From Thermodesulfobacteriota bacterium (GTDB lineage Bacteria > Desulfobacterota_D > UBA1144 > Nemesobacterales > Mycalebacteriaceae): a stretch of 64,000 bases of DNA. The stretch lies in NCBI GenBank assembly GCA_965205855.1, contig OZ242184.1, forward strand, positions 448,001 through 512,000, written 5' to 3'. How positions within the stretch are numbered: position 1 is the stretch's first letter; every line of letters starts with the position of its first letter. A program made the translations under genes and the position numbers. Below are positions 1-64,000 of the stretch, piece by piece. Below the pieces are notes generated by a model, which saw only the letters and a list, made by a program, of their open reading frames with translations, was not told where the DNA came from and searched no databases.

Positions 1-483
1 GTCAAACTCCGCGCCGTTTTTATCCTTGGCCGGAATCGCTTCCACGCTCATCGCGTCCGCGACCACATCCTGAAGCACATAACCCACGGGGCTCAGGATT
101 ACGCTTACGACAAACCAGTTTCCCGCCGGCATAAACTGTTCCATATACTCTCTTTCGGTTATCAGCCCGAACATGATGAGCAGTCCGGCGGAGATAAGCC
201 CCGCCCCTATGAAAACGAGGATGGATTTCCAGCGCCAGATGAGGTCAACGAGATGTCCAACGGGCATTTTGATCGCCCAGGGCAGTCCCGCCCAGAAGCC
301 CAGACCCGCAAGGAAAGCGGCGGACAGGTCAAGGTAGTCTTTGATAAAAAAGGCGCCGACAATGCCCGTCAGCCCGGAGACTCCGGCGGCAAAATAGACC
401 ATAAGCGGCGGAATAAAGCTGAACCGGAACTGCTTGACAGGATTGACGAAAACCGCTTTAAGGAACTTGTTGAGAGTGTCCAA
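1..483 (-). CDS. Folate/biopterin (BT1-family, MFS) transporter, N-terminal part; runs off the window start
   Basis: Manual translation of the minus strand from TTG at 483 is open to base 1: LDTLNKFLKAVFVNPVKQFRFSFIPPLMVYFAAGVSGLTGIVGAFFIKDYLDLSAAFLAGLGFWAGLPWAIKMPVGHLVDLIWRWK...GYVLQDVVADAMSVEA. Hydrophobic helices plus LPWxxKxxxGxxxD and DVVADAxxVE motifs are typical of BT1 transporters. Absent from the ORF track because it has no stop in the window. Confidence 0.8.
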   Translation of the reverse strand, partial: MDTLNKFLKAVFVNPVKQFRFSFIPPLMVYFAAGVSGLTGIVGAFFIKDYLDLSAAFLAGLGFWAGLPWAIKMPVGHLVDLIWRWKSILVFIGAGLISAGLLIMFGLITEREYMEQFMPAGNWFVVSVILSPVGYVLQDVVADAMSVEAIPAKDKNGAEFD

Positions 484-528
484 AAAAATGTCCGACGGAA
501 AAAAGGTAAAGGTTGATTTCCGGCGGAA

Positions 529-557
529 AGGTTACGAGATTGAAAAGGGTTTGTAAA
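529..557 (-). promoter_or_regulatory. Candidate sigma70 promoter for the transporter (TTTACA-N17-TAACCT)
   Basis: Minus-strand TTTACA (557-552) and TAACCT (534-529) are 17 bp apart, about 45 bp upstream of the start codon. Confidence 0.4.
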
Positions 558-2234
558 ACTGCGGTCGGGTTTCAGTCAGTTAAAATTTGAAACTTATCAG
601 GTTTAATGGACTTGCGTGTTGTGATTTGAGGGCAGGTTTCAGTCAGTTAAAATTAAAAAAATTAACTCTCGCAACATATCGACGGTTGTGATTTGAGGGC
701 AGGTTTCAGTCAGTTAAAATTCAGGATATGATGCCGGATGACATGCGGAAGTTGTGATTTGAGGGCAGGTTTCAGTCAGTTAAAATACACCGTTAGAAGT
801 CATGGAATGGAGTATGTTGTGATTTGAGGGCAGGTTTCAGTCAGTTAAAATCCTGCGCGAGTTAATACAGTTGTCCGTGCGGGTTGTGATTTGAGGGCAG
901 GTTTCAGTCAGTTAAAATCCGGGGGCAATTCAGGGGAGTAGTCCGACAGTTGTGATTTGAGGGCAGGTTTCAGTCAGTTAAAATAGGCAAACGCTTTGTC
1001 CACGCGACAGCAACAGTTGTGATTTGAGGGCAGGTTTCAGTCAGTTAAAATATTGGGGCGAATTTATTAACCGGCAATGTGTTGTGATTTGAGGGCAGGT
1101 TTCAGTCAGTTAAAATGCATTGGAAAATACTCCTGCTTCTGAGTATGTTGTGATTTGAGGGCAGGTTTCAGTCAGTTAAAATGAGACTTGTGGACATTGT
1201 GTTAAAGTCCGGGTTGTGATTTGAGGGCAGGTTTCAGTCAGTTAAAATTTAACTCGCGCAACATCCGCAACATCTTCAGTTGTGATTTGAGGGCAGGTTT
1301 CAGTCAGTTAAAATTTAATCCAGTTGCCCCATTTCCCAAAAACAGTTGTGATTTGAGGGCAGGTTTCAGTCAGTTAAAATAGTTGCGGGGGGGCACCCTA
1401 CCCGAAAGGGTTGTGATTTGAGGGCAGGTTTCAGTCAGTTAAAATGATCTACGATTTTGAATACTGTGATAAGCGTTGTGATTTGAGGGCAGGTTTCAGT
1501 CAGTTAAAATTAAAAAACCCACGATAAGTCCGGCACCAGCGTTGTGATTTGAGGGCAGGTTTCAGTCAGTTAAAATTGCGCGCGTTTCTGTGACAAAGCA
1601 CAGAAGGTTGTGATTTGAGGGCAGGTTTCAGTCAGTTAAAATGTTTGTCAGGCATTCCAAACGGCGGTACTCGTTGTGATTTGAGGGCAGGTTTCAGTCA
1701 GTTAAAATAAAGTTATCGGGAGGTGGATGGTTACTATTGTTGTGATTTGAGGGCAGGTTTCAGTCAGTTAAAATTCGCGTCCGGTGCCTGCCGCCAGTGG
1801 TAGGTTGTGATTTGAGGGCAGGTTTCAGTCAGTTAAAATCTTACGGAGGAGGTCAGTCACTCGCTATAGGTTGTGATTTGAGGGCAGGTTTCAGTCAGTT
1901 AAAATCGCGTCCAGTTCCAGCCGCCAGTGGTAGGTTGTGATTTGAGGGCAGGTTTCAGTCAGTTAAAATTCTGAAGCTCGTCCAGCCCGTTGCTGATAAG
2001 GTTGTGATTTGAGGGCAGGTTTCAGTCAGTTAAAATCAACTGGATTAACTCTTGCAGAACCTTCAGTTGTGATTTGAGGGCAGGTTTCAGTCAGTTAAAA
2101 TAGAGTCCCACCACTCGTCGGCGGGTTGCCGTTGTGATTTGAGGGCAGGTTTCAGTCAGTTAAAATGATGTAACTTTACAGGCCGTGTTGAGGTAACTGT
2201 TGTGATTTGAGGGCAGGTTTCAGTCAGTTAAAAT
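551..2234 (+). CRISPR. Type II-C CRISPR array; repeat GTTGTGATTTGAGGGCAGGTTTCAGTCAGTTAAAAT (36 bp), 25 intact repeats (618-2234) plus one 5'-degenerate repeat (551-586), 25 spacers of 28-32 bp
   Basis: Identical 36-bp repeats recur at a ~66-bp period next to cas2/cas1/cas9. The GTTGT...TAAAAT form matches the crRNA-sense orientation of Neisseria/Campylobacter-type II-C repeats, so the array is probably transcribed on the + strand, converging on cas2. Confidence 0.98.
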
Positions 2235-2284
2235 ACTTATCCCTCAACCGTGTTGCTGATAAGGGGTTTTGGCTTCTTGGCAAA
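2235..2284. promoter_or_regulatory. Short (50 bp) cas2-proximal leader / spacer-integration end of the array, with an imperfect inverted repeat
   Basis: Lies between the last intact repeat and the cas2 stop. Contains CTTATC..CAAC-cgt-GTTG..GATAAG. The degenerate repeat is at the opposite end, as in II-C arrays that grow at their 3' end. Confidence 0.55.
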
Positions 2285-2614
2285 TCAAAAAAGAGTGATT
2301 TGCTGGGGAGCCATCTCCACTTTTTTCCGTTTTTTCCCGTAGAAGACCTGCATTCGCCCGAACTGCTTGTCCGTAATGGTTATCATCCGCACCTCTCCTT
2401 CGGGAGGAAGTGAGTCTCTTACTCGTCCTGAATGGACATAAGAGTTTTCTTCGCTCGCGCAGTGTCTGGCATATACTGAAAACTGCAACATTACGAACCC
2501 GTCTTTTATAATCTGTTTTCTAAATTTTGTGTATTCTCTTCGCGCCTTCTTTGTATCTGTTGGAAGGTCAAACATAACTACTACCCACACGGTTCTGTAT
2601 CCTCCAAAAGCCAA
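2285..2614 (-). CDS. cas2: CRISPR-associated endonuclease Cas2 (type II-C)
   Basis: WVVVMFDLPT...YTKFRKQIIKDGFVMLQFSVYAR...LPPEGEVRMITITDKQF is a canonical Cas2. The real start may be GTG at 2590, which has GGAGG upstream. Confidence 0.97.
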   Translation of the reverse strand: MAFGGYRTVWVVVMFDLPTDTKKARREYTKFRKQIIKDGFVMLQFSVYARHCASEENSYVHSGRVRDSLPPEGEVRMITITDKQFGRMQVFYGKKRKKVEMAPQQITLF

Positions 2615-2624
2615 CTTTCATACC

Positions 2625-3515
2625 TTATCCGTTCTCAATCAGTTCAGGAATCTTCAAAGAGTCAACTCCTTCTGAGAACGATTTCTTCAAGCTTGCCGCC
2701 ATGTGTTGGTTTGCGACCATCAAGGGCAGTTTTTTTTCTTCAAACAGAACATCCTCGGACAGAATAGAGAGTAATGACACTTTTGTTTTCTTGTCAATTT
2801 CTATTCTCTTTTGTTCATTCAGTTCATAAGCTCTTCTGTCAACCATAGGGCGCAAGGGTTCCATAAGATCATCAGCGAGACACATAGGGTTATATTGATT
2901 GTGGTGGTGAACTCCAAGCGCGGGATGAAGTCCGGTACCGCATAAAGCGCGGGCAACCGATGCTCTGACTAAGCTGTAGCCGTAATTGAGCAGAGAATTG
3001 ATTCCGTTTTCCTTGTAGTTCCTGCCAAATCCTTTACCGAACAGTATTGACCAGTATAATTTAGCCGCTTGGGCTTCAATGTTTTCCGTGTCTCCGCTTT
3101 TCACTCTTTTTTTGAGACTGAAAAGGGAAGCGGGTTTTTTGTCAAAAAGAAGCAGGGTTTTAATCTGCGCTTCAGTTTTGGCGATTATGATTTTTTGCCA
3201 AAGGCGTTTTTTGAGCGGCTTTTTAACTTCGGTTTGTATATTTAGGATTTTACTGTGGATTGAGTTGCCGGACAGAGGAAGCAATGCTGAAACCGGAAGG
3301 TGTTGTTTGTCGCAAAATACGATTATGCAGTTATTTTTCTGGCATTCCGCTATAAGTTCTTGAGAGATTGAAATTGCGGGATTGGCGAGTATTAGTATTC
3401 CCATATCTTCAATGGGAATACTGCTGTCATCTTCTTCATGTTTCTTGACAACCATCTGGCGGTCTTTCAGATGAAGGTATGCCGGATTGATGACCTCAAT
3501 AATTCTCTTAATCAT
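2625..3515 (-). CDS. cas1: CRISPR-associated endonuclease Cas1 (type II)
   Basis: 296 aa with IPIEDMG, SGDTENIEAQAAKLYW, NSLLNYGYSLVR, GLHPALGVHH and LADDLMEPLRP motifs. Confidence 0.98.
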   Translation of the reverse strand: MIKRIIEVINPAYLHLKDRQMVVKKHEEDDSSIPIEDMGILILANPAISISQELIAECQKNNCIIVFCDKQHLPVSALLPLSGNSIHSKILNIQTEVKKPLKKRLWQKIIIAKTEAQIKTLLLFDKKPASLFSLKKRVKSGDTENIEAQAAKLYWSILFGKGFGRNYKENGINSLLNYGYSLVRASVARALCGTGLHPALGVHHHNQYNPMCLADDLMEPLRPMVDRRAYELNEQKRIEIDKKTKVSLLSILSEDVLFEEKKLPLMVANQHMAASLKKSFSEGVDSLKIPELIENG

Positions 3516-3521
3516 TATGAG

Positions 3522-6500
3522 TTAATTTGTAATGATTTGACCAAGAGCGTTAACGGATTCTTTTTTCATTTTGTAGTCTGTGATAAGCTTTGAAGGCGCT
3601 TTTGCTAATTCCAATTTCTCCTTTTCTTCAGAAGACATTTTCTCAAATTCTTTGTCGGGGGTTGCATCCGTATGTACTCGCAAAAATAATATGCCTGATT
3701 GCCTTATTTTTCGTATTCTGAAAAATTCCTTTTTTCCACTTTCTCTTTCTACACTTACCATGTCATCTTTGCATAGAGACATAAGGAACTCACAATCTTC
3801 TCCGTGATTAGTTCTAACAACAGGCTCTTTGCTTATCTTTAATCTTCTTACGGCTTTCATTGTGGGTATTGCAACACCTTTGATTTTTTCGGTTTTTGAG
3901 TTTTTGTTTTTGATAATTTCCATATGGTGGATATTACCGTATAGAAAAATCTTCAATACCTTGCCGTTTTCATCTTTTTTTATATAGTAGGAATCTTCAT
4001 TGAAACTATTGGAACTTTTCTTTTTCCATACTTTAACGTGCCTGACAATATTTCCCGCCTTAGGGTGGACAAAGGGCTTGCCTTTCAATGCTTTTTTTGC
4101 TTTTTGCAGACCTCCTTGTTCACAAACATATCTTTTAAACCCTCTTTTTATAACAGGGCATATTATATTTTTTACATTAGTTATAGCAGTGAGATTTTTA
4201 CGGACAACAATTCCCTTTTTGCCGTTTTCTTCTCTTAATCCGTATGCAGTGTCCTCGTGAAATGCTCCTGTTACTTTTCTGTTTGTTGAATGAGCAACAA
4301 TCATTTTGTCCGTTTTATCTTTTAACTTGGTTCTAATATCGGGTAGAACCGGGGGAACTTGTATTTTGTGTTTGGGAGTGGGTGCAAGAGGAACTATTTT
4401 CTCATACAGACTGCGGCTTGTAAGTGCTATGACCGTTGCATCAACAGCGTGGTGTCTGTGGTCTCTGCGGTTCTTTTTTCCGGTATTGCCAAGGATGTTA
4501 TTCAATCCCCACTCGCGGCGAAGCCAGCTTGTTATCCAGCCTTTTGTGAAAGTTATATCGCAACCGAGGGTTCTCATATACTTTCCGGTTTCTTTTGCAA
4601 TATAGCGCGAGTCGGTTAATTGACTGTTAATGAAAAAATCTCTATCTATCTTTTCTTCTATAATGTTTTTGTATTTTTTTCTTGGATAGTCACTGTTTTT
4701 TGGTTTTGTCAATCCGTTCAATCTGTTTAGAATTTCTTTCCATTTGTCTGTGCCTTTCCATGCTTCCCAAGGGGTTTTGTTGCCTTTTTCCTGATTTTCC
4801 GTGGCAAAACATACAACTTTGTTCATATGCGAATTATCAAGTCTCCTGCTGTGTGGAAAGATATGGTCTATCTCAATATCAGGTGACCACAGATCGGTCT
4901 CGTTAATCATTTTTCCACTGTATAAACACATTCTCTCGCTTTCTTCCCAAAGCCGGTATTTCAATTTGTCCTGATGGTTTATGTATTGTGCCAGGTTCAA
5001 ATGGGGGCATTCTTTTCTGATGATTTCGTATTGTTCTTCCGCTCTTTCATTTGCTTCGGTATTCTTTTTCTGTCTTTCTTTATACCTTTTGGTGTTCATT
5101 TCCAAATCCCGAGCCATCTCTATGCGTATTGTTGCTGGCTTTCCATATTTTTTGATTATTGCATTTGTGACACGGCGGACTTCATGCAAAGCTTTTTGGA
5201 CAATCGGATTTGGAATAAACGGTATCTCTTGAAGGGTTTCGGCATGTCCAGATATCGGTTTTGTAATATTTTCATATCCGGCAAGTTGGACGGCTCCCTT
5301 TTTCTTCGTCTGAACCTTCTTTGCTGTATAATCTGCCCTCTTTGAGATAGGGCAGGATTTTTTTAATTGCCTTTAGTGACAGATTTCCATATTTGGTTTC
5401 CAATTCCAGAACCGCAAGTTTCACAGCCTTTTCCAAATTAAACTTCCAGTGATTTTGAAGCCGTTTTTTCAGCCCTTTTTTGGATTTATATGAAATCAAA
5501 TCCTCAACAAGTTGAGTTTGTTGCTTTTCATCAAACAAATCCCATTTATCTCCGATGATTTCTCTAATATCACAGGCGGTTCTGTTTCCCTTGATTCCTT
5601 TGGTCTTTTTTCCTGAAACACTTTCTAAATTAAATTTTGTTTTATTGTCCACCTCAAGCAGGCCTCTGAGTTTTTTCCATGTCAGGTTTTTTTCTCTTTC
5701 AAGTGCGTTCGCGATAACTTTCTTTTGATCCAGCGACAATCTTCTATCTATTTCTCCGGTCTTAATATCATCCCAGCTTAAGTTAGCTATATCCTGCCAA
5801 TAGCGGAATTGTTGAAACTCAAGGCGACTGCAACTGATTCGTTTATGTTTGGTTTCAAGCGAACATTTTCCTATGGTGTCCTTTTCCCATGTTATGGGTC
5901 GTTGAAAAAAGATGATTTCCTCGATCGCGGCTTTTATGCTTTCTGTATAAATATCAGGGCTTATCTCGGACTGTCTTTCCCAAATTAGTTCAAATTCGTC
6001 TTGATACATCTTCCTGTCAGTTCTAAGGTCGTTAACTTCTCCCCTGTTACGTTTGCGGGGCAAGGTTGCGAGGTATTCTCCGAGAGTTCGTTTTTTATCT
6101 TCTGTGATTTTTTCGCGGAGTTTCTCAATGTTTTCCTTAACTTTTTTTCCTTCTTTGTCAGATTTGTCAGACTCCGTTTGTTCATTTTCAGAATCTTTAA
6201 GAAATTCCAACGCTTCCGTATCTTCACGCAGGTTTCCAAACCCTGTTTTGCGGTTACTCAAAAATCCCCGCCGTGTTCCCAAATGCAGTATTGCGCGTCC
6301 AAATTCATGCTTGGTTAGTTTTTCATCCAATGCTTTGGCTCTTATATCGTAAGGGTCTCCAAGTTTGTTGAGTTCTTTTTCGGGATTGGGTTCATCTTTG
6401 AGGATTTCAGGCAAGAACCCCTTGCTTAGCAGGTAGTTCCTCAAGCGCATTTTGCGTCTACGGCGCCGTTCAATAACCCGTCTTAGAAGGCGGCTTTCCC

Positions 6501-6678
6501 GGCGTTTCTGATTTTTAGGAGTAGGAGTTTTGTCTTCAACGGAGCGAATGAATATACGGCTTCCACAGTCAATAATATCTTTTGGAACTCCCTTGTGCTC
6601 TTCAACAACACTCCATCCGATGGAGTTTGTTCCCATATCGAGCCCAATACAGTATTCAAGTGTTTGTTTTGTTTTCAA
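3522..6678 (-). pseudogene. cas9: Type II-C Cas9 (about 1051 aa if repaired), split into two ORFs by one extra base in the A5G3 tract at 5296-5303
   Basis: ORF 5272-6678 carries RuvC-I (IGLDMGTNSIGW), the Arg-rich bridge helix and REC (HLGTRRGFLSNRK, IFFQRP). ORF 3522-5189 carries RuvC-II (IRIEMARD), HNH (IEIDHIFPHS...ENQEKGNKTP) and RuvC-III (HHAVDA). The second frame extends upstream as GAVQLAGYE...IPNPIVQKALHEVRR and joins the first frame after ...SDEEK if one base is removed. No csn2 or cas4 is present. Confidence 0.93.
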
Positions 6679-6707
6679 CCTCTATCTTCTCCAACAAAAA
6701 GGGTACC

Positions 6708-6736
6708 TTGACAAAATACACAACTATCTGTAATTT
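6708..6736 (+). promoter_or_regulatory. Candidate tracrRNA promoter (TTGACA-N17-TAATTT)
   Basis: Perfect -35 TTGACA at 6708-6713, 17-bp spacer, and TAATTT at 6731-6736, directly upstream of the anti-repeat. Confidence 0.55.
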
Positions 6737-6742
6737 ATAAAG

Positions 6743-6871
6743 ACATTTTAACTGACTGAAACCTGTCCAAACATTTTTCAATTCATAACAAGAAACAAAT
6801 GTTTCGCAGGGAAACCCTTCAAAAGGTGTACCACCTGCCTCCCGTCTCTTCGGAGCAGGGGCGGGTTTTTT
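6743..6871 (+). ncRNA. tracrRNA
   Basis: 6745-6765 is the exact reverse complement of the last 21 nt of the repeat. 6778-6789 (TCAATTCATAAC) pairs with the first 12 nt of the repeat. These are followed by AAG, a GAAAC/GTTTC nexus-like hairpin, further hairpins and a U-rich terminator. It is divergent from cas9. Confidence 0.9.
6834..6871 (+). terminator. Intrinsic terminator ending the tracrRNA
   Basis: GC-rich stem with a CTC-TTCG-GAG cap, followed by TTTTTT. Confidence 0.75.
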
Positions 6872-6891
6872 ATTTCTATTCGGCTCTAAGC

Positions 6892-6900
6892 TGCTACAAT
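6892..6900 (+). promoter_or_regulatory. Extended -10 promoter candidate (TGCTACAAT) for the aldehyde dehydrogenase
   Basis: TGnTACAAT lies 16 bp upstream of the ATG at 6917, just after the tracrRNA terminator. Confidence 0.45.
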
Positions 6901-6916
6901 TAACACCAGTACAAAA

Positions 6917-8347
6917 ATGAAAATCCCTTTGCAATTTGATACTACAATTCCCCCCGCCGGAGAATTGGAAGTTCAAAACCCTTTTGACGGAACAGTCATT
7001 GCGCGCGTGGAAACCGCGGGGCGCAAACATCTGGACGGCCTGCTTAACACCGCGCGAAAGCTCCATGAAAACCGCGAGGAACGGCTTTCTGTCCGGCAGA
7101 GGGCGGAGATTCTGGAACGGGCGTCTGTCATCATAAGGGAACGCACCGAAGATTTGACAATGCGCGCCGTGAAAGAAGGCGGAAAACCTTATGCCGATTC
7201 AAAAGTTGAGGTTTACCGCGCTTCGGACAGCGTTAAAATCGCCGCCGAAACAATACGTACTTCCGCTGGTCATGTCGTTCCCATGGGAGGAGACCTTTAC
7301 AGCGCAAACAGAGCCGCCTTCACACAACATGAGCCGATAGGCGTTGTTGCGGCAGTGAGCGCTTTCAACCATCCGCTCAACCTTATTGCGCATCAGGCGG
7401 GCGCGGCAATCGCCGCGGGATGTCCCGTTATTGTCAAGCCCGCGCCGGATACTCCGCTTTCCTGCATCGCTTTCAAGGACATACTCATTGAATCCGGGCT
7501 TCCGCCTCAGTGGTTCAGGGTTCTTCTGACGGACTCGGATGAAACCGCCCAGATGTTTGCAACCGACCCGCGTGTTGCGTTTCTGACTTTCATAGGTAGC
7601 CCGCGTGTGGGGTGGAACCTCCGGGCAAAGCTCGCTCCGGGCACTCGCTGTGCGCTTGAGCATGGAGGAGTCGCTCCCGCTCTCGTGTATCCGGATGCGA
7701 ACATGGAGCTTGCGGCATCTCTGCTCGCCAAAGGCGGTTTTTATCACGCCGGTCAGGTGTGCGTTTCCACACAGCGCGTATATGTCCGGAAAAACTCAGG
7801 GGAATTTATCGGGTTTTTCAAAAAAGCCGCAGAAGGTTTAAAAGTCGGAGACCCGGCGCTTGAGTCAACGCAAGTCGGGCCACTTATTCGCCCCGCCGAG
7901 GTTGAACGCATCCACAAGTGGGTTTGCGAGGCGGTGGAGCAGGGCGCGGAACTTGTCTGCGGCGGAAATCCCCTTCCGGGAAACTGCTATGAGCCGACAG
8001 TTTTGTTGAACCCTTCGCTTGAGTCGCGGGTGAGCCGCGAAGAGGCGTTCGGGCCGGTTGTGTGCGTCTATGAGGTTGACGGTATGAAAGAGGCTGTCGC
8101 GCTGGCAAACGGTCTTGATTTCGCTTTTCAATCCTCGGTCTTTACGGCCGATCTGGACACCGCTTTTGCAACGGCGAAAAAACTCAACGCCTCCGGCGTT
8201 ATGGTAAACGACCATACCGCGTTCCGCATAGATGGGATGCCTTTTGCCGGAATGAAAAAATCGGGACTCGGAATCGGCGGCATACCGCACACAATCAGGG
8301 ATATGAGCATTGAAAAGATGCTTGTGTTCCGCTCGGACGCTCTCTAA
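6917..8347 (+). CDS. NAD(P)-dependent aldehyde dehydrogenase
   Basis: 476 aa with EPIGVVAAVSAFNHPLNL, KPAPDTP, FIGSPRVG, catalytic LEHGG and GQVCVS, EEAFGPVV and MPFAGMKKSG. Substrate cannot be assigned. Confidence 0.95.
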   Translation: MKIPLQFDTTIPPAGELEVQNPFDGTVIARVETAGRKHLDGLLNTARKLHENREERLSVRQRAEILERASVIIRERTEDLTMRAVKEGGKPYADSKVEVYRASDSVKIAAETIRTSAGHVVPMGGDLYSANRAAFTQHEPIGVVAAVSAFNHPLNLIAHQAGAAIAAGCPVIVKPAPDTPLSCIAFKDILIESGLPPQWFRVLLTDSDETAQMFATDPRVAFLTFIGSPRVGWNLRAKLAPGTRCALEHGGVAPALVYPDANMELAASLLAKGGFYHAGQVCVSTQRVYVRKNSGEFIGFFKKAAEGLKVGDPALESTQVGPLIRPAEVERIHKWVCEAVEQGAELVCGGNPLPGNCYEPTVLLNPSLESRVSREEAFGPVVCVYEVDGMKEAVALANGLDFAFQSSVFTADLDTAFATAKKLNASGVMVNDHTAFRIDGMPFAGMKKSGLGIGGIPHTIRDMSIEKMLVFRSDAL

Positions 8348-8876
8348 TCCCGCGCCCGCGCATTTCCTTCGCACTGTTCAGGGAGATCAATTTGCAAATC
8401 AATCGCCGCAACGCCTTTTGAAGGAACTGTTTCGCCGTCTAACGGCTTTGGTCTTTTGGATTCACGCGTGTGAGATTTGCTTTCTTCGCTCCGTAATGTT
8501 TGCGAACCTTCTCGCTTATTTCGTCCATCTGTTTTCTGTCTGATTGCGTCAAGCGAATTCTGTCGTAGGATTGCCCGGCGCCTTCGTGTTCGGTGAGTTC
8601 GCCGAGGTCGCGTCGGAATCCGGCTTCTCTGAGGATGTTTCTGAGTGTTTTTTAGTCAAATTGTTCCCGAATTGCTACTGCTGTTCAAATCGTCTCAACC
8701 AAAGCCAAAACCGGATCAATTCTAATCGCCTGTTGACAGGCAAAGGAAAACCAAATTCCATTATACACAGGGTTCGGTTTAATGTTCAGGCTTATTGTAG
8801 GACGGGATCGTAAAAGAGGTTCAAGATTTTCTATCTTGAGCGTAGTTTTTATCCTTATAGGGAGCGTGAGGAGTCA

Positions 8877-11800
8877 GTGTTGAAACTCCTCATATTCACC
8901 CTGCTCGGCATGGTTGCGGCCCATGCAGTCGGTGCGGAGGAAGCCGCGCCCCCGGTTGTTCCGCAGTATGAAGTACCCGCCGCCCGCACGGCAGCCGCCC
9001 AAAGCGCCGGCAATCCCGGCGCCGGGCTAAGCACTACTGGCAAATTTGCGGCGCTGGAACTGCGTATTACCGACGGCCCGCAATCTCTTCCGGTCTCCGG
9101 AATGTTCAATAATCCCGGCGGCGGTTCCTTGATTTACACGGCGGTCTCCTCTGAGGCGACGGTCGCAACGGTGAGCATTACCGCAAGCCTCCTGACCATC
9201 ACCCCGCTCGCGGCAGGTACCACCGACATCACCATCACCGCCAGAGATGATGCCGCCGATTTGGAAGTCACGCAGACGTTCCGGGTAACCGCCATCAGCC
9301 TCATCTCACCCGGTGCCAGTATCCCCAATCAACAACTGACATCCTCTGGCGGGCCTCAGACCCTTGATCTCAGCGACTACATCAGCGACCCGCAGGGCAA
9401 CCCCCTATCCTTCACAGCGTCGTCCAATAATTTGACCGCCGCAACAGTGGGCGTCGATGGCAACATCCTGACCATCACCCCGCTCGCACCGGGCACCTCC
9501 ACCATCGCCATCACCGTCAGAAATAGCCCATTCGATGCGGGGGTCACGCTGGACTTCCAGGTGCAGGTCATCAACTTCTCCCCGACCAGCTCCGGCATTC
9601 CAGATCAACAACTGGTATTTGCCGGCCCTACCAAGCTGCTTGATCTCAACGACTACTTCAGCGATACGGAAGGCGATGAACTACGTTACTCGGATGCGGT
9701 TTCCTCTAACCAAGCTGTCGCCACGGTGTTTAAAGGTGATCCTACCAACTTCCTGTTTATCATCCCGACCCCGAACGGCGTCCTGGGCACCACCGACATC
9801 AGCGTTACCGCCAATGATAGATTCGGCGGGACACTCACACAGGTATTCCAGGTGGAAACCACCAACCAGGCCCCAATCAGCTGTTGCACTTTTACAACGA
9901 GTGCCGCGACCGTCGCTGGAGGGCCTGATACCATTGATCTCGATGACTTCTTCAGCGATCCGGATGCGAGTTCGATTCCCGATCATGCCCTGATCTACAC
10001 AGCGGTTTCCGATAATACAGCCGTCGCAACGGCGAGCATCAACGGTAACATCCTGACCATCACCCCGGTCAAAAGAGGTACCGCCAGTGTTACCGTCACC
10101 GCCAGTGATGGCTTTGCGGAAGCCTCGCTACAAATCCTGACGATTGTTAATCCCAGCAACCCCTTCAGCGCCGACGGCATTCCAGATCAAGGACTGGCAC
10201 TTTCCGGTGACCGCAGTGCTCGGACCCTGAATCTCAACAACTACTTCAGCGATCCTGACGGCGACAACCTGGAATATACATGGATCTTACAACCGCGAGG
10301 CACTCAGCCAGTCACCAACGTGAGTCTCTCAGGAAGCATGCTGTCTATCAGCACAAGAGGAGCAAAAAGAGGCTCCGACGCAATAACAATCACCGCCAGC
10401 AAAAGAGCGGGGTCATTGACCAAGACCTCACTACCGTCGTCTTTTAATGTTGTCGTCGACCCAGCAGAACCTCGTCGAACCAGCCCCACCATTGGAGGGC
10501 CATCGAGCCGTCTTTCACTTCATTCTCCTCAAACATTTAACCTCGATGACTACTTCGAAAGTCCTTCTGCTCTGAGCTACACGGCAGCCTCTGTTGATTC
10601 GGGCACAGTGAAAGTGCGCATCGATGGCAGCATGCTGACCGTTACCCCGGTCAGACCAAGCACCAGAGACACTCGTATTATCATCAACGCTACAAATCAA
10701 CTCGGCTCCTTGATTGTCTACGTGTTCGACGTGCGCGTCCCCAACATGGCCCCGATAACAAGGGGAGGGAATCTGGCCTTTAGATTTACTGATACAGATC
10801 AGATATCCTTTAGTAACCATAGCCTTTATTTTACTGACCCTGACGGCGACCCCCTGAGCTACACCACTCGTAGCAATGGCACTAACATAGTCTCTGTCTC
10901 CATCTCTCCCACCACCGGTAATACCCTTTTGCACGCCGAGGGTGTCGGCAACGCAACCATTAGCGTTACTGCCAGCGATCCACTCGGCGCGTCGGTCACG
11001 AGGGTCTTCCCTGCGTCTGTCAGCGGCACCGCCCCAAGGGTCACCGCCCCTATTTTGGAGGGGCCGAACCGGCGCTTCCTGTTGCAGCGTAGTGGTACCG
11101 ATCCTGACAACCAGGTGCGGCTTGATCTCAGCGACTACTTCAGCGATGCCGACGGCGGGCAGCCGATCTACACGGTAGCGCAAAATCCTTCTTTCTTTGT
11201 GAATTCCAGCCTCTCCGGGAACAGGTTCCTGACCATCACGCCGACAGACAAAACAGGTATCACCACCATCACGGTCACCGCCACTGATCGAATCATAAGC
11301 AACCTCAAGGCCACGCAGACCTTCGGGGTGGCAGTCGTCAACGGCAATCCAGTCAGAAACGATACTCCATTTGAACCCGAGGTGACACTTTCTCTCGGGC
11401 CCCAGACCCTTAATCTCGACAACTACTTCAGCGACCCTAATGACGATTCCATATCCTACGAAATGGAATCTATCGAGTCCGATTATGCAACGGTGCGCAC
11501 CGACAGAATCGGTAGAGCAGACAATCTAATCATCACCCCCCTCAAACGCGGAGGGCCTGTGAGATTCACTATCACCGCCCGTGATCCATTTGGCGGGACG
11601 TCCACCCATGAATTAGCGTTCGAAGTTGGCAACGCTGCGCCGGTCAGGATGGGTGGGGTTCCGGCCCTGGTAATGAACCACGGGGATGGCCCACAGAAAC
11701 TGGTTAATATCGACAGCAAATTCTTCGATCATGACGGCGATGACCTGACCTACACAGCAACCCCATCCGGCGCTGGTGGAAACAGCGTGGCAACGGTGGA

Positions 11801-14800
11801 CGTCGATGGCGACATCCTGACCATTACTCCGCTTGCGCGAGGGAGGGTAGATTTCGACATCTTCGCATCGGATGGTCACCGCACATCGGGTGGCGGCCTC
11901 ATCTTATCAAGGCCCCACACCTTATCCCTCAACGTCAAAGCAGCGCCGACCATCGCCGGCACCCCTGCGCTCACGGTGGACGAAGACAGCCCCTATAGCT
12001 TCACGCCAAACGGCGCGGATGCCGATGGCGACCCCCTCATCTATGCCATTGTGAACAAACCCCCCTGGGCCGATTTTGACATCGCCACAGGCGCCCTGAC
12101 CGGCACGCCACTGCACGAACATGTCGGCACCACAACCGGCATCGTGATCAGCGTATCCGAACCCAGCGGGGCGGAGGCGTCCCTGCCAGCCTTTGACATC
12201 ACCGTGATCGATGTCAATAACGCTCCGGAAGGTCGTCCAGTCATCACCGGACTCCTGGCCCCGGGTCAGCTCCTAACGGCGACAACCGATACCATTGGCG
12301 ATGAAGACGGCCTGGGCGCATTCAGTTATCAATGGAACACCAACGACGGCGACACAGACACCGCCATCAGCGGCGCGGACTCAAACACTTACACCCCGAC
12401 AGGAACAGACGTTGGCAAGTCAATCACCGTGACCGTCAGCTACACCGATGGAGAGGATACCCTTGAGCGCGTGACCAGTGAGCCCGTAACCATTGGCGGA
12501 GCAATCATCACGGGCATAGCGAGAGAGGATGAGCCCCTGACGGTGGATGCTTCGAGCATTGACGATGAAAATGGTCTGAACCGCAGGAGATTCTTGTATG
12601 TATGGCTTGCAAGAGGGAGCAGCGGCTTGCCGACTCCCATCTATACTACTGAAGAGGAGGGGAATTCTTACACCCTTACCCAGTCCGAGGTCGGCAAGCA
12701 CATCTACGTTGTGGTCAACCTGCTAAGTGATGATAGCAGTTTGCTTCAGGTATTCAGCAATGAAATTGGCCCCGTGGAGAATGTCAATGATGCGCCGACC
12801 GGCAAGGTAATCGTTAGCGGAGTGCCGATGGAGGACGTGCGCCTAACGGCAACCGTCGATGCCCCTCGCGACGAAATTGGCGATGAAGATGGCCTGGGCG
12901 CGTTCAGTTATCAATGGAACACCAACGACGGCGACACAGACACCGCCATCAGCGGCGCGGACTCAAACACCTACACCCCCACTGAAGCAGACGTTGGTAA
13001 GTTAATCACCGTAACCGTCAGCTACACCGATGGACAGGGGACGCCTGAAAACCTGACCAGTGAGACTGTTGGGCCGATCAGACCTGAGGTGACGGTGTCG
13101 CTCTCGGGGCCTGAAAACCCCGTGACCGAAGGCGACCCGGCGACCTTCACCGTGACCCTGTCAGACTCTTTCGAGGAGGGGAATGAGATAGGGAGTGTGC
13201 TGGCTTTGGTGGTGAACTACGCCACCTCGGTCGCGGCCGGCGATACGGCGGCAGCCACTGATTTCACCGCGACCAGCGGCATGCTGACCTTCGCCGCAGG
13301 CACCACCGAGCTGAGCCAGACCTTCGACGTGCCGGTGGCAACCGACAACCTCGTCGAAGGCGACGAGACCTTCACCGCAACCCTGAGCGCGAACGCCGAC
13401 CCGCTGCCGGCCGGGTTCAGCCTCGGCACGACGACTGCCCAGGCGACCATCGCGGCCAACGCGGGAACCGTGTCGATTGCGGGGCCTGAAAACCCTGTGA
13501 ACGAGGGCGAGGACGCCACCTTCACCGTGACCCTGTCGGGCACCCCCACGGCGGACATCGTGGTGGTGGACTACGCCATTGCGGCGGGCACGGCATTTGC
13601 GAGTGATTTCGGGGCTCCGAGCGGGAGTGGCACGCTGACCTTCCCGGCAGGCGTGACCGGGGACGATCTGAGCCAGACCTTCAGCGTGCCGGTGACTGAC
13701 GACAAGCTGACGGAGGTCGCCCAGACCTTCACCGCAACCCTGAGCGCGAACGCTGCCAGCCCGCTGCCGACCGTCTTCAGCCTCGGCACGGCGACGGCGA
13801 CGGCGACGATTGCGGCGAGCGATGCGGCGACGGTGTCGATCTCGGGCGGCGGCAGTGTGAACGAGGGCGAGGACGCCACCTTCACCGTGACGCTATCGAA
13901 TCCAAGACCTTCTACGGCGGGTCGTGTGTCTGTGGAGTATTTCATTGTGGCAGGGGGCACGGCGACCGAAGGGACGGATTTCACGGTGCCAGGTCCGTTC
14001 TCAAGGGTGCTGATCTTTGTCGTGCCAGTGGGAGAGGACGACCTGACCCAGACCTTCACCGTGCCGGTGGCGGACGATGGACTGGTGGAAGGCGCCGAGA
14101 CCTTCATCGTGGGTTTGCGCGCAACGCCGGTTGACCCTCTGCCAGCGAACGCTACCGTGGACACGGCGACGGCGACGGTGACGATCCAGGCGAGTGACCC
14201 GGCGACGCTATCCATTGCGGACGCCGATCCGGTGGCCGAGGGCGACCCCGCCATCTTCACCGTGACCCTCTCGGGCGGTTCTCCGGGATCGGATGTGGTG
14301 GTGAACTATACCGCCTCGGTCGCGGCCGGCGATACGGCGGAGGCGGCCGATTTCACCGCCCCGGCCAATGATGCCGCGCTGACCTTCACGGCGGGCGTGA
14401 GCGGGAATGACCTGACCCAGGACATCAGCGTGCCGACCACGGACGATAACGAGACCGAGCAGGTCGAAACCTTCACCGTGACCTTGAGGGCACCCAACGC
14501 GGGCTTTCCCGCGGGCATCACCCTGAACTCGTCGGCCACCAGCGCACAAGCGACCATCAAGGCCAGCGATAATGACCCGCCCACCATCAGCGGCACGCCC
14601 GCCACCAGCGTGGCCGAAGACAGCGCCTATAGCTTCACGCCAACCGGCGAAGACGCAGATGGCGACACGCTGACCTTTGCCATCACAAACATGCCGTCAT
14701 GGGCCAGCTTCGACATCGTAACCGGGGCCTTGACCGGCACGCCCGCCAACGCCGATGTCGGCGACTACGAGGACATCGTGATCAGCGTCACCGATGGCAT

Positions 14801-17800
14801 CATCGTCACACCGGTAGCGCTGGCGGCCTTTGACATCGAGGTCACCAACACCAATGACGCGCCGACGATCAGCGGCACGCCCGCCACAAGCGTGGCCGAA
14901 GACAGCGCCTATAGCTTCACGCCAACCAGCGAAGACGCAGATGGCGACCCGCTGACCTGGGCGATCAGCAACATACCTTCATGGGCCAGCTTCGACATCG
15001 CAACCGGGGCCTTGACCGGCACGCCCGTCAACGCCGATGTCGGCAACCACGCGGGCATCGTGATCAGCGTCACCGATGGCATCATCACCACACCGGTCGC
15101 GCTGCCCGCCTTTGCTATCGCCGTCACCAACACCAATGACGCGCCCACCCTCAGCGGCACGCCCGCCACAACCGTGGCCGAAGACAGCGCCTATAGCTTC
15201 ACGCCAACCGGTGCCGACGATGATGGAGACACGCTGACATATGCGATCACAAACATGCCGTCATGGGCCAGTTTCAGCACCACAACCGGGGCCTTGACCG
15301 GCACCCCCGCCAACGCCGATGTCGGCGACTACGAGGGCATCGTGATCAGCGTCACCGATGGCATCATCGCCACACCGGTCGCGCTGCCCGCCTTCGATAT
15401 CGCCGTCACCAACACCAATGACGCGCCGACGATCAGCGGCACGCCCGCCACCAGCGTGGCCGAAGACAGTGCCTATAACTTCACGCCAAGCGGCGAAGAT
15501 GCAGATGGCGACTCGCTGACCTTTGCCATCACAAACATGCCTTCATGGGCCAGCTTCGACACCGCAACCGGGGCCTTGACCGGCACGCCCGCCAACGAGC
15601 ATGTCGGCGACTACGAGGACATCGTGATCAGCGTCACCGATGGCATCATCGCCACACCAGTTGAGCTGCCGGCCTTTGCTATCGAAGTCACCAACACCAA
15701 TGACGCGCCCACCCTCAGCGGCACGCCTGCCACCAGCGTGGCCGAAGACAGCGCCTATAGTTTCACGCCAACCGGCGAAGACGCAGATGGCGACACGCTG
15801 GTATATGCGATCACAAACATGCCGTCATGGGCCAGCTTCAGCACCACAACCGGGGCCTTGACCGGCACCCCCGCCAACGCCGATGTCGGCAACCACGAGG
15901 ACATCGTGATCAGCGTCACCGATGGCATCATCGCCACACCGGTCGCGCTGCCCGCCTTCGATATCGCCGTCACCAACACCAATGACGCGCCGACGATCAG
16001 CGGCACGCCCGCCACCAGCGTGGCCGAAGACAGTGCCTATAGCTTCACGCCAAGCGGCGCCGACGATGATGGCGACAGGCTGACCTTTGCGATCACAAAC
16101 ATGCCTTCATGGGCCAGCTTCGACACCACGACCGGGGCTTTGACCGGCACCCCTGCCAACGAGCATGTCGGCGACTACGAGGACATCGTGATCAGCGTCA
16201 CCGATGGCATCATCGCCACACCAGTTGAGCTGCCGGCCTTTGCTATCGAAGTCACCAACACCAATGACGCGCCCACCCTCAGCGGCACGCCTGCCACCAG
16301 CGTGGCCGAAGACAGCGCCTATAGTTTCACGCCAACCGGTGCCGACGATGATGGCGACACGCTGACATATACGATCACAAACCTGCCGGCATGGGCCGCC
16401 TTCAGCACCACGACCGGGGCCTTGACCGGCACCCCCGCCAACGCCGATGTCGGCAACCACGCGGGCATCGTGATCAGCGTCACCGATGGCATCATCGCCA
16501 CACCGGTCGCGCTACCCGCCTTCAATATCGCCGTCACCAACACCAATGACGCGCCCACCCTCAGCGGCACGCCCGCCACCAGCGTGGCCGAAGACAGCGC
16601 CTATAACTTCACGCCAAGCGGCGAAGATGCAGATGGCGACTCGCTGACCTTTGCCATCACAAACATGCCTTCATGGGCCAGCTTCGACACCGCAACCGGG
16701 GCTTTGACCGGCACCCCTGCCAACGCCGATGTCGGCAACTACGAGGACATCGTGATCAGCGTCACCGATGGCATCATCGCCACGCCAGTAGCGCTGCCGG
16801 CCTTCGATATCGCCGTCACCAACACCAATGACGCGCCCACCCTCAGCGGCACGCCCGCCACCAGCGTGGCCGAAGACAGTGCCTATAGCTTCACGCCAAG
16901 CGGCGAAGACGCTGATGGCGACAGGCTGACCTTTGCGATCACAAACATACCTTCATGGGCCAGCTTCGACACCACAACCGGGGCCTTGACCGGCACCCCC
17001 GCCAACGCCGATGTCGGCACCACCACGGACATCGTGATCAGCGTCACCGATGGCATCATCGCCACGCCGGTCGCCCTCGCAGCCTTCGATATCGCCGTCA
17101 CCAACACCAATGACCCGCCCACCCTCAGCGGCACGCCCGCCACCAGCGTGGCCGAAGACAGCGCCTATAGCTTCATGCCAAGTGCTGAAGACGATGATGG
17201 CGATACGCTGACCTTTGCCATCACAAACATGCCTTCATGGGCCAGTTTCAGCACCACGACCGGGGCCTTGACCGGCACCCCCGCCAACGCCGATGTCGGC
17301 AACTACGAGGACATCGTGATCAGCGTCACCGATGGCATCATCGCCACACCGGTCGCGCTGCCCGCCTTCGATATCGCCGTCACCAACACCAATGACGCCC
17401 CCACCATCAGCGGCACGCCTGCCACCAGCGTGGCCGAAGACAGCGCCTATAGCTTCACGCCAAGCGCTGAAGATGCAGATGGCGACCCGCTGACCTGGGC
17501 GATTACCAACCAACCACCATGGGCCAGTTTCAGCACCACAACCGGCGCCTTGACCGGCACCCCCGCCAACGAGCATGTCGGCGACTACGATGGCATCGTG
17601 ATCAGCGTCACCGATGGCATCATCACCACACCGGTCGCGCTGCCCGCCTTTGCTATCGCCGTCACCAACACCAATGACGCGCCGACCTCAAGCGGGCTGG
17701 CGGTTACGACGCAAGAGGATACCGCCCACAGCTTTACGGCGGGCGAGTTCACCTTTGCCGATGTGGACGGCGATGCCCTGCACAGCCTGCGCATCGACAC

Positions 17801-20800
17801 GCTGCCCGCAACCGGCACCCTGACCCTTGATGGCGCTGCGGTCATCGCCGGGCAGGTGATCCCCGCCGCCGGGATCGCGACCCTCGTCTATACCCCGGCC
17901 GCCAATGCCACCGGCGATGTCAGTTTCAGCTTCAGCCTTTCCGACGGCACCGCCTTTGGCGCAACCGCCACGGCCACCGTCAGCATTACCGCGGAGAATG
18001 ACGCGCCGACCTCAAGCGGGCTGACGGTTACGACCAAAGAGGATACCGCCCACAGCTTTACGGCGGGCGAGTTTACCTTTGCCGATGCCGACGGCGATGA
18101 CCTGCACAGCCTGCGCATCGACACGCTGCCCGCAACCGGCAGCCTGACCCTTGACGGCGCTGCGGTCATCGCCGGGCAGGTCATCCCCGCCGCCGGGATC
18201 GGGACCCTCGTCTATACCCCGGCTGCGAATGCCACCGGCGATGTCAGTTTCACCTTCAGCCTTTCCGACGGCACCGCCTTCAGCGCAACCGCCACGGCAA
18301 CCGTCAGCATTACCGCGGTCAATGATGCGCCCACCACGAGCGGGCTGGCGGTCTCGACAGATGAGGATACCGCCCACAGCTTTGCTGCGGGCGAGTTCAA
18401 CTTTGCGGATGTGGACGGCGATGCCCTGGACAGCCTGCGCATCGACACGCTGCCCGGTAGCGGCAGCCTGACCCTCGACGGCACTGCGGTGACCGCGGGG
18501 GATGTGATCGTTGCCGCTGGTATCGCGAACCTTGTCTATACCCCGGCTGCGAATGCCACCGGCGATGTCAGTTTCACCTTCAGCCTCAACGACGGCACCG
18601 CCTTTGGCGCAACCGCCACGGCGACCGTCAGCATCGGCGCGGTGAATGACGCGCCCACCCTCAGCGGCACGCCCGCCACCAGCGTGGCCGAAGACAGCGC
18701 CTATAATTTCACGCCAAGCGGCGAAGACGCTGATGGCGACCCGCTGACCTGGGCGATCAGCAACATACCGTCATGGGCCAGCTTCGACATCGCAACCGGC
18801 GCCTTGACCGGCACGCCCACCAACGAGCATGTCGGTGACTACGAGGACATCGTGATCAGCGTCACCGATGGCATCATCGCCACGCCGGTCGCGCTGCCCG
18901 CCTTCGATATCGCCGTCACCAACACCAATGACGCCCCCACCCTCAGCGGCACGCCCGCCACAAGCGTGGCCGAAGACAGCGCTTATAGCTTCACGCCAAC
19001 CGGTGCCGACGATGATGGCGACACGCTGACCTGGGTGATCACAAACATGCCTTCATGGGCCACCTTCAGCACCACAACCGGGGCCCTGACCGGCACGCCC
19101 AGCAACGAGCATGTCGGCGACTACGCGAACATCGTGATCAGCGTCACCGATGGCATCATCGCCACACCGGTTGAGCTGCCGGGCTTTGCTATCGCCGTCA
19201 CCAACACCAATGATGTACCCACCCTCAGCGGCACGCCCGACACCAGCGTGGCCGAAGACAGCGCCTACAGCTTCACGCCAACCGGTGCCGACGATGATGG
19301 CGACACGCTGGTATATGCCATCACAAACATGCCGGCATGGGCCAGTTTCAGCACCACAACCGGGGCCCTGACCGGCACGCCGGCCAACGCCGATGTCGGC
19401 GCCCACGAGGGCATCGTGATCAGCGTCACCGATGGCATCATCGCCACACCGGTCGCGCTGCCCGCCTTTGCTATCGCCGTCACCAACACCAATGACGCGC
19501 CTACCCTCAGCGGCACGCCCGACACCAGCGTGGCCGAAGACAGTGCCTATAGCTTCACGCCAACCGGCGAAGACGCTGATGGCGACCCGCTGGAATATAC
19601 GATCACAAACATGCCGTCATGGGCCAGTTTCAGCACCACAACCGGGGCCTTGACCGGCACGCCAGACAACGATGATGTCGGCGACTACGAGGACATCGTG
19701 ATCAGCGTCACCGATGGCATCATCGCCACACCGGTCGCGCTGCCCGCCTTTGCTATCGAGGTCACCAACACCAATGATGCGCCCACCCTCAGCGGCACGC
19801 CTGCCACAAGCGTGGCCGAAGACAGCGCCTACAGCTTCACGCCAAGCGGCGAAGACGTTGATGGCGACACGCTGACATATGCGATCACAAACCTGCCGTC
19901 ATGGGCCAGTTTCAGCACCACAACCGGCGCCTTGACCGGCACGCCCGTCAACGCCGATGTCGGCGACTACGCGGGCATCGTGATCAGCGTCACCGATGGC
20001 ATCATCGCCACACCGGTTGAGCTGGCGGCCTTCGATATCGCCGTCACCAACACCAATGACGCGCCGACGATCAGCGGCACGCCCGCCATCAGCGTGGCCG
20101 AAGACAGCGCCTATAGCTTCACGCCAACCGGCGCCGACGATGATGGCGACACGCTGACCTTTGCCATCACAAACATGCCATCATGGGCCAGTTTCAGCAC
20201 CACGACCGGGGCCTTGACCGGCACGCCCGTCAACGCCGATGTCGGCGACTACGAGGACATCGTGATCAGCGTCACCGATGGCATCATCACCACACCGGTC
20301 GCGCTGCCCGCCTTCGATATCGCCGTCACCAACACCAATGACGCGCCCACCTCGATCGGGCTGACGGTCTCGACAGAAGAGGATACCGCTCACAGCTTTG
20401 CGGCAGGCGAGTTCAACTTTGCGGATGTGGACGGCGATGACCTGGACAGCCTGCGCATCGACACGCTGCCCGCAACCGGCACCCTGACCCTCGACGGCAC
20501 TGCGGTGACCGCGGGGGATGTGATCCCCGCCGCCGGGATCGCGAACCTTGTCTATACCCCGGCCACCAATGCCACCGGCGATGTCACCTTCACCTTCAGC
20601 CTCAACGACGGCACCGCCTTTGGCGCAACCGCCACGGCAACCGTCAGCATCGGCGCGGTGAATGACCCGCCGACCACGAGCGGACTGACGGTCTCGACCC
20701 AAGAGGATACCGCCCACAGCTTTGCGGCAGGCGAGTTCAACTTTGCGGATGTGGACGGCGATGACCTGGACAGCCTGCGCATCGACACGCTGCCCGCAAC

Positions 20801-23800
20801 CGGCACCCTGACCCTCGACGGCACTGCGGTGACCGCGGGGGATGTGATCCCCGCCGCCGGGATCGCGAACCTTGTCTATACCCCGGCCACCAATGCCACC
20901 GGCGATGTCACCTTCACCTTCAGCCTCTCCGACGGCACCGCCTTTGGCGCAACCGCCACGGCCACCGTCAGCATCGGCGCGGTGAATGACGCGCCGACCC
21001 TCAGCGGCACGCCCGCCACCAGCGTGGCCGAAGACAGCGCCTATAGCTTCACGCCAAGCGGCGAAGACGCTGATGGCGATACGCTGGAATATGCCATCAC
21101 AAACATGCCGTCATGGGCCAGCTTCAGCACCACAACCGGGGCCTTGACCGGCACCCCCACCAACGCCGATGTCGGCGACCACGCGGACATCGTGATCAGC
21201 GTCACCGATGGCATCATCGCCACACCGGTTGAGCTGGCGGCCTTTGACATCGCCGTCACCAACACCAATGACGCGCCCACCATCAGCGGCACGCCCACCA
21301 CCAGCGTGGCCGAAGACAGCGCCTATAGCTTCACGCCAAGCGGTGCCGACGATGATGGCGACACGCTGACCTTTGCCATCACAAACATGCCGTCATGGGC
21401 CAGCTTCAGCACCGCAACCGGGGCCTTGACCGGCACGCCCGTCAACGCCGATGTCGGCGACTACGAGGACATCGTGATCAGCGTCACCGATGGCATCATC
21501 GCCACACCGGTAGCGCTGCCTGCCTTTGCTATCGCCGTCACCAACACCAATGACGCGCCCACCCTCAGCGGAACGCCCGCCACCAGCGTGGCCGAAGACA
21601 GCGCCTATAGCTTCACGCCAAGCGGCGAAGATGTGGATGTTGGCGACAGGCTGACCTTTGCCATCACAAACCTGCCGTCATGGGCCAGTTTCGACACCGC
21701 AACCGGGGCCTTGACCGGCACGCCCGTCAACGCCGATGTCGGCGACTACGAGGACATCGTGATCAGCGTCACCGATGGCATCATCGCCACGCCGGTCGCG
21801 CTCCCCGCCTTCGATATCGCCGTCACCAACACCAATGACGCGCCCACCCTCAGCGGCACGCCCGCCACCAGCGTGGCCGAAGACAGCGCCTATAGTTTCA
21901 CGCCAAGCGGCGAAGACGATGATGGCGACAGGCTGACCTTTGCCATCACAAACCTGCCGTCATGGGCCAGTTTCAGCACCACAACCGGGGCCTTGACCGG
22001 CACGCCCGTCAACGCCGATGTCGGCGACTACGAGGACATCGTGATCAGCGTCACCGATGGCATCATCGCCACGCCGGTCGCGCTCCCCGCCTTCGATATC
22101 GCCGTCACCAACACCAATGACGCGCCGACCCTCAGCGGCACGCCCGCCACCAGCGTGGCCGAAGACAGCGCCTATAGCTTCACGCCAACCGGCGAAGACG
22201 ATGATGGCGACAGGCTGACCTTTGCCATCACAAACCTGCCGTCATGGGCCAGTTTCAGCACCACAACCGGGGCCTTGACCGGCACGCCCGCCAACGCCGA
22301 TGTCGGCGACTACGCGGACATCGTGATCAGCGTCACCGATGGCATCATCGCCACACCGGTCGCGTTGCCTGCCTTTGCTATCGAGGTCACCAACACCAAT
22401 GACGCGCCGACCCTCAGCGGCACGCCCGCCACAACCGTGGCCGAAGACAGCGCCTATAGCTTCACGCCAAGCGGCGAAGACGATGATGGCGACCCGCTGA
22501 CCTGGGCGATCACAAACATACCTTCATGGGCCACTTTCGACGAAACCAGCGGAGTCTTGACCGGCACCCCCGCCAACGCCGATGTCGGCAACCACGAGGA
22601 CATCGTGATCAGCGTCACCGATGGCATCATCGCCACACCGGTCGCGTTGCCTGCCTTTGCTATCGAGGTCACCAACACCAATGACGCGCCGACCCTCAGC
22701 GGCACGCCCGCCACAACCGTGGCCGAAGACAGCGCCTATAGCTTCACGCCAAGCGGCGAAGACGCAGATGGCGACCCGCTGACCTTTGCCATCACAAACA
22801 TGCCTTCATGGGCCAGTTTCAGCACCACAACCGGGGCCTTGACCGGCACGCCCGTCAACGATGATGTCGGCGAGTACGCGGGCATCGTGATCAGCGTGAG
22901 CGATGGCATCATCACCACACCAGTTGAGCTGCCGGCCTTTGCTATCGCCGTCACCAACACCAATGACCCGCCGACCCTCAGCGGCACGCCCGCCACCAGC
23001 GTGGCCGAAGACAGCGCCTATAGCTTCACGCCAACCGGCGCCGACGATGATGGCGACACGCTGACATATACGATCACAAACCTGCCGGCATGGGCCGCCT
23101 TCAGCACCACGACCGGCGCCTTGACCGGCACGCCCGCCAACGCCGATGTCGGCGACTACGAGGGCATCGTGATCAGCGTCACCGATGGCATCATCGCCAC
23201 ACCGGTCGGCCTCGCAGCCTTCGATATCGCCGTCACCAACACCAATGACGCCCCCACCATCAGCGGCACGCCCGCCACCAGCGTGGCCGAAGACAGCGCC
23301 TATAGCTTCACGCCAAGCGGCGCCGACGCTGATGGCGACCCGCTGACCTTTGCCATCACAAACATACCTTCATGGGCCAGTTTCGATACCACAACCGGGG
23401 CCTTGACCGGCACGCCCGCCAACGCCGATGTCGGCGACTACGAGGACATCGTGATTAGCGTCACCGATGGCATCATCGCCACGCCGGTAGCGCTGCCGGC
23501 CTTTGCTATCGCCGTCACCAACACCAATGACGCGCCGACCCTCAGCGGCACGCCCGCCACCAGCGTGGCCGAAGACAGCGCCTATAGCTTCACGCCAACC
23601 GGCGAAGACGATGATGGCGACACGCTGACCTGGGCGATCAGCAACAAGCCAGACTGGGCGAATTTCAACACCACGACCGGGGCCTTGACCGGCACGCCCG
23701 TCAACGCCGATGTCGGCACCACCACGGACATCGTGATCAGCGTCACCGATGGCATCATCACCACACCGGTCGCGCTGCCCGCCTTCGATATCGCCGTCAC

Positions 23801-26800
23801 CAACACCAATGACGCCCCCACCATCAGCGGCACGCCCGCCACCAGCGTGGCCGAAGACAGCGCCTATAATTTCACGCCAAGCGGCGAAGACGCTGATGGC
23901 GACCCGCTGACCTGGGCGATCAGCAACATACCGTCATGGGCCAGCTTCGACATCGCAACCGGCGCCTTGACCGGCACGCCCACCAACGAGCATGTCGGTG
24001 ACTACGAGGACATCGTGATCAGCGTCACCGATGGCATCATCGCCACGCCAGTTGAGCTGCCGGTCTTTGCTATCGAAGTCACCAACACCAATGACGCGCC
24101 CACCCTCAGCGGCACGCCCGCCACCAGCGTGGCCGAAGACAGCGCCTATAGCTTCACGCCAAGCGGCGAAGACGCGGATGGCGACACGCTGACCTGGGCG
24201 ATCAGCAACAAGCCAGACTGGGCGAATTTCAACACCACGACCGGGGCCTTGACCGGCACGCCCGTCAACGCCGATGTCGGCACCACCACGGACATCGTGA
24301 TCAGCGTCACCGATGGCATCATCACCACACCGGTCGCGCTGCCCGCCTTCGATATCGCCGTCACCAACATCAATGACGCGCCCACCCTCAGCGGCACGCC
24401 CGCCACAAGCGTGGCCGAAGACAGTGCCTATAGCTTCACGCCAACCGGTGCCGACGATGATGGCGACACGCTGGAATATGCGATCACAAACATGCCGTCA
24501 TGGGCCACCTTCAGCACCACGACCGGAGCCTTGACCGGCACCCCCGCCAACGCCGATGTCGGCGACTACGCGGGCATCGTGATCAGCGTCACCGATGGCA
24601 TCATCGCCACACCGGTTGAGCTGGCGGCCTTCGATATCGCCGTCACCAACACCAATGACGCGCCCATCATCAGCGGCACGCCCGCCACAAGCGTGGCCGA
24701 AGACAGCGCCTATAGCTTCACGCCAACCGGCGAAGACGATGATGGCGACCCGCTGACCTGGGCGATCAGCAACCAACCACCATGGGCCGCCTTCAGCATC
24801 ACGACCGGGGCCTTGACCGGCACGCCAGACAACGATGATGTCGGCGACTACGAGGACATCGTGATCAGCGTCACCGATGGCATCGCCACACCGGTCGCGC
24901 TGCCCGCCTTCGATATCGCGGTCACCAACACCAATGACGCGCCTACCCTCAGCGGCACGCCCGCCACCAGCGTGGCCGAAGACAGTGCCTATAGCTTCAC
25001 GCCAAGCGGCGCCGACGACGATGACGACACGCTGGAATATGCCATCACAAACATGCCTTCATGGGCCACTTTCGACACCACAACCGGGGCCTTGACCGGC
25101 ACGCCCGCCAACGCCGATGTTGGCAACCACGAGGACATCGTGATCAGCGTCACCGATGGCATCATCGCCACACCGGTCGCGTTGCCCGCCTTCGATATCG
25201 AAGTCACCAACACCAATGACGCGCCCACCCTCAGCGGCACGCCCGCCACCAGCGTGGCCGAAGACAGCGCCTATAGCTTCACGCCAACCGGCGAAGACGA
25301 TGATGGCGACAGGCTGACCTTTGCCATCACAAACCTGCCGTCATGGGCCAGTTTCAGCACCACAACCGGGGCCTTGACCGGCACCCCCGCCAACGCCGAT
25401 GTTGGCAACCACGAGGACATCGTGATCAGCGTCACCGATGGCATCATCGCCACACCGGTCGCGTTGCCCGCCTTCGATATCGAAGTCACCAACACCAATG
25501 ACGCGCCCACCCTCAGCGGCACGCCCGCCACCAGCGTGGCCGAAGACAGCGCCTATAGCTTCACGCCAACCGGCGAAGACGATGATGGCGACAGGCTGAC
25601 CTTTGCCATCACAAACCTGCCGTCATGGGCCAGTTTCAGCACCGCAACCGGGGCCTTGACCGGCACCCCCGCCAACGCCGATGTTGGCAACCACGAGGAC
25701 ATCGTGATCAGCGTCACCGATGGCATCATCGCCACACCGGTCGCGCTGCCCGCCTTCGATATCGCCGTCACCAACACCAATGATGCGCCCACCATCAGCG
25801 GCACGCCCGACACCAGCGTGGCCGAAGACAGCGCCTATAGTTTCACGCCAACCGGCGCCGACGATGATGGCGACACGCTGACCTTTGCCATCACAAACCT
25901 GCCGTCATGGGCCAGTTTCAGCACCACGACCGGGGCCTTGACCGGCACCCCCGCCAACGCCGATGTCGGCAACTACGAGGGCATCGTGATCAGCGTCACC
26001 GATGGCATCATCACCACGCCAGTAGCGCTCCCCGCCTTCGATATCGCCGTCACCAACACCAATGACGCGCCGACCATCAGCGGCACGCCCGCCACCAGCG
26101 TGGCCGAAGACAGCGCCTATAGCTTCACGCCAACCGGCGAAGACGATGATGGCGACAGGCTGACCTTTGCCATCACAAACCTGCCGTCATGGGCCAGTTT
26201 CAGCACCACAACCGGGGCCTTGACCGGCACGCCCGTCAACGCCGATGTCGGCGACTACGAGGACATCGTGATCAGCGTTACCGATGGCATCATCGCCACA
26301 CCGGTCGCGCTCGCAGCCTTCGATATCGCCGTCACCAACACCAATGACGCGCCCACCCTCAGCGGCACACCCGCCACCAGCGTGGCCGAAGACAGCGCCT
26401 ATAGCTTCACGCCAAGCGGCGAAGACGATGATGGCGACAGGCTGACCTTTGCCATTACAAACCTGCCGTCATGGGCGAATTTCAGCACCACAACCGGGGC
26501 CTTGACCGGCACGCCCGCCAACGCCGATGTCGGCGACTACGAGGGCATCGTGATCAGCGTCACCGATGGCATCATCACCACACCGGTCGCGCTCGCCGCC
26601 TTTGCTATCGCCGTCACCAACACCAATGACGCGCCCACCCTCAGCGGCACGCCCGCCACCAGCGTGGCCGAAGACAGCGCCTATAGCTTCACGCCAAGCG
26701 GCGAAGACGATGATGGCGACAGGCTGACCTTTGCCATTACAAACCTGCCGTCATGGGCGAATTTCAGCACCACAACCGGGGCCTTGACCGGCACGCCCGC

Positions 26801-29800
26801 CAACGCCGATGTCGGCGACTACGAGGGCATCGTGATCAGCGTCACCGATGGCATCATCACCACACCGGTCGCGCTCGCCGCCTTTGCTATCGCCGTCACC
26901 AACACCAATGACGCGCCCACCCTCAGCGGCACGCCCGCCACCAGCGTGGCCGAAGACAGCGCCTATAGTTTCACGCCAACCGGCGCCGACGATGATGGCG
27001 ACACGCTGGTATATGCGATCACAAACATGCCGTCATGGGCCAGTTTCAGCACCACGACCGGGGCCTTGACCGGCACCCCCGCCAACGCCGATGTCGGCAC
27101 CACCACGGACATTGTGATCACCGTCAGGGACAGAGACACCGGCGGTCTGAGCGCCTCGCTACCCGCCTTTAGTATCGAAGTCACCAACACCAATGACGCG
27201 CCCACCCTCAGCGGCACGCCCGCCACCAGCGTGGCCGAAGACAGCGCCTATAGCTTCACGCCAAGCGGCGAAGATGTGGATGTTGGCAACACGCTGACCT
27301 TTGCCATCACAAACCTGCCGTCATGGGCCAGTTTCGACACCGCAACCGGGGCCTTGACCGGCACGCCCGTCAACGCCGATGTCGGCGACTACGAGGACAT
27401 CGTGATCAGCGTCACCGATGGCATCATCGCCACGCCGGTCGCGCTCCCCGCCTTCGATATCGCCGTCACCAACACCAATGACGCGCCCACCCTCAGCGGC
27501 ACGCCCGCCACCAGCGTGGCCGAAGACAGCGCCTATAGTTTCACGCCAAGCGGCGAAGACGATGATGGCGACAGGCTGACCTTTGCCATCACAAACCTGC
27601 CGTCATGGGCCAGTTTCAGCACCACAACCGGGGCCTTGACCGGCACGCCCGCCAACGAGCATGTCGGCGACTACGAGGACATCGTGATCAGCGTCACCGA
27701 TGGCATCATCGCCACGCCGGTCGCGCTCCCCGCCTTCGATATCGCCGTCACCAACACCAATGACGCGCCGACCCTCAGCGGCACGCCCGCCACCAGCGTG
27801 GCCGAAGACAGTGCCTATAGCTTCACGCCAAGCGGCGCCGACGACGATGACGACACGCTGGAATATGCCATCACAAACATGCCGTCATGGGCCAGTTTCA
27901 GCACCACAACCGGGGCCTTGACCGGCACGCCCGTCAACGCCGATGTCGGCGACTACGCGGACATCGTGATCAGCGTCACCGATGGCATCATCGCCACACC
28001 GGTCGCGTTGCCTGCCTTTGCTATCGAGGTCACCAACACCAATGACGCGCCGACCCTCAGCGGCACGCCCGCCACAACCGTGGCCGAAGACAGCGCCTAT
28101 AGCTTCACGCCAAGCGGCGAAGACGATGATGGCGACCCGCTGACCTGGGCGATCACAAACATACCTTCATGGGCCACTTTCGACGAAACCAGCGGAGTCT
28201 TGACCGGCACCCCCGCCAACGCCGATGTCGGCAACCACGAGGACATCGTGATCAGCGTCACCGATGGCATCATCGCCACACCGGTCGCGTTGCCTGCCTT
28301 TGCTATCGAGGTCACCAACACCAATGACGCGCCGACCCTCAGCGGCACGCCCGCCACAACCGTGGCCGAAGACAGCGCCTATAGCTTCACGCCAAGCGGC
28401 GAAGACGCAGATGGCGACCCGCTGACCTTTGCCATCACAAACATGCCTTCATGGGCCAGTTTCAGCACCACAACCGGGGCCTTGACCGGCACCCCCGCCA
28501 ACGCCGATGTCGGCAACCACGAGGACATCGTGATCAGCGTCACCGATGGCATCATCGCCACACCAGTTGAGCTGCCGGCCTTTGCTATCGCCGTCACCAA
28601 CACCAATGACGCGCCCACCCTCAGCGGCACGCCCGCCACAACCGTGGCCGAAGACAGCGCCTATAGCTTCACGCCAAGCGGCGAAGACGCAGATGGCGAC
28701 CCGCTGACCTTTGCGATCACAAACATGCCTTCATGGGCCAGTTTCAGCACCACAACCGGGGCCTTGACCGGCACGCCCGTCAACGCCGATGTCGGTGACT
28801 ACGAGGACATCGTGATCAGCGTCACCGATGGCATCATCGCCACACCGGTCGCCCTCCCGGCCTTCGATATCGCCGTCACCAACACCAATGACGCGCCCAC
28901 CCTCAGCGGCACGCCCGCCACAAGCGTGGCCGAAGACAGCGCCTATAGCTTCACGCCAAGCGGTGCCGACGATGATGGCGACACGCTGACCTTTGCCATC
29001 ACAAACATGCCACCATGGGCCAGTTTCGACACCACGACCGGCGCCTTGACCGGCACGCCTGCCAACGAGCATGTCGGTGACTACGAGGGCATCGTGATCA
29101 GCGTCACCGATGGCATCATCGCCACACCGGTCGCCCTCGCATCCTTCGATATCGCCGTCACCAACACCAATGACGCGCCCACCATCAGCGGCACGCCTGC
29201 CACAACCGTGGCCGAAGACAGCGCCTATAGCTTCACGCCAAGCGGTGCCGACGATGATGGCGACACGCTGACCTTTGCCATCACAAACATGCCACCATGG
29301 GCCAGTTTCGACACCACGACCGGCGCCTTGACCGGCACGCCTGCCAACGAGCATGTCGGTGACTACGAGGGCATCGTGATCAGCGTCACCGATGGCATCA
29401 TCGCCACACCGGTCGCCCTCGCATCCTTCGATATCGCCGTCACCAACACCAATGACGCGCCCACCCTCAGCGGCACGCCCGCCACCAGCGTGGCCGAAGA
29501 CAGTGCCTATAGCTTCACGCCAAGCGCTGAAGATGCAGATGGCGACCCGCTGACCTTTGCCATCACAAACATGCCACCATGGGCCAGTTTCGACACCACA
29601 ACCGGGGCCTTGACCGGCACTCCCGCCAACGAGCATGTCGGCGACTACGAGAACATCGTGATCAACGTCACCGATGGCATCATCGCCACACCGGTCGCGC
29701 TGCCCGCCTTCGATATCGCCGTCACCAACACCAATGACGCGCCCACCATCAGCGGCACGCCCGCCACCAGCGTGGCCGAAGACAGCGCCTATAGCTTCAC

Positions 29801-32800
29801 GCCAAGCGGCGAAGACGCAGATGGCGACCCGCTGACCTTTGCCATCACAAACATGCCTTCATGGGCCAGTTTCAGCACCACAACCGGGGCCTTGACCGGC
29901 ACGCCCGTCAACGATGATGTCGGCGAGTACGCGGGCATCGTGATCAGCGTGAGCGATGGCATCATCACCACACCAGTTGAGCTGCCCGCCTTTGCTATCG
30001 CCGTCACCAACACCAATGACCCGCCGACCCTCAGCGGCACGCCCGCCACCAGCGTGGCCGAAGACAGCGCCTATAGCTTCACGCCAACCGGCGCCGACGA
30101 TGATGGCGACACGCTGACATATACGATCACAAACCTGCCGGCATGGGCCGCCTTCAGCACCACGACCGGCGCCTTGACCGGCACGCCCGCCAACGCCGAT
30201 GTCGGCGACTACGAGGGCATCGTGATCAGCGTCACCGATGGCATCATCGCCACACCGGTCGGCCTCGCAGCCTTCGATATCGCCGTCACCAACACCAATG
30301 ACGCGCCCACCCTCAGCGGCACGCCCGCCACCAGCGTGGCCGAAGACAGCGCCTACAGTTTCACGCCAAGCGGCGAAGACGCTGATGGCGACCCGCTGAC
30401 CTTTGCGATCACAAACATGCCTTCATGGGCCAGTTTCAGCACCACAACCGGGGCCTTGACCGGCACGCCAGACAACGAGCATGTCGGCGACTACGATGGC
30501 ATCGTGATCAGCGTCACCGATGGCATCATCGCCACACCGGTCGCCCTCCCGGCCTTCGATATCGCCGTCACCAACACCAATGACGCGCCCACCCTCAGCG
30601 GCACGCCCGCCACAAGCGTGGCCGAAGACAGCGCCTATAGCTTCACGCCAAGCGGTGCCGACGATGATGGCGACACGCTGACCTTTGCGATCACAAACCT
30701 GCCGTCATGGGCCAGTTTCAGCACCGCAACCGGGGCCTTGACCGGCACGCCCGTCAACGAGCATGTCGGCGACTACGCGGACATCGTGATCAGCGTCACC
30801 GATGGCATCATCGCCACACCGGTCGCGCTGCCGGCCTTTGACATCGCCGTCACCAACACCAATGACGCGCCCACCCTCAGCGGCACGCCTGCCACCAGCG
30901 TGGCCGAAGACAGTGCCTATAGCTTCACGCCAAGCGGTGCCGACGATGATGGCGACACGCTGACCTGGGCGATCACAAACATGCCACCATGGGCCAGTTT
31001 CGACACCACGACCGGCGCCTTGACCGGCACGCCTGCCAACGAGCATGTCGGCGACTACGAGGGCATCGTGATCAGCGTCACCGATGGCATCATCGCCACA
31101 CCGGTCGCGCTGCCCGCCTTCGATATCGCCGTCACCAACACCAATGACGCGCCCACCATCAGCGGCACGCCCGCCACCAGCGTGGCCGAAGACAGCGCCT
31201 ATAGCTTCACGCCAAGCGGCGAAGATGCAGATGGCGACCCGCTGGAATATGCCATCACAAACATGCCACCATGGGCCAGCTTCGACACCACCACCGGGGC
31301 CTTGACCGGCACGCCCGTCAACGCCGATGTCGGCGACTACGAGAACATCGTGATCAGCGTCACCGATGGCATCATCGCCACACCGGTCGCCCTCGCATCC
31401 TTCGATATCGCCGTCACCAACACCAATGACGCGCCCACCATCAGCGGCACGCCCGCCACAACCGTGGCCGAAGACAGCGCCTATAGCTTTACGCCAACCG
31501 GGGCCGACGATGATGGCGACAAGCTGACCTATGCCATCACAAACATGCCGTCATGGGCCAGTTTCAGCACCACAACCGGGGCCTTGACCGGCACGCCAGT
31601 CAACGCCGATGTCGGCGACCACGAGAACATCGTGATCAGCGTCACCGATGGCATCATCGCCACACCGGTCGCCCTCGCATCCTTCGATATCGCCGTCACC
31701 AACACCAATGACGCGCCCACCATCAGCGGCACGCCCGCCACCAGCGTGGCCGAAGACAGCGCCTATAGCTTTACGCCAACCGGGGCCGACGATGATGGCG
31801 ACAAGCTGACCTATGCCATCACAAACATGCCGTCATGGGCCAGTTTCAGCACCACAACCGGGGCCTTGACCGGCACGCCAGTCAACGCCGATGTCGGCGA
31901 CCACGAGAACATCGTGATCAGCGTCACCGATGGCATCATCGCCACACCGGTCGCCCTCGCATCCTTCGATATCGCCGTCACCAACACCAATGACGCGCCC
32001 ACCATCAGCGGCACGCCCGCCACCAGCGTGGCCGAAGACAGCGCCTATAGCTTTACGCCAACCGGGGCCGACGATGATGGCGACAAGCTGACCTATGCCA
32101 TCACAAACATGCCTTCATGGGCCAGTTTCAGCACCACAACCGGGGCCTTGACCGGCACGCCAGTCAACGCCGATGTCGGCGACCACGAGAACATCGTGAT
32201 CAGCGTCACCGATGGCATCATCGCCACACCGGTCGCCCTCGCATCCTTCGATATCGCCGTCACCAACACCAATGACGCGCCCACCATCAGCGGCACGCCC
32301 GCCACAACCGTGGCCGAAGACAGCGCCTATAGCTTTACGCCAACCGGGGCCGACGATGATGGCGACAAGCTGACCTATGCCATCACAAACATGCCTTCAT
32401 GGGCCAGTTTCAGCACCACAACCGGGGCCTTGACCGGCACGCCAGTCAACGCCGATGTCGGCGACTACGAGGACATCGTGATCAGCGTCACCGATGGCAT
32501 CATCGCCACGCCAGTAGCGCTGCCGGCCTTTGCTATCGAAGTCACCAACACCAATGACGCGCCGACGATCAGCGGCACGCCCGCCACAACCGTGGCCGAA
32601 GACAGCGCCTATAACTTCACGCCAACCGGCGAAGACGCTGATGGCGACACGCTGACCTGGGCGATCAGCAACAAGCCAGACTGGGCGAATTTCAGCACCA
32701 CGACCGGGGCATTGACCGGCACGCCAGACAACGATGATGTCGGCGACTACGCGGGCATCGTGATCAGCGTCACCGATGGCATCATCACCACGCCAGTAGC

Positions 32801-35800
32801 GCTGCCGGCCTTCGATATCGCGGTCACCAACACCAATGACCCGCCCACCCTCAGCGGCACACCCGCCACCAGCGTGGCCGAAGACAGCGCCTATAGCTTC
32901 ACGCCAACCGGCGAAGATGCAGATGGCGACAGGCTGACCTTTGCGATCACAAACATGCCTTCATGGGCCAGCTTCGACACCACAACCGGGGCCTTGACCG
33001 GCACGCCCGTCAACGCCGATGTCGGCGACTACGAGGACATCGTGATCAGCGTCACCGATGGCAGCATCGCCACGCCGGTAGCGCTACCGGCCTTTGCTAT
33101 CGCCGTCACCAACACCAATGACGCGCCCACCCTCAGCGGCACGCCCGCCACCACCGTGGCCGAAGACAGCGCCTATAGTTTCACGCCAACCGGCGAGGAT
33201 GTGGATGTTGGCGATACGCTGGTATATGCGATCACAAACCTGCCGTCATGGGCCAGTTTCAGCACCACAACCGGGGCCTTGACCGGCACGCCCGTCAACG
33301 CCGATGTCGGCGACCACGAGAACATCGTGATCAGCGTCACCGATGGCATCATCGCCACACCGGTCGCCCTCGCATCCTTCGATATCGCCGTCACCAACAC
33401 CAATGACGCGCCCACCATCAGCGGCCCGCCCGCCATCAGCGTGGCCGAAGACAGCGCCTACAGCTTCACGCCAAGCGCTGAAGATGCAGATGGCGACAGG
33501 CTGACCTTTGCCATCACAAACATGCCGCCATGGGCCGCCTTCAGCACCACGACCGGCGCCCTGACCGGCACGCCCGCCAACGAGCATGTCGGCGACCACG
33601 AGGACATCGTGATCAGCGTCACCGATGGCATCATCGCCACGCCGGTCGCGCTGCCGGCCTTTGCTATCGAGGTCACCAACACCAATGACGCGCCCACCTC
33701 GATCGGGCTGACGGTCTCGACAGAAGAGGATACCGCCCACAGCTTTGCGGCAGGCGAGTTCAACTTTGCCGATGTGGACGGCGATGCCCTGCACAGCCTG
33801 CGCATCGACACGCTGCCCGGTAGCGGCAGCCTGACCCTTGACGGCGCTGCGGTGACCGCCGGGGATGTGATCCCCGCCGCCGGGGTCGCGAACCTTGTCT
33901 ATACCCCGGCTGCGAATGCCACCGGCGATGTCAGTTTCACCTTCAGCCTTTCCGACGGCACCGCCTTTGGCGCGACCGCCACGGCAACCGTCACCATCGG
34001 CGCCGTCAATGACCCGCCGACCTCGATCGGGCTGACGGTCTCGACAGAAGAGGATACCGCCCACAGCTTTGCGGCAGGCGAGTTCAACTTTGCCGATGTG
34101 GACGGCGATGCCCTGCACAGCCTGCGCATCGACACGCTGCCCGCAACCGGCAGCCTGACCCTCGACGGCACTGCGGTGACCGCGGGAGATGTGATCGTTG
34201 CCGCTGGTATCGCGAACCTTGTCTATACCCCGGCCACCAATGCCACCGGCGATGTCACCTTCACCTTCAGCCTCAACGACGGCACCGCCTTTGGTGCAAC
34301 CGCCACGGCGACCGTCAGCATCGGCGCGGTCAATGACGCGCCCACCCTCAGCGGCACGCCCGCCACCAGCGTGGCCGAAGACAGCGCCTACAGCTTCACG
34401 CCAAGCGGCGAAGACGCGGATGGCGACAGGCTGACCTGGGCGATCAGCAACAAGCCAGACTGGGCGAATTTCAGCACCGCAACCGGCGCCTTGACCGGCA
34501 CGCCCACCAACGAGCATGTCGGCGCCCACGAGGACATCGTGATCAGCGTCACCGATGGCATCATCGCCACACCGGTCGCGCTGCCCGACTTCGATATCGC
34601 CGTCACCAACACCAATGACGCGCCCACCCTCAGCGGTACGCCCGCCACAAGCGTGGCCGAAGACAGCGCCTATAGCTTCACGCCAACCGCTGAAGATGCA
34701 GATGGCGACACGCTGACTTGGGCGATCAGCAACCAGCCAGACTGGGCGAATTTCAGCACCACAACCGGGGCCTTGACCGGCACGCCCGCCAACGCCGATG
34801 TCGGCGACTACGCGGACATCGTGATCAGCGTCACCGATGGCATCATCGCCACACCGGTAGCGCTGCCCGCCTTCGATATCGCCGTCACCAACACCAATGA
34901 CGCGCCCACCCTCAGCGGCACGCCTGCCACCAGCGTGGCCGAAGACAGCGCCTATAGCTTCACGCCAAGCGGCGAAGACGCGGATGGCGACAGGCTGACC
35001 TGGGCGATCAGCAACAAGCCAGACTGGGCGAATTTCAGCACCACAACCGGGGCCTTGACCGGCACGCCCGTCAACGCCGATGTCGGCGACCACGAGGGCA
35101 TCGTGATCAGCGTCACCGATGGCATCATCGCCACACCGGTCGCGCTGGCGGCCTTTGCTATCGCCGTCACCAACACCAATGACGCGCCCACCCTCAGCGG
35201 CACGCCCGCCACCAGCGTGGCCGAAGACAGCGCCTATAGTTTCACGCCAACCGGCGCCGACGATGATGGCGACACGCTGACCTTTGCGATCACAAACATG
35301 CCGTCATGGGCCAGTTTCAGCACCACAACCGGGGCCTTGACCGGCACCCCCGCCAACGCCGATGTCGGCGACTACGAGGGCATCGTGATCAGCGTCACCG
35401 ATGGCATCATTGCCACACCGGTCGCGCTGCCCGCCTTCGCTATCGCCGTCACCAACACCAATGATGCGCCGACGATCAGCGGCACACCCGCCACAAGCGT
35501 GGCCGAAGACAGCGCCTATAGTTTCACGCCAAGCGGCGAAGACGCGGATGGCGACAGGCTGACCTGGGCGATCAGCAATAAGCCAGACTGGGCGAATTTC
35601 AGCACCACAACCGGGGCCCTGACCGGCACGCCCGCCAACGCCGATGTCGGCAACCACGAGGGCATCGTGATCAGCGTCACCGATGGCATCATCACCACAC
35701 CGGTCGCGCTGCCCGCCTTCGATATCGCCGTCACCAACACCAATGACGCGCCGACGATCAGCGGCACGCCCGCCACAAGCGTGGCCGAAGACAGCGCCTA

Positions 35801-38800
35801 TAGCTTCACGCCAACCGCTGAAGATGCGGATGGCGACAGGCTGACCTGGGCGATCACAAACATGCCTTTATGGGCCAGTTTCGACACCACAACCGGGGCC
35901 TTGACCGGCACGCCCGTCAACGCCGATGTCGGCGACTACGAGGACATCGTGATCAGTGTCACCGATGGCATCATCGCCACGCCGGTCGCCCTCGCAGCCT
36001 TCGACATCGCCGTCACCAACACCAATGACCCGCCCACCCTCAGCGGCACGCCTGCCACCAGCGTGGCCGAAGACAGCGCCTACAGCTTCACGCCAACCGG
36101 CGAAGACGATGATGGCGACACGCTGGTATATGCCATCACAAACATGCCTTTATGGGCCAGTTTCGACACCACAACCGGGGCCTTGACCGGCACCCCCGCC
36201 AACGAGCATGTCGGCAACCACGAGAACATCGTGATCAGCGTCACCGATGGCATCATCGCCACACCAGTAGCGCTGCCGGCCTTTGCTATCGCCGTCACCA
36301 ACACCAATGACGCGCCGACTTCGAGCGGGCTGACGGTCTCGACCCAAGAGGATACCGCCCACAGCTTTAGGTTGGGCGAGTTCACCTTTGCCGATGCCGA
36401 CGGCGATGACCTGGACAGCCTGCGCATCGACACGCTGCCCGCAACCGGCAGCCTGACCCTCAACGGCACTGCGGTGACCGCCGGGCAGCTCATCCCCGCC
36501 GCCGGTATCTCGAACCTTGTCTATACCCCGGCCGCCGATGCCACCGGTGATGTCACCTTCACCTTCAGCCTCTCCGACGGCACCGCCTTCAGCGCAACCG
36601 CCACGGCAACCGTCACTATCGGCGCCGTCAATGACGCGCCGACTTCGAGCGGGCTGGCGGTCTCGACCCAAGAGGATACCGCCCACAGCTTTGCGGCAGG
36701 CGAGTTCAACTTTGCCGATGTGGACGGCGATGACCTTGACAGCCTGCGCATCGACACGCTGCCCGGTAGCGGCAACCTGACCCTCGACGGTAATGTCGTG
36801 ACCGCAGGGGATGTGATCCCCGCCGCCGGGATCGGGACCCTCGTCTATACCCCGCCCGCCGATACCACCGGCGAGGTCAGTTTCACCTTCAGCCTCTCCG
36901 ACGGCACCGCCTTCAGTGAACCCCCAGCCACGGCAACCGTCACCATCACCAGCAGGGCGACCGCTGGTGACAACAATGCACCTATCGCAATAGCGATTGC
37001 GATACCCAATCCAGCTTCTGAGGGCGCCACCGTCACCCTGGACGGCAGCGGTAGCAGCGATCCCGAGGGCGATGATCTGACCTATATCTGGCGCCAGATC
37101 GACGGGCAGACTGTCGACCTGGACGACGATACTGCCGCCATAACCACCTTCATCGCTCCCAGCGAACTGGTGGAAAATGCCGAGCTGAAGTTTGATTTCA
37201 AGGTCAACGATGGTGTGAGCGACTCGGCAGGCAATGCCTTGGTCGTCACGGTAATCGCTGGTGACAATGACCCGCCGACCGCCGATGCCGGTGATGATCA
37301 GATTGTGGAAAAAGGAGCAACCGTCACCCTTGACGGCAGTGGCAGTAGCGATCCCGAGGGCGCGACCCTGAGCTACGTCTGGTCCCAGACCCAGGGCGCG
37401 GATGTCACCCTGAATGATGCCAGCGCACAAAGCCCGACCTTCACCGTTCCAGACACAATAGCAACGGGTGACGGCATACTTGTGTTCAGCCTGACCGTCA
37501 CCGAAGCCGGCGCGGGCGGGCTCTCCTCTACAGCCGACAGCGTCGAAATACACATTCGACCGCTATTCCGAGACACAGTGAGCAACCAGACCTATATCCG
37601 GGGTGTGGCCATAGCCGCTCTGGAATTGCCTACTGCTCTGGGCCGGAATAAAACCTACGCCCTGGTCAGGACGGGGTCGGTTCCAGCCCTGCCGACCGGG
37701 CTGACATTTGATGCGGGGACACGCACACTGTCCGGCACCCCGACAATATCCGGCACCTTTGACCTGATCTACACTGTAACGGATGGGGAGGGTAGAACGG
37801 ATACACTGGAATTCGCCATCAGCATCGCTATCCCGGCGACGGTGTCGATCTCGGGGCCAGGCAGCAATGTAGCCGAAGGCGCGGATGCCACCTTCACCGT
37901 CACCCTGTCGGCTTCTCCCGGAGATGCTGTGGTGGTGGACTACGCCACCGTGGCGGGCACGGCAACAGCGAATGATGATTTCGAGGAGACGAGTGGCACG
38001 CTAACCTTCGCGGCAAACACAACCACCCTGACCCAGTCCTTCAACGTGAAGGTGCTCCCTGATGCTCAGGTGGAAGGCGACGAGAGTTTCACCGCAACCC
38101 TGAGCGCGAACACCAGCAGTCCGCTACCGGCAGGGTTCACCCTGGGCACGGCAACAGCAACGGCGACGATTGAGGCGGCGGGTTCGGCAACAGTGTCGAT
38201 CTCTGGCGGCGGCAATGTGGCCGAAGACGATGATGCCACCTTCACCGTCACCCTGTCAGCCTCACCCGGCGCGGAAGTGGTCGTGGACTACGCCACCGCA
38301 GCAGGCACGGCGACAGCGGATGATTTCACCGCGGCCAGCGGCACGCTGACCTTCGCCGCGGGCGCCACTGGCGATGACTTGACCCAGACCTTTGACGTGA
38401 AGGTGCTCCCCGATGAACAGGTGGAAGGCGACGAGAGTTTCACCGCGACTCTGAACACGAACACTCTACCGACCGGGTTCAGCCTGGGCACGCAAACGGC
38501 AACGGCGACGATTGCAGGAGCGGGTTCGGGAACGGTGTCTATCTCTGGCGGCGGCAATGTGTCCGAAGACGATAACGCCACTTTCACCGTGACCCTGTCG
38601 GCTTCTCCCGGAGGTGCTGTGGTGGTGGACTACGCCACCGTGGCGGGCACGGCAACAGCGAATGATGATTTCACCGCGGCCAACGGCACGTTGACCTTCG
38701 CCGCGGGCGCCACTGGCGATGACTTGACCCAGTCCTTCGACGTGAAGGTGCTCCCCGATGGTCTGGTGGAAGGCGACGAGTCCTTCACCGTAAGATTGAG

Positions 38801-40619
38801 CTCAAACTCCGACAACCCGCTGCCGACAGGGATCACCCTCGGCACCACCAGCGCCCAGGCAACCATCCAGGCCAATGGCGTGGCGGTAGTGTCGATTGAA
38901 GGCCCTGAAAACCCGGTGTCCGAAGGCGAGACCGCCACCTTTACGGTGACGCTGTCGGACTTTCCCGTGACAAGGATGGTAATGGGCTACGCCACCTTGA
39001 TTGCGGCAGATGACACGGCGACAGCCGATGACTTCACGGCGACGGATGGCATGCTGGTCTTCGATGCCGGCACGACGACCCTGACGTTCACGGTCCTCGT
39101 GACGGAAGATGACCTGGCCGAGAGCACAGAAACCTTCACGGTGACCTTGAGTCCACCCAACACGGGTCTGCCGACGGGCTTCAGACTGGGCACGGCGAGC
39201 GCGCGGGCGACCATCGCGGCGAGCGGTACTGAAGACCTGGATCGTGATGGCAGGAAAACGTTGTTGACGCACCTCACGATTGTTCAGAGCGATCTGGTGA
39301 TAAGTACGGTACAGAACCACCTGAGGGCGCTGGACGGAGGCAACCGTGTGAGCGTTCCACGACATGCGGTTGTAGAGACAGAGGGAGAAGGCAAATACGT
39401 TGAATACGAGAACGTCCGTGAGATGCTGTCTCATCTGGAGTTTGATCTTTCCCTGAACAGTCTGATGGGGTCGAATGAGGAGTGGCGCAAGACCGGTATT
39501 TCGTCCGCCGGTTTAGAGGGTTCGACTGATTTGTCATCGCCGCGGACACTTACCCTGTGGGGAGGAGGAGGCGAGACGCGTCTGGACAACGATTACAATA
39601 CATCCGGTGACGACAATCGCTATGACGGTCGTGTGTGGTCTTACAACACAGGTTTGGATTACCGTCCCTCGGAGTCTTTGACCTTGGGTGCGGCAGTGGG
39701 TTATCTGGACAGTGAACTGACGACCACCTACAACGAAGGCACCTATGATGAGAAGATGGTATCGGTGTCACCGTACCTGCTGTATGAGAGTCCGTGGGGT
39801 CTGGATATATCCCTGTTTGGGGGCTACGGAATAGGAGATGTTGACCTGACGGGGACGTTTGGGCAGGCGAGCACGCCGTTCGCGGCCTCTGCCGACAGTA
39901 ATCTGTTATTTGGCGCGGTGCGTGTGTCGGGTGCGATGAAGTTTTTGGATAACAGTTTGGAAGTGGTACCGAATGTGAGTCTGCTCGGCAGTCGCAAGAG
40001 GCTGGAGGGATATACGGACAGCAGCAACCGTGAGATTGGTGAGACCACGGCGTCAGTGCTTCGCCTGACTCCGGGTTTTGAGGTGAGTTACCGTGTGAAG
40101 TTTTCAGGAGTAACGTTGAGGCCGTTTGCGAGCGGAGGTTTGATATTTGATTTATTAGATACGGTGAATGATGACGATATGACTTACAGTGTTGGCGGTG
40201 GAATGCGTTTTGAAACCGAGGTGGGTTTGAGCGGTTCTGTGGAGGGTCAGCGTGAGCTGGGTCGTGAAGCGGTAGAGCAACGGCGCTTTGTGGGCGCGTT
40301 GTCTTACGGTATTGCTGTGGGCAGGAATGGGAGAGCGGGGACTGTGACGCCGTCTGTAGGTATTAATCACGCATCCGGGGATGATGTGTCTGCAGAGGGA
40401 TTGTCACAGGCATACGTGCTGGAATACACCACGAGAGGTGGAGGCCACAGTATTAGTTTTGAGCATGACAGGTCGGAAGAGGAGGGAGCGCGTTCCGGTC
40501 TGGGTTATCGTTACGGAGCAGAGATTATGCCGGGATTGAACTTGGAGGCAACAGTGTCGTCCCCGAATGTTGAAAAACGTGAGGTTAAGGGATTTGTTGG
40601 CATGAAACTCCGGTTTTAA
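8877..40619 (+). CDS. Giant (10,580 aa) autotransporter-type surface adhesin
   Basis: GAGGAG RBS and a Sec signal peptide (MLKLLIFTLLGMVAAHAVGA). Domains in order: 10 divergent cadherin-like, several TYQW-type Ig, Calx-beta, about 70 putative-Ig (He_PIG/CADG-like), 9 cadherin-like 108-aa units, PKD-like, Calx-beta, a helical linker and an amphipathic beta-barrel ending in ...VGMKLRF. Confidence 0.93.
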   Translation: MLKLLIFTLLGMVAAHAVGAEEAAPPVVPQYEVPAARTAAAQSAGNPGAGLSTTGKFAALELRITDGPQSLPVSGMFNNPGGGSLIYTAVSSEATVATVSITASLLTITPLAAGTTDITITARDDAADLEVTQTFRVTAISLISPGASIPNQQLTSSGGPQTLDLSDYISDPQGNPLSFTASSNNLTAATVGVDGNILTITPLAPGTSTIAITVRNSPFDAGVTLDFQVQVINFSPTSSGIPDQQLVFAGPTKLLDLNDYFSDTEGDELRYSDAVSSNQAVATVFKGDPTNFLFIIPTPNGVLGTTDISVTANDRFGGTLTQVFQVETTNQAPISCCTFTTSAATVAGGPDTIDLDDFFSDPDASSIPDHALIYTAVSDNTAVATASINGNILTITPVKRGTASVTVTASDGFAEASLQILTIVNPSNPFSADGIPDQGLALSGDRSARTLNLNNYFSDPDGDNLEYTWILQPRGTQPVTNVSLSGSMLSISTRGAKRGSDAITITASKRAGSLTKTSLPSSFNVVVDPAEPRRTSPTIGGPSSRLSLHSPQTFNLDDYFESPSALSYTAASVDSGTVKVRIDGSMLTVTPVRPSTRDTRIIINATNQLGSLIVYVFDVRVPNMAPITRGGNLAFRFTDTDQISFSNHSLYFTDPDGDPLSYTTRSNGTNIVSVSISPTTGNTLLHAEGVGNATISVTASDPLGASVTRVFPASVSGTAPRVTAPILEGPNRRFLLQRSGTDPDNQVRLDLSDYFSDADGGQPIYTVAQNPSFFVNSSLSGNRFLTITPTDKTGITTITVTATDRIISNLKATQTFGVAVVNGNPVRNDTPFEPEVTLSLGPQTLNLDNYFSDPNDDSISYEMESIESDYATVRTDRIGRADNLIITPLKRGGPVRFTITARDPFGGTSTHELAFEVGNAAPVRMGGVPALVMNHGDGPQKLVNIDSKFFDHDGDDLTYTATPSGAGGNSVATVDVDGDILTITPLARGRVDFDIFASDGHRTSGGGLILSRPHTLSLNVKAAPTIAGTPALTVDEDSPYSFTPNGADADGDPLIYAIVNKPPWADFDIATGALTGTPLHEHVGTTTGIVISVSEPSGAEASLPAFDITVIDVNNAPEGRPVITGLLAPGQLLTATTDTIGDEDGLGAFSYQWNTNDGDTDTAISGADSNTYTPTGTDVGKSITVTVSYTDGEDTLERVTSEPVTIGGAIITGIAREDEPLTVDASSIDDENGLNRRRFLYVWLARGSSGLPTPIYTTEEEGNSYTLTQSEVGKHIYVVVNLLSDDSSLLQVFSNEIGPVENVNDAPTGKVIVSGVPMEDVRLTATVDAPRDEIGDEDGLGAFSYQWNTNDGDTDTAISGADSNTYTPTEADVGKLITVTVSYTDGQGTPENLTSETVGPIRPEVTVSLSGPENPVTEGDPATFTVTLSDSFEEGNEIGSVLALVVNYATSVAAGDTAAATDFTATSGMLTFAAGTTELSQTFDVPVATDNLVEGDETFTATLSANADPLPAGFSLGTTTAQATIAANAGTVSIAGPENPVNEGEDATFTVTLSGTPTADIVVVDYAIAAGTAFASDFGAPSGSGTLTFPAGVTGDDLSQTFSVPVTDDKLTEVAQTFTATLSANAASPLPTVFSLGTATATATIAASDAATVSISGGGSVNEGEDATFTVTLSNPRPSTAGRVSVEYFIVAGGTATEGTDFTVPGPFSRVLIFVVPVGEDDLTQTFTVPVADDGLVEGAETFIVGLRATPVDPLPANATVDTATATVTIQASDPATLSIADADPVAEGDPAIFTVTLSGGSPGSDVVVNYTASVAAGDTAEAADFTAPANDAALTFTAGVSGNDLTQDISVPTTDDNETEQVETFTVTLRAPNAGFPAGITLNSSATSAQATIKASDNDPPTISGTPATSVAEDSAYSFTPTGEDADGDTLTFAITNMPSWASFDIVTGALTGTPANADVGDYEDIVISVTDGIIVTPVALAAFDIEVTNTNDAPTISGTPATSVAEDSAYSFTPTSEDADGDPLTWAISNIPSWASFDIATGALTGTPVNADVGNHAGIVISVTDGIITTPVALPAFAIAVTNTNDAPTLSGTPATTVAEDSAYSFTPTGADDDGDTLTYAITNMPSWASFSTTTGALTGTPANADVGDYEGIVISVTDGIIATPVALPAFDIAVTNTNDAPTISGTPATSVAEDSAYNFTPSGEDADGDSLTFAITNMPSWASFDTATGALTGTPANEHVGDYEDIVISVTDGIIATPVELPAFAIEVTNTNDAPTLSGTPATSVAEDSAYSFTPTGEDADGDTLVYAITNMPSWASFSTTTGALTGTPANADVGNHEDIVISVTDGIIATPVALPAFDIAVTNTNDAPTISGTPATSVAEDSAYSFTPSGADDDGDRLTFAITNMPSWASFDTTTGALTGTPANEHVGDYEDIVISVTDGIIATPVELPAFAIEVTNTNDAPTLSGTPATSVAEDSAYSFTPTGADDDGDTLTYTITNLPAWAAFSTTTGALTGTPANADVGNHAGIVISVTDGIIATPVALPAFNIAVTNTNDAPTLSGTPATSVAEDSAYNFTPSGEDADGDSLTFAITNMPSWASFDTATGALTGTPANADVGNYEDIVISVTDGIIATPVALPAFDIAVTNTNDAPTLSGTPATSVAEDSAYSFTPSGEDADGDRLTFAITNIPSWASFDTTTGALTGTPANADVGTTTDIVISVTDGIIATPVALAAFDIAVTNTNDPPTLSGTPATSVAEDSAYSFMPSAEDDDGDTLTFAITNMPSWASFSTTTGALTGTPANADVGNYEDIVISVTDGIIATPVALPAFDIAVTNTNDAPTISGTPATSVAEDSAYSFTPSAEDADGDPLTWAITNQPPWASFSTTTGALTGTPANEHVGDYDGIVISVTDGIITTPVALPAFAIAVTNTNDAPTSSGLAVTTQEDTAHSFTAGEFTFADVDGDALHSLRIDTLPATGTLTLDGAAVIAGQVIPAAGIATLVYTPAANATGDVSFSFSLSDGTAFGATATATVSITAENDAPTSSGLTVTTKEDTAHSFTAGEFTFADADGDDLHSLRIDTLPATGSLTLDGAAVIAGQVIPAAGIGTLVYTPAANATGDVSFTFSLSDGTAFSATATATVSITAVNDAPTTSGLAVSTDEDTAHSFAAGEFNFADVDGDALDSLRIDTLPGSGSLTLDGTAVTAGDVIVAAGIANLVYTPAANATGDVSFTFSLNDGTAFGATATATVSIGAVNDAPTLSGTPATSVAEDSAYNFTPSGEDADGDPLTWAISNIPSWASFDIATGALTGTPTNEHVGDYEDIVISVTDGIIATPVALPAFDIAVTNTNDAPTLSGTPATSVAEDSAYSFTPTGADDDGDTLTWVITNMPSWATFSTTTGALTGTPSNEHVGDYANIVISVTDGIIATPVELPGFAIAVTNTNDVPTLSGTPDTSVAEDSAYSFTPTGADDDGDTLVYAITNMPAWASFSTTTGALTGTPANADVGAHEGIVISVTDGIIATPVALPAFAIAVTNTNDAPTLSGTPDTSVAEDSAYSFTPTGEDADGDPLEYTITNMPSWASFSTTTGALTGTPDNDDVGDYEDIVISVTDGIIATPVALPAFAIEVTNTNDAPTLSGTPATSVAEDSAYSFTPSGEDVDGDTLTYAITNLPSWASFSTTTGALTGTPVNADVGDYAGIVISVTDGIIATPVELAAFDIAVTNTNDAPTISGTPAISVAEDSAYSFTPTGADDDGDTLTFAITNMPSWASFSTTTGALTGTPVNADVGDYEDIVISVTDGIITTPVALPAFDIAVTNTNDAPTSIGLTVSTEEDTAHSFAAGEFNFADVDGDDLDSLRIDTLPATGTLTLDGTAVTAGDVIPAAGIANLVYTPATNATGDVTFTFSLNDGTAFGATATATVSIGAVNDPPTTSGLTVSTQEDTAHSFAAGEFNFADVDGDDLDSLRIDTLPATGTLTLDGTAVTAGDVIPAAGIANLVYTPATNATGDVTFTFSLSDGTAFGATATATVSIGAVNDAPTLSGTPATSVAEDSAYSFTPSGEDADGDTLEYAITNMPSWASFSTTTGALTGTPTNADVGDHADIVISVTDGIIATPVELAAFDIAVTNTNDAPTISGTPTTSVAEDSAYSFTPSGADDDGDTLTFAITNMPSWASFSTATGALTGTPVNADVGDYEDIVISVTDGIIATPVALPAFAIAVTNTNDAPTLSGTPATSVAEDSAYSFTPSGEDVDVGDRLTFAITNLPSWASFDTATGALTGTPVNADVGDYEDIVISVTDGIIATPVALPAFDIAVTNTNDAPTLSGTPATSVAEDSAYSFTPSGEDDDGDRLTFAITNLPSWASFSTTTGALTGTPVNADVGDYEDIVISVTDGIIATPVALPAFDIAVTNTNDAPTLSGTPATSVAEDSAYSFTPTGEDDDGDRLTFAITNLPSWASFSTTTGALTGTPANADVGDYADIVISVTDGIIATPVALPAFAIEVTNTNDAPTLSGTPATTVAEDSAYSFTPSGEDDDGDPLTWAITNIPSWATFDETSGVLTGTPANADVGNHEDIVISVTDGIIATPVALPAFAIEVTNTNDAPTLSGTPATTVAEDSAYSFTPSGEDADGDPLTFAITNMPSWASFSTTTGALTGTPVNDDVGEYAGIVISVSDGIITTPVELPAFAIAVTNTNDPPTLSGTPATSVAEDSAYSFTPTGADDDGDTLTYTITNLPAWAAFSTTTGALTGTPANADVGDYEGIVISVTDGIIATPVGLAAFDIAVTNTNDAPTISGTPATSVAEDSAYSFTPSGADADGDPLTFAITNIPSWASFDTTTGALTGTPANADVGDYEDIVISVTDGIIATPVALPAFAIAVTNTNDAPTLSGTPATSVAEDSAYSFTPTGEDDDGDTLTWAISNKPDWANFNTTTGALTGTPVNADVGTTTDIVISVTDGIITTPVALPAFDIAVTNTNDAPTISGTPATSVAEDSAYNFTPSGEDADGDPLTWAISNIPSWASFDIATGALTGTPTNEHVGDYEDIVISVTDGIIATPVELPVFAIEVTNTNDAPTLSGTPATSVAEDSAYSFTPSGEDADGDTLTWAISNKPDWANFNTTTGALTGTPVNADVGTTTDIVISVTDGIITTPVALPAFDIAVTNINDAPTLSGTPATSVAEDSAYSFTPTGADDDGDTLEYAITNMPSWATFSTTTGALTGTPANADVGDYAGIVISVTDGIIATPVELAAFDIAVTNTNDAPIISGTPATSVAEDSAYSFTPTGEDDDGDPLTWAISNQPPWAAFSITTGALTGTPDNDDVGDYEDIVISVTDGIATPVALPAFDIAVTNTNDAPTLSGTPATSVAEDSAYSFTPSGADDDDDTLEYAITNMPSWATFDTTTGALTGTPANADVGNHEDIVISVTDGIIATPVALPAFDIEVTNTNDAPTLSGTPATSVAEDSAYSFTPTGEDDDGDRLTFAITNLPSWASFSTTTGALTGTPANADVGNHEDIVISVTDGIIATPVALPAFDIEVTNTNDAPTLSGTPATSVAEDSAYSFTPTGEDDDGDRLTFAITNLPSWASFSTATGALTGTPANADVGNHEDIVISVTDGIIATPVALPAFDIAVTNTNDAPTISGTPDTSVAEDSAYSFTPTGADDDGDTLTFAITNLPSWASFSTTTGALTGTPANADVGNYEGIVISVTDGIITTPVALPAFDIAVTNTNDAPTISGTPATSVAEDSAYSFTPTGEDDDGDRLTFAITNLPSWASFSTTTGALTGTPVNADVGDYEDIVISVTDGIIATPVALAAFDIAVTNTNDAPTLSGTPATSVAEDSAYSFTPSGEDDDGDRLTFAITNLPSWANFSTTTGALTGTPANADVGDYEGIVISVTDGIITTPVALAAFAIAVTNTNDAPTLSGTPATSVAEDSAYSFTPSGEDDDGDRLTFAITNLPSWANFSTTTGALTGTPANADVGDYEGIVISVTDGIITTPVALAAFAIAVTNTNDAPTLSGTPATSVAEDSAYSFTPTGADDDGDTLVYAITNMPSWASFSTTTGALTGTPANADVGTTTDIVITVRDRDTGGLSASLPAFSIEVTNTNDAPTLSGTPATSVAEDSAYSFTPSGEDVDVGNTLTFAITNLPSWASFDTATGALTGTPVNADVGDYEDIVISVTDGIIATPVALPAFDIAVTNTNDAPTLSGTPATSVAEDSAYSFTPSGEDDDGDRLTFAITNLPSWASFSTTTGALTGTPANEHVGDYEDIVISVTDGIIATPVALPAFDIAVTNTNDAPTLSGTPATSVAEDSAYSFTPSGADDDDDTLEYAITNMPSWASFSTTTGALTGTPVNADVGDYADIVISVTDGIIATPVALPAFAIEVTNTNDAPTLSGTPATTVAEDSAYSFTPSGEDDDGDPLTWAITNIPSWATFDETSGVLTGTPANADVGNHEDIVISVTDGIIATPVALPAFAIEVTNTNDAPTLSGTPATTVAEDSAYSFTPSGEDADGDPLTFAITNMPSWASFSTTTGALTGTPANADVGNHEDIVISVTDGIIATPVELPAFAIAVTNTNDAPTLSGTPATTVAEDSAYSFTPSGEDADGDPLTFAITNMPSWASFSTTTGALTGTPVNADVGDYEDIVISVTDGIIATPVALPAFDIAVTNTNDAPTLSGTPATSVAEDSAYSFTPSGADDDGDTLTFAITNMPPWASFDTTTGALTGTPANEHVGDYEGIVISVTDGIIATPVALASFDIAVTNTNDAPTISGTPATTVAEDSAYSFTPSGADDDGDTLTFAITNMPPWASFDTTTGALTGTPANEHVGDYEGIVISVTDGIIATPVALASFDIAVTNTNDAPTLSGTPATSVAEDSAYSFTPSAEDADGDPLTFAITNMPPWASFDTTTGALTGTPANEHVGDYENIVINVTDGIIATPVALPAFDIAVTNTNDAPTISGTPATSVAEDSAYSFTPSGEDADGDPLTFAITNMPSWASFSTTTGALTGTPVNDDVGEYAGIVISVSDGIITTPVELPAFAIAVTNTNDPPTLSGTPATSVAEDSAYSFTPTGADDDGDTLTYTITNLPAWAAFSTTTGALTGTPANADVGDYEGIVISVTDGIIATPVGLAAFDIAVTNTNDAPTLSGTPATSVAEDSAYSFTPSGEDADGDPLTFAITNMPSWASFSTTTGALTGTPDNEHVGDYDGIVISVTDGIIATPVALPAFDIAVTNTNDAPTLSGTPATSVAEDSAYSFTPSGADDDGDTLTFAITNLPSWASFSTATGALTGTPVNEHVGDYADIVISVTDGIIATPVALPAFDIAVTNTNDAPTLSGTPATSVAEDSAYSFTPSGADDDGDTLTWAITNMPPWASFDTTTGALTGTPANEHVGDYEGIVISVTDGIIATPVALPAFDIAVTNTNDAPTISGTPATSVAEDSAYSFTPSGEDADGDPLEYAITNMPPWASFDTTTGALTGTPVNADVGDYENIVISVTDGIIATPVALASFDIAVTNTNDAPTISGTPATTVAEDSAYSFTPTGADDDGDKLTYAITNMPSWASFSTTTGALTGTPVNADVGDHENIVISVTDGIIATPVALASFDIAVTNTNDAPTISGTPATSVAEDSAYSFTPTGADDDGDKLTYAITNMPSWASFSTTTGALTGTPVNADVGDHENIVISVTDGIIATPVALASFDIAVTNTNDAPTISGTPATSVAEDSAYSFTPTGADDDGDKLTYAITNMPSWASFSTTTGALTGTPVNADVGDHENIVISVTDGIIATPVALASFDIAVTNTNDAPTISGTPATTVAEDSAYSFTPTGADDDGDKLTYAITNMPSWASFSTTTGALTGTPVNADVGDYEDIVISVTDGIIATPVALPAFAIEVTNTNDAPTISGTPATTVAEDSAYNFTPTGEDADGDTLTWAISNKPDWANFSTTTGALTGTPDNDDVGDYAGIVISVTDGIITTPVALPAFDIAVTNTNDPPTLSGTPATSVAEDSAYSFTPTGEDADGDRLTFAITNMPSWASFDTTTGALTGTPVNADVGDYEDIVISVTDGSIATPVALPAFAIAVTNTNDAPTLSGTPATTVAEDSAYSFTPTGEDVDVGDTLVYAITNLPSWASFSTTTGALTGTPVNADVGDHENIVISVTDGIIATPVALASFDIAVTNTNDAPTISGPPAISVAEDSAYSFTPSAEDADGDRLTFAITNMPPWAAFSTTTGALTGTPANEHVGDHEDIVISVTDGIIATPVALPAFAIEVTNTNDAPTSIGLTVSTEEDTAHSFAAGEFNFADVDGDALHSLRIDTLPGSGSLTLDGAAVTAGDVIPAAGVANLVYTPAANATGDVSFTFSLSDGTAFGATATATVTIGAVNDPPTSIGLTVSTEEDTAHSFAAGEFNFADVDGDALHSLRIDTLPATGSLTLDGTAVTAGDVIVAAGIANLVYTPATNATGDVTFTFSLNDGTAFGATATATVSIGAVNDAPTLSGTPATSVAEDSAYSFTPSGEDADGDRLTWAISNKPDWANFSTATGALTGTPTNEHVGAHEDIVISVTDGIIATPVALPDFDIAVTNTNDAPTLSGTPATSVAEDSAYSFTPTAEDADGDTLTWAISNQPDWANFSTTTGALTGTPANADVGDYADIVISVTDGIIATPVALPAFDIAVTNTNDAPTLSGTPATSVAEDSAYSFTPSGEDADGDRLTWAISNKPDWANFSTTTGALTGTPVNADVGDHEGIVISVTDGIIATPVALAAFAIAVTNTNDAPTLSGTPATSVAEDSAYSFTPTGADDDGDTLTFAITNMPSWASFSTTTGALTGTPANADVGDYEGIVISVTDGIIATPVALPAFAIAVTNTNDAPTISGTPATSVAEDSAYSFTPSGEDADGDRLTWAISNKPDWANFSTTTGALTGTPANADVGNHEGIVISVTDGIITTPVALPAFDIAVTNTNDAPTISGTPATSVAEDSAYSFTPTAEDADGDRLTWAITNMPLWASFDTTTGALTGTPVNADVGDYEDIVISVTDGIIATPVALAAFDIAVTNTNDPPTLSGTPATSVAEDSAYSFTPTGEDDDGDTLVYAITNMPLWASFDTTTGALTGTPANEHVGNHENIVISVTDGIIATPVALPAFAIAVTNTNDAPTSSGLTVSTQEDTAHSFRLGEFTFADADGDDLDSLRIDTLPATGSLTLNGTAVTAGQLIPAAGISNLVYTPAADATGDVTFTFSLSDGTAFSATATATVTIGAVNDAPTSSGLAVSTQEDTAHSFAAGEFNFADVDGDDLDSLRIDTLPGSGNLTLDGNVVTAGDVIPAAGIGTLVYTPPADTTGEVSFTFSLSDGTAFSEPPATATVTITSRATAGDNNAPIAIAIAIPNPASEGATVTLDGSGSSDPEGDDLTYIWRQIDGQTVDLDDDTAAITTFIAPSELVENAELKFDFKVNDGVSDSAGNALVVTVIAGDNDPPTADAGDDQIVEKGATVTLDGSGSSDPEGATLSYVWSQTQGADVTLNDASAQSPTFTVPDTIATGDGILVFSLTVTEAGAGGLSSTADSVEIHIRPLFRDTVSNQTYIRGVAIAALELPTALGRNKTYALVRTGSVPALPTGLTFDAGTRTLSGTPTISGTFDLIYTVTDGEGRTDTLEFAISIAIPATVSISGPGSNVAEGADATFTVTLSASPGDAVVVDYATVAGTATANDDFEETSGTLTFAANTTTLTQSFNVKVLPDAQVEGDESFTATLSANTSSPLPAGFTLGTATATATIEAAGSATVSISGGGNVAEDDDATFTVTLSASPGAEVVVDYATAAGTATADDFTAASGTLTFAAGATGDDLTQTFDVKVLPDEQVEGDESFTATLNTNTLPTGFSLGTQTATATIAGAGSGTVSISGGGNVSEDDNATFTVTLSASPGGAVVVDYATVAGTATANDDFTAANGTLTFAAGATGDDLTQSFDVKVLPDGLVEGDESFTVRLSSNSDNPLPTGITLGTTSAQATIQANGVAVVSIEGPENPVSEGETATFTVTLSDFPVTRMVMGYATLIAADDTATADDFTATDGMLVFDAGTTTLTFTVLVTEDDLAESTETFTVTLSPPNTGLPTGFRLGTASARATIAASGTEDLDRDGRKTLLTHLTIVQSDLVISTVQNHLRALDGGNRVSVPRHAVVETEGEGKYVEYENVREMLSHLEFDLSLNSLMGSNEEWRKTGISSAGLEGSTDLSSPRTLTLWGGGGETRLDNDYNTSGDDNRYDGRVWSYNTGLDYRPSESLTLGAAVGYLDSELTTTYNEGTYDEKMVSVSPYLLYESPWGLDISLFGGYGIGDVDLTGTFGQASTPFAASADSNLLFGAVRVSGAMKFLDNSLEVVPNVSLLGSRKRLEGYTDSSNREIGETTASVLRLTPGFEVSYRVKFSGVTLRPFASGGLIFDLLDTVNDDDMTYSVGGGMRFETEVGLSGSVEGQRELGREAVEQRRFVGALSYGIAVGRNGRAGTVTPSVGINHASGDDVSAEGLSQAYVLEYTTRGGGHSISFEHDRSEEEGARSGLGYRYGAEIMPGLNLEATVSSPNVEKREVKGFVGMKLRF
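9050..11940 (+). repeat. Ten highly diverged cadherin-like domains (N-terminal region of giant protein 1)
   Basis: The LDLxDYFSDPDGDxLxYT...VATVxxxGxxLTITP...GTxxITVTAxD pattern recurs at a ~95-aa period with low DNA identity between copies. Confidence 0.8.
13080..14570 (+). repeat. Four Calx-beta-like domains
   Basis: VxEGxxATFTVTLS...VxY...GTA...DF...GxLTF...DxxxExxETF pattern. A second set of four lies at about 37830-39230. Confidence 0.8.
14570..36955 (+). repeat. Tandem array of about 69 near-identical 282-bp (94 aa) Ig repeats in blocks of 11, 6, 45 and 7, punctuated by 324-bp (108 aa) cadherin-like units in blocks of 3, 2, 2 and 2
   Basis: Main unit NDAPT(L/I)SGTPATSVAEDSAYSFTP..DxDGDxL..I.NxPxWAxFxTxTGALTGTPxNxxVG....IVISVTDGIIxTPVxLxAFxIxVTNT. 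Second unit PTSSGLxVxTxEDTAHSF..GEF.FADVDGDxL.SLRIDTLP. Counts come from coordinate spacing. Confidence 0.93.
39540..40619 (+). other. Outer-membrane beta-barrel (autotransporter-like) translocator domain
   Basis: TLWGGGG, GLDYRPSESLTLGAAVGY, VSVSPY, LEVVP, LRPF strands with alternating hydrophobicity and a terminal Phe (BamA signal). Confidence 0.85.
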
Positions 40620-40667
40620 AACCAAGGCGTTTTCCCGTCTTGCTGTCGTAAGAGAATGACTTTGTAG

Positions 40668-40696
40668 TTGTGGGTTTTCCCAAAGAAGAATAGAAT
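40668..40696 (+). promoter_or_regulatory. Candidate sigma70 promoter for giant gene 2 (TTGTGG-N17-TAGAAT)
   Basis: Motif pair with exact 17-bp spacing in the AT-rich intergenic region. No obvious terminator follows giant gene 1. Confidence 0.4.
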
Positions 40697-40747
40697 AATT
40701 TTTTCAAATAAATTATGCTTGTCAAAGGCCGACATATTAGTGACTTC

Positions 40748-43700
40748 ATGTTAACTCGCCTGAGGGTGATGGTCAGTTTCTGCCTGCTGGTGCTCTTCTC
40801 GCTGGGGCTATCGGCAACCGCGGCCCATGCACTCCACCAGTCGACTAATCCGAGAATCTTAGGAGGCAACAACCCGGTGGAGGGTCAGGCCCTGAGCGCA
40901 TCGATAAGTAATGCCCTGACCGGTCATAGTGTGGGATCCAACCTCGAAGTCTATCGCTGGGAGCGTTCGAGTCCTGGTAGTAGTAGTGGTTTCATTAGTA
41001 TCCCAGGTTTTCGCGCGGGCAATAACAACTACGCCCCGACCCAGTCCGACGTGGGCAGATTTCTCCGAGCGCGTGTCACATTTACTGACAGTCTCACCGG
41101 AGGTGTGACTAGTAGAATAGTCGGTCCCACGTCCAGGGTGGTGGCCAATGCCAATGACGACCCCAGAGGGTTGGCCATCGCTGGTGTCCCGGTTCTGGGT
41201 CAGGAACTGACGGCGAATACCTCCCGCCTTGCCGATGAAGATGGTCTGCCCAACCCGTCCGAATTCACCTATCAATGGAATACGCGGGTCGGCACCACGG
41301 ACACGCCGATTCCCAACGCGACCTCCAGAACCTACACCCTGACCCAGTCCGAGCTCGGTAAGAGAATCACCCTGACCCTCCGCTATACCGATAGTTTTAA
41401 CACGCAGGAGAGTACGACTAGTGCTGCTACGGCGGAGGTGCGCCTCAATGACCCGCCCAGCGGGTTGACCATCGCCGGTGCCCTGACCGTGGGTGAGGAG
41501 CTGACGGCGGATACCTCTACCCTTGCCGATGAAGATGGTCTGCCGGCTGAGTCCGAGTTCAGCTATCAATGGCGGGCCGATGGCGTGGACATCGCCAACG
41601 CCACCGACCGTAGCTATGTCCTGACCCCGGCCAATATCGGCAGTCAGATCACCGTGACCCTCAGCTACACCGATAACCTTAGCAAGCAGGAGAGCCTGAC
41701 CAGCCCGGCCCGTGGCCCGGTGCAGTCTGACAATAATGCGCCGACCATCACGGGCACTCCGCCCGTGGCACAAGTGGGCGCGTCCTACAGTTTCATGCCG
41801 GTGGGCGAGGATGCGGATGGCGATACGCTGATCTATACCCTCAGCGGCGCACCCGGCTGGCTTAGTATCAACCCCACCACCGGAGCCCTGACCGGCACGC
41901 CGGGCAACGCCGATGTCGGCACCACCACAGGGATTGTGATCGACGTTACCGACGGCATCATCGCCGCGCCGGTGGAACTGGCGTTTGCGCTCACCGTCAA
42001 TGGCCCGCCCACCGGCGAGGTGATCATCCTGGATAGTGGCCGACCGATCGTGGGTCAGGTTCTGACAGCGGATGCCTCCGGCCTTGGCGATGCCAATGGT
42101 CTGTCCGACCGATCCGCGTTCAGCTACCAATGGTTTGCGGACAGCGCGCCGATCAGGGGAGCGAACCTGCGCACCTACACCCCGGACGAGGTAGGCGAGG
42201 TAATTTTCGTGATTGTCAGCTATACCGATGACGATGGCGTGGATGAGGACGTGTCCAGTGCGAGCATCAGGGTGTTCAACCAACTGCCCACCGCGGATGC
42301 CGGTCCGAATCAGAGCTTGAGCAAAGGCACAGAAGTCACGCTTGATGGCAGTGGCAGTTCCGATCCCGAGGGCGCGAGCCTGACCTATCTCTGGTCGCAG
42401 GTTGACGGCACTACGGTGACTTTAAGCAGTACGACGGCAGCACGGCCAACGTTCACCATACCAAACCTGATACCGACAGATGATCCGGACTCGCTTACTT
42501 TCAGTCTGGTCGTCTCTGACGTGCATGATGCATCGTCCACCAACGAGGAAACCGTCAGAATTTTTATCAGACCGCTGTTTCGGGAAGCCATTGCCGATCA
42601 AACCTACAACCTGGGCAATGAGATTGATGATCTGATGTTGCCTGCGGCACTGACGCAAGAGGGCACCTCGGGGGATGTCTATGCGCTGTCCTCTGTGCCC
42701 GCCGGGCTCTCCTTTGATCCTGCCACCCGCATATTGTCCGGTACGCCGACAGTGCTTGGGATGTTTGGCTTGACCTACACCGTAACGACTGCGGACGGTG
42801 GAACCGATACACTGGAATTTTCCATCACCATCACTGCGGTCAACAACCCGCCCACAGGCGTGGTGACCATCGATGGCATTTTGACCGAGGATGAAGTCCT
42901 GACGGCAAACACCTCCACCCTTGCCGATGAAGATGGTCTGCCCGCTGAGTCCACATTCACCTATCAATGGCTTGCGGATGGCGTGGAGATTCCCGGTGCG
43001 ACCCTGCGCACCTACATCCTGACCTCGGACGAGGCCGGTAAGACCATCAGCCTGGTCGTCCGCTATACCGATCTTCGGAGTAGTGAAGAGGAAGTGACCA
43101 GCGCACCGCGGGGGCCGATGAATACCCCGCCGATCATCAGCGGCATCCCCGCCACCACGGTGGCCGAAGACAGCGAATACAACTTCACACCGGAGGGCAT
43201 GGATGCGGATGGCGATACCTTGGTGTATGCCATCACGGTCACACCCGACTGGGCCGATTTCAACCCCGTCACGGGGGCACTGACCGGCACGCCCACCAAC
43301 GATGATGTCGGCACCACCACCACAGGAATTGTGATCAGCGTGACCGACGGCATCATCGCCGCGCCGGTGGAACTGCCGGCGTTTAACCTCACCGTGACCA
43401 ACACCAACGACGCGCCCACCGGCACGGTGATCATCCGCGGTAACCTGGTCATGGGCGAGGAACTGACGGCGGATACCTCTGCGCTGGGCGATGAGAATGG
43501 TCTGCCCGCTGAGTCCACATTCACCTATCAATGGAATACGCGGGACGGCGCCACGGACACACCGATTCTCGGTGCGACCCTGCGCACCTACACCCTGACT
43601 CCGAACGAGGTTGACCGGGTGATCACCGTGCTCGTCCGCTATACCGATGATGATGGCACGGCTGAGCGCGTGACCAGCGCACCGCGTGGGCAGGTGGTAG

Positions 43701-46700
43701 GCAGCAACGAAGCGCCGACCATCGGCGGCACGCCCGCCACCACGGCGGCCGAAGACAGCGAATACCGCTTCACACCGGAGGGCATGGATGCGGATGGCGA
43801 TACCCTGACCTATACCATCGACAACCGTCCCGCCTGGGCCCTGTTTAACTCCGCCACCGGGGCACTGACCGGCACGCCCACCAACGATGATGTTGGCACC
43901 ACCACCACAGGAATTGTGATCAGCGTGACCGACGGCATCATCGCCGCGCCGGTGAAACTGCCGGAGTTTGACCTCAGAGTGACCAACACCAATGACGCGC
44001 CCACCGGCACGGTGACCATCACCGGCAGCCTGACAATGGGCGGAGAACTGACGGCGGATACTTCCACCCTTGCCGATGAGGATGGTCTGCCCGCTGAGTC
44101 CACATTCCGCTATCGGTGGCGGGCGAATGGTATATCTATTCCCGGCGCGACCGCGACCATGCGCACCTACAGACTGACCGCAGCCGAAGTGGGTGCGGAA
44201 ATCAGCGTGAGGGTGAGCTACTTCGATCTCTTCTTCACGGCTGAGCGCATAACCAGTGAACCGCGGGGACCGGTGGTCGGCACCAATGAAGCGCCGACCA
44301 TCGGCGGCACGCCCGCCACCACGGCGGCCGAAGACAGCGAATACCGTTTCACGCCTGTGGGCGGAGATGCGGATGGCCATACCCTGATCTATACAATCGA
44401 CAACCGTCCCGACTGGGCCGACTTCAACCCCGCCACCGGGGCACTGACCGGCACGCCCACCAACGATGATGTCGGCACCACCACAGGAATTGTGATCAGC
44501 GTGACCGACGGCATCATCGCCGCGCCGGTGTCATTGCCGGCCTTTTTTATCACCGTCATCAACACCAATGACCCGCCCACCGGCGAGGTGACCATCGCCG
44601 GTAACCCGATCCTGGGCGAGGAACTGACGGCGGATACCTCTGCCCTTGCCGATGACGACGGTCTGCCCAACCCTGCCACATTCACCTATCAATGGTTTAC
44701 GCGGGACGGCACCACGGACACGCCAATCTTAGGCGCGATGATGCGCACCTACACCCTGACCCCGGACGAGGTCGACAAGCAGATTGGCGTGAGGCTGTCC
44801 TACATAGACGACCGCGGCACCCGGGAGTCCCTGGACGCCGTCACCGGCGGTTCCGTCTCTGAAATCAACCTTCCTCCCACCGGCGCGGTGACCATCCGCG
44901 GCACCCTGACCACGGGTGAGGAACTGACGGCGGATACCTCTGCGCTGGGCGATGAGAATGGTCTGCCCGCTGAGTCCACATTCACCTACCAATGGCTTGC
45001 GGATGACACGGAGATTTCCGGTGCGACCGGGCGCACCTACAGGCTGACCCCGAACGAGCTCAACCGGGTGATCACCGTGCTCGTCCGCTATACCGATGAT
45101 GATCGCGCGGCTGAGCGCGTGACCAGCGCACCGCGTGGGCCGGTGGTCGGCAGCAACCAAGCGCCGACCATTGGCGGCACGCCCGTCACCATGGTGGCCG
45201 AAGACAGCGAATACCGCTTCACGCCGGAGGGCATGGATGCGGATGGCAATACCCTGACCTATACCATCGACAACCGTCCCGCCTGGGCCGACTTCGACTT
45301 CGACCCCGACACCGGGGAACTGACCGGCACGCCCGGCAACGCCGATGTCGGCACCACCACCGGAATTGTGATCGGCGTGACCGACGGCATCATCGCCGCG
45401 CCGGTGGAACTGCCGGCCTTTGACATCACCGTGACCAACACCAACGACGCGCCCACCGGCGGGGTGACCATCACCGGCAGCCTGACAATGGGCGGAGAAC
45501 TGACGGCGGATACTTCCACCCTTGCCGATGCCGATGGTCTGCCCGCTGAGTTCACATTCACCTATCAATGGAATACGCGGGACGGCGCCACGGACACGCC
45601 GATTTCCGGCGCGACTCTGCGCACCTACACCCCGACCCAGGACGAGGTCGACCAGATACTCAGCGTGCTCGTCCGCTATACCGACGATGATGGCGCGACT
45701 GAGAGCGTGACCAGCGCACCGCGAGGGCCGGTGGTCAATGCCAATGACGCGCCGACCATTGACGGCACGCCCGTCACCACGGTGGCCGAAGACAGCGAAT
45801 ACAGCTTCACGCCGGTGGGCATGGATGTGGATGGCAATTTCCTGACCTACGCCATCAGCGGCGCACCCGGCTGGCTCAGCATCGACCCCGCCACGGGGGA
45901 ACTGACCGGCACGCCAACCAACGATGATGTCGGCACCACCACAGGAATTGTGATCAGCGTGACCGACGGCATCATCGCCGCGCCGGTGGAACTGCCGGCG
46001 TTTGACCTCACCGTGACCAACACAAACGACGCGCCCACCGGCGCGGTGACCATCAGCGGCATCCTGACTATGGGCGAGGAACTGACGGCGGATACCTCCA
46101 CCCTTGCCGATGATGATGGTCTGCCCGAGCCGTCCACGTTCACCTATCAATGGCTTGCGGATGGCGTGGAGATTCCGGGTGCGACCCTGCGCACCTACAC
46201 TCTGCCCCCGGACGAGGTCGGTCAGACCATCAGCCTGGTCGTCCGCTATACCGATGCTGGTGGCGAGGCGGAGAGCGTGACCAGCACACCGCCGAGGCGG
46301 GTGAATACCCCGCCGACCATTGGCGGCACGCCCGCCACCACGGTGGCCGAAGACAGCGAATATAGCTTCACGCCGGTGGGCATGGATGTGGATGACGATG
46401 ATACCCTGACCTACACCATCAGCGGCGCGCCCGGCTGGCTCAGCATCGACTCCGACACCGGGGCACTGACCGGCACGCCCACCAACGACGATGTCGGCAC
46501 CACCACTGGTATTGTGGTCGGCGTTACCGACGGCATCGCCGCGCCGGTGGAACTGCCGGCGTTTGACCTCAGCGTGACCAACACCAACGACCCGCCCACC
46601 GGCGGGGTGACTATCAGCGGCATCCTGACTGCGGGCGAGTTACTGACGGCGGATACCTCTGCCCTTGCCGATGACGATGGTCTGCCCGACGAGTCCACAT

Positions 46701-49700
46701 TCACCTATCAATGGCTTGCGAATGGCGAGGAGATTACCGAGGATGCGACCGGGCGCACCTACTCCCTGACCCGGAGCCAGCACGGTCAGACCGTCAGCCT
46801 GGTTGTCCGCTATACCGATCTTCGGGGTAGTGAAGAGGAAGTGACCAGCGCACCGCAGGGGCCGGTGAATACCCCGCCCACCGCCAATGCCGGTGCAAAT
46901 CAGACTGTGAGCAAGGGCACAGAAGTCACGCTGAATGGCACTGGCAGTATCGATATCGATCTCACGAGCCTGACCTATCTCTGGTCGCAGACTGCCGGTG
47001 CCACGGTGGCTTTAAGCAGTACGACGGTAGCACGGCCAACGTTTACCATACCAAACCTGATACCGACAGATGGCCCGGACTCGCTTACTTTCAGCCTGGT
47101 CGTCTCTGACGGACTGGCATCCAACGAGGACACTGTCAGAATTTTTATCAGACCGCTGTTTCGGGAAGTCATTGCCAATCAAACCTACAGACTGGGCAAT
47201 GAGATTGATGATCTGATGCTGCCTACGGCACTGACGCAAGCGGGTACCTCGGGGGATGTCTATGCGCTGTCTCCTGTGCCCGCCGGGCTCTCCTTTGATC
47301 CTGCTACCCGCATATTGTCCGGTACGCCGACAGTGCCTGGGATGTTTGGCTTGACCTACACCCTAACGACTGCGAACGGTAGAACCGATAGACTGGAATT
47401 TTCCATCACCGTCCCCGCGCTCAACACCCCGCCCACCGGCGCGGTGACCATCGATGGCATTTTGACCGAGGATGAAGTCCTGACGGCAAACACCTCTGCC
47501 CTTGCCGATGCCGATGGTCTGCCCGACCCGTCCACGTTCACCTATGTATGGCAAAGGCAACGGGCCGGTGATTTCATCCGCACTATCCCCGGCGCGAGAT
47601 CCAACACCTACGTCCTGACCCAGGCCGATGTGGGCGCGGGTATTAGAGTGATTGTCCGCTATACCGATCTTCGGGATAGTGAAGAGCAAGTGACCAGCGC
47701 ACCGCGAGGGCTGGTGGCCAATGTCAACGACCCGCCCACCGGCGCGGTGACCGTCAGCGGCATCCTGACCACGGGTGAGCAACTGACGGCGGATACCTCT
47801 GCCCTTGCCGATGCCGATGGTCTGCCCGACCGGGGCACATTCATCTACCGGTGGATTGCGCGCAGCGGCAACGCGGACAGGACTCTCCTCGGAGGGCCGT
47901 TTGACACCTACACCCTGACCGCCGACGAGGTGGATACGCAAATCAGAGTGACGGTGAGTTACTTCGATTTCTTTGACACGGCTGAGAGCCTGACCAGTGA
48001 ACCGCGTGGGCCGGTGAAGTCTGACAATAGCCCGCCGACCATCGGCGGCACCCCCGCCACCACGGTGGCCGAAGACAGCGCATATAACTTCACGCCGGAG
48101 GGCGGGGATGCGGATGCCGGCGACACGCTGGTGTATGCCATCACGGTCACGCCCGACTGGGCCGACTTCGACCCCGCCACCGGGGCGCTGACCGGCACGC
48201 CCACTAACGATGATGTCGGCACCACCACTGGCATTGTCATCAGCGTCACCGACGGCACCATCGCCACGCCGCTGGAACTGCCGGCGTTTGACCTCACCGT
48301 GACCAATGTCAATGACGTGCCCACCGGCGGTGTGACCATCATCGGTGACCTGACTATGGGCGAGGTGCTGACGGCGGATACCTCTACCCTCGACGATGGC
48401 GATGGTCTGCCCGATGAGTCCGCATTCCGCTATACATGGCAGGCGGATTTCACCACCATACTCAACGCGACCGCGCGTACCTACACCCTGACCCCGGACG
48501 AAGTCGGCAAGAGGATCCTCGTGATCGTCCGCTATACCGATGGTCAGGGCGGGGCGGAGAACCTGTTTAGTGAACTCCGGGGGCCGGTGGTTGGCAGCAA
48601 TAGCCCGCCGACCATCAGCGGCACCCCCGACCTCATGGTGGCCGAAGACAGCCCATACAATTTCACGCCGGGGGGCGGTGATGCGGATGTCGGCGACACC
48701 CTGACCTATACCATCGACAACCGTCCCGCCTGGGCCGACTTCAACCCCGCCACCGGGGCTTTGACCGGCACGCCCGGCAACGACGATGTCGGCACCACCA
48801 CCCGCATTGTCATCAGCGTCACCGACGGCATCATCGCCATGCCGGTGGAACTGCCGGCGTTTGACCTCAGCGTGACCAACACCAACGACCCGGCCACTGG
48901 CACGGTGACCATTGGCGGTATTCCGGTTATGGGCGAGGAACTGACGGCGGATACCTCTGCCCTTGCCGATGACGATGGTCTGCCCGAGCCGTCCACATTC
49001 ACCTATCAATGGCTTGCTAATGGCTTGGAGATTCCCGGCGCGACCGGGCCCACCTACACCCTGACCCCGGCCGAGGTCGGTCAGACCATCAGCGTGGTTG
49101 TCGAGTTCACCGATGACCGGAACACAGTTGAGCGCGTGACCAGCGCACCGCTTGGGCCGGTGGTCAATGCCAATAGCCCGCCGACCATCGGTGGCACCCC
49201 CGCCACCACGGTGGCCGAAGACAGCGAATACCGCTTCACGCCGGAGGGCGGGGATGCGGATGGCAATGTCCTGACCTACGCCCTCAGTGGCGCACCCGGC
49301 TGGCTCAGCTTCAACCCCGCCACCGGGGCGCTGACCGGCACGCCCACCAACGACGATGTCGGCACCACCACCGGCATTGTCATCAGCGTCACCGACGGCA
49401 TCATCGCCACGCCGGTGGCACTGCCGGCGTTTGACCTCAGCGTGACCAACACCAACGACCCGGTCACCGGCGCGGTGACCATCAATGGCATTTTGACCGA
49501 GGATGAGGTACTGACGGCAAACACATCCACCCTTGCCGATGACGATGGTCTGCCCGACGAGTCCACATTCACCTATCAATGGAACACCAGGGACGGCGCC
49601 ACGGACACGCCGATTTCCGGCGCGACCGGGCGCACCTACACCCTGACCCAGAGCGAGGTCGGCAAGCCTGTCACCCTGACGGTCAGCTTCACCGATGACC

Positions 49701-52700
49701 GGAACGCCCCTGAAAGCCGCACCAGCGATGCCACGCAGGTGGTGACCAATATCAATGACGCGCCCACCGGTCGCCTGCGCATCGACGGTCTCCTTGCCCA
49801 GAATGAGGTTCTGACGGCGAATACCGCTGCCCTTGCCGATGAGGATGGTCTGCCCGATGAGTCCACATTCACCTATCAATGGTTTGCGAACGACGGAACC
49901 GCGAGCGAGCAAATCAGCGGCGCCAACATGAGAACCTACACCCTGACCCGGAGCGAGGCGGGCAAGAACATCGTCGTGGAAATCTCCTACCAGGATCTTC
50001 AGGGCGGCAATGAGACGGTGCGAAGCGGCGATTCATTTGGGCCGGTGGCCAGAGTGAATATCCTTCCGATGGTCAGTAGCGTTCCGCCCTTCAGCCGCGA
50101 CCCCGATTCGCCCACCATCTTCAGGGTGTCTCAGGGCGAGTTCTTTTTAATCACCTACACATTCACGGACCCGGATGGCGATCTTTTCGTCCCCTCGGTT
50201 TTTTTCGATACGAGTAGATGGCTCGTGCCCAGAGACCTACCCGGTCACGATTCCGCTAACGGTAACCCTAACGGCAATCCCACCCTTACATTGTCCGGCA
50301 CGCCGGGCAGTGCGGATGTCGGCACCAGATTGGAGGTTGAGAACAGACTCGACCACTTCGAGAATGGCAGACAGCGGATCTTCCTGCCCAGTTTTTTTGT
50401 CGATGTGATTGACAATAACGCGCCGACTATCAGCGGCTCGCCCGCCCCCACGGCGGCCAGAGACAGCGAATACCGCTTCGCGCCGGGGGGCGGGGATGCG
50501 GATGGCGACACCCTGACCTATAGCATCACGGTCACGCCCGACTGGGCCAGCTTCGACCCCGCCACCGGGACTCTGACCGGCACGCCCACCGGCGATGATG
50601 TCGGCACCACCACCACCGGCATTGTCATCAGCGTCACCGACGGTATCATCGCCACGCCGGTGGAACTGCCGGCCTTTGACCTCACCGTGACCAATGTCAA
50701 CGACCCGGCCACCGGCGAGGTGACCATCAGAGGCGTCCTGACTATGGGCGAGGAACTGACGGCGGAGGCCTCGGACTTTGCCGATGACGATGGTCTGCCC
50801 GAGCTGTCCACATTCACCTATCAATGGCTTGCGAATGGCGTGGAGATTCCCGGCGCGACCGGGCGCACCTACACCCTGACCCCGGCCGAGGTCGGTCAGA
50901 CCATCAGCGTGGTTGTCCGCTATACCGATCTTCGGCGCAATGATGAAGAAGTGACCAGCGCACCGAGGGGCCCGGTGGCCGATGCCAATAGCGCACCGAC
51001 CATTGGCGGCACCCCGGACACGGAGGCGGTCGAAGACAGCGCCTACAACTTCACGCCAGAGGGCGAGGATGCGGATGGCGACACACTGACCTATATGATC
51101 GAGAACCTGCCCGCCTGGGCCAGCTTTGAGCCCGCGACCGGGGCGCTGACCGGCACGCCCGGCAACGACGATGTTGGGATGACCACAGGAATTGTGATCA
51201 GCGTTACCGACGGCATCATCGCCACGCCGGTGGAACTGCCGGCCTTTGATCTCACCGTCACCAACACCAATGACCCCGCCACCGGTCGCCCTGGGATAGA
51301 AGTGGGCACGAGCGTGCGGACCCCGTTCGGTGGAGGAGAGCGTTTTATAAGATTTACCGCTTTACCCGAACTCATTGTCGATGAGGATGGTCTGCCCGAA
51401 GAGATTTATGAGGAGGATTTCGTTACCCAACCGGTACGTCCGTTCACCTACCAATGGAATAGGCACGAGGCAGGCGTGGACACGGCGATTCCCGGCGAGA
51501 CCTCAAAATTCTACGATCAGCCCGTTGCCGATTTCGGCGATAGAGTCACCCTGACTGTCGTCAGCTTCACCGATCTTCGGGGTGGCAATGAGGGGCCCCT
51601 GACCAGCGCTCCCGCGTCGGCGATGGGGGTCGATCTGTCTGCCACCGGCGAGGTGACCATCGACGGTGACCTGATCGAGGATCAGACCCTGACGGCAAAT
51701 ACCGAAACCCTTGGCGACCCAAATGGCCTGCCCGACCCGTCCACGTTCACCTATGTATGGCGAAGGCAACCGGCCGGTCAGTTCTCCCGCGCTATCCCCG
51801 GCGCGACATCCAACACCTACGTCCTGACCCAGGCCGATGTGGGCGCGCGTATCAGAGTGATTGTCCACTACACCGATCTTGAGGGCTTTGCTGGCAATGC
51901 ACCCCCCGGGGATAGTGAGGAAGACGTTGAAATTGGGGTAGCCTCTATTTTCCGTGGGCCCGTGGCGAATTTCAGCCACGCCTCCACCGGCGGGGTGAGT
52001 ATCACCAATGCCGACGGAGAGCCGCTCACCGGCGCCCGGGGGGAGCCGCCGCCCGCCGGCGTCCCGCCCCCGGCCGAGGATCAGATGCTGACAGCGGATG
52101 CCTCTGCCATTGAAGATGCGGATGGTCTGCCCGATGAATCCACGTTCACCTATCAATGGAATACGCGCGACGGCGCCACGGACACGCCGATTCCCGGCGC
52201 GACCGGGCGCACCTACACCCTGACCCAGAGCGAGGTCGGCAAGCCCCTCACCCTGAGGGTCAGCTTCATTGATGGCGACGGGACGGAGGAAAATCAGACC
52301 AGTGCGGCAACGGCGGCGGTGACCAATGTCAATGACCTGCCCACCGGCGCGGTGACCATCGACGGCATTTTGACCGACGGCGCGGAACTGACGGCGAACA
52401 TCTCTGCCCTTGAAGATGAGGATGGTCTGCCCGCTGAGTCCGAATTCACCTATGAATGGCGGGCGAATTTCACGCCTATCACCAATGCGACCGGGCGAAC
52501 CTATACCCTGACCCAGGCCGAAGTGGGCAAGAGTATCACCCTGACCGTCCGCTACACTGACCTTCAGGGCGTGGATGAGAGCCTGACCAGCCTTCTTACG
52601 GAGGAGACGGTGCGCAATACCGATGACCCCACCACTGGCGATCTCGGCATCACCGGCGACTCTGTCCAGGGCCAGACCCTGACGGTGGATACCTTCGCCA

Positions 52701-55700
52701 TAATGGATGAGGATGGTCTGGGCACCTTCACTTACGCATGGTTGCGTGGTGGTATTACGTTGGTCTCGACCGAGAGCACCTACACCCTGGTTCAGGCCGA
52801 TGTGGGCACTTCCATGTTCCTGCAAGTCAACCATACCGATGCGCATGGCACCAGCCAGAACCTGGGGTTCGTTAGCACAGTCCCCATCGCCAACATCAAC
52901 GACCCACCCACCGGCGAACTGCGCATCAGCGGCGGGCTGGTAGTGGGCCAGACCCTCAGCGCGGATACTTCCACGCTGGTGGATATCGATGGCCTGCCCG
53001 ATGAGTCCGATTTCATTTATCAATGGCGGGCCAATGGCGTGGATATCACCGACGCCACCGAGTCGGAATACCTGCTGACTGCGGCCAATATCGACGCTCA
53101 GATCAGCCTGAACCTGCGCTACACCGATAATTTTGAGGCGAATGAGTCCATCACCAGCCCGGCCCGTGGCCCGGTGCGGGGGGCGGGCGACAATATCCCG
53201 CCCGACAGCAGCGGTCTGGCGGTCACGACCGATGAGGATACCCCGCATACCTTTGCGGTGGCGGACTTTTCCTTTACCGATACCGACGGCGATAGCCTGC
53301 AAGCAGTGCGCATCGATAGCCTGCCCGCCACTGGCAGCCTGACCCTGAACGGCGTAGCGGTGAGCGCCATGCAAGAGATTGCCACCAGCGCTATCGCCAA
53401 TCTGGTCTATACCCCGGCGTTGAATGCCAACGGCGATGTAACCTTCACCTACAGCGTCTCCGACGGCACTGCCTTCAGCACCCCGCCCGCCAACGCCGCC
53501 ATTACTGTTGCGGCGGTTGAGGATGTGCCCACCACCAGCGGGCTGGCGGTCACGACCGATGAGGATACCCCCCATACCTTTGGGGTGGCGGACTTCAACT
53601 TTAGCGATGGGGATGCCAGCGACAGCCTGCAAGCAGTGCGCATCGATAGCCTGCCTGCCCCCGCCAGCCTGGGCGCGCTGACCCTGAACGGCGCGGCGGT
53701 GAGCGCCGGGCAAGAGATTGCCGCCGGCGCTATCGCCAATCTGGTCTATACCCCGGCGTTGAATGCCAGCGGTAGTCTGAGCTTCACCTTCAGCGTCTCC
53801 GACGGCACTGTCTTTAGTACCCCGCCCGCCACGGCATCCGTCACCGTGACTCCGGTCAATGACCCGCCCACCATTACCGGCAACCCCCGAATCCGCGTGA
53901 CCGAGGACCTTACCTATAACTTCACGCCGGTCGGCGCCGATGTGGATGGCGACCCGCTGGTCTACGCCATCACCAACCTGCCGTCATGGGCCAGTTTCGA
54001 CACCGCAACCGGGGCCTTGACCGGCACCCCCGCCAACGCCGATATCGGCAACTACCCGGACATTATCATCAGCGTCACCGATGGCATCATCACCACGCCG
54101 CTGGACACCTTTGCCATTGAAGTCATCCCCCACGGCACCAATAACCCGCCCACCACCGCCGGGCTCAGGGTCACCACAGCCGAGGATACCCCCTATACCT
54201 TCAGGGAGGCGGACTTCCCCTTTAGCGATCTGGACGCCGGCGATAGACTGCAAGCAGTGATCATCCGCCTCCTGCCCGACTCCGCCAGTGGCAGCCTGAC
54301 GCTGGGTGGTGAAGCGGTGAGCTCCGCGCAGCTGATTGAGGTTGGGGAGATTGGGACTCTGGTGTTCACGCCGGCGGCCAATGTCACCGGCTTTGTTTCC
54401 TTCGCCTACGGAGTCTATGATGGCGAGGATTCTAGTGCAACCTCCGGGATAAATATCTTCATAACCCCGGTCAATGACCCGCCCACCACCAGCGATCTGG
54501 TGGTCACCACAGCCGAGGACACCCCCTATACCTTTGCGGTGGCGGACTTTCCCTTTACCGATGTCGACTCCCTCAATAGCCTGGATAGCCTGCAAGCGGT
54601 GCGCATCGATAGCCTGCCCGCCAGCGCCGACGGCAGCCTGGCGCTGGGCACGGGCACGGGCGCTACGCCGGTTAACATGGCCCAGGTGATTGCCGTTGCC
54701 GATATCCCGACTCTGGTCTATACCCCGGTGACCAATGTCAACGGCCCTGCGACCTTCACCTTCAGCGTCTCCGACGGCACTGCCTTCAGTGCCCCGCCCG
54801 CCACGGCCACCGTCACCCTGACTGCGGTCAATGACCCGCCCACCATCAGCGGCCTCCCCGATACCACCCTGGTGCAAGGGGCGGCCTATAGTTTCACGCC
54901 GCGCGGCAGCGATGTGGACGGCGACCCGCTGGAATACGCCATCACCAATACGCCAAGCTGGGCTACTTTCAGCACCACGACCGGGGCCTTGACCGGCACG
55001 CCACAGAGCACCGATGTCGGTACCACCATGGGCATTATCATCAGCGTCACCGATGGCAACATCACCACGCCGGTAGCCCTTGGCGCCTTCGCCATCGAAG
55101 TCACCGCCACCGCTGGCACCAATATGCCGCCCATCGCCAATGCCGGTGCAAATCAGCGGGTGAGCAAGGGCACAGAAGTCACGCTGAATGGCACGGGCAG
55201 TGACGACCCTGACGGCGATAATGCAAACCTGATCTATCTTTGGGAACGGACTGCCGGCCCCACCGAGGTGACTTTAAGCAGTACGGCAGCCGCCCAGCCA
55301 ACCTTCACCATTCCAACCCTGATACCGACATCTGGCCCGGACTCCTACACTTTTAGTCTGGTCGTTAGCGACGGGCAGGCATCGTCCGCCGCCGCCACCG
55401 TCCAAATCTTTATCAGACCGCTGTTTCGGGCAAGCATTGCTAATCAGACCTACAGCGAGGGCAATGCAATTACGCCTATAACTTTGCCCGAGGCGCGGGA
55501 AGGGCCCGATTCATTGCCGAGTACCAATACCTATACGCTGACGCCTACTCCTCTGCCGGCTGGACTGGCCTTTAATGCTACCAGCCGCATACTGTCTGGT
55601 ACGCCGACCAGCGTCGGAACCTTTGACCTGACCTACACCGCGACGAACCAGGTCAATGACACGGATTCACTGAGCTTTAGCATTGAAGTGACCACCCCCC

Positions 55701-58700
55701 CCAATAACCCGCCCACCACCAGCGCGCTGGCGGCCACGACTGCTGAGGACACCCCCTATACCTTTGCGTCGGCCAATTTCCCCTTTGACGATCCGGACGC
55801 CGGCGATAGCCTGCAAGCAGTGCGCATCGATAGCCTGCCCGCCAGCGACCGTGGCAGCCTGGCGCTGGGCACGGGCACGAGCGCTACGGCGGTGAGCCCG
55901 GGGCAGGTGATTGAGGTTGGGGAGATTGGGACTCTGGTGTTCACGCCGGCGGCCAATTTCACCGGCTTTGTTCCCTTCGAGTACAGCGTCTCCGATGGCG
56001 AGGATTTTAGTAGTAGAAGCCTGGTAATCTTCACCGTGACCGCGGTCAATGACCCGCCCACCACCAGCGCGTTCACGGTCACCACAAACGAGGATACCCC
56101 CTATACCTTTGGGTTGGCGGACTTTTCCTTTGCCGATGTCGAGGGCGATAGCCTGCAAGCGGTGCGCATCGCTACGCTACCCGACAGCGCCAACGGCAGC
56201 CTGGCGCTGAACGGCACAGCGGTCACCGTGGCCCAAGTGATTCCCGTTGCAGATATTCCGACTCTGGTCTATACCCCGGTGACCAATGTCAACGGCGATG
56301 CGACCTTCACCTTCAGCCTCTCCGACGGCACTGACTTCAGTACCCCGCCCGCCACGACAACCGTCAGCGTGACCGCGGTCAATGACGCGCCCACCATCAG
56401 CGGCCTCCCCGACAAAACCGGGGTGCAAGGGGAGGACTATAGTTTCACGCCGGGCGGCGGCGATGTGGATGGCGACCCGCTGGTATACGACATCACCAAT
56501 ATGCCAGGCTGGGCTACTTTCAGCACCACGACCGGGGCCTTGACCGGCACGCCACAGAGCACCGATGTCGGTACCACCACGGACATTATCATCAGCGTCA
56601 CTGATAACATCATCGCCACGCCGATAGCCCTTGGCGCCTTCAACATCGAAGTCACCGCCACCGCTGGCACCAATATGCCGCCCACCGCCGATGCCGGTTC
56701 AAATCAGAGGCTCAGCAAGGGCGCAGAAGTCACGCTGAATGGCACGGGCAGTGACGACCCTGACGGCGATAATGCAAACCTGATCTACCTTTGGGAACGG
56801 ACTGCCGGCCCCACCGAGGTGACTTTAAGCAGTACGGCAGCCCCGCAGCCAACCTTCACCATTCCAACCCTGATACCGACATCTGGCCCGGACTCCTACA
56901 CTTTCAGTCTGGTCGTTAGCGACGGGCAGGCATCGTCCGCCGCCGCCACCGTCAGAATCTTTATCAGACCGCTGTTTCTTGACACCATCGCGAATCAGAC
57001 CTTCAGCACGGGCAATGCAATTACTCCTATAACTTTGCCCGAGGCGCGGGAAGGGCCCGATTTATTGCCGAGTATCAATACCTATACGCTGGCTCCTCTG
57101 CCGGCTGGACTGGCCTTTGATTCTGCCAGCCGCACACTGTCTGGTACGCCGACCAGCGTCGGAACCTTTAACCTGACCTACACCGCGACGAATGGGGACG
57201 GAGACACGGATTCACTGAGCTTTGCCATTGAAGTCACCCCCAACAACCCGCCCACCACCAGCGGATTCAGGGTCACCACAGCCGAGGATACCCCCTATAC
57301 CTTTGCCTTTGCGGCGACGGACTTCCCCTTTGACGATCTGGACGCCGGCGATAGCCTGCAACGGGTGCGCATCGATACCCTGCCCGCCAGCGCCAGCGGT
57401 AGCCTGGCGCTGGGCGGTACGCCGGTTCGCATGAACCAGGAGATTCTCGTTGCCGGTATTCCGAATCTGGTGTTCACGCCGGTGGCCAATTTCAACGGCG
57501 ATGCGACCTTCACCTTCAGCCTCTCCGACGGCGATGATTTTAGTGCCACGGCCACGGCAACCGTCAGCGTGGTTAATAACCCGCCCACCACCAGCGGGCT
57601 GGCGATCACCACCGACGAGGATATCCCCCATACCTTTGCGGCGGCGGAGTTTAACTTTGCCGATGTCGACACTAACGATATGCTGGAGCAAGTGCGCATA
57701 GATACCCTGCCCGGCACCGGCAGCCTGACCCTGAACGGCACAGAGATCATCGCTATGCAAGAGATTGACGTTGCCGACATCAACAACGGCAACCTGATCT
57801 ATACCCCAGCCGCAAATCTCCGCGGCATGGACAGCTTCACCTTCAGCGTCTCCGACGGCACCGACTTCAGTACCCCGGCCGCCATGGCGACCGTCACCAT
57901 CGGCGCCGTCAATGATGCGCCCACCGGATTACCGATCATTAGCGGCACGGCGACCGAGGGCCAGACCCTGACGGCGGATACCTCGGGAATTGAAGATGAT
58001 GATGGCCCCGATACTCTGCCGTTCACCTATCAATGGAACCGGAACGACGGAACCACGGATACGGCGATCAGCGACGCGACCTCTGCAACCTACACCCTGA
58101 CCCAGGGCGATGTGGGCGAGGTGATCACCGTGACGGTCAGCTACCAGGATGGAGGAGGCAATGATGAGAGTCTGACCAGCGCGCCCACGGAGGCGGTGGC
58201 GGCGGCCATCACCCCCAATACCCCGCCCACCTCAAGCGGGCTGGATGTTACGCTGGACGAGGATGGCAGCCATACTTTTGCGGTCGCCCAGTTTAATTTT
58301 GCCGATACCGACAGCGGCGATAGCCTGGAAGCGGTGCGCATCGATAGCCTGCCCGCCAACGGTGGCCTGGCTCTGAACGGCACAGCGGTGATCGTGGCCC
58401 AAGAGATTCCCGTTGCCGGTATTCCGAATCTGGTCTATACCCCGGCGGCCAATGTCCACGGCATGGACAGCTTCACCTTCAGCGTCTCCGACGGCACTGA
58501 TTTTAGTACCCCGCCCTCCACGGCAACCATCACCATTAACTCGGTCAATGATGAGCCCAGCGGCACGGTGACGATCAGCGGCACTCCCCGGGTGGGCCAG
58601 ACCCTGATGGCGGACACCACCGGCATTACCGATGCCGATGGCCCTGATATGCTGTCATTCACCTATCAATGGCTTGCGGGTAGCAATCTTATCAGCAACT

Positions 58701-61700
58701 CGGACTCCCCAACCTACATCCTGACCGGGGACGAATTAGGCGAGATGATCAGTGTGGACGTCAGCTACATGGATGCCGATGGCATTGAGGGAGGTCTTGT
58801 CAGTGATCCCGTCGGGCCGGTGATCGCGGCAAGCACCAACAACCCGCCCACCACCAGCGGACTGACGGCCACGACTGCTGAAGACATCCCCTATACTTTT
58901 GCGGCGGGTAATTTCAACTTTAACGATACCGACAGCGGCGATAGCCTGGACGCGGTGCGCATCGATAGCCTGCCTGCCAACACCGACGGCAGCCTGGCGC
59001 TGAACGGCACAGCGGTGATCGTGACCCAAGAGATTTCCGTTGCCGGTATTCCGAATCTGGTCTATACCCCGGTGACCAATGTCAACGGCGCTGCGACCTT
59101 CACCTTCAGCGTTTCCGACGGCACTGACTTCAGTACCCCGCCTGCCACGGCAACCCTGACCGTTACTCCGGTCGATGATGATCCCATCGGATTACCGACC
59201 ATTAGCGGCACGCCCCGGGTGGGTGAGACCCTGACGGCAAACACCAGCGGCATTAGCGATGCCGATGGCCTTACGAACGTGACTTTCACCTATCAATGGC
59301 TGGCGGATGGCGGGCCCCTTAGCGGTGCGACCTTGCCGACTCTTGCCTTGACGAGTGCGAATTTGGGTGCGGATATTGAGGTACGGGTCAGCTTTACAGA
59401 CGATGCCGGCAACAATGAAGTACTGACCAGCGACCCGGTCAGTATTGAAGCGGCGGCGGCGCCTTTTCCCAGCGCTGTAATTGCACCGATTGCTCCGGCG
59501 CTGTTGCTTACTGAGAATGGCGTGGAGGGCGTGGATGGTGGCGTCACCATCACCCTGGATGGCAGTGGCAGTAGCACCACCCCCCCGGGCGGCACGCTGA
59601 CCTACGCTTGGACTGAACTCTCGGGAACTGACACCGCCCTGACCGGCGCGGTCACGGCTATGCTCAGTTTCACCACGCCCGCCCGTGCGGTGGAGGTCGC
59701 GAACCTGGTCTTCCAACTGACTGTGACCGACACCGCCAGCAATTCGGAGGGTTTTACCACCATTGGGGTAACGGTTCTGCCTACTATGGTTGAGCCTGTT
59801 GTCGCTGTGGCTGGGCCAGATCAGACCGTGTCCGCAGGCGCTACGGTGACGCTGGATGGTAGAGCCAGTACCGGCGGGACCCTGTCCTATAGCTGGGTGC
59901 AGACTGCCGCTCCCGGCGCAGGTATCCAATTGGACGATTTTGAGTCTGCCACGCCAGTTTTTACTGCGCCGGACGTGACCACTACCAGGGATTTGGAGTT
60001 CAGATTGCAAGTGATGGGATCCGGCATCAGCAGCAATTTCGACGAAGTCATCATTACCGTCGTGGGCGCGCCGAACATCTCGTCCGGCGTCAACAGCCTG
60101 AGCGCCCCCGTAGGAGTTGCCATCGAGCCGATCACCATCACCTCGACAAGCGGCGGCACGGTGGCCAGTTACAGCATAGCTCCGTCCATTGACAATGGCC
60201 TGTTCTTTGATGAGAGCACCGGCACTATCTCCGGCACGCCATTTGCATCCGCCGCTGAGGTGGTCTACACAATCACTGGGGAAAATGTCAGCGGCACGGA
60301 CACCGTCGAGGTTGCCATCACCGCCACCGATGGCAATCTGCCACCGGTAGCCAATGCCGGCACCGACCGTACGGTTAGACCCACTCTGAACTTTGTGGTC
60401 GAACTGGACGGCAGCGCCAGTTCCGACCCCGAGGGCGGGGCCCTGATCTACGTCTGGACCCAGAACGGCGAGCCCGAAGTCGGTCTGACCGGAAGGGACA
60501 CAGCAACCCCGGGTTTCACCCTGACCCAGTCCCTGCTTGATCAGTTGTCGGGAGAACCCACGCTGAGCTTCTCTTTGACGGTCACCGATGCCATGAATCA
60601 GGCTTCTGCACCTGACAGCGTAGATATTCGCTTTGATATGACGCCCCCGGTTATCAGCCTGGTCGGCGATTTTTCGGTATCCATCGGAGAGGGCGGCACC
60701 TATACGGAAGCCGGTGCGGCGGCCACGGACGCTGTTGACGGGGATATTAGCGGCGATATCAGAACGGCCATAGTCTACGATAACAACACCGTCGACACCA
60801 GCGACGACGATCTGGTTAATGCGGTCGATACCGCCAGGGTCGGCATCTACACCATCACCTACAGGGTGGCAGATACGGCGGGCAACGCTGCCACGCCGCT
60901 TATCCGCACAGTCGAGGTCGAGGACAGAACTGCCCCGGCTATCACCCTGTTAGGCGAGGCCGAGATAACCATAGCGGCGGATACTGCCTATACTGATGCC
61001 GGTGCGACGGCCATGGACAATGCTGACGGGGATATTAGCAGCGATATCAGGACGGCCATAGTCTACGATAACAACACAGCCGACACCGGCGACGACGAGA
61101 CGGTCACTGCGGTAGATACCGCCAGGGTCGGCGTCTACACCATCACCTACAACGTGGAAGATGCGGCGGGCAACGTTGCCACGGCGGCCAGCCGCAGGGT
61201 CACTGTCGAGGACAGAACCGCCCCGGTCATTGACCGGAACGGCCCTTATAGGGTATCCATCGGACAGGGCGAGACCTATACGGACGCCGGTGCGACGGCC
61301 ACGGACAATATTGACGGGGATATTAGCGGCCAGATCACAGTGAGCATTACCGATAGCAGTGGCACCACGATTACTGCGGTAGATACCGGCAGGGTTGGCG
61401 TCTACAACATCACCTACAACGTGACAGATACGGCGGGCAATGCTGCTGCGCCAAGGCGCAGGAGGGTTACTGTCACCGCGGACGTAACGCCCCCGGTTAT
61501 CACCCTGGTCGGCGCTTCTGTGGTATCCATCGACCAGGGCGGCACCTATACCGACGCCGGTGCGACGGCCACGGACGCTGTTGACGGGGATATTAGCGGC
61601 CAGATCACAGTGAGCATAGTCTACAATAACAACACCGGCGACGACGAGACGGACGACGAGACGGTTAATGCGGTCAATACCAGCAGGGTTGGCGTCTACA

Positions 61701-64000
61701 CCATCACCTACAGGGTGACAGATGATGCGGGCAATGATGCCACGGCGGTCGAGCGCACAGTCGAGGTCGAGGACGTAACGCCCCCGGTTCTCAGCCGGCT
61801 CGGCGCTTTTAGTGTATCAATCGAGCAGGGCGCCACCTATGCGGACGCCGGTGCGGCGGCCACGGACAATGTTGACGGTGATATTGGCGACCGGGTCAGA
61901 CCGAGCTTTGTCTACAATAACAACACCCCCGACCCCGGCGACGACATAAGGGTCAATGCGGTAGATACCAGCAGGGTCGGCGTCTACACCATCACCTACA
62001 ACGTGACAGATGCGGCGGGCAACGCTGCCACGCCGGTTGAGCGCAGGGTCACTGTCGAGGAAGGAACTGCCCCGGTTATCACTCTGCTCGGCGATTCTAC
62101 GGTATCCATCGACCAGTTCGCCACCTATACGGACGCTGGTGCGACAGCCACGGACGCTGCTGAGGGGAATATTACCAACCGGATCAGAACGACCATCGTC
62201 TACAACAACACCGCTGGCACCGGCGACGACGAGACGGTTAATGCGGTCGATACCCTCAGGGTCGGCGTCTACACCATCACCTACAATGTGGCAGATGCGG
62301 CGGGCAATGATGCCACGGCGGTCAGCCGCACAGTCACTGTCGCGGACAGAACGGCCCCGGTTATCAACCTGGGCGACCCTGCCAGGGTATCCATCGCAGT
62401 GGGAGCGGACTACATTGAACAGGCGACAGCATCGGACGATACTGACGGGGATATTACCAGCGCGATCACAGCGACTATCGTCTACAACAACAACACCGCC
62501 GACACCGGCGACGACGAGACGGTTAATATGGTGGATACCAGCAGGCTAGGCATCTACACCATCACCTACAGGGTGGCAGATGTGGCGGGCAACGATACGG
62601 CGGTCGAGCGCAGGGTTACTGTCGAGGATCAAACTGCCCCGGCTATCACCCTGGTCGGCGATTCTGCGGTATCCATCGGGCAGGGCGGCACCTATACGGA
62701 CGCCGGTGCGACAGCCACGGACAATATTGACGGGAATATTACCAACCGGGTCAGCATGAGAATTACCGACAGCAGCGGCACCGTGATTGCTGCGGTCAAT
62801 ACCCGCACGACTGGCGTCTACACCATCACCTACAGAGCGATAGATGCGGCGGGCAACCAGGCCGAGATAACCAGAACAGTCACCGTCAGCCCGGACGGAA
62901 CTGTCCCGGTTATCAGCCTGTTAGGCGATGCCGAGATAACCATAGCGGCGGATACTATCTATGCTGATGCCGGTGCGACAGCCACGGACGCTGTTGACGG
63001 GGATATTAGCGGCCTGATAACAGCGAGCATCGTCTACAATAACAACACCGCCAACATCGGCGACGACGAGACGGTCACTGCAGTCGATACCAGCAGGGTC
63101 GGCACCTACACCATCACCTACAACGTGTCAGATGCGGCGGGCAACGCTGCCACAGCGGTCAGCCGCAGGGTCACTGTCGAGGACAGAACCGCCCCGGTAA
63201 TTAGCCGGAACGGCCCTTATAGGGTATCCATCGGGCAGGGCGAGACCTATACGGACGCCGGTGCGACGGCCACGGACAATATTGACGGGAACGGGACTAT
63301 TACCGCTGTGATCACAACGACCATTGTCTACAATAACAACACCTCCGGCACTGGCGACGACAGGACGGTCACTGCGGTAGATACCGGCAGTGTTGGCGTC
63401 TACAACATCACCTACAACGTGACAGACGCGGCGGGCAATGCTGCCGCGCCAAGGCGCAGGAGGGTTACTGTCGTCGCGGACGGGACTGCTCCGGTTATTA
63501 GCCTGCTCGGTCTTGCTACGGTATCCATCGTGCAGGGTGCTGACTATGCTGATGCCGGTGCGAGGGCCACGGACGATATTGACGGTGATATTACCGCCCT
63601 GATCACAGCGACCATTACCGACAGCAGTGGCGCCGTGATTGCTGCGGTAGATACTGGCACGCCCGGCGTCTACACCATTACCTACAGGGTGTCAGATGTG
63701 GCGGGCAACGAAGCCACGGCGGTCATTCGAACCCTCAACGTCACCCTGGATGAGACGGCTCCGACCCTCAGTGTGATCGGTTCGGATAGAACCGTCCGGC
63801 TGGGTGGTGACTATACGGACGCCGGTGCCATTGCGTTTGACAATGGCGTGAATGTTAGGGATCAGATAGAGACGACCATTACCGACAGCATCGGCACCGT
63901 GATTGCTGCGGTGGATACCGGCACGCCCGGCGTCTACACCATCACCTACAGGGTGAGAGATGTGGCGGGCAACGAAGCCGAGGTCTTCAGAATGGTCACC
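40748..64000 (+). CDS. Second giant secreted Ig-repeat surface protein (>7,750 aa); truncated by the window end
   Basis: ATG at 40748 (an in-frame ATG also lies at 40715) gives signal peptide MLTRLRVMVSFCLLVLFSLGLSATAAHA. The same frame reads ...VAGNEAEVFRMVT at 63962-64000. The ORF track lists no long terminated ORF in this frame, which implies it is open to the end. It contains TYQW-type Ig, He_PIG-like, PKD-like, cadherin-like and DUF5011-like domains. Confidence 0.9.
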   Translation, partial: MLTRLRVMVSFCLLVLFSLGLSATAAHALHQSTNPRILGGNNPVEGQALSASISNALTGHSVGSNLEVYRWERSSPGSSSGFISIPGFRAGNNNYAPTQSDVGRFLRARVTFTDSLTGGVTSRIVGPTSRVVANANDDPRGLAIAGVPVLGQELTANTSRLADEDGLPNPSEFTYQWNTRVGTTDTPIPNATSRTYTLTQSELGKRITLTLRYTDSFNTQESTTSAATAEVRLNDPPSGLTIAGALTVGEELTADTSTLADEDGLPAESEFSYQWRADGVDIANATDRSYVLTPANIGSQITVTLSYTDNLSKQESLTSPARGPVQSDNNAPTITGTPPVAQVGASYSFMPVGEDADGDTLIYTLSGAPGWLSINPTTGALTGTPGNADVGTTTGIVIDVTDGIIAAPVELAFALTVNGPPTGEVIILDSGRPIVGQVLTADASGLGDANGLSDRSAFSYQWFADSAPIRGANLRTYTPDEVGEVIFVIVSYTDDDGVDEDVSSASIRVFNQLPTADAGPNQSLSKGTEVTLDGSGSSDPEGASLTYLWSQVDGTTVTLSSTTAARPTFTIPNLIPTDDPDSLTFSLVVSDVHDASSTNEETVRIFIRPLFREAIADQTYNLGNEIDDLMLPAALTQEGTSGDVYALSSVPAGLSFDPATRILSGTPTVLGMFGLTYTVTTADGGTDTLEFSITITAVNNPPTGVVTIDGILTEDEVLTANTSTLADEDGLPAESTFTYQWLADGVEIPGATLRTYILTSDEAGKTISLVVRYTDLRSSEEEVTSAPRGPMNTPPIISGIPATTVAEDSEYNFTPEGMDADGDTLVYAITVTPDWADFNPVTGALTGTPTNDDVGTTTTGIVISVTDGIIAAPVELPAFNLTVTNTNDAPTGTVIIRGNLVMGEELTADTSALGDENGLPAESTFTYQWNTRDGATDTPILGATLRTYTLTPNEVDRVITVLVRYTDDDGTAERVTSAPRGQVVGSNEAPTIGGTPATTAAEDSEYRFTPEGMDADGDTLTYTIDNRPAWALFNSATGALTGTPTNDDVGTTTTGIVISVTDGIIAAPVKLPEFDLRVTNTNDAPTGTVTITGSLTMGGELTADTSTLADEDGLPAESTFRYRWRANGISIPGATATMRTYRLTAAEVGAEISVRVSYFDLFFTAERITSEPRGPVVGTNEAPTIGGTPATTAAEDSEYRFTPVGGDADGHTLIYTIDNRPDWADFNPATGALTGTPTNDDVGTTTGIVISVTDGIIAAPVSLPAFFITVINTNDPPTGEVTIAGNPILGEELTADTSALADDDGLPNPATFTYQWFTRDGTTDTPILGAMMRTYTLTPDEVDKQIGVRLSYIDDRGTRESLDAVTGGSVSEINLPPTGAVTIRGTLTTGEELTADTSALGDENGLPAESTFTYQWLADDTEISGATGRTYRLTPNELNRVITVLVRYTDDDRAAERVTSAPRGPVVGSNQAPTIGGTPVTMVAEDSEYRFTPEGMDADGNTLTYTIDNRPAWADFDFDPDTGELTGTPGNADVGTTTGIVIGVTDGIIAAPVELPAFDITVTNTNDAPTGGVTITGSLTMGGELTADTSTLADADGLPAEFTFTYQWNTRDGATDTPISGATLRTYTPTQDEVDQILSVLVRYTDDDGATESVTSAPRGPVVNANDAPTIDGTPVTTVAEDSEYSFTPVGMDVDGNFLTYAISGAPGWLSIDPATGELTGTPTNDDVGTTTGIVISVTDGIIAAPVELPAFDLTVTNTNDAPTGAVTISGILTMGEELTADTSTLADDDGLPEPSTFTYQWLADGVEIPGATLRTYTLPPDEVGQTISLVVRYTDAGGEAESVTSTPPRRVNTPPTIGGTPATTVAEDSEYSFTPVGMDVDDDDTLTYTISGAPGWLSIDSDTGALTGTPTNDDVGTTTGIVVGVTDGIAAPVELPAFDLSVTNTNDPPTGGVTISGILTAGELLTADTSALADDDGLPDESTFTYQWLANGEEITEDATGRTYSLTRSQHGQTVSLVVRYTDLRGSEEEVTSAPQGPVNTPPTANAGANQTVSKGTEVTLNGTGSIDIDLTSLTYLWSQTAGATVALSSTTVARPTFTIPNLIPTDGPDSLTFSLVVSDGLASNEDTVRIFIRPLFREVIANQTYRLGNEIDDLMLPTALTQAGTSGDVYALSPVPAGLSFDPATRILSGTPTVPGMFGLTYTLTTANGRTDRLEFSITVPALNTPPTGAVTIDGILTEDEVLTANTSALADADGLPDPSTFTYVWQRQRAGDFIRTIPGARSNTYVLTQADVGAGIRVIVRYTDLRDSEEQVTSAPRGLVANVNDPPTGAVTVSGILTTGEQLTADTSALADADGLPDRGTFIYRWIARSGNADRTLLGGPFDTYTLTADEVDTQIRVTVSYFDFFDTAESLTSEPRGPVKSDNSPPTIGGTPATTVAEDSAYNFTPEGGDADAGDTLVYAITVTPDWADFDPATGALTGTPTNDDVGTTTGIVISVTDGTIATPLELPAFDLTVTNVNDVPTGGVTIIGDLTMGEVLTADTSTLDDGDGLPDESAFRYTWQADFTTILNATARTYTLTPDEVGKRILVIVRYTDGQGGAENLFSELRGPVVGSNSPPTISGTPDLMVAEDSPYNFTPGGGDADVGDTLTYTIDNRPAWADFNPATGALTGTPGNDDVGTTTRIVISVTDGIIAMPVELPAFDLSVTNTNDPATGTVTIGGIPVMGEELTADTSALADDDGLPEPSTFTYQWLANGLEIPGATGPTYTLTPAEVGQTISVVVEFTDDRNTVERVTSAPLGPVVNANSPPTIGGTPATTVAEDSEYRFTPEGGDADGNVLTYALSGAPGWLSFNPATGALTGTPTNDDVGTTTGIVISVTDGIIATPVALPAFDLSVTNTNDPVTGAVTINGILTEDEVLTANTSTLADDDGLPDESTFTYQWNTRDGATDTPISGATGRTYTLTQSEVGKPVTLTVSFTDDRNAPESRTSDATQVVTNINDAPTGRLRIDGLLAQNEVLTANTAALADEDGLPDESTFTYQWFANDGTASEQISGANMRTYTLTRSEAGKNIVVEISYQDLQGGNETVRSGDSFGPVARVNILPMVSSVPPFSRDPDSPTIFRVSQGEFFLITYTFTDPDGDLFVPSVFFDTSRWLVPRDLPGHDSANGNPNGNPTLTLSGTPGSADVGTRLEVENRLDHFENGRQRIFLPSFFVDVIDNNAPTISGSPAPTAARDSEYRFAPGGGDADGDTLTYSITVTPDWASFDPATGTLTGTPTGDDVGTTTTGIVISVTDGIIATPVELPAFDLTVTNVNDPATGEVTIRGVLTMGEELTAEASDFADDDGLPELSTFTYQWLANGVEIPGATGRTYTLTPAEVGQTISVVVRYTDLRRNDEEVTSAPRGPVADANSAPTIGGTPDTEAVEDSAYNFTPEGEDADGDTLTYMIENLPAWASFEPATGALTGTPGNDDVGMTTGIVISVTDGIIATPVELPAFDLTVTNTNDPATGRPGIEVGTSVRTPFGGGERFIRFTALPELIVDEDGLPEEIYEEDFVTQPVRPFTYQWNRHEAGVDTAIPGETSKFYDQPVADFGDRVTLTVVSFTDLRGGNEGPLTSAPASAMGVDLSATGEVTIDGDLIEDQTLTANTETLGDPNGLPDPSTFTYVWRRQPAGQFSRAIPGATSNTYVLTQADVGARIRVIVHYTDLEGFAGNAPPGDSEEDVEIGVASIFRGPVANFSHASTGGVSITNADGEPLTGARGEPPPAGVPPPAEDQMLTADASAIEDADGLPDESTFTYQWNTRDGATDTPIPGATGRTYTLTQSEVGKPLTLRVSFIDGDGTEENQTSAATAAVTNVNDLPTGAVTIDGILTDGAELTANISALEDEDGLPAESEFTYEWRANFTPITNATGRTYTLTQAEVGKSITLTVRYTDLQGVDESLTSLLTEETVRNTDDPTTGDLGITGDSVQGQTLTVDTFAIMDEDGLGTFTYAWLRGGITLVSTESTYTLVQADVGTSMFLQVNHTDAHGTSQNLGFVSTVPIANINDPPTGELRISGGLVVGQTLSADTSTLVDIDGLPDESDFIYQWRANGVDITDATESEYLLTAANIDAQISLNLRYTDNFEANESITSPARGPVRGAGDNIPPDSSGLAVTTDEDTPHTFAVADFSFTDTDGDSLQAVRIDSLPATGSLTLNGVAVSAMQEIATSAIANLVYTPALNANGDVTFTYSVSDGTAFSTPPANAAITVAAVEDVPTTSGLAVTTDEDTPHTFGVADFNFSDGDASDSLQAVRIDSLPAPASLGALTLNGAAVSAGQEIAAGAIANLVYTPALNASGSLSFTFSVSDGTVFSTPPATASVTVTPVNDPPTITGNPRIRVTEDLTYNFTPVGADVDGDPLVYAITNLPSWASFDTATGALTGTPANADIGNYPDIIISVTDGIITTPLDTFAIEVIPHGTNNPPTTAGLRVTTAEDTPYTFREADFPFSDLDAGDRLQAVIIRLLPDSASGSLTLGGEAVSSAQLIEVGEIGTLVFTPAANVTGFVSFAYGVYDGEDSSATSGINIFITPVNDPPTTSDLVVTTAEDTPYTFAVADFPFTDVDSLNSLDSLQAVRIDSLPASADGSLALGTGTGATPVNMAQVIAVADIPTLVYTPVTNVNGPATFTFSVSDGTAFSAPPATATVTLTAVNDPPTISGLPDTTLVQGAAYSFTPRGSDVDGDPLEYAITNTPSWATFSTTTGALTGTPQSTDVGTTMGIIISVTDGNITTPVALGAFAIEVTATAGTNMPPIANAGANQRVSKGTEVTLNGTGSDDPDGDNANLIYLWERTAGPTEVTLSSTAAAQPTFTIPTLIPTSGPDSYTFSLVVSDGQASSAAATVQIFIRPLFRASIANQTYSEGNAITPITLPEAREGPDSLPSTNTYTLTPTPLPAGLAFNATSRILSGTPTSVGTFDLTYTATNQVNDTDSLSFSIEVTTPPNNPPTTSALAATTAEDTPYTFASANFPFDDPDAGDSLQAVRIDSLPASDRGSLALGTGTSATAVSPGQVIEVGEIGTLVFTPAANFTGFVPFEYSVSDGEDFSSRSLVIFTVTAVNDPPTTSAFTVTTNEDTPYTFGLADFSFADVEGDSLQAVRIATLPDSANGSLALNGTAVTVAQVIPVADIPTLVYTPVTNVNGDATFTFSLSDGTDFSTPPATTTVSVTAVNDAPTISGLPDKTGVQGEDYSFTPGGGDVDGDPLVYDITNMPGWATFSTTTGALTGTPQSTDVGTTTDIIISVTDNIIATPIALGAFNIEVTATAGTNMPPTADAGSNQRLSKGAEVTLNGTGSDDPDGDNANLIYLWERTAGPTEVTLSSTAAPQPTFTIPTLIPTSGPDSYTFSLVVSDGQASSAAATVRIFIRPLFLDTIANQTFSTGNAITPITLPEAREGPDLLPSINTYTLAPLPAGLAFDSASRTLSGTPTSVGTFNLTYTATNGDGDTDSLSFAIEVTPNNPPTTSGFRVTTAEDTPYTFAFAATDFPFDDLDAGDSLQRVRIDTLPASASGSLALGGTPVRMNQEILVAGIPNLVFTPVANFNGDATFTFSLSDGDDFSATATATVSVVNNPPTTSGLAITTDEDIPHTFAAAEFNFADVDTNDMLEQVRIDTLPGTGSLTLNGTEIIAMQEIDVADINNGNLIYTPAANLRGMDSFTFSVSDGTDFSTPAAMATVTIGAVNDAPTGLPIISGTATEGQTLTADTSGIEDDDGPDTLPFTYQWNRNDGTTDTAISDATSATYTLTQGDVGEVITVTVSYQDGGGNDESLTSAPTEAVAAAITPNTPPTSSGLDVTLDEDGSHTFAVAQFNFADTDSGDSLEAVRIDSLPANGGLALNGTAVIVAQEIPVAGIPNLVYTPAANVHGMDSFTFSVSDGTDFSTPPSTATITINSVNDEPSGTVTISGTPRVGQTLMADTTGITDADGPDMLSFTYQWLAGSNLISNSDSPTYILTGDELGEMISVDVSYMDADGIEGGLVSDPVGPVIAASTNNPPTTSGLTATTAEDIPYTFAAGNFNFNDTDSGDSLDAVRIDSLPANTDGSLALNGTAVIVTQEISVAGIPNLVYTPVTNVNGAATFTFSVSDGTDFSTPPATATLTVTPVDDDPIGLPTISGTPRVGETLTANTSGISDADGLTNVTFTYQWLADGGPLSGATLPTLALTSANLGADIEVRVSFTDDAGNNEVLTSDPVSIEAAAAPFPSAVIAPIAPALLLTENGVEGVDGGVTITLDGSGSSTTPPGGTLTYAWTELSGTDTALTGAVTAMLSFTTPARAVEVANLVFQLTVTDTASNSEGFTTIGVTVLPTMVEPVVAVAGPDQTVSAGATVTLDGRASTGGTLSYSWVQTAAPGAGIQLDDFESATPVFTAPDVTTTRDLEFRLQVMGSGISSNFDEVIITVVGAPNISSGVNSLSAPVGVAIEPITITSTSGGTVASYSIAPSIDNGLFFDESTGTISGTPFASAAEVVYTITGENVSGTDTVEVAITATDGNLPPVANAGTDRTVRPTLNFVVELDGSASSDPEGGALIYVWTQNGEPEVGLTGRDTATPGFTLTQSLLDQLSGEPTLSFSLTVTDAMNQASAPDSVDIRFDMTPPVISLVGDFSVSIGEGGTYTEAGAAATDAVDGDISGDIRTAIVYDNNTVDTSDDDLVNAVDTARVGIYTITYRVADTAGNAATPLIRTVEVEDRTAPAITLLGEAEITIAADTAYTDAGATAMDNADGDISSDIRTAIVYDNNTADTGDDETVTAVDTARVGVYTITYNVEDAAGNVATAASRRVTVEDRTAPVIDRNGPYRVSIGQGETYTDAGATATDNIDGDISGQITVSITDSSGTTITAVDTGRVGVYNITYNVTDTAGNAAAPRRRRVTVTADVTPPVITLVGASVVSIDQGGTYTDAGATATDAVDGDISGQITVSIVYNNNTGDDETDDETVNAVNTSRVGVYTITYRVTDDAGNDATAVERTVEVEDVTPPVLSRLGAFSVSIEQGATYADAGAAATDNVDGDIGDRVRPSFVYNNNTPDPGDDIRVNAVDTSRVGVYTITYNVTDAAGNAATPVERRVTVEEGTAPVITLLGDSTVSIDQFATYTDAGATATDAAEGNITNRIRTTIVYNNTAGTGDDETVNAVDTLRVGVYTITYNVADAAGNDATAVSRTVTVADRTAPVINLGDPARVSIAVGADYIEQATASDDTDGDITSAITATIVYNNNTADTGDDETVNMVDTSRLGIYTITYRVADVAGNDTAVERRVTVEDQTAPAITLVGDSAVSIGQGGTYTDAGATATDNIDGNITNRVSMRITDSSGTVIAAVNTRTTGVYTITYRAIDAAGNQAEITRTVTVSPDGTVPVISLLGDAEITIAADTIYADAGATATDAVDGDISGLITASIVYNNNTANIGDDETVTAVDTSRVGTYTITYNVSDAAGNAATAVSRRVTVEDRTAPVISRNGPYRVSIGQGETYTDAGATATDNIDGNGTITAVITTTIVYNNNTSGTGDDRTVTAVDTGSVGVYNITYNVTDAAGNAAAPRRRRVTVVADGTAPVISLLGLATVSIVQGADYADAGARATDDIDGDITALITATITDSSGAVIAAVDTGTPGVYTITYRVSDVAGNEATAVIRTLNVTLDETAPTLSVIGSDRTVRLGGDYTDAGAIAFDNGVNVRDQIETTITDSIGTVIAAVDTGTPGVYTITYRVRDVAGNEAEVFRMVT
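41150..53190 (+). repeat. Mostly alternating TYQW-type Ig domains (LTADTSxLADxDGLP..FTYQW..IxGATxRTYTLT..EVG) and putative-Ig (He_PIG-like) domains
   Basis: Two-domain units of about 570-600 bp, interrupted by PKD-like modules at about 42290-42840 and 46875-47420. Confidence 0.8.
53190..59180 (+). repeat. Cadherin-like (TxEDTPYTF..ADF.F.D.DGDSLQAVRIDSLP) repeats with interspersed He_PIG, PKD-like and TYQW-type modules
   Basis: Same family as the 108-aa unit of giant protein 1. The block at about 54830-55700 is duplicated at about 56380-57240. Confidence 0.8.
60635..64000 (+). repeat. At least 12 tandem DUF5011-like (bacterial surface Ig) domains
   Basis: TAPVIxLxG...V.I..G..YTDAGATATDxxDGDI...VDTxxxGxYTITYxVxDAAGN pattern at a ~270-295 bp period. 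Confidence 0.8.

Follow-up and report, generated by a model that had tools for sequence, protein, structure and literature searches.

A giant ORF encoding a surface protein was identified in the window, the 64,000-nucleotide stretch of DNA analysed here, and the barrel at its C-terminus is likely, judging from the predictions made for it, to contain more than 12 strands. Autotransporter barrels usually have 12 strands. The C-terminal end of the ORF is a Pfam Autotransporter domain (PF03797), which acts as the membrane anchor. Residues 247–462 of P0001 match profile positions 2–219 of 255, with a score of 82.9 bits (cut-off 26).

Table 1. Positions in the window of the giant ORF and of the features discussed.
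Feature	Position	Strand	Length
Giant ORF, surface protein	8877..40619	+	10580 aa
First linker helix	39225–39332		
Tail beyond ALSYGI	40314–40616	+	about 101 residues
Stretch with pLDDT below 50	40482–40571		30 residues

Classical end point and tail

The twelfth strand of the classical barrel maps to ALSYGI, where the first-pass annotation had placed the end of a classical barrel, and three lines of evidence agree on this position. First, the PF03797 match stops at residue 462, and extrapolation over the 36 absent profile positions leads to residue 498, the final residue of ALSYGI. Second, 46 of the best 150 cluster representatives have C-termini located −5 to +22 residues from the classical end point. 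Among these short relatives, five were inspected (P0060, P0078, P0146, P0123, and P0085), and their alignments end 2–4 residues past query position 314–316. Third, in the structural alignment with EspP, its final residue 1300 pairs with the last letter of ALSYGI, an I at residue 364 of the model. The tail of roughly 100 residues reported beyond this point is real coding sequence. It is conserved among relatives and terminates in ...KLRF.

Predicted strands of the enlarged barrel

The AlphaFold2 model, built from a 70-row alignment (pLDDT 80, pTM 0.79), shows a barrel of 16 strands. Solved autotransporters match the model structurally over strands 1–12 only, whereas the alignments with FhaC and CdiB, both 16-stranded, run to the end of the model. 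The first-pass annotation suggested that a long two-helix linker might plug the wider pore. In the model only the first of these helices is placed with confidence, where it overlays the pore helix seen in solved autotransporter structures; over the second helical stretch, pLDDT is 56–74.

The first-pass annotation had counted about 18 strands, and this count stands in part. All 12 of its first segments are strands in the model, as are four of its six extra segments (GTVTPSVGIN, SQAYVLEYT, HSISFEHD, and EVKGFVGMKL). The other two, SGLGYRYGAEI and LNLEATVS, proposed as strands 16 and 17, lie inside the low-confidence stretch and were not modelled as strands. Their amphipathic contrasts (4.82 and 4.69, respectively) nevertheless rank second and third among the 18 segments and are matched by only 0.16–0.21% of passenger 9-mers, a pattern that fits membrane strands. 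Within the overall likelihood of a barrel larger than 12 strands, which can be only roughly apportioned, a barrel of 18 strands is a tentative reading that falls a little short of an even chance, and one of 16 strands, as modelled, is somewhat less likely.

Distribution among relatives and passengers

Barrel enlargement is a trait of the family. Of the 122 relatives that could be classified, 76 have the enlarged barrel, and among 30 autotransporter ends sampled from related genomes, 28 align through the tail. The enlargement had been proposed as an adaptation to giant Ig chains, a view that the passengers do not support. Among the best 150 representatives, the 57 with a tail of 60–76 residues are proteins of only 176–1017 aa. 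In related genomes the long barrel occurs in open frames of 391 to 13462 aa, and another open frame in the same genome (2963 aa) has a barrel of classical length. Since it accompanies passengers of a few hundred residues as well as ones exceeding 13,000, the enlargement shows no specificity for giant Ig chains.

Origin of the extra strands

Profile-profile comparison shows the region from strand 13 to the end as a probable tandem copy of strands 9–12. The two profiles align end to end with 93.8% probability and a P value of 1.8e-7, against 7.5e-4 to 0.11 for the remaining five block pairs, indicating that the resemblance is beyond chance. The earlier proposal of a translocator larger than the classical one is supported. 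No description of a type Va barrel enlarged in this manner was found in the literature searched, in line with the suggestion of a possibly undescribed type V form. The enlarged barrel seems, from these predictions, to represent a variant form of type Va secretion, and it seems to have grown from 12 to at least 16, perhaps 18, strands through copying of the last four strands.

Organization of the gene and its neighborhood

The C-terminal domain analyzed here is the end of a giant surface protein whose parts are listed below. Pfam matches in the passenger include He_PIG in 27 + 38 stretches as well as Big_9, Cadherin_4/5, Calx-beta and PKD. The Ig-like repeats are located N-terminal to the barrel, which makes up the last ~357 residues. 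The first linker helix has mean pLDDT values of 84, 96 and 91 in the ten-residue blocks covering residues 1-30 and of 79 in residues 31-40, and is kept in the family consensus. In the same rigid alignment as the barrel, this helix superposes on the pore helices of EstA, NalP, AIDA-I, Hbp and EspP and on helix H1 of CdiB.

Features of the autotransporter-type gene. P0001 denotes the last 599 residues of the protein; model positions refer to residues 1-465 of the predicted C-terminal domain.
Feature	Coordinates	Strand	Basis and remarks
Whole gene	8877..40619	+	10580-aa autotransporter-type surface protein with signal peptide, Ig-like repeat passenger, linker and predicted enlarged barrel; from the ORF list
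Likely Sec signal peptide	8877..8927	+	Hydrophobic core ending AHA, read by eye from the translation
Final Calx-beta domain of the passenger	38880..39215	+	PF03160, P0001 residues 21-132, 46.1 bits
Linker helix 1, 36 residues, predicted in the barrel lumen	39225..39332	+	Model helix 2-37
Second linker segment, short, with helical and strand parts	39411..39467	+	Model helix 64-71, strand 74-77, helix 79-82; pLDDT 56-74, flanks <50
Strands 1-12, equivalent of the classical type Va barrel	39546..40319	+	AF2 strands at 109-366; PF03797 match; solved autotransporters align to model 1..352-364
Strands 13-15 of the extension	40338..40478	+	AF2 strands 373-386, 393-404 and 409-419; pLDDT 71-91; homologous to strands 9-11
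Subfamily-specific 30-residue insert, either strands 16 and 17 or a surface loop	40482..40571	+	pLDDT <50
Last strand, beta-signal-like ...KLRF with C-terminal aromatic residue	40581..40616	+	AF2 strand 454-463, pLDDT 63-67

Within the passenger region (8877-38870), the families EmrE, End_N_terminal, Yopt and RibLong gave good whole-protein Pfam E-values with 0 individually passing stretches; these matches are probably many weak repeat scores added up and not real domains. Antisense ORFs of up to 615 aa occur on the minus strand inside the giant gene (e.g., 33246-35093 and 36150-37553) and are most likely by-products of its repetitive composition. A second giant ORF begins at 40715 and extends past the window edge.

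A CRISPR array containing 26 copies of a 36-nt repeat with ~66 nt spacing was identified at 551-2242 of the window. From the 94% identity of two of its 69-nt spacer-plus-repeat units (1771-1839 and 1901-1969), it follows that two of the spacers are almost the same. On the minus strand, the array is adjoined by a type II cas operon (2285-6678), encoding a 109-aa ORF (possibly cas2) and Cas1 (2625-3515). The Cas9 domains are distributed over two ORFs, 3522-5189 (HNH, RuvC_III) and 5272-6678 (Cas9 alpha-helical lobe), with in-frame stops between them, and the cas9 gene may be broken or frameshifted.

End of the classical barrel and the residues beyond it

The Autotransporter profile PF03797 matched P0001 residues 247-462, covering profile positions 2-219 of 255 with 82.9 bits against a cut-off of 26. 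Its 36 unmatched positions extrapolate to residue 498, the end of the ALSYGI motif; the first-pass annotation had suggested checking whether the profile ends near this motif. PF03797 was also matched by 68 of the 70 members of alignment A2, the alignment used for structure prediction. In the homologous representative P0007, the match stops at profile position 242 of 255, 88 residues short of the C-terminus. The NCBIfam scan gave no autotransporter model above noise.

An exhaustive phmmer search over 1.84 billion cluster representatives retrieved 327 matches at E ≤1e-3, and the best 150 of these were classified by the number of residues beyond the position aligned to ALSYGI. A tail of at least 60 residues was found in 76 of the 122 classifiable representatives among these 150. 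In five inspected alignments of relatives with a classical end, the relatives terminate 2-4 residues past query residues 314-316.

Length of the C-terminal tail in the best 150 of 327 phmmer matches.
Residues past ALSYGI	Representatives
-5 to +22 (classical end)	46
60-76	57
77-90	8
95-105	6
>105	5
Unclassifiable (match ended before query residue 295)	28

Structural alignment gave the same end point, with EspP residues 1002-1300, the last being its C-terminus, mapping to model residues 3-364. Extrapolation of the Pfam profile, the short relatives and the structural alignment are three independent routes, and by all three the classical twelfth strand ends at ...FVGALSYGI, window position 40313. 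The first-pass annotation had noted about 100 aa following the classical barrel end, and this is confirmed, with ~101 residues beyond ALSYGI.

Predicted structure and origin of the extension

The structure of the C-terminal domain was predicted by AF2 without templates on A2, a MAFFT alignment of 70 rows that is shallow and contains extension-bearing relatives only. The best model has a mean pLDDT of 80.3 and a pTM of 0.79 (five models, 74.4-80.3) and contains 16 strands. Closure of a 16-strand barrel was inferred from the DSSP strands, the pTM and the ranges over which solved barrels align. The twelve strands at 109-366 coincide with those counted by eye in the first-pass annotation, and a conserved hydropathy alternation runs along strands 13-15 and the last strand in A2. 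Residues 421-450, between strand 409-419 and the last strand 454-463, have pLDDT <50. Word-indexed homologue searches yielded 3 and 8 proteins and did not increase the alignment depth; in the ESM Atlas, PF03797 clusters were found only by features, with no model of the 10580-aa protein. The C-terminal domain is very probably the translocator and anchor of a type Va-derived autotransporter whose barrel is enlarged beyond 12 strands. The model predicts 16 strands with the linker helix in the lumen.

To compare the extension with the rest of the barrel, A2 was cut into column blocks and the blocks were compared pairwise by hhalign. The tail (model residues 367-465) aligned end to end with strands 9-12 (296-366) over 60 columns, with a probability of 93.8% and a P-value of 1.8e-7. 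Five other block pairs gave P-values of 7.5e-4 to 0.11 and probabilities of 0.5-25%; these control pairs are the sole yardstick, as hhalign P-values are uncalibrated for short membrane strands. The extension is homologous to strands 9-12, pairing ..l.PF.. with ..l.P.., ..GGGlR.. with ..GtGl.y.., and the old terminal ..laYgF with the new terminal ..l.F. This comparison indicates that the extension is a tandem copy of the last double hairpin, which explains the retention of an internal YGF-like motif at strand 12 in the family consensus, together with a new aromatic terminus. F, Y or W is the terminal residue in 69 of the 76 extended representatives (among the best 150 of 327 matches). The strongest case for placing the tail itself in the membrane comes from its homology to membrane strands.

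The proposed explanation is that ancestral strands 9-12 were duplicated in tandem past the old C-terminus, which would give a 16-strand barrel. The old terminal motif ..YGF (YGI here) would have become internal, and the new aromatic strand ..LRF would serve as the signal to the barrel-assembly machinery. In this subfamily, an extra 30-residue hairpin between strands 15 and 16, most likely two more membrane strands, would bring the total to 18.

The 'double hairpin shift' has been defined as an internal repeat of outer-membrane barrels (Franklin et al., 2018; PMC6340704), and the tail is such a shift, of strands 9-12. That study deals with 'prototypical' barrels of solved structure, for which the N-terminus is proposed as the main site of growth, whereas here an autotransporter carries the copy at its C-terminus, where it takes the place of the terminal assembly signal. 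PMC6340704 describes strand growth by hairpin or double-hairpin amplification (also Remmert et al., 2010, as cited there) and does not contain the word 'autotransporter'.

The number of strands depends on the 30-residue insert. The first-pass annotation had proposed 18 strands, six of them beyond the classical end. The prediction supports more than 12 strands and contains four of these six; the two within the insert are not modelled as strands. A total of 18 is plausible, and we hold it tentatively, at somewhat short of an even chance. The insert is common to P0002-P0005 and P0153 (65-99% identity) and to P0006 and P0029 (33-40% identity), all homologous cluster representatives, and its occupancy in A2 is 0-2 on a 0-9 scale, that is, very few of the 70 rows. 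In each of its two candidate strands, one face is polar and the other fully non-polar. The amphipathic contrasts of the two, 4.82 and 4.69, rank second and third of the 18 segments and are reached by only 0.16-0.21% of the 9-mers in the beta-rich passenger. Amphipathic strands and hairpins are also found outside membranes, e.g., in soluble sheets, so these contrast values are no proof of membrane insertion. The candidate strands are linked by a 3-residue MPG turn and have charged flanks, in keeping with the usual arrangement of barrels, in which periplasmic turns are short and outer loops are longer; P0006 and P0029 retain this pattern at 33-40% identity. As for the idea that the insert is a second copy of hairpin 14-15, a 27-position HMM of that hairpin scored 0-4 bits against the subfamily insert, and an alternative hhalign alignment was not significant (P 0.018).

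Another, somewhat less likely reading is a barrel of exactly 16 strands. Strands 15 and 16 would then be joined by the insert (40482-40571) as a loop or protruding hairpin outside the cell, perhaps folded over the wide lumen or into it. Taken at face value, the AF2 model has this form, with residues 421-450 unstructured. From the topology, an insert between an upward and a downward strand would be located on the extracellular side, the usual place for long loops, and in the 57 representatives whose tail is 60-76 residues long, a variable loop occupies this position. However, the low pLDDT may only reflect the few alignment rows over the insert, and both halves, with their non-polar faces, tight MPG turn and charged flanks, resemble the modelled membrane strands, a likeness that holds at 33-40% identity. 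Relatives also show what may be a second route to ~18 segments, by an insert after strand 12. For example, four alignments (loci L017, L019, L024 and L015 in related genomes) carry an extra 45-50 residues directly after strand 12, consisting of two strand-like segments, one of which ends in a second YGF-like motif. From first strand to stop codon, these barrels span ~360-377 residues, compared with 357 in the present protein. Judging from these sequences, the insertion may be a second, perhaps independent hairpin gain. Strands 16 and 17 are presumably in the membrane in the 18-strand reading.

A closed classical 12-strand barrel followed by a separate small beta domain, periplasmic or acting as a plug, is improbable. 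Such an appendage would be topologically possible, as strand 12 ends on the periplasmic side. When the model was compared by VIA-align with 48,161 chains, the autotransporters scored highest (EstA Z 19.0, AaaA 17.8, NalP 17.2, AIDA-I 16.4, Hbp 16.3, EspP 16.1 and BrkA 14.7). The top score of an autotransporter (19.0), compared with 16.6 for the best 16-strand barrel, counts against an enlarged barrel, and Z-scores of 16-19 at the top of the ranking favor the classical form. Nevertheless, all seven autotransporters align solely to model residues 1..352-364, at an rmsd of 4.7-5.4 Å. This is far from the fit of a 12-strand model to EspP, for which a preprint gives Z 31.8 and an rmsd of 2.3 Å, and strands 1-12 are thus unlikely to be closed on themselves. 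The chains that align to the C-terminus of the model are FhaC (Z 16.6, 272 residues, 105..465), CdiB (Z 15.3, 317 residues, 6..465, including its lumenal helix) and TamA (Z 13.6, 108..461), so 16-strand barrels align through residue 465. Alignments up to residues 398-399 were also obtained with the 14-strand barrels CymA (Z 15.6) and OmpG (Z 12.7). Foldseek ranked autotransporters first, with TM-scores normalised to the model of only 0.33-0.39. A phmmer search against PDB sequences gave no match at E ≤1, and a profile search of the PDB identified EstA as the sole solved relative (E 3.2e-8, over strands 2-8). The homology of the tail to strands 9-12 and the prevalence of a terminal aromatic residue among extended representatives also speak against a separate domain, and the pTM argues for a single compact domain.

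A prediction artefact, or a remnant in decay with no structural role, is scarcely credible as an account of the extra strands. The alignment is shallow and single-sequence AF2 of the last 419 aa gave a pLDDT of 30.6, but dozens of clusters (50% identity) keep the tail length class and hydropathy pattern, five paralogues of this genome are nearly identical in their last 159 residues, and the region carries no stops or frameshifts. A two-barrel protein was ruled out, as 4-6 strands cannot form a second barrel.

Distribution, relation to type V secretion and significance

The extended barrel is found on proteins of very different sizes. The 57 representatives with a tail of 60-76 residues (among the best 150 of 327) are 176-1017 aa long, mostly 480-680 aa, with variable N-terminal parts and almost no Pfam match there. 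A ubiquitin-family/Rad60-SLD domain was found as the passenger in 2 of the 70 relatives in A2, both metagenomic (best E 3.2e-27), an odd cargo for a bacterial autotransporter. A search of 120 genomes from the same class with the family profile at E ≤1e-10 gave matches in 27, and 22 of these 27 belong to a single genus of 36. Thirty of the 88 profile matches were fetched, picked to span open frames of 391 to 13462 aa and not at random, and 28 of the 30 ends align to the 328-position barrel-plus-tail profile through position 305 or further. L029 has 96 unaligned residues after profile position 266, and L044 ran off the fetched stretch. In related genomes, the frames that carry the long barrel range from small to giant. 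Two autotransporters with classical-length ends according to Pfam are also encoded in this genome, one of them on a 2963-aa frame; a phmmer search of the query against these two gave no match. The first-pass suggestion that the enlargement suits the export of giant Ig chains is not borne out, given long barrels on small proteins and a classical-length end on a large frame. Small passengers share the larger barrel, which is a trait of the lineage and not special to giant passengers.

Five paralogues in this 1.40-Mb genome share 98-99% identity over their C-terminal 159 residues, on open frames of 10601, 12381, 4367, 4827 and 1719 aa. This near-identity suggests recent duplication or gene conversion. 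The five frames are located at G000:C1 ~487-586 kb (G000 being this genome; window 8877 onward and beyond) and total 33,895 codons, ~7.3% of the genome. The 159-residue tail used as a query retrieved nothing at E ≤1e-3 in 60 related genomes, 5 of them of the same genus; since the family profile later found divergent extended barrels in related genomes, this blank reflects divergence and not absence. Barrels at 65-67% identity were found in two MAGs titled 'Alphaproteobacteria bacterium', and one relative is titled 'Paracoccaceae bacterium'. Three genomes of the same order (G030, G026 and G057; loci L015-L021) carry autotransporter-ended frames of 13462, 12422, 10893, 9984, 8759, 7402 and 7145 aa, and we know of no other single-chain autotransporter candidates of this size.

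Among the known type V classes, the domain is closest to type Va. It belongs to the same sequence family (82.9 bits, above the curated PF03797 cut-off) as EstA (3KVN), AaaA (9OQA), NalP (1UYO), AIDA-I (4MEE), Hbp (3AEH), EspP and BrkA (3QQ2). It also shares with them an N-terminal passenger on the same chain, preceded by a signal peptide read by eye, a helix before strand 1 that superposes on the pore helix and is predicted to lie in the barrel lumen, strands 1-12 in one-to-one correspondence, and an aromatic C-terminus, here the beta-signal-like ...KLRF. Unlike the solved type Va barrels, it has 4 to 6 more predicted strands past their end, and the model is not closed as a 12-stranded monomeric barrel but has 16 strands plus the 30-residue insert. 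The linker is ~108 residues long, compared with ~30-40 residues in type Va, and the passenger consists of Ig-like repeats and not of a beta-helix. A 2022 classification review gives 12 strands for type Va (PMC9289746).

Type Vb barrels have 16 strands (PMC9289746), and the predicted barrel of ~16 strands with an N-terminal helix in the lumen resembles the TpsB proteins FhaC (4QL0) and CdiB (6WIL, 6WIM). No sequence relationship to them was found, however, and the passenger here is on the same polypeptide, so the resemblance would be convergence in size and not membership. Type Vd (PlpD) likewise combines an N-terminal passenger and a C-terminal 16-strand barrel on one chain (PMC9289746, PMC11116518), but its barrel is of the Omp85 type with POTRA, whereas the barrel here is of the PF03797 type. 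No POTRA, Omp85 or ShlB family was found by Pfam in the last 599 aa (max E 1) or in the passenger (max E 1e-5), and no YadA anchor, which in type Vc contributes 4 strands per chain, in the last 599 aa; here one chain gives at least 16 strands in the model. Type Ve has an N-terminal barrel and a C-terminal Ig-like passenger, whereas the barrel here is C-terminal.

In the literature covered, which takes in few subscription journals, no PF03797 barrel with more than 12 strands was found. Such proteins could already be listed in the database of strand counts that accompanies a 2026 preprint, 'Counting strands in outer membrane beta-barrels'. The enlarged type Va-derived barrel is apparently undescribed. 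Prediction and homology support the enlarged, possibly undescribed translocator proposed in the first-pass annotation, and the domain is best placed as a type Va variant.

For export, we infer that the protein would cross the inner membrane via Sec, after which the C-terminal domain would insert into the outer membrane. The chain of ~10,000 residues, made of Ig-like, cadherin-like and Calx-beta domains, would then be threaded out, and the 36-residue linker helix would stay in the lumen, as in classical autotransporters.

Twelve strands are treated as a hallmark of type Va, and its narrow pore underlies a long debate on passenger export. For example, the NalP pore measures 10 x 12.5 Å (PMC9289746). 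It seems doubtful that the 16-18-strand PF03797 barrels form a distinct, unrecognised type V subclass whose wider pore changes export and allows autotransport of 10,000-13,000 residues in small-genome alphaproteobacteria. If they do, the pore would be about a third to a half wider by a geometric estimate (backbone radius ~16-18 Å compared with ~12 Å), and partly folded Ig-like domains or a two-segment plug could pass through or sit in the lumen. A type Va-derived family of 16-18 strands, if real, would also provide a direct comparison set for the export debate, with the same family and linker helix and a wider pore. As an example of barrel growth through duplication of a double hairpin, the extension would be unusually clear and recent; with the copy added at the C-terminus, the terminal assembly signal would have been re-created while the old one stays visible as an internal YGF/YGI. 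The predicted enlarged barrels anchor some of the largest single-chain autotransporter candidates found here, with open frames of up to 12,381 aa in this genome and, in a relative, up to 13,462 aa.
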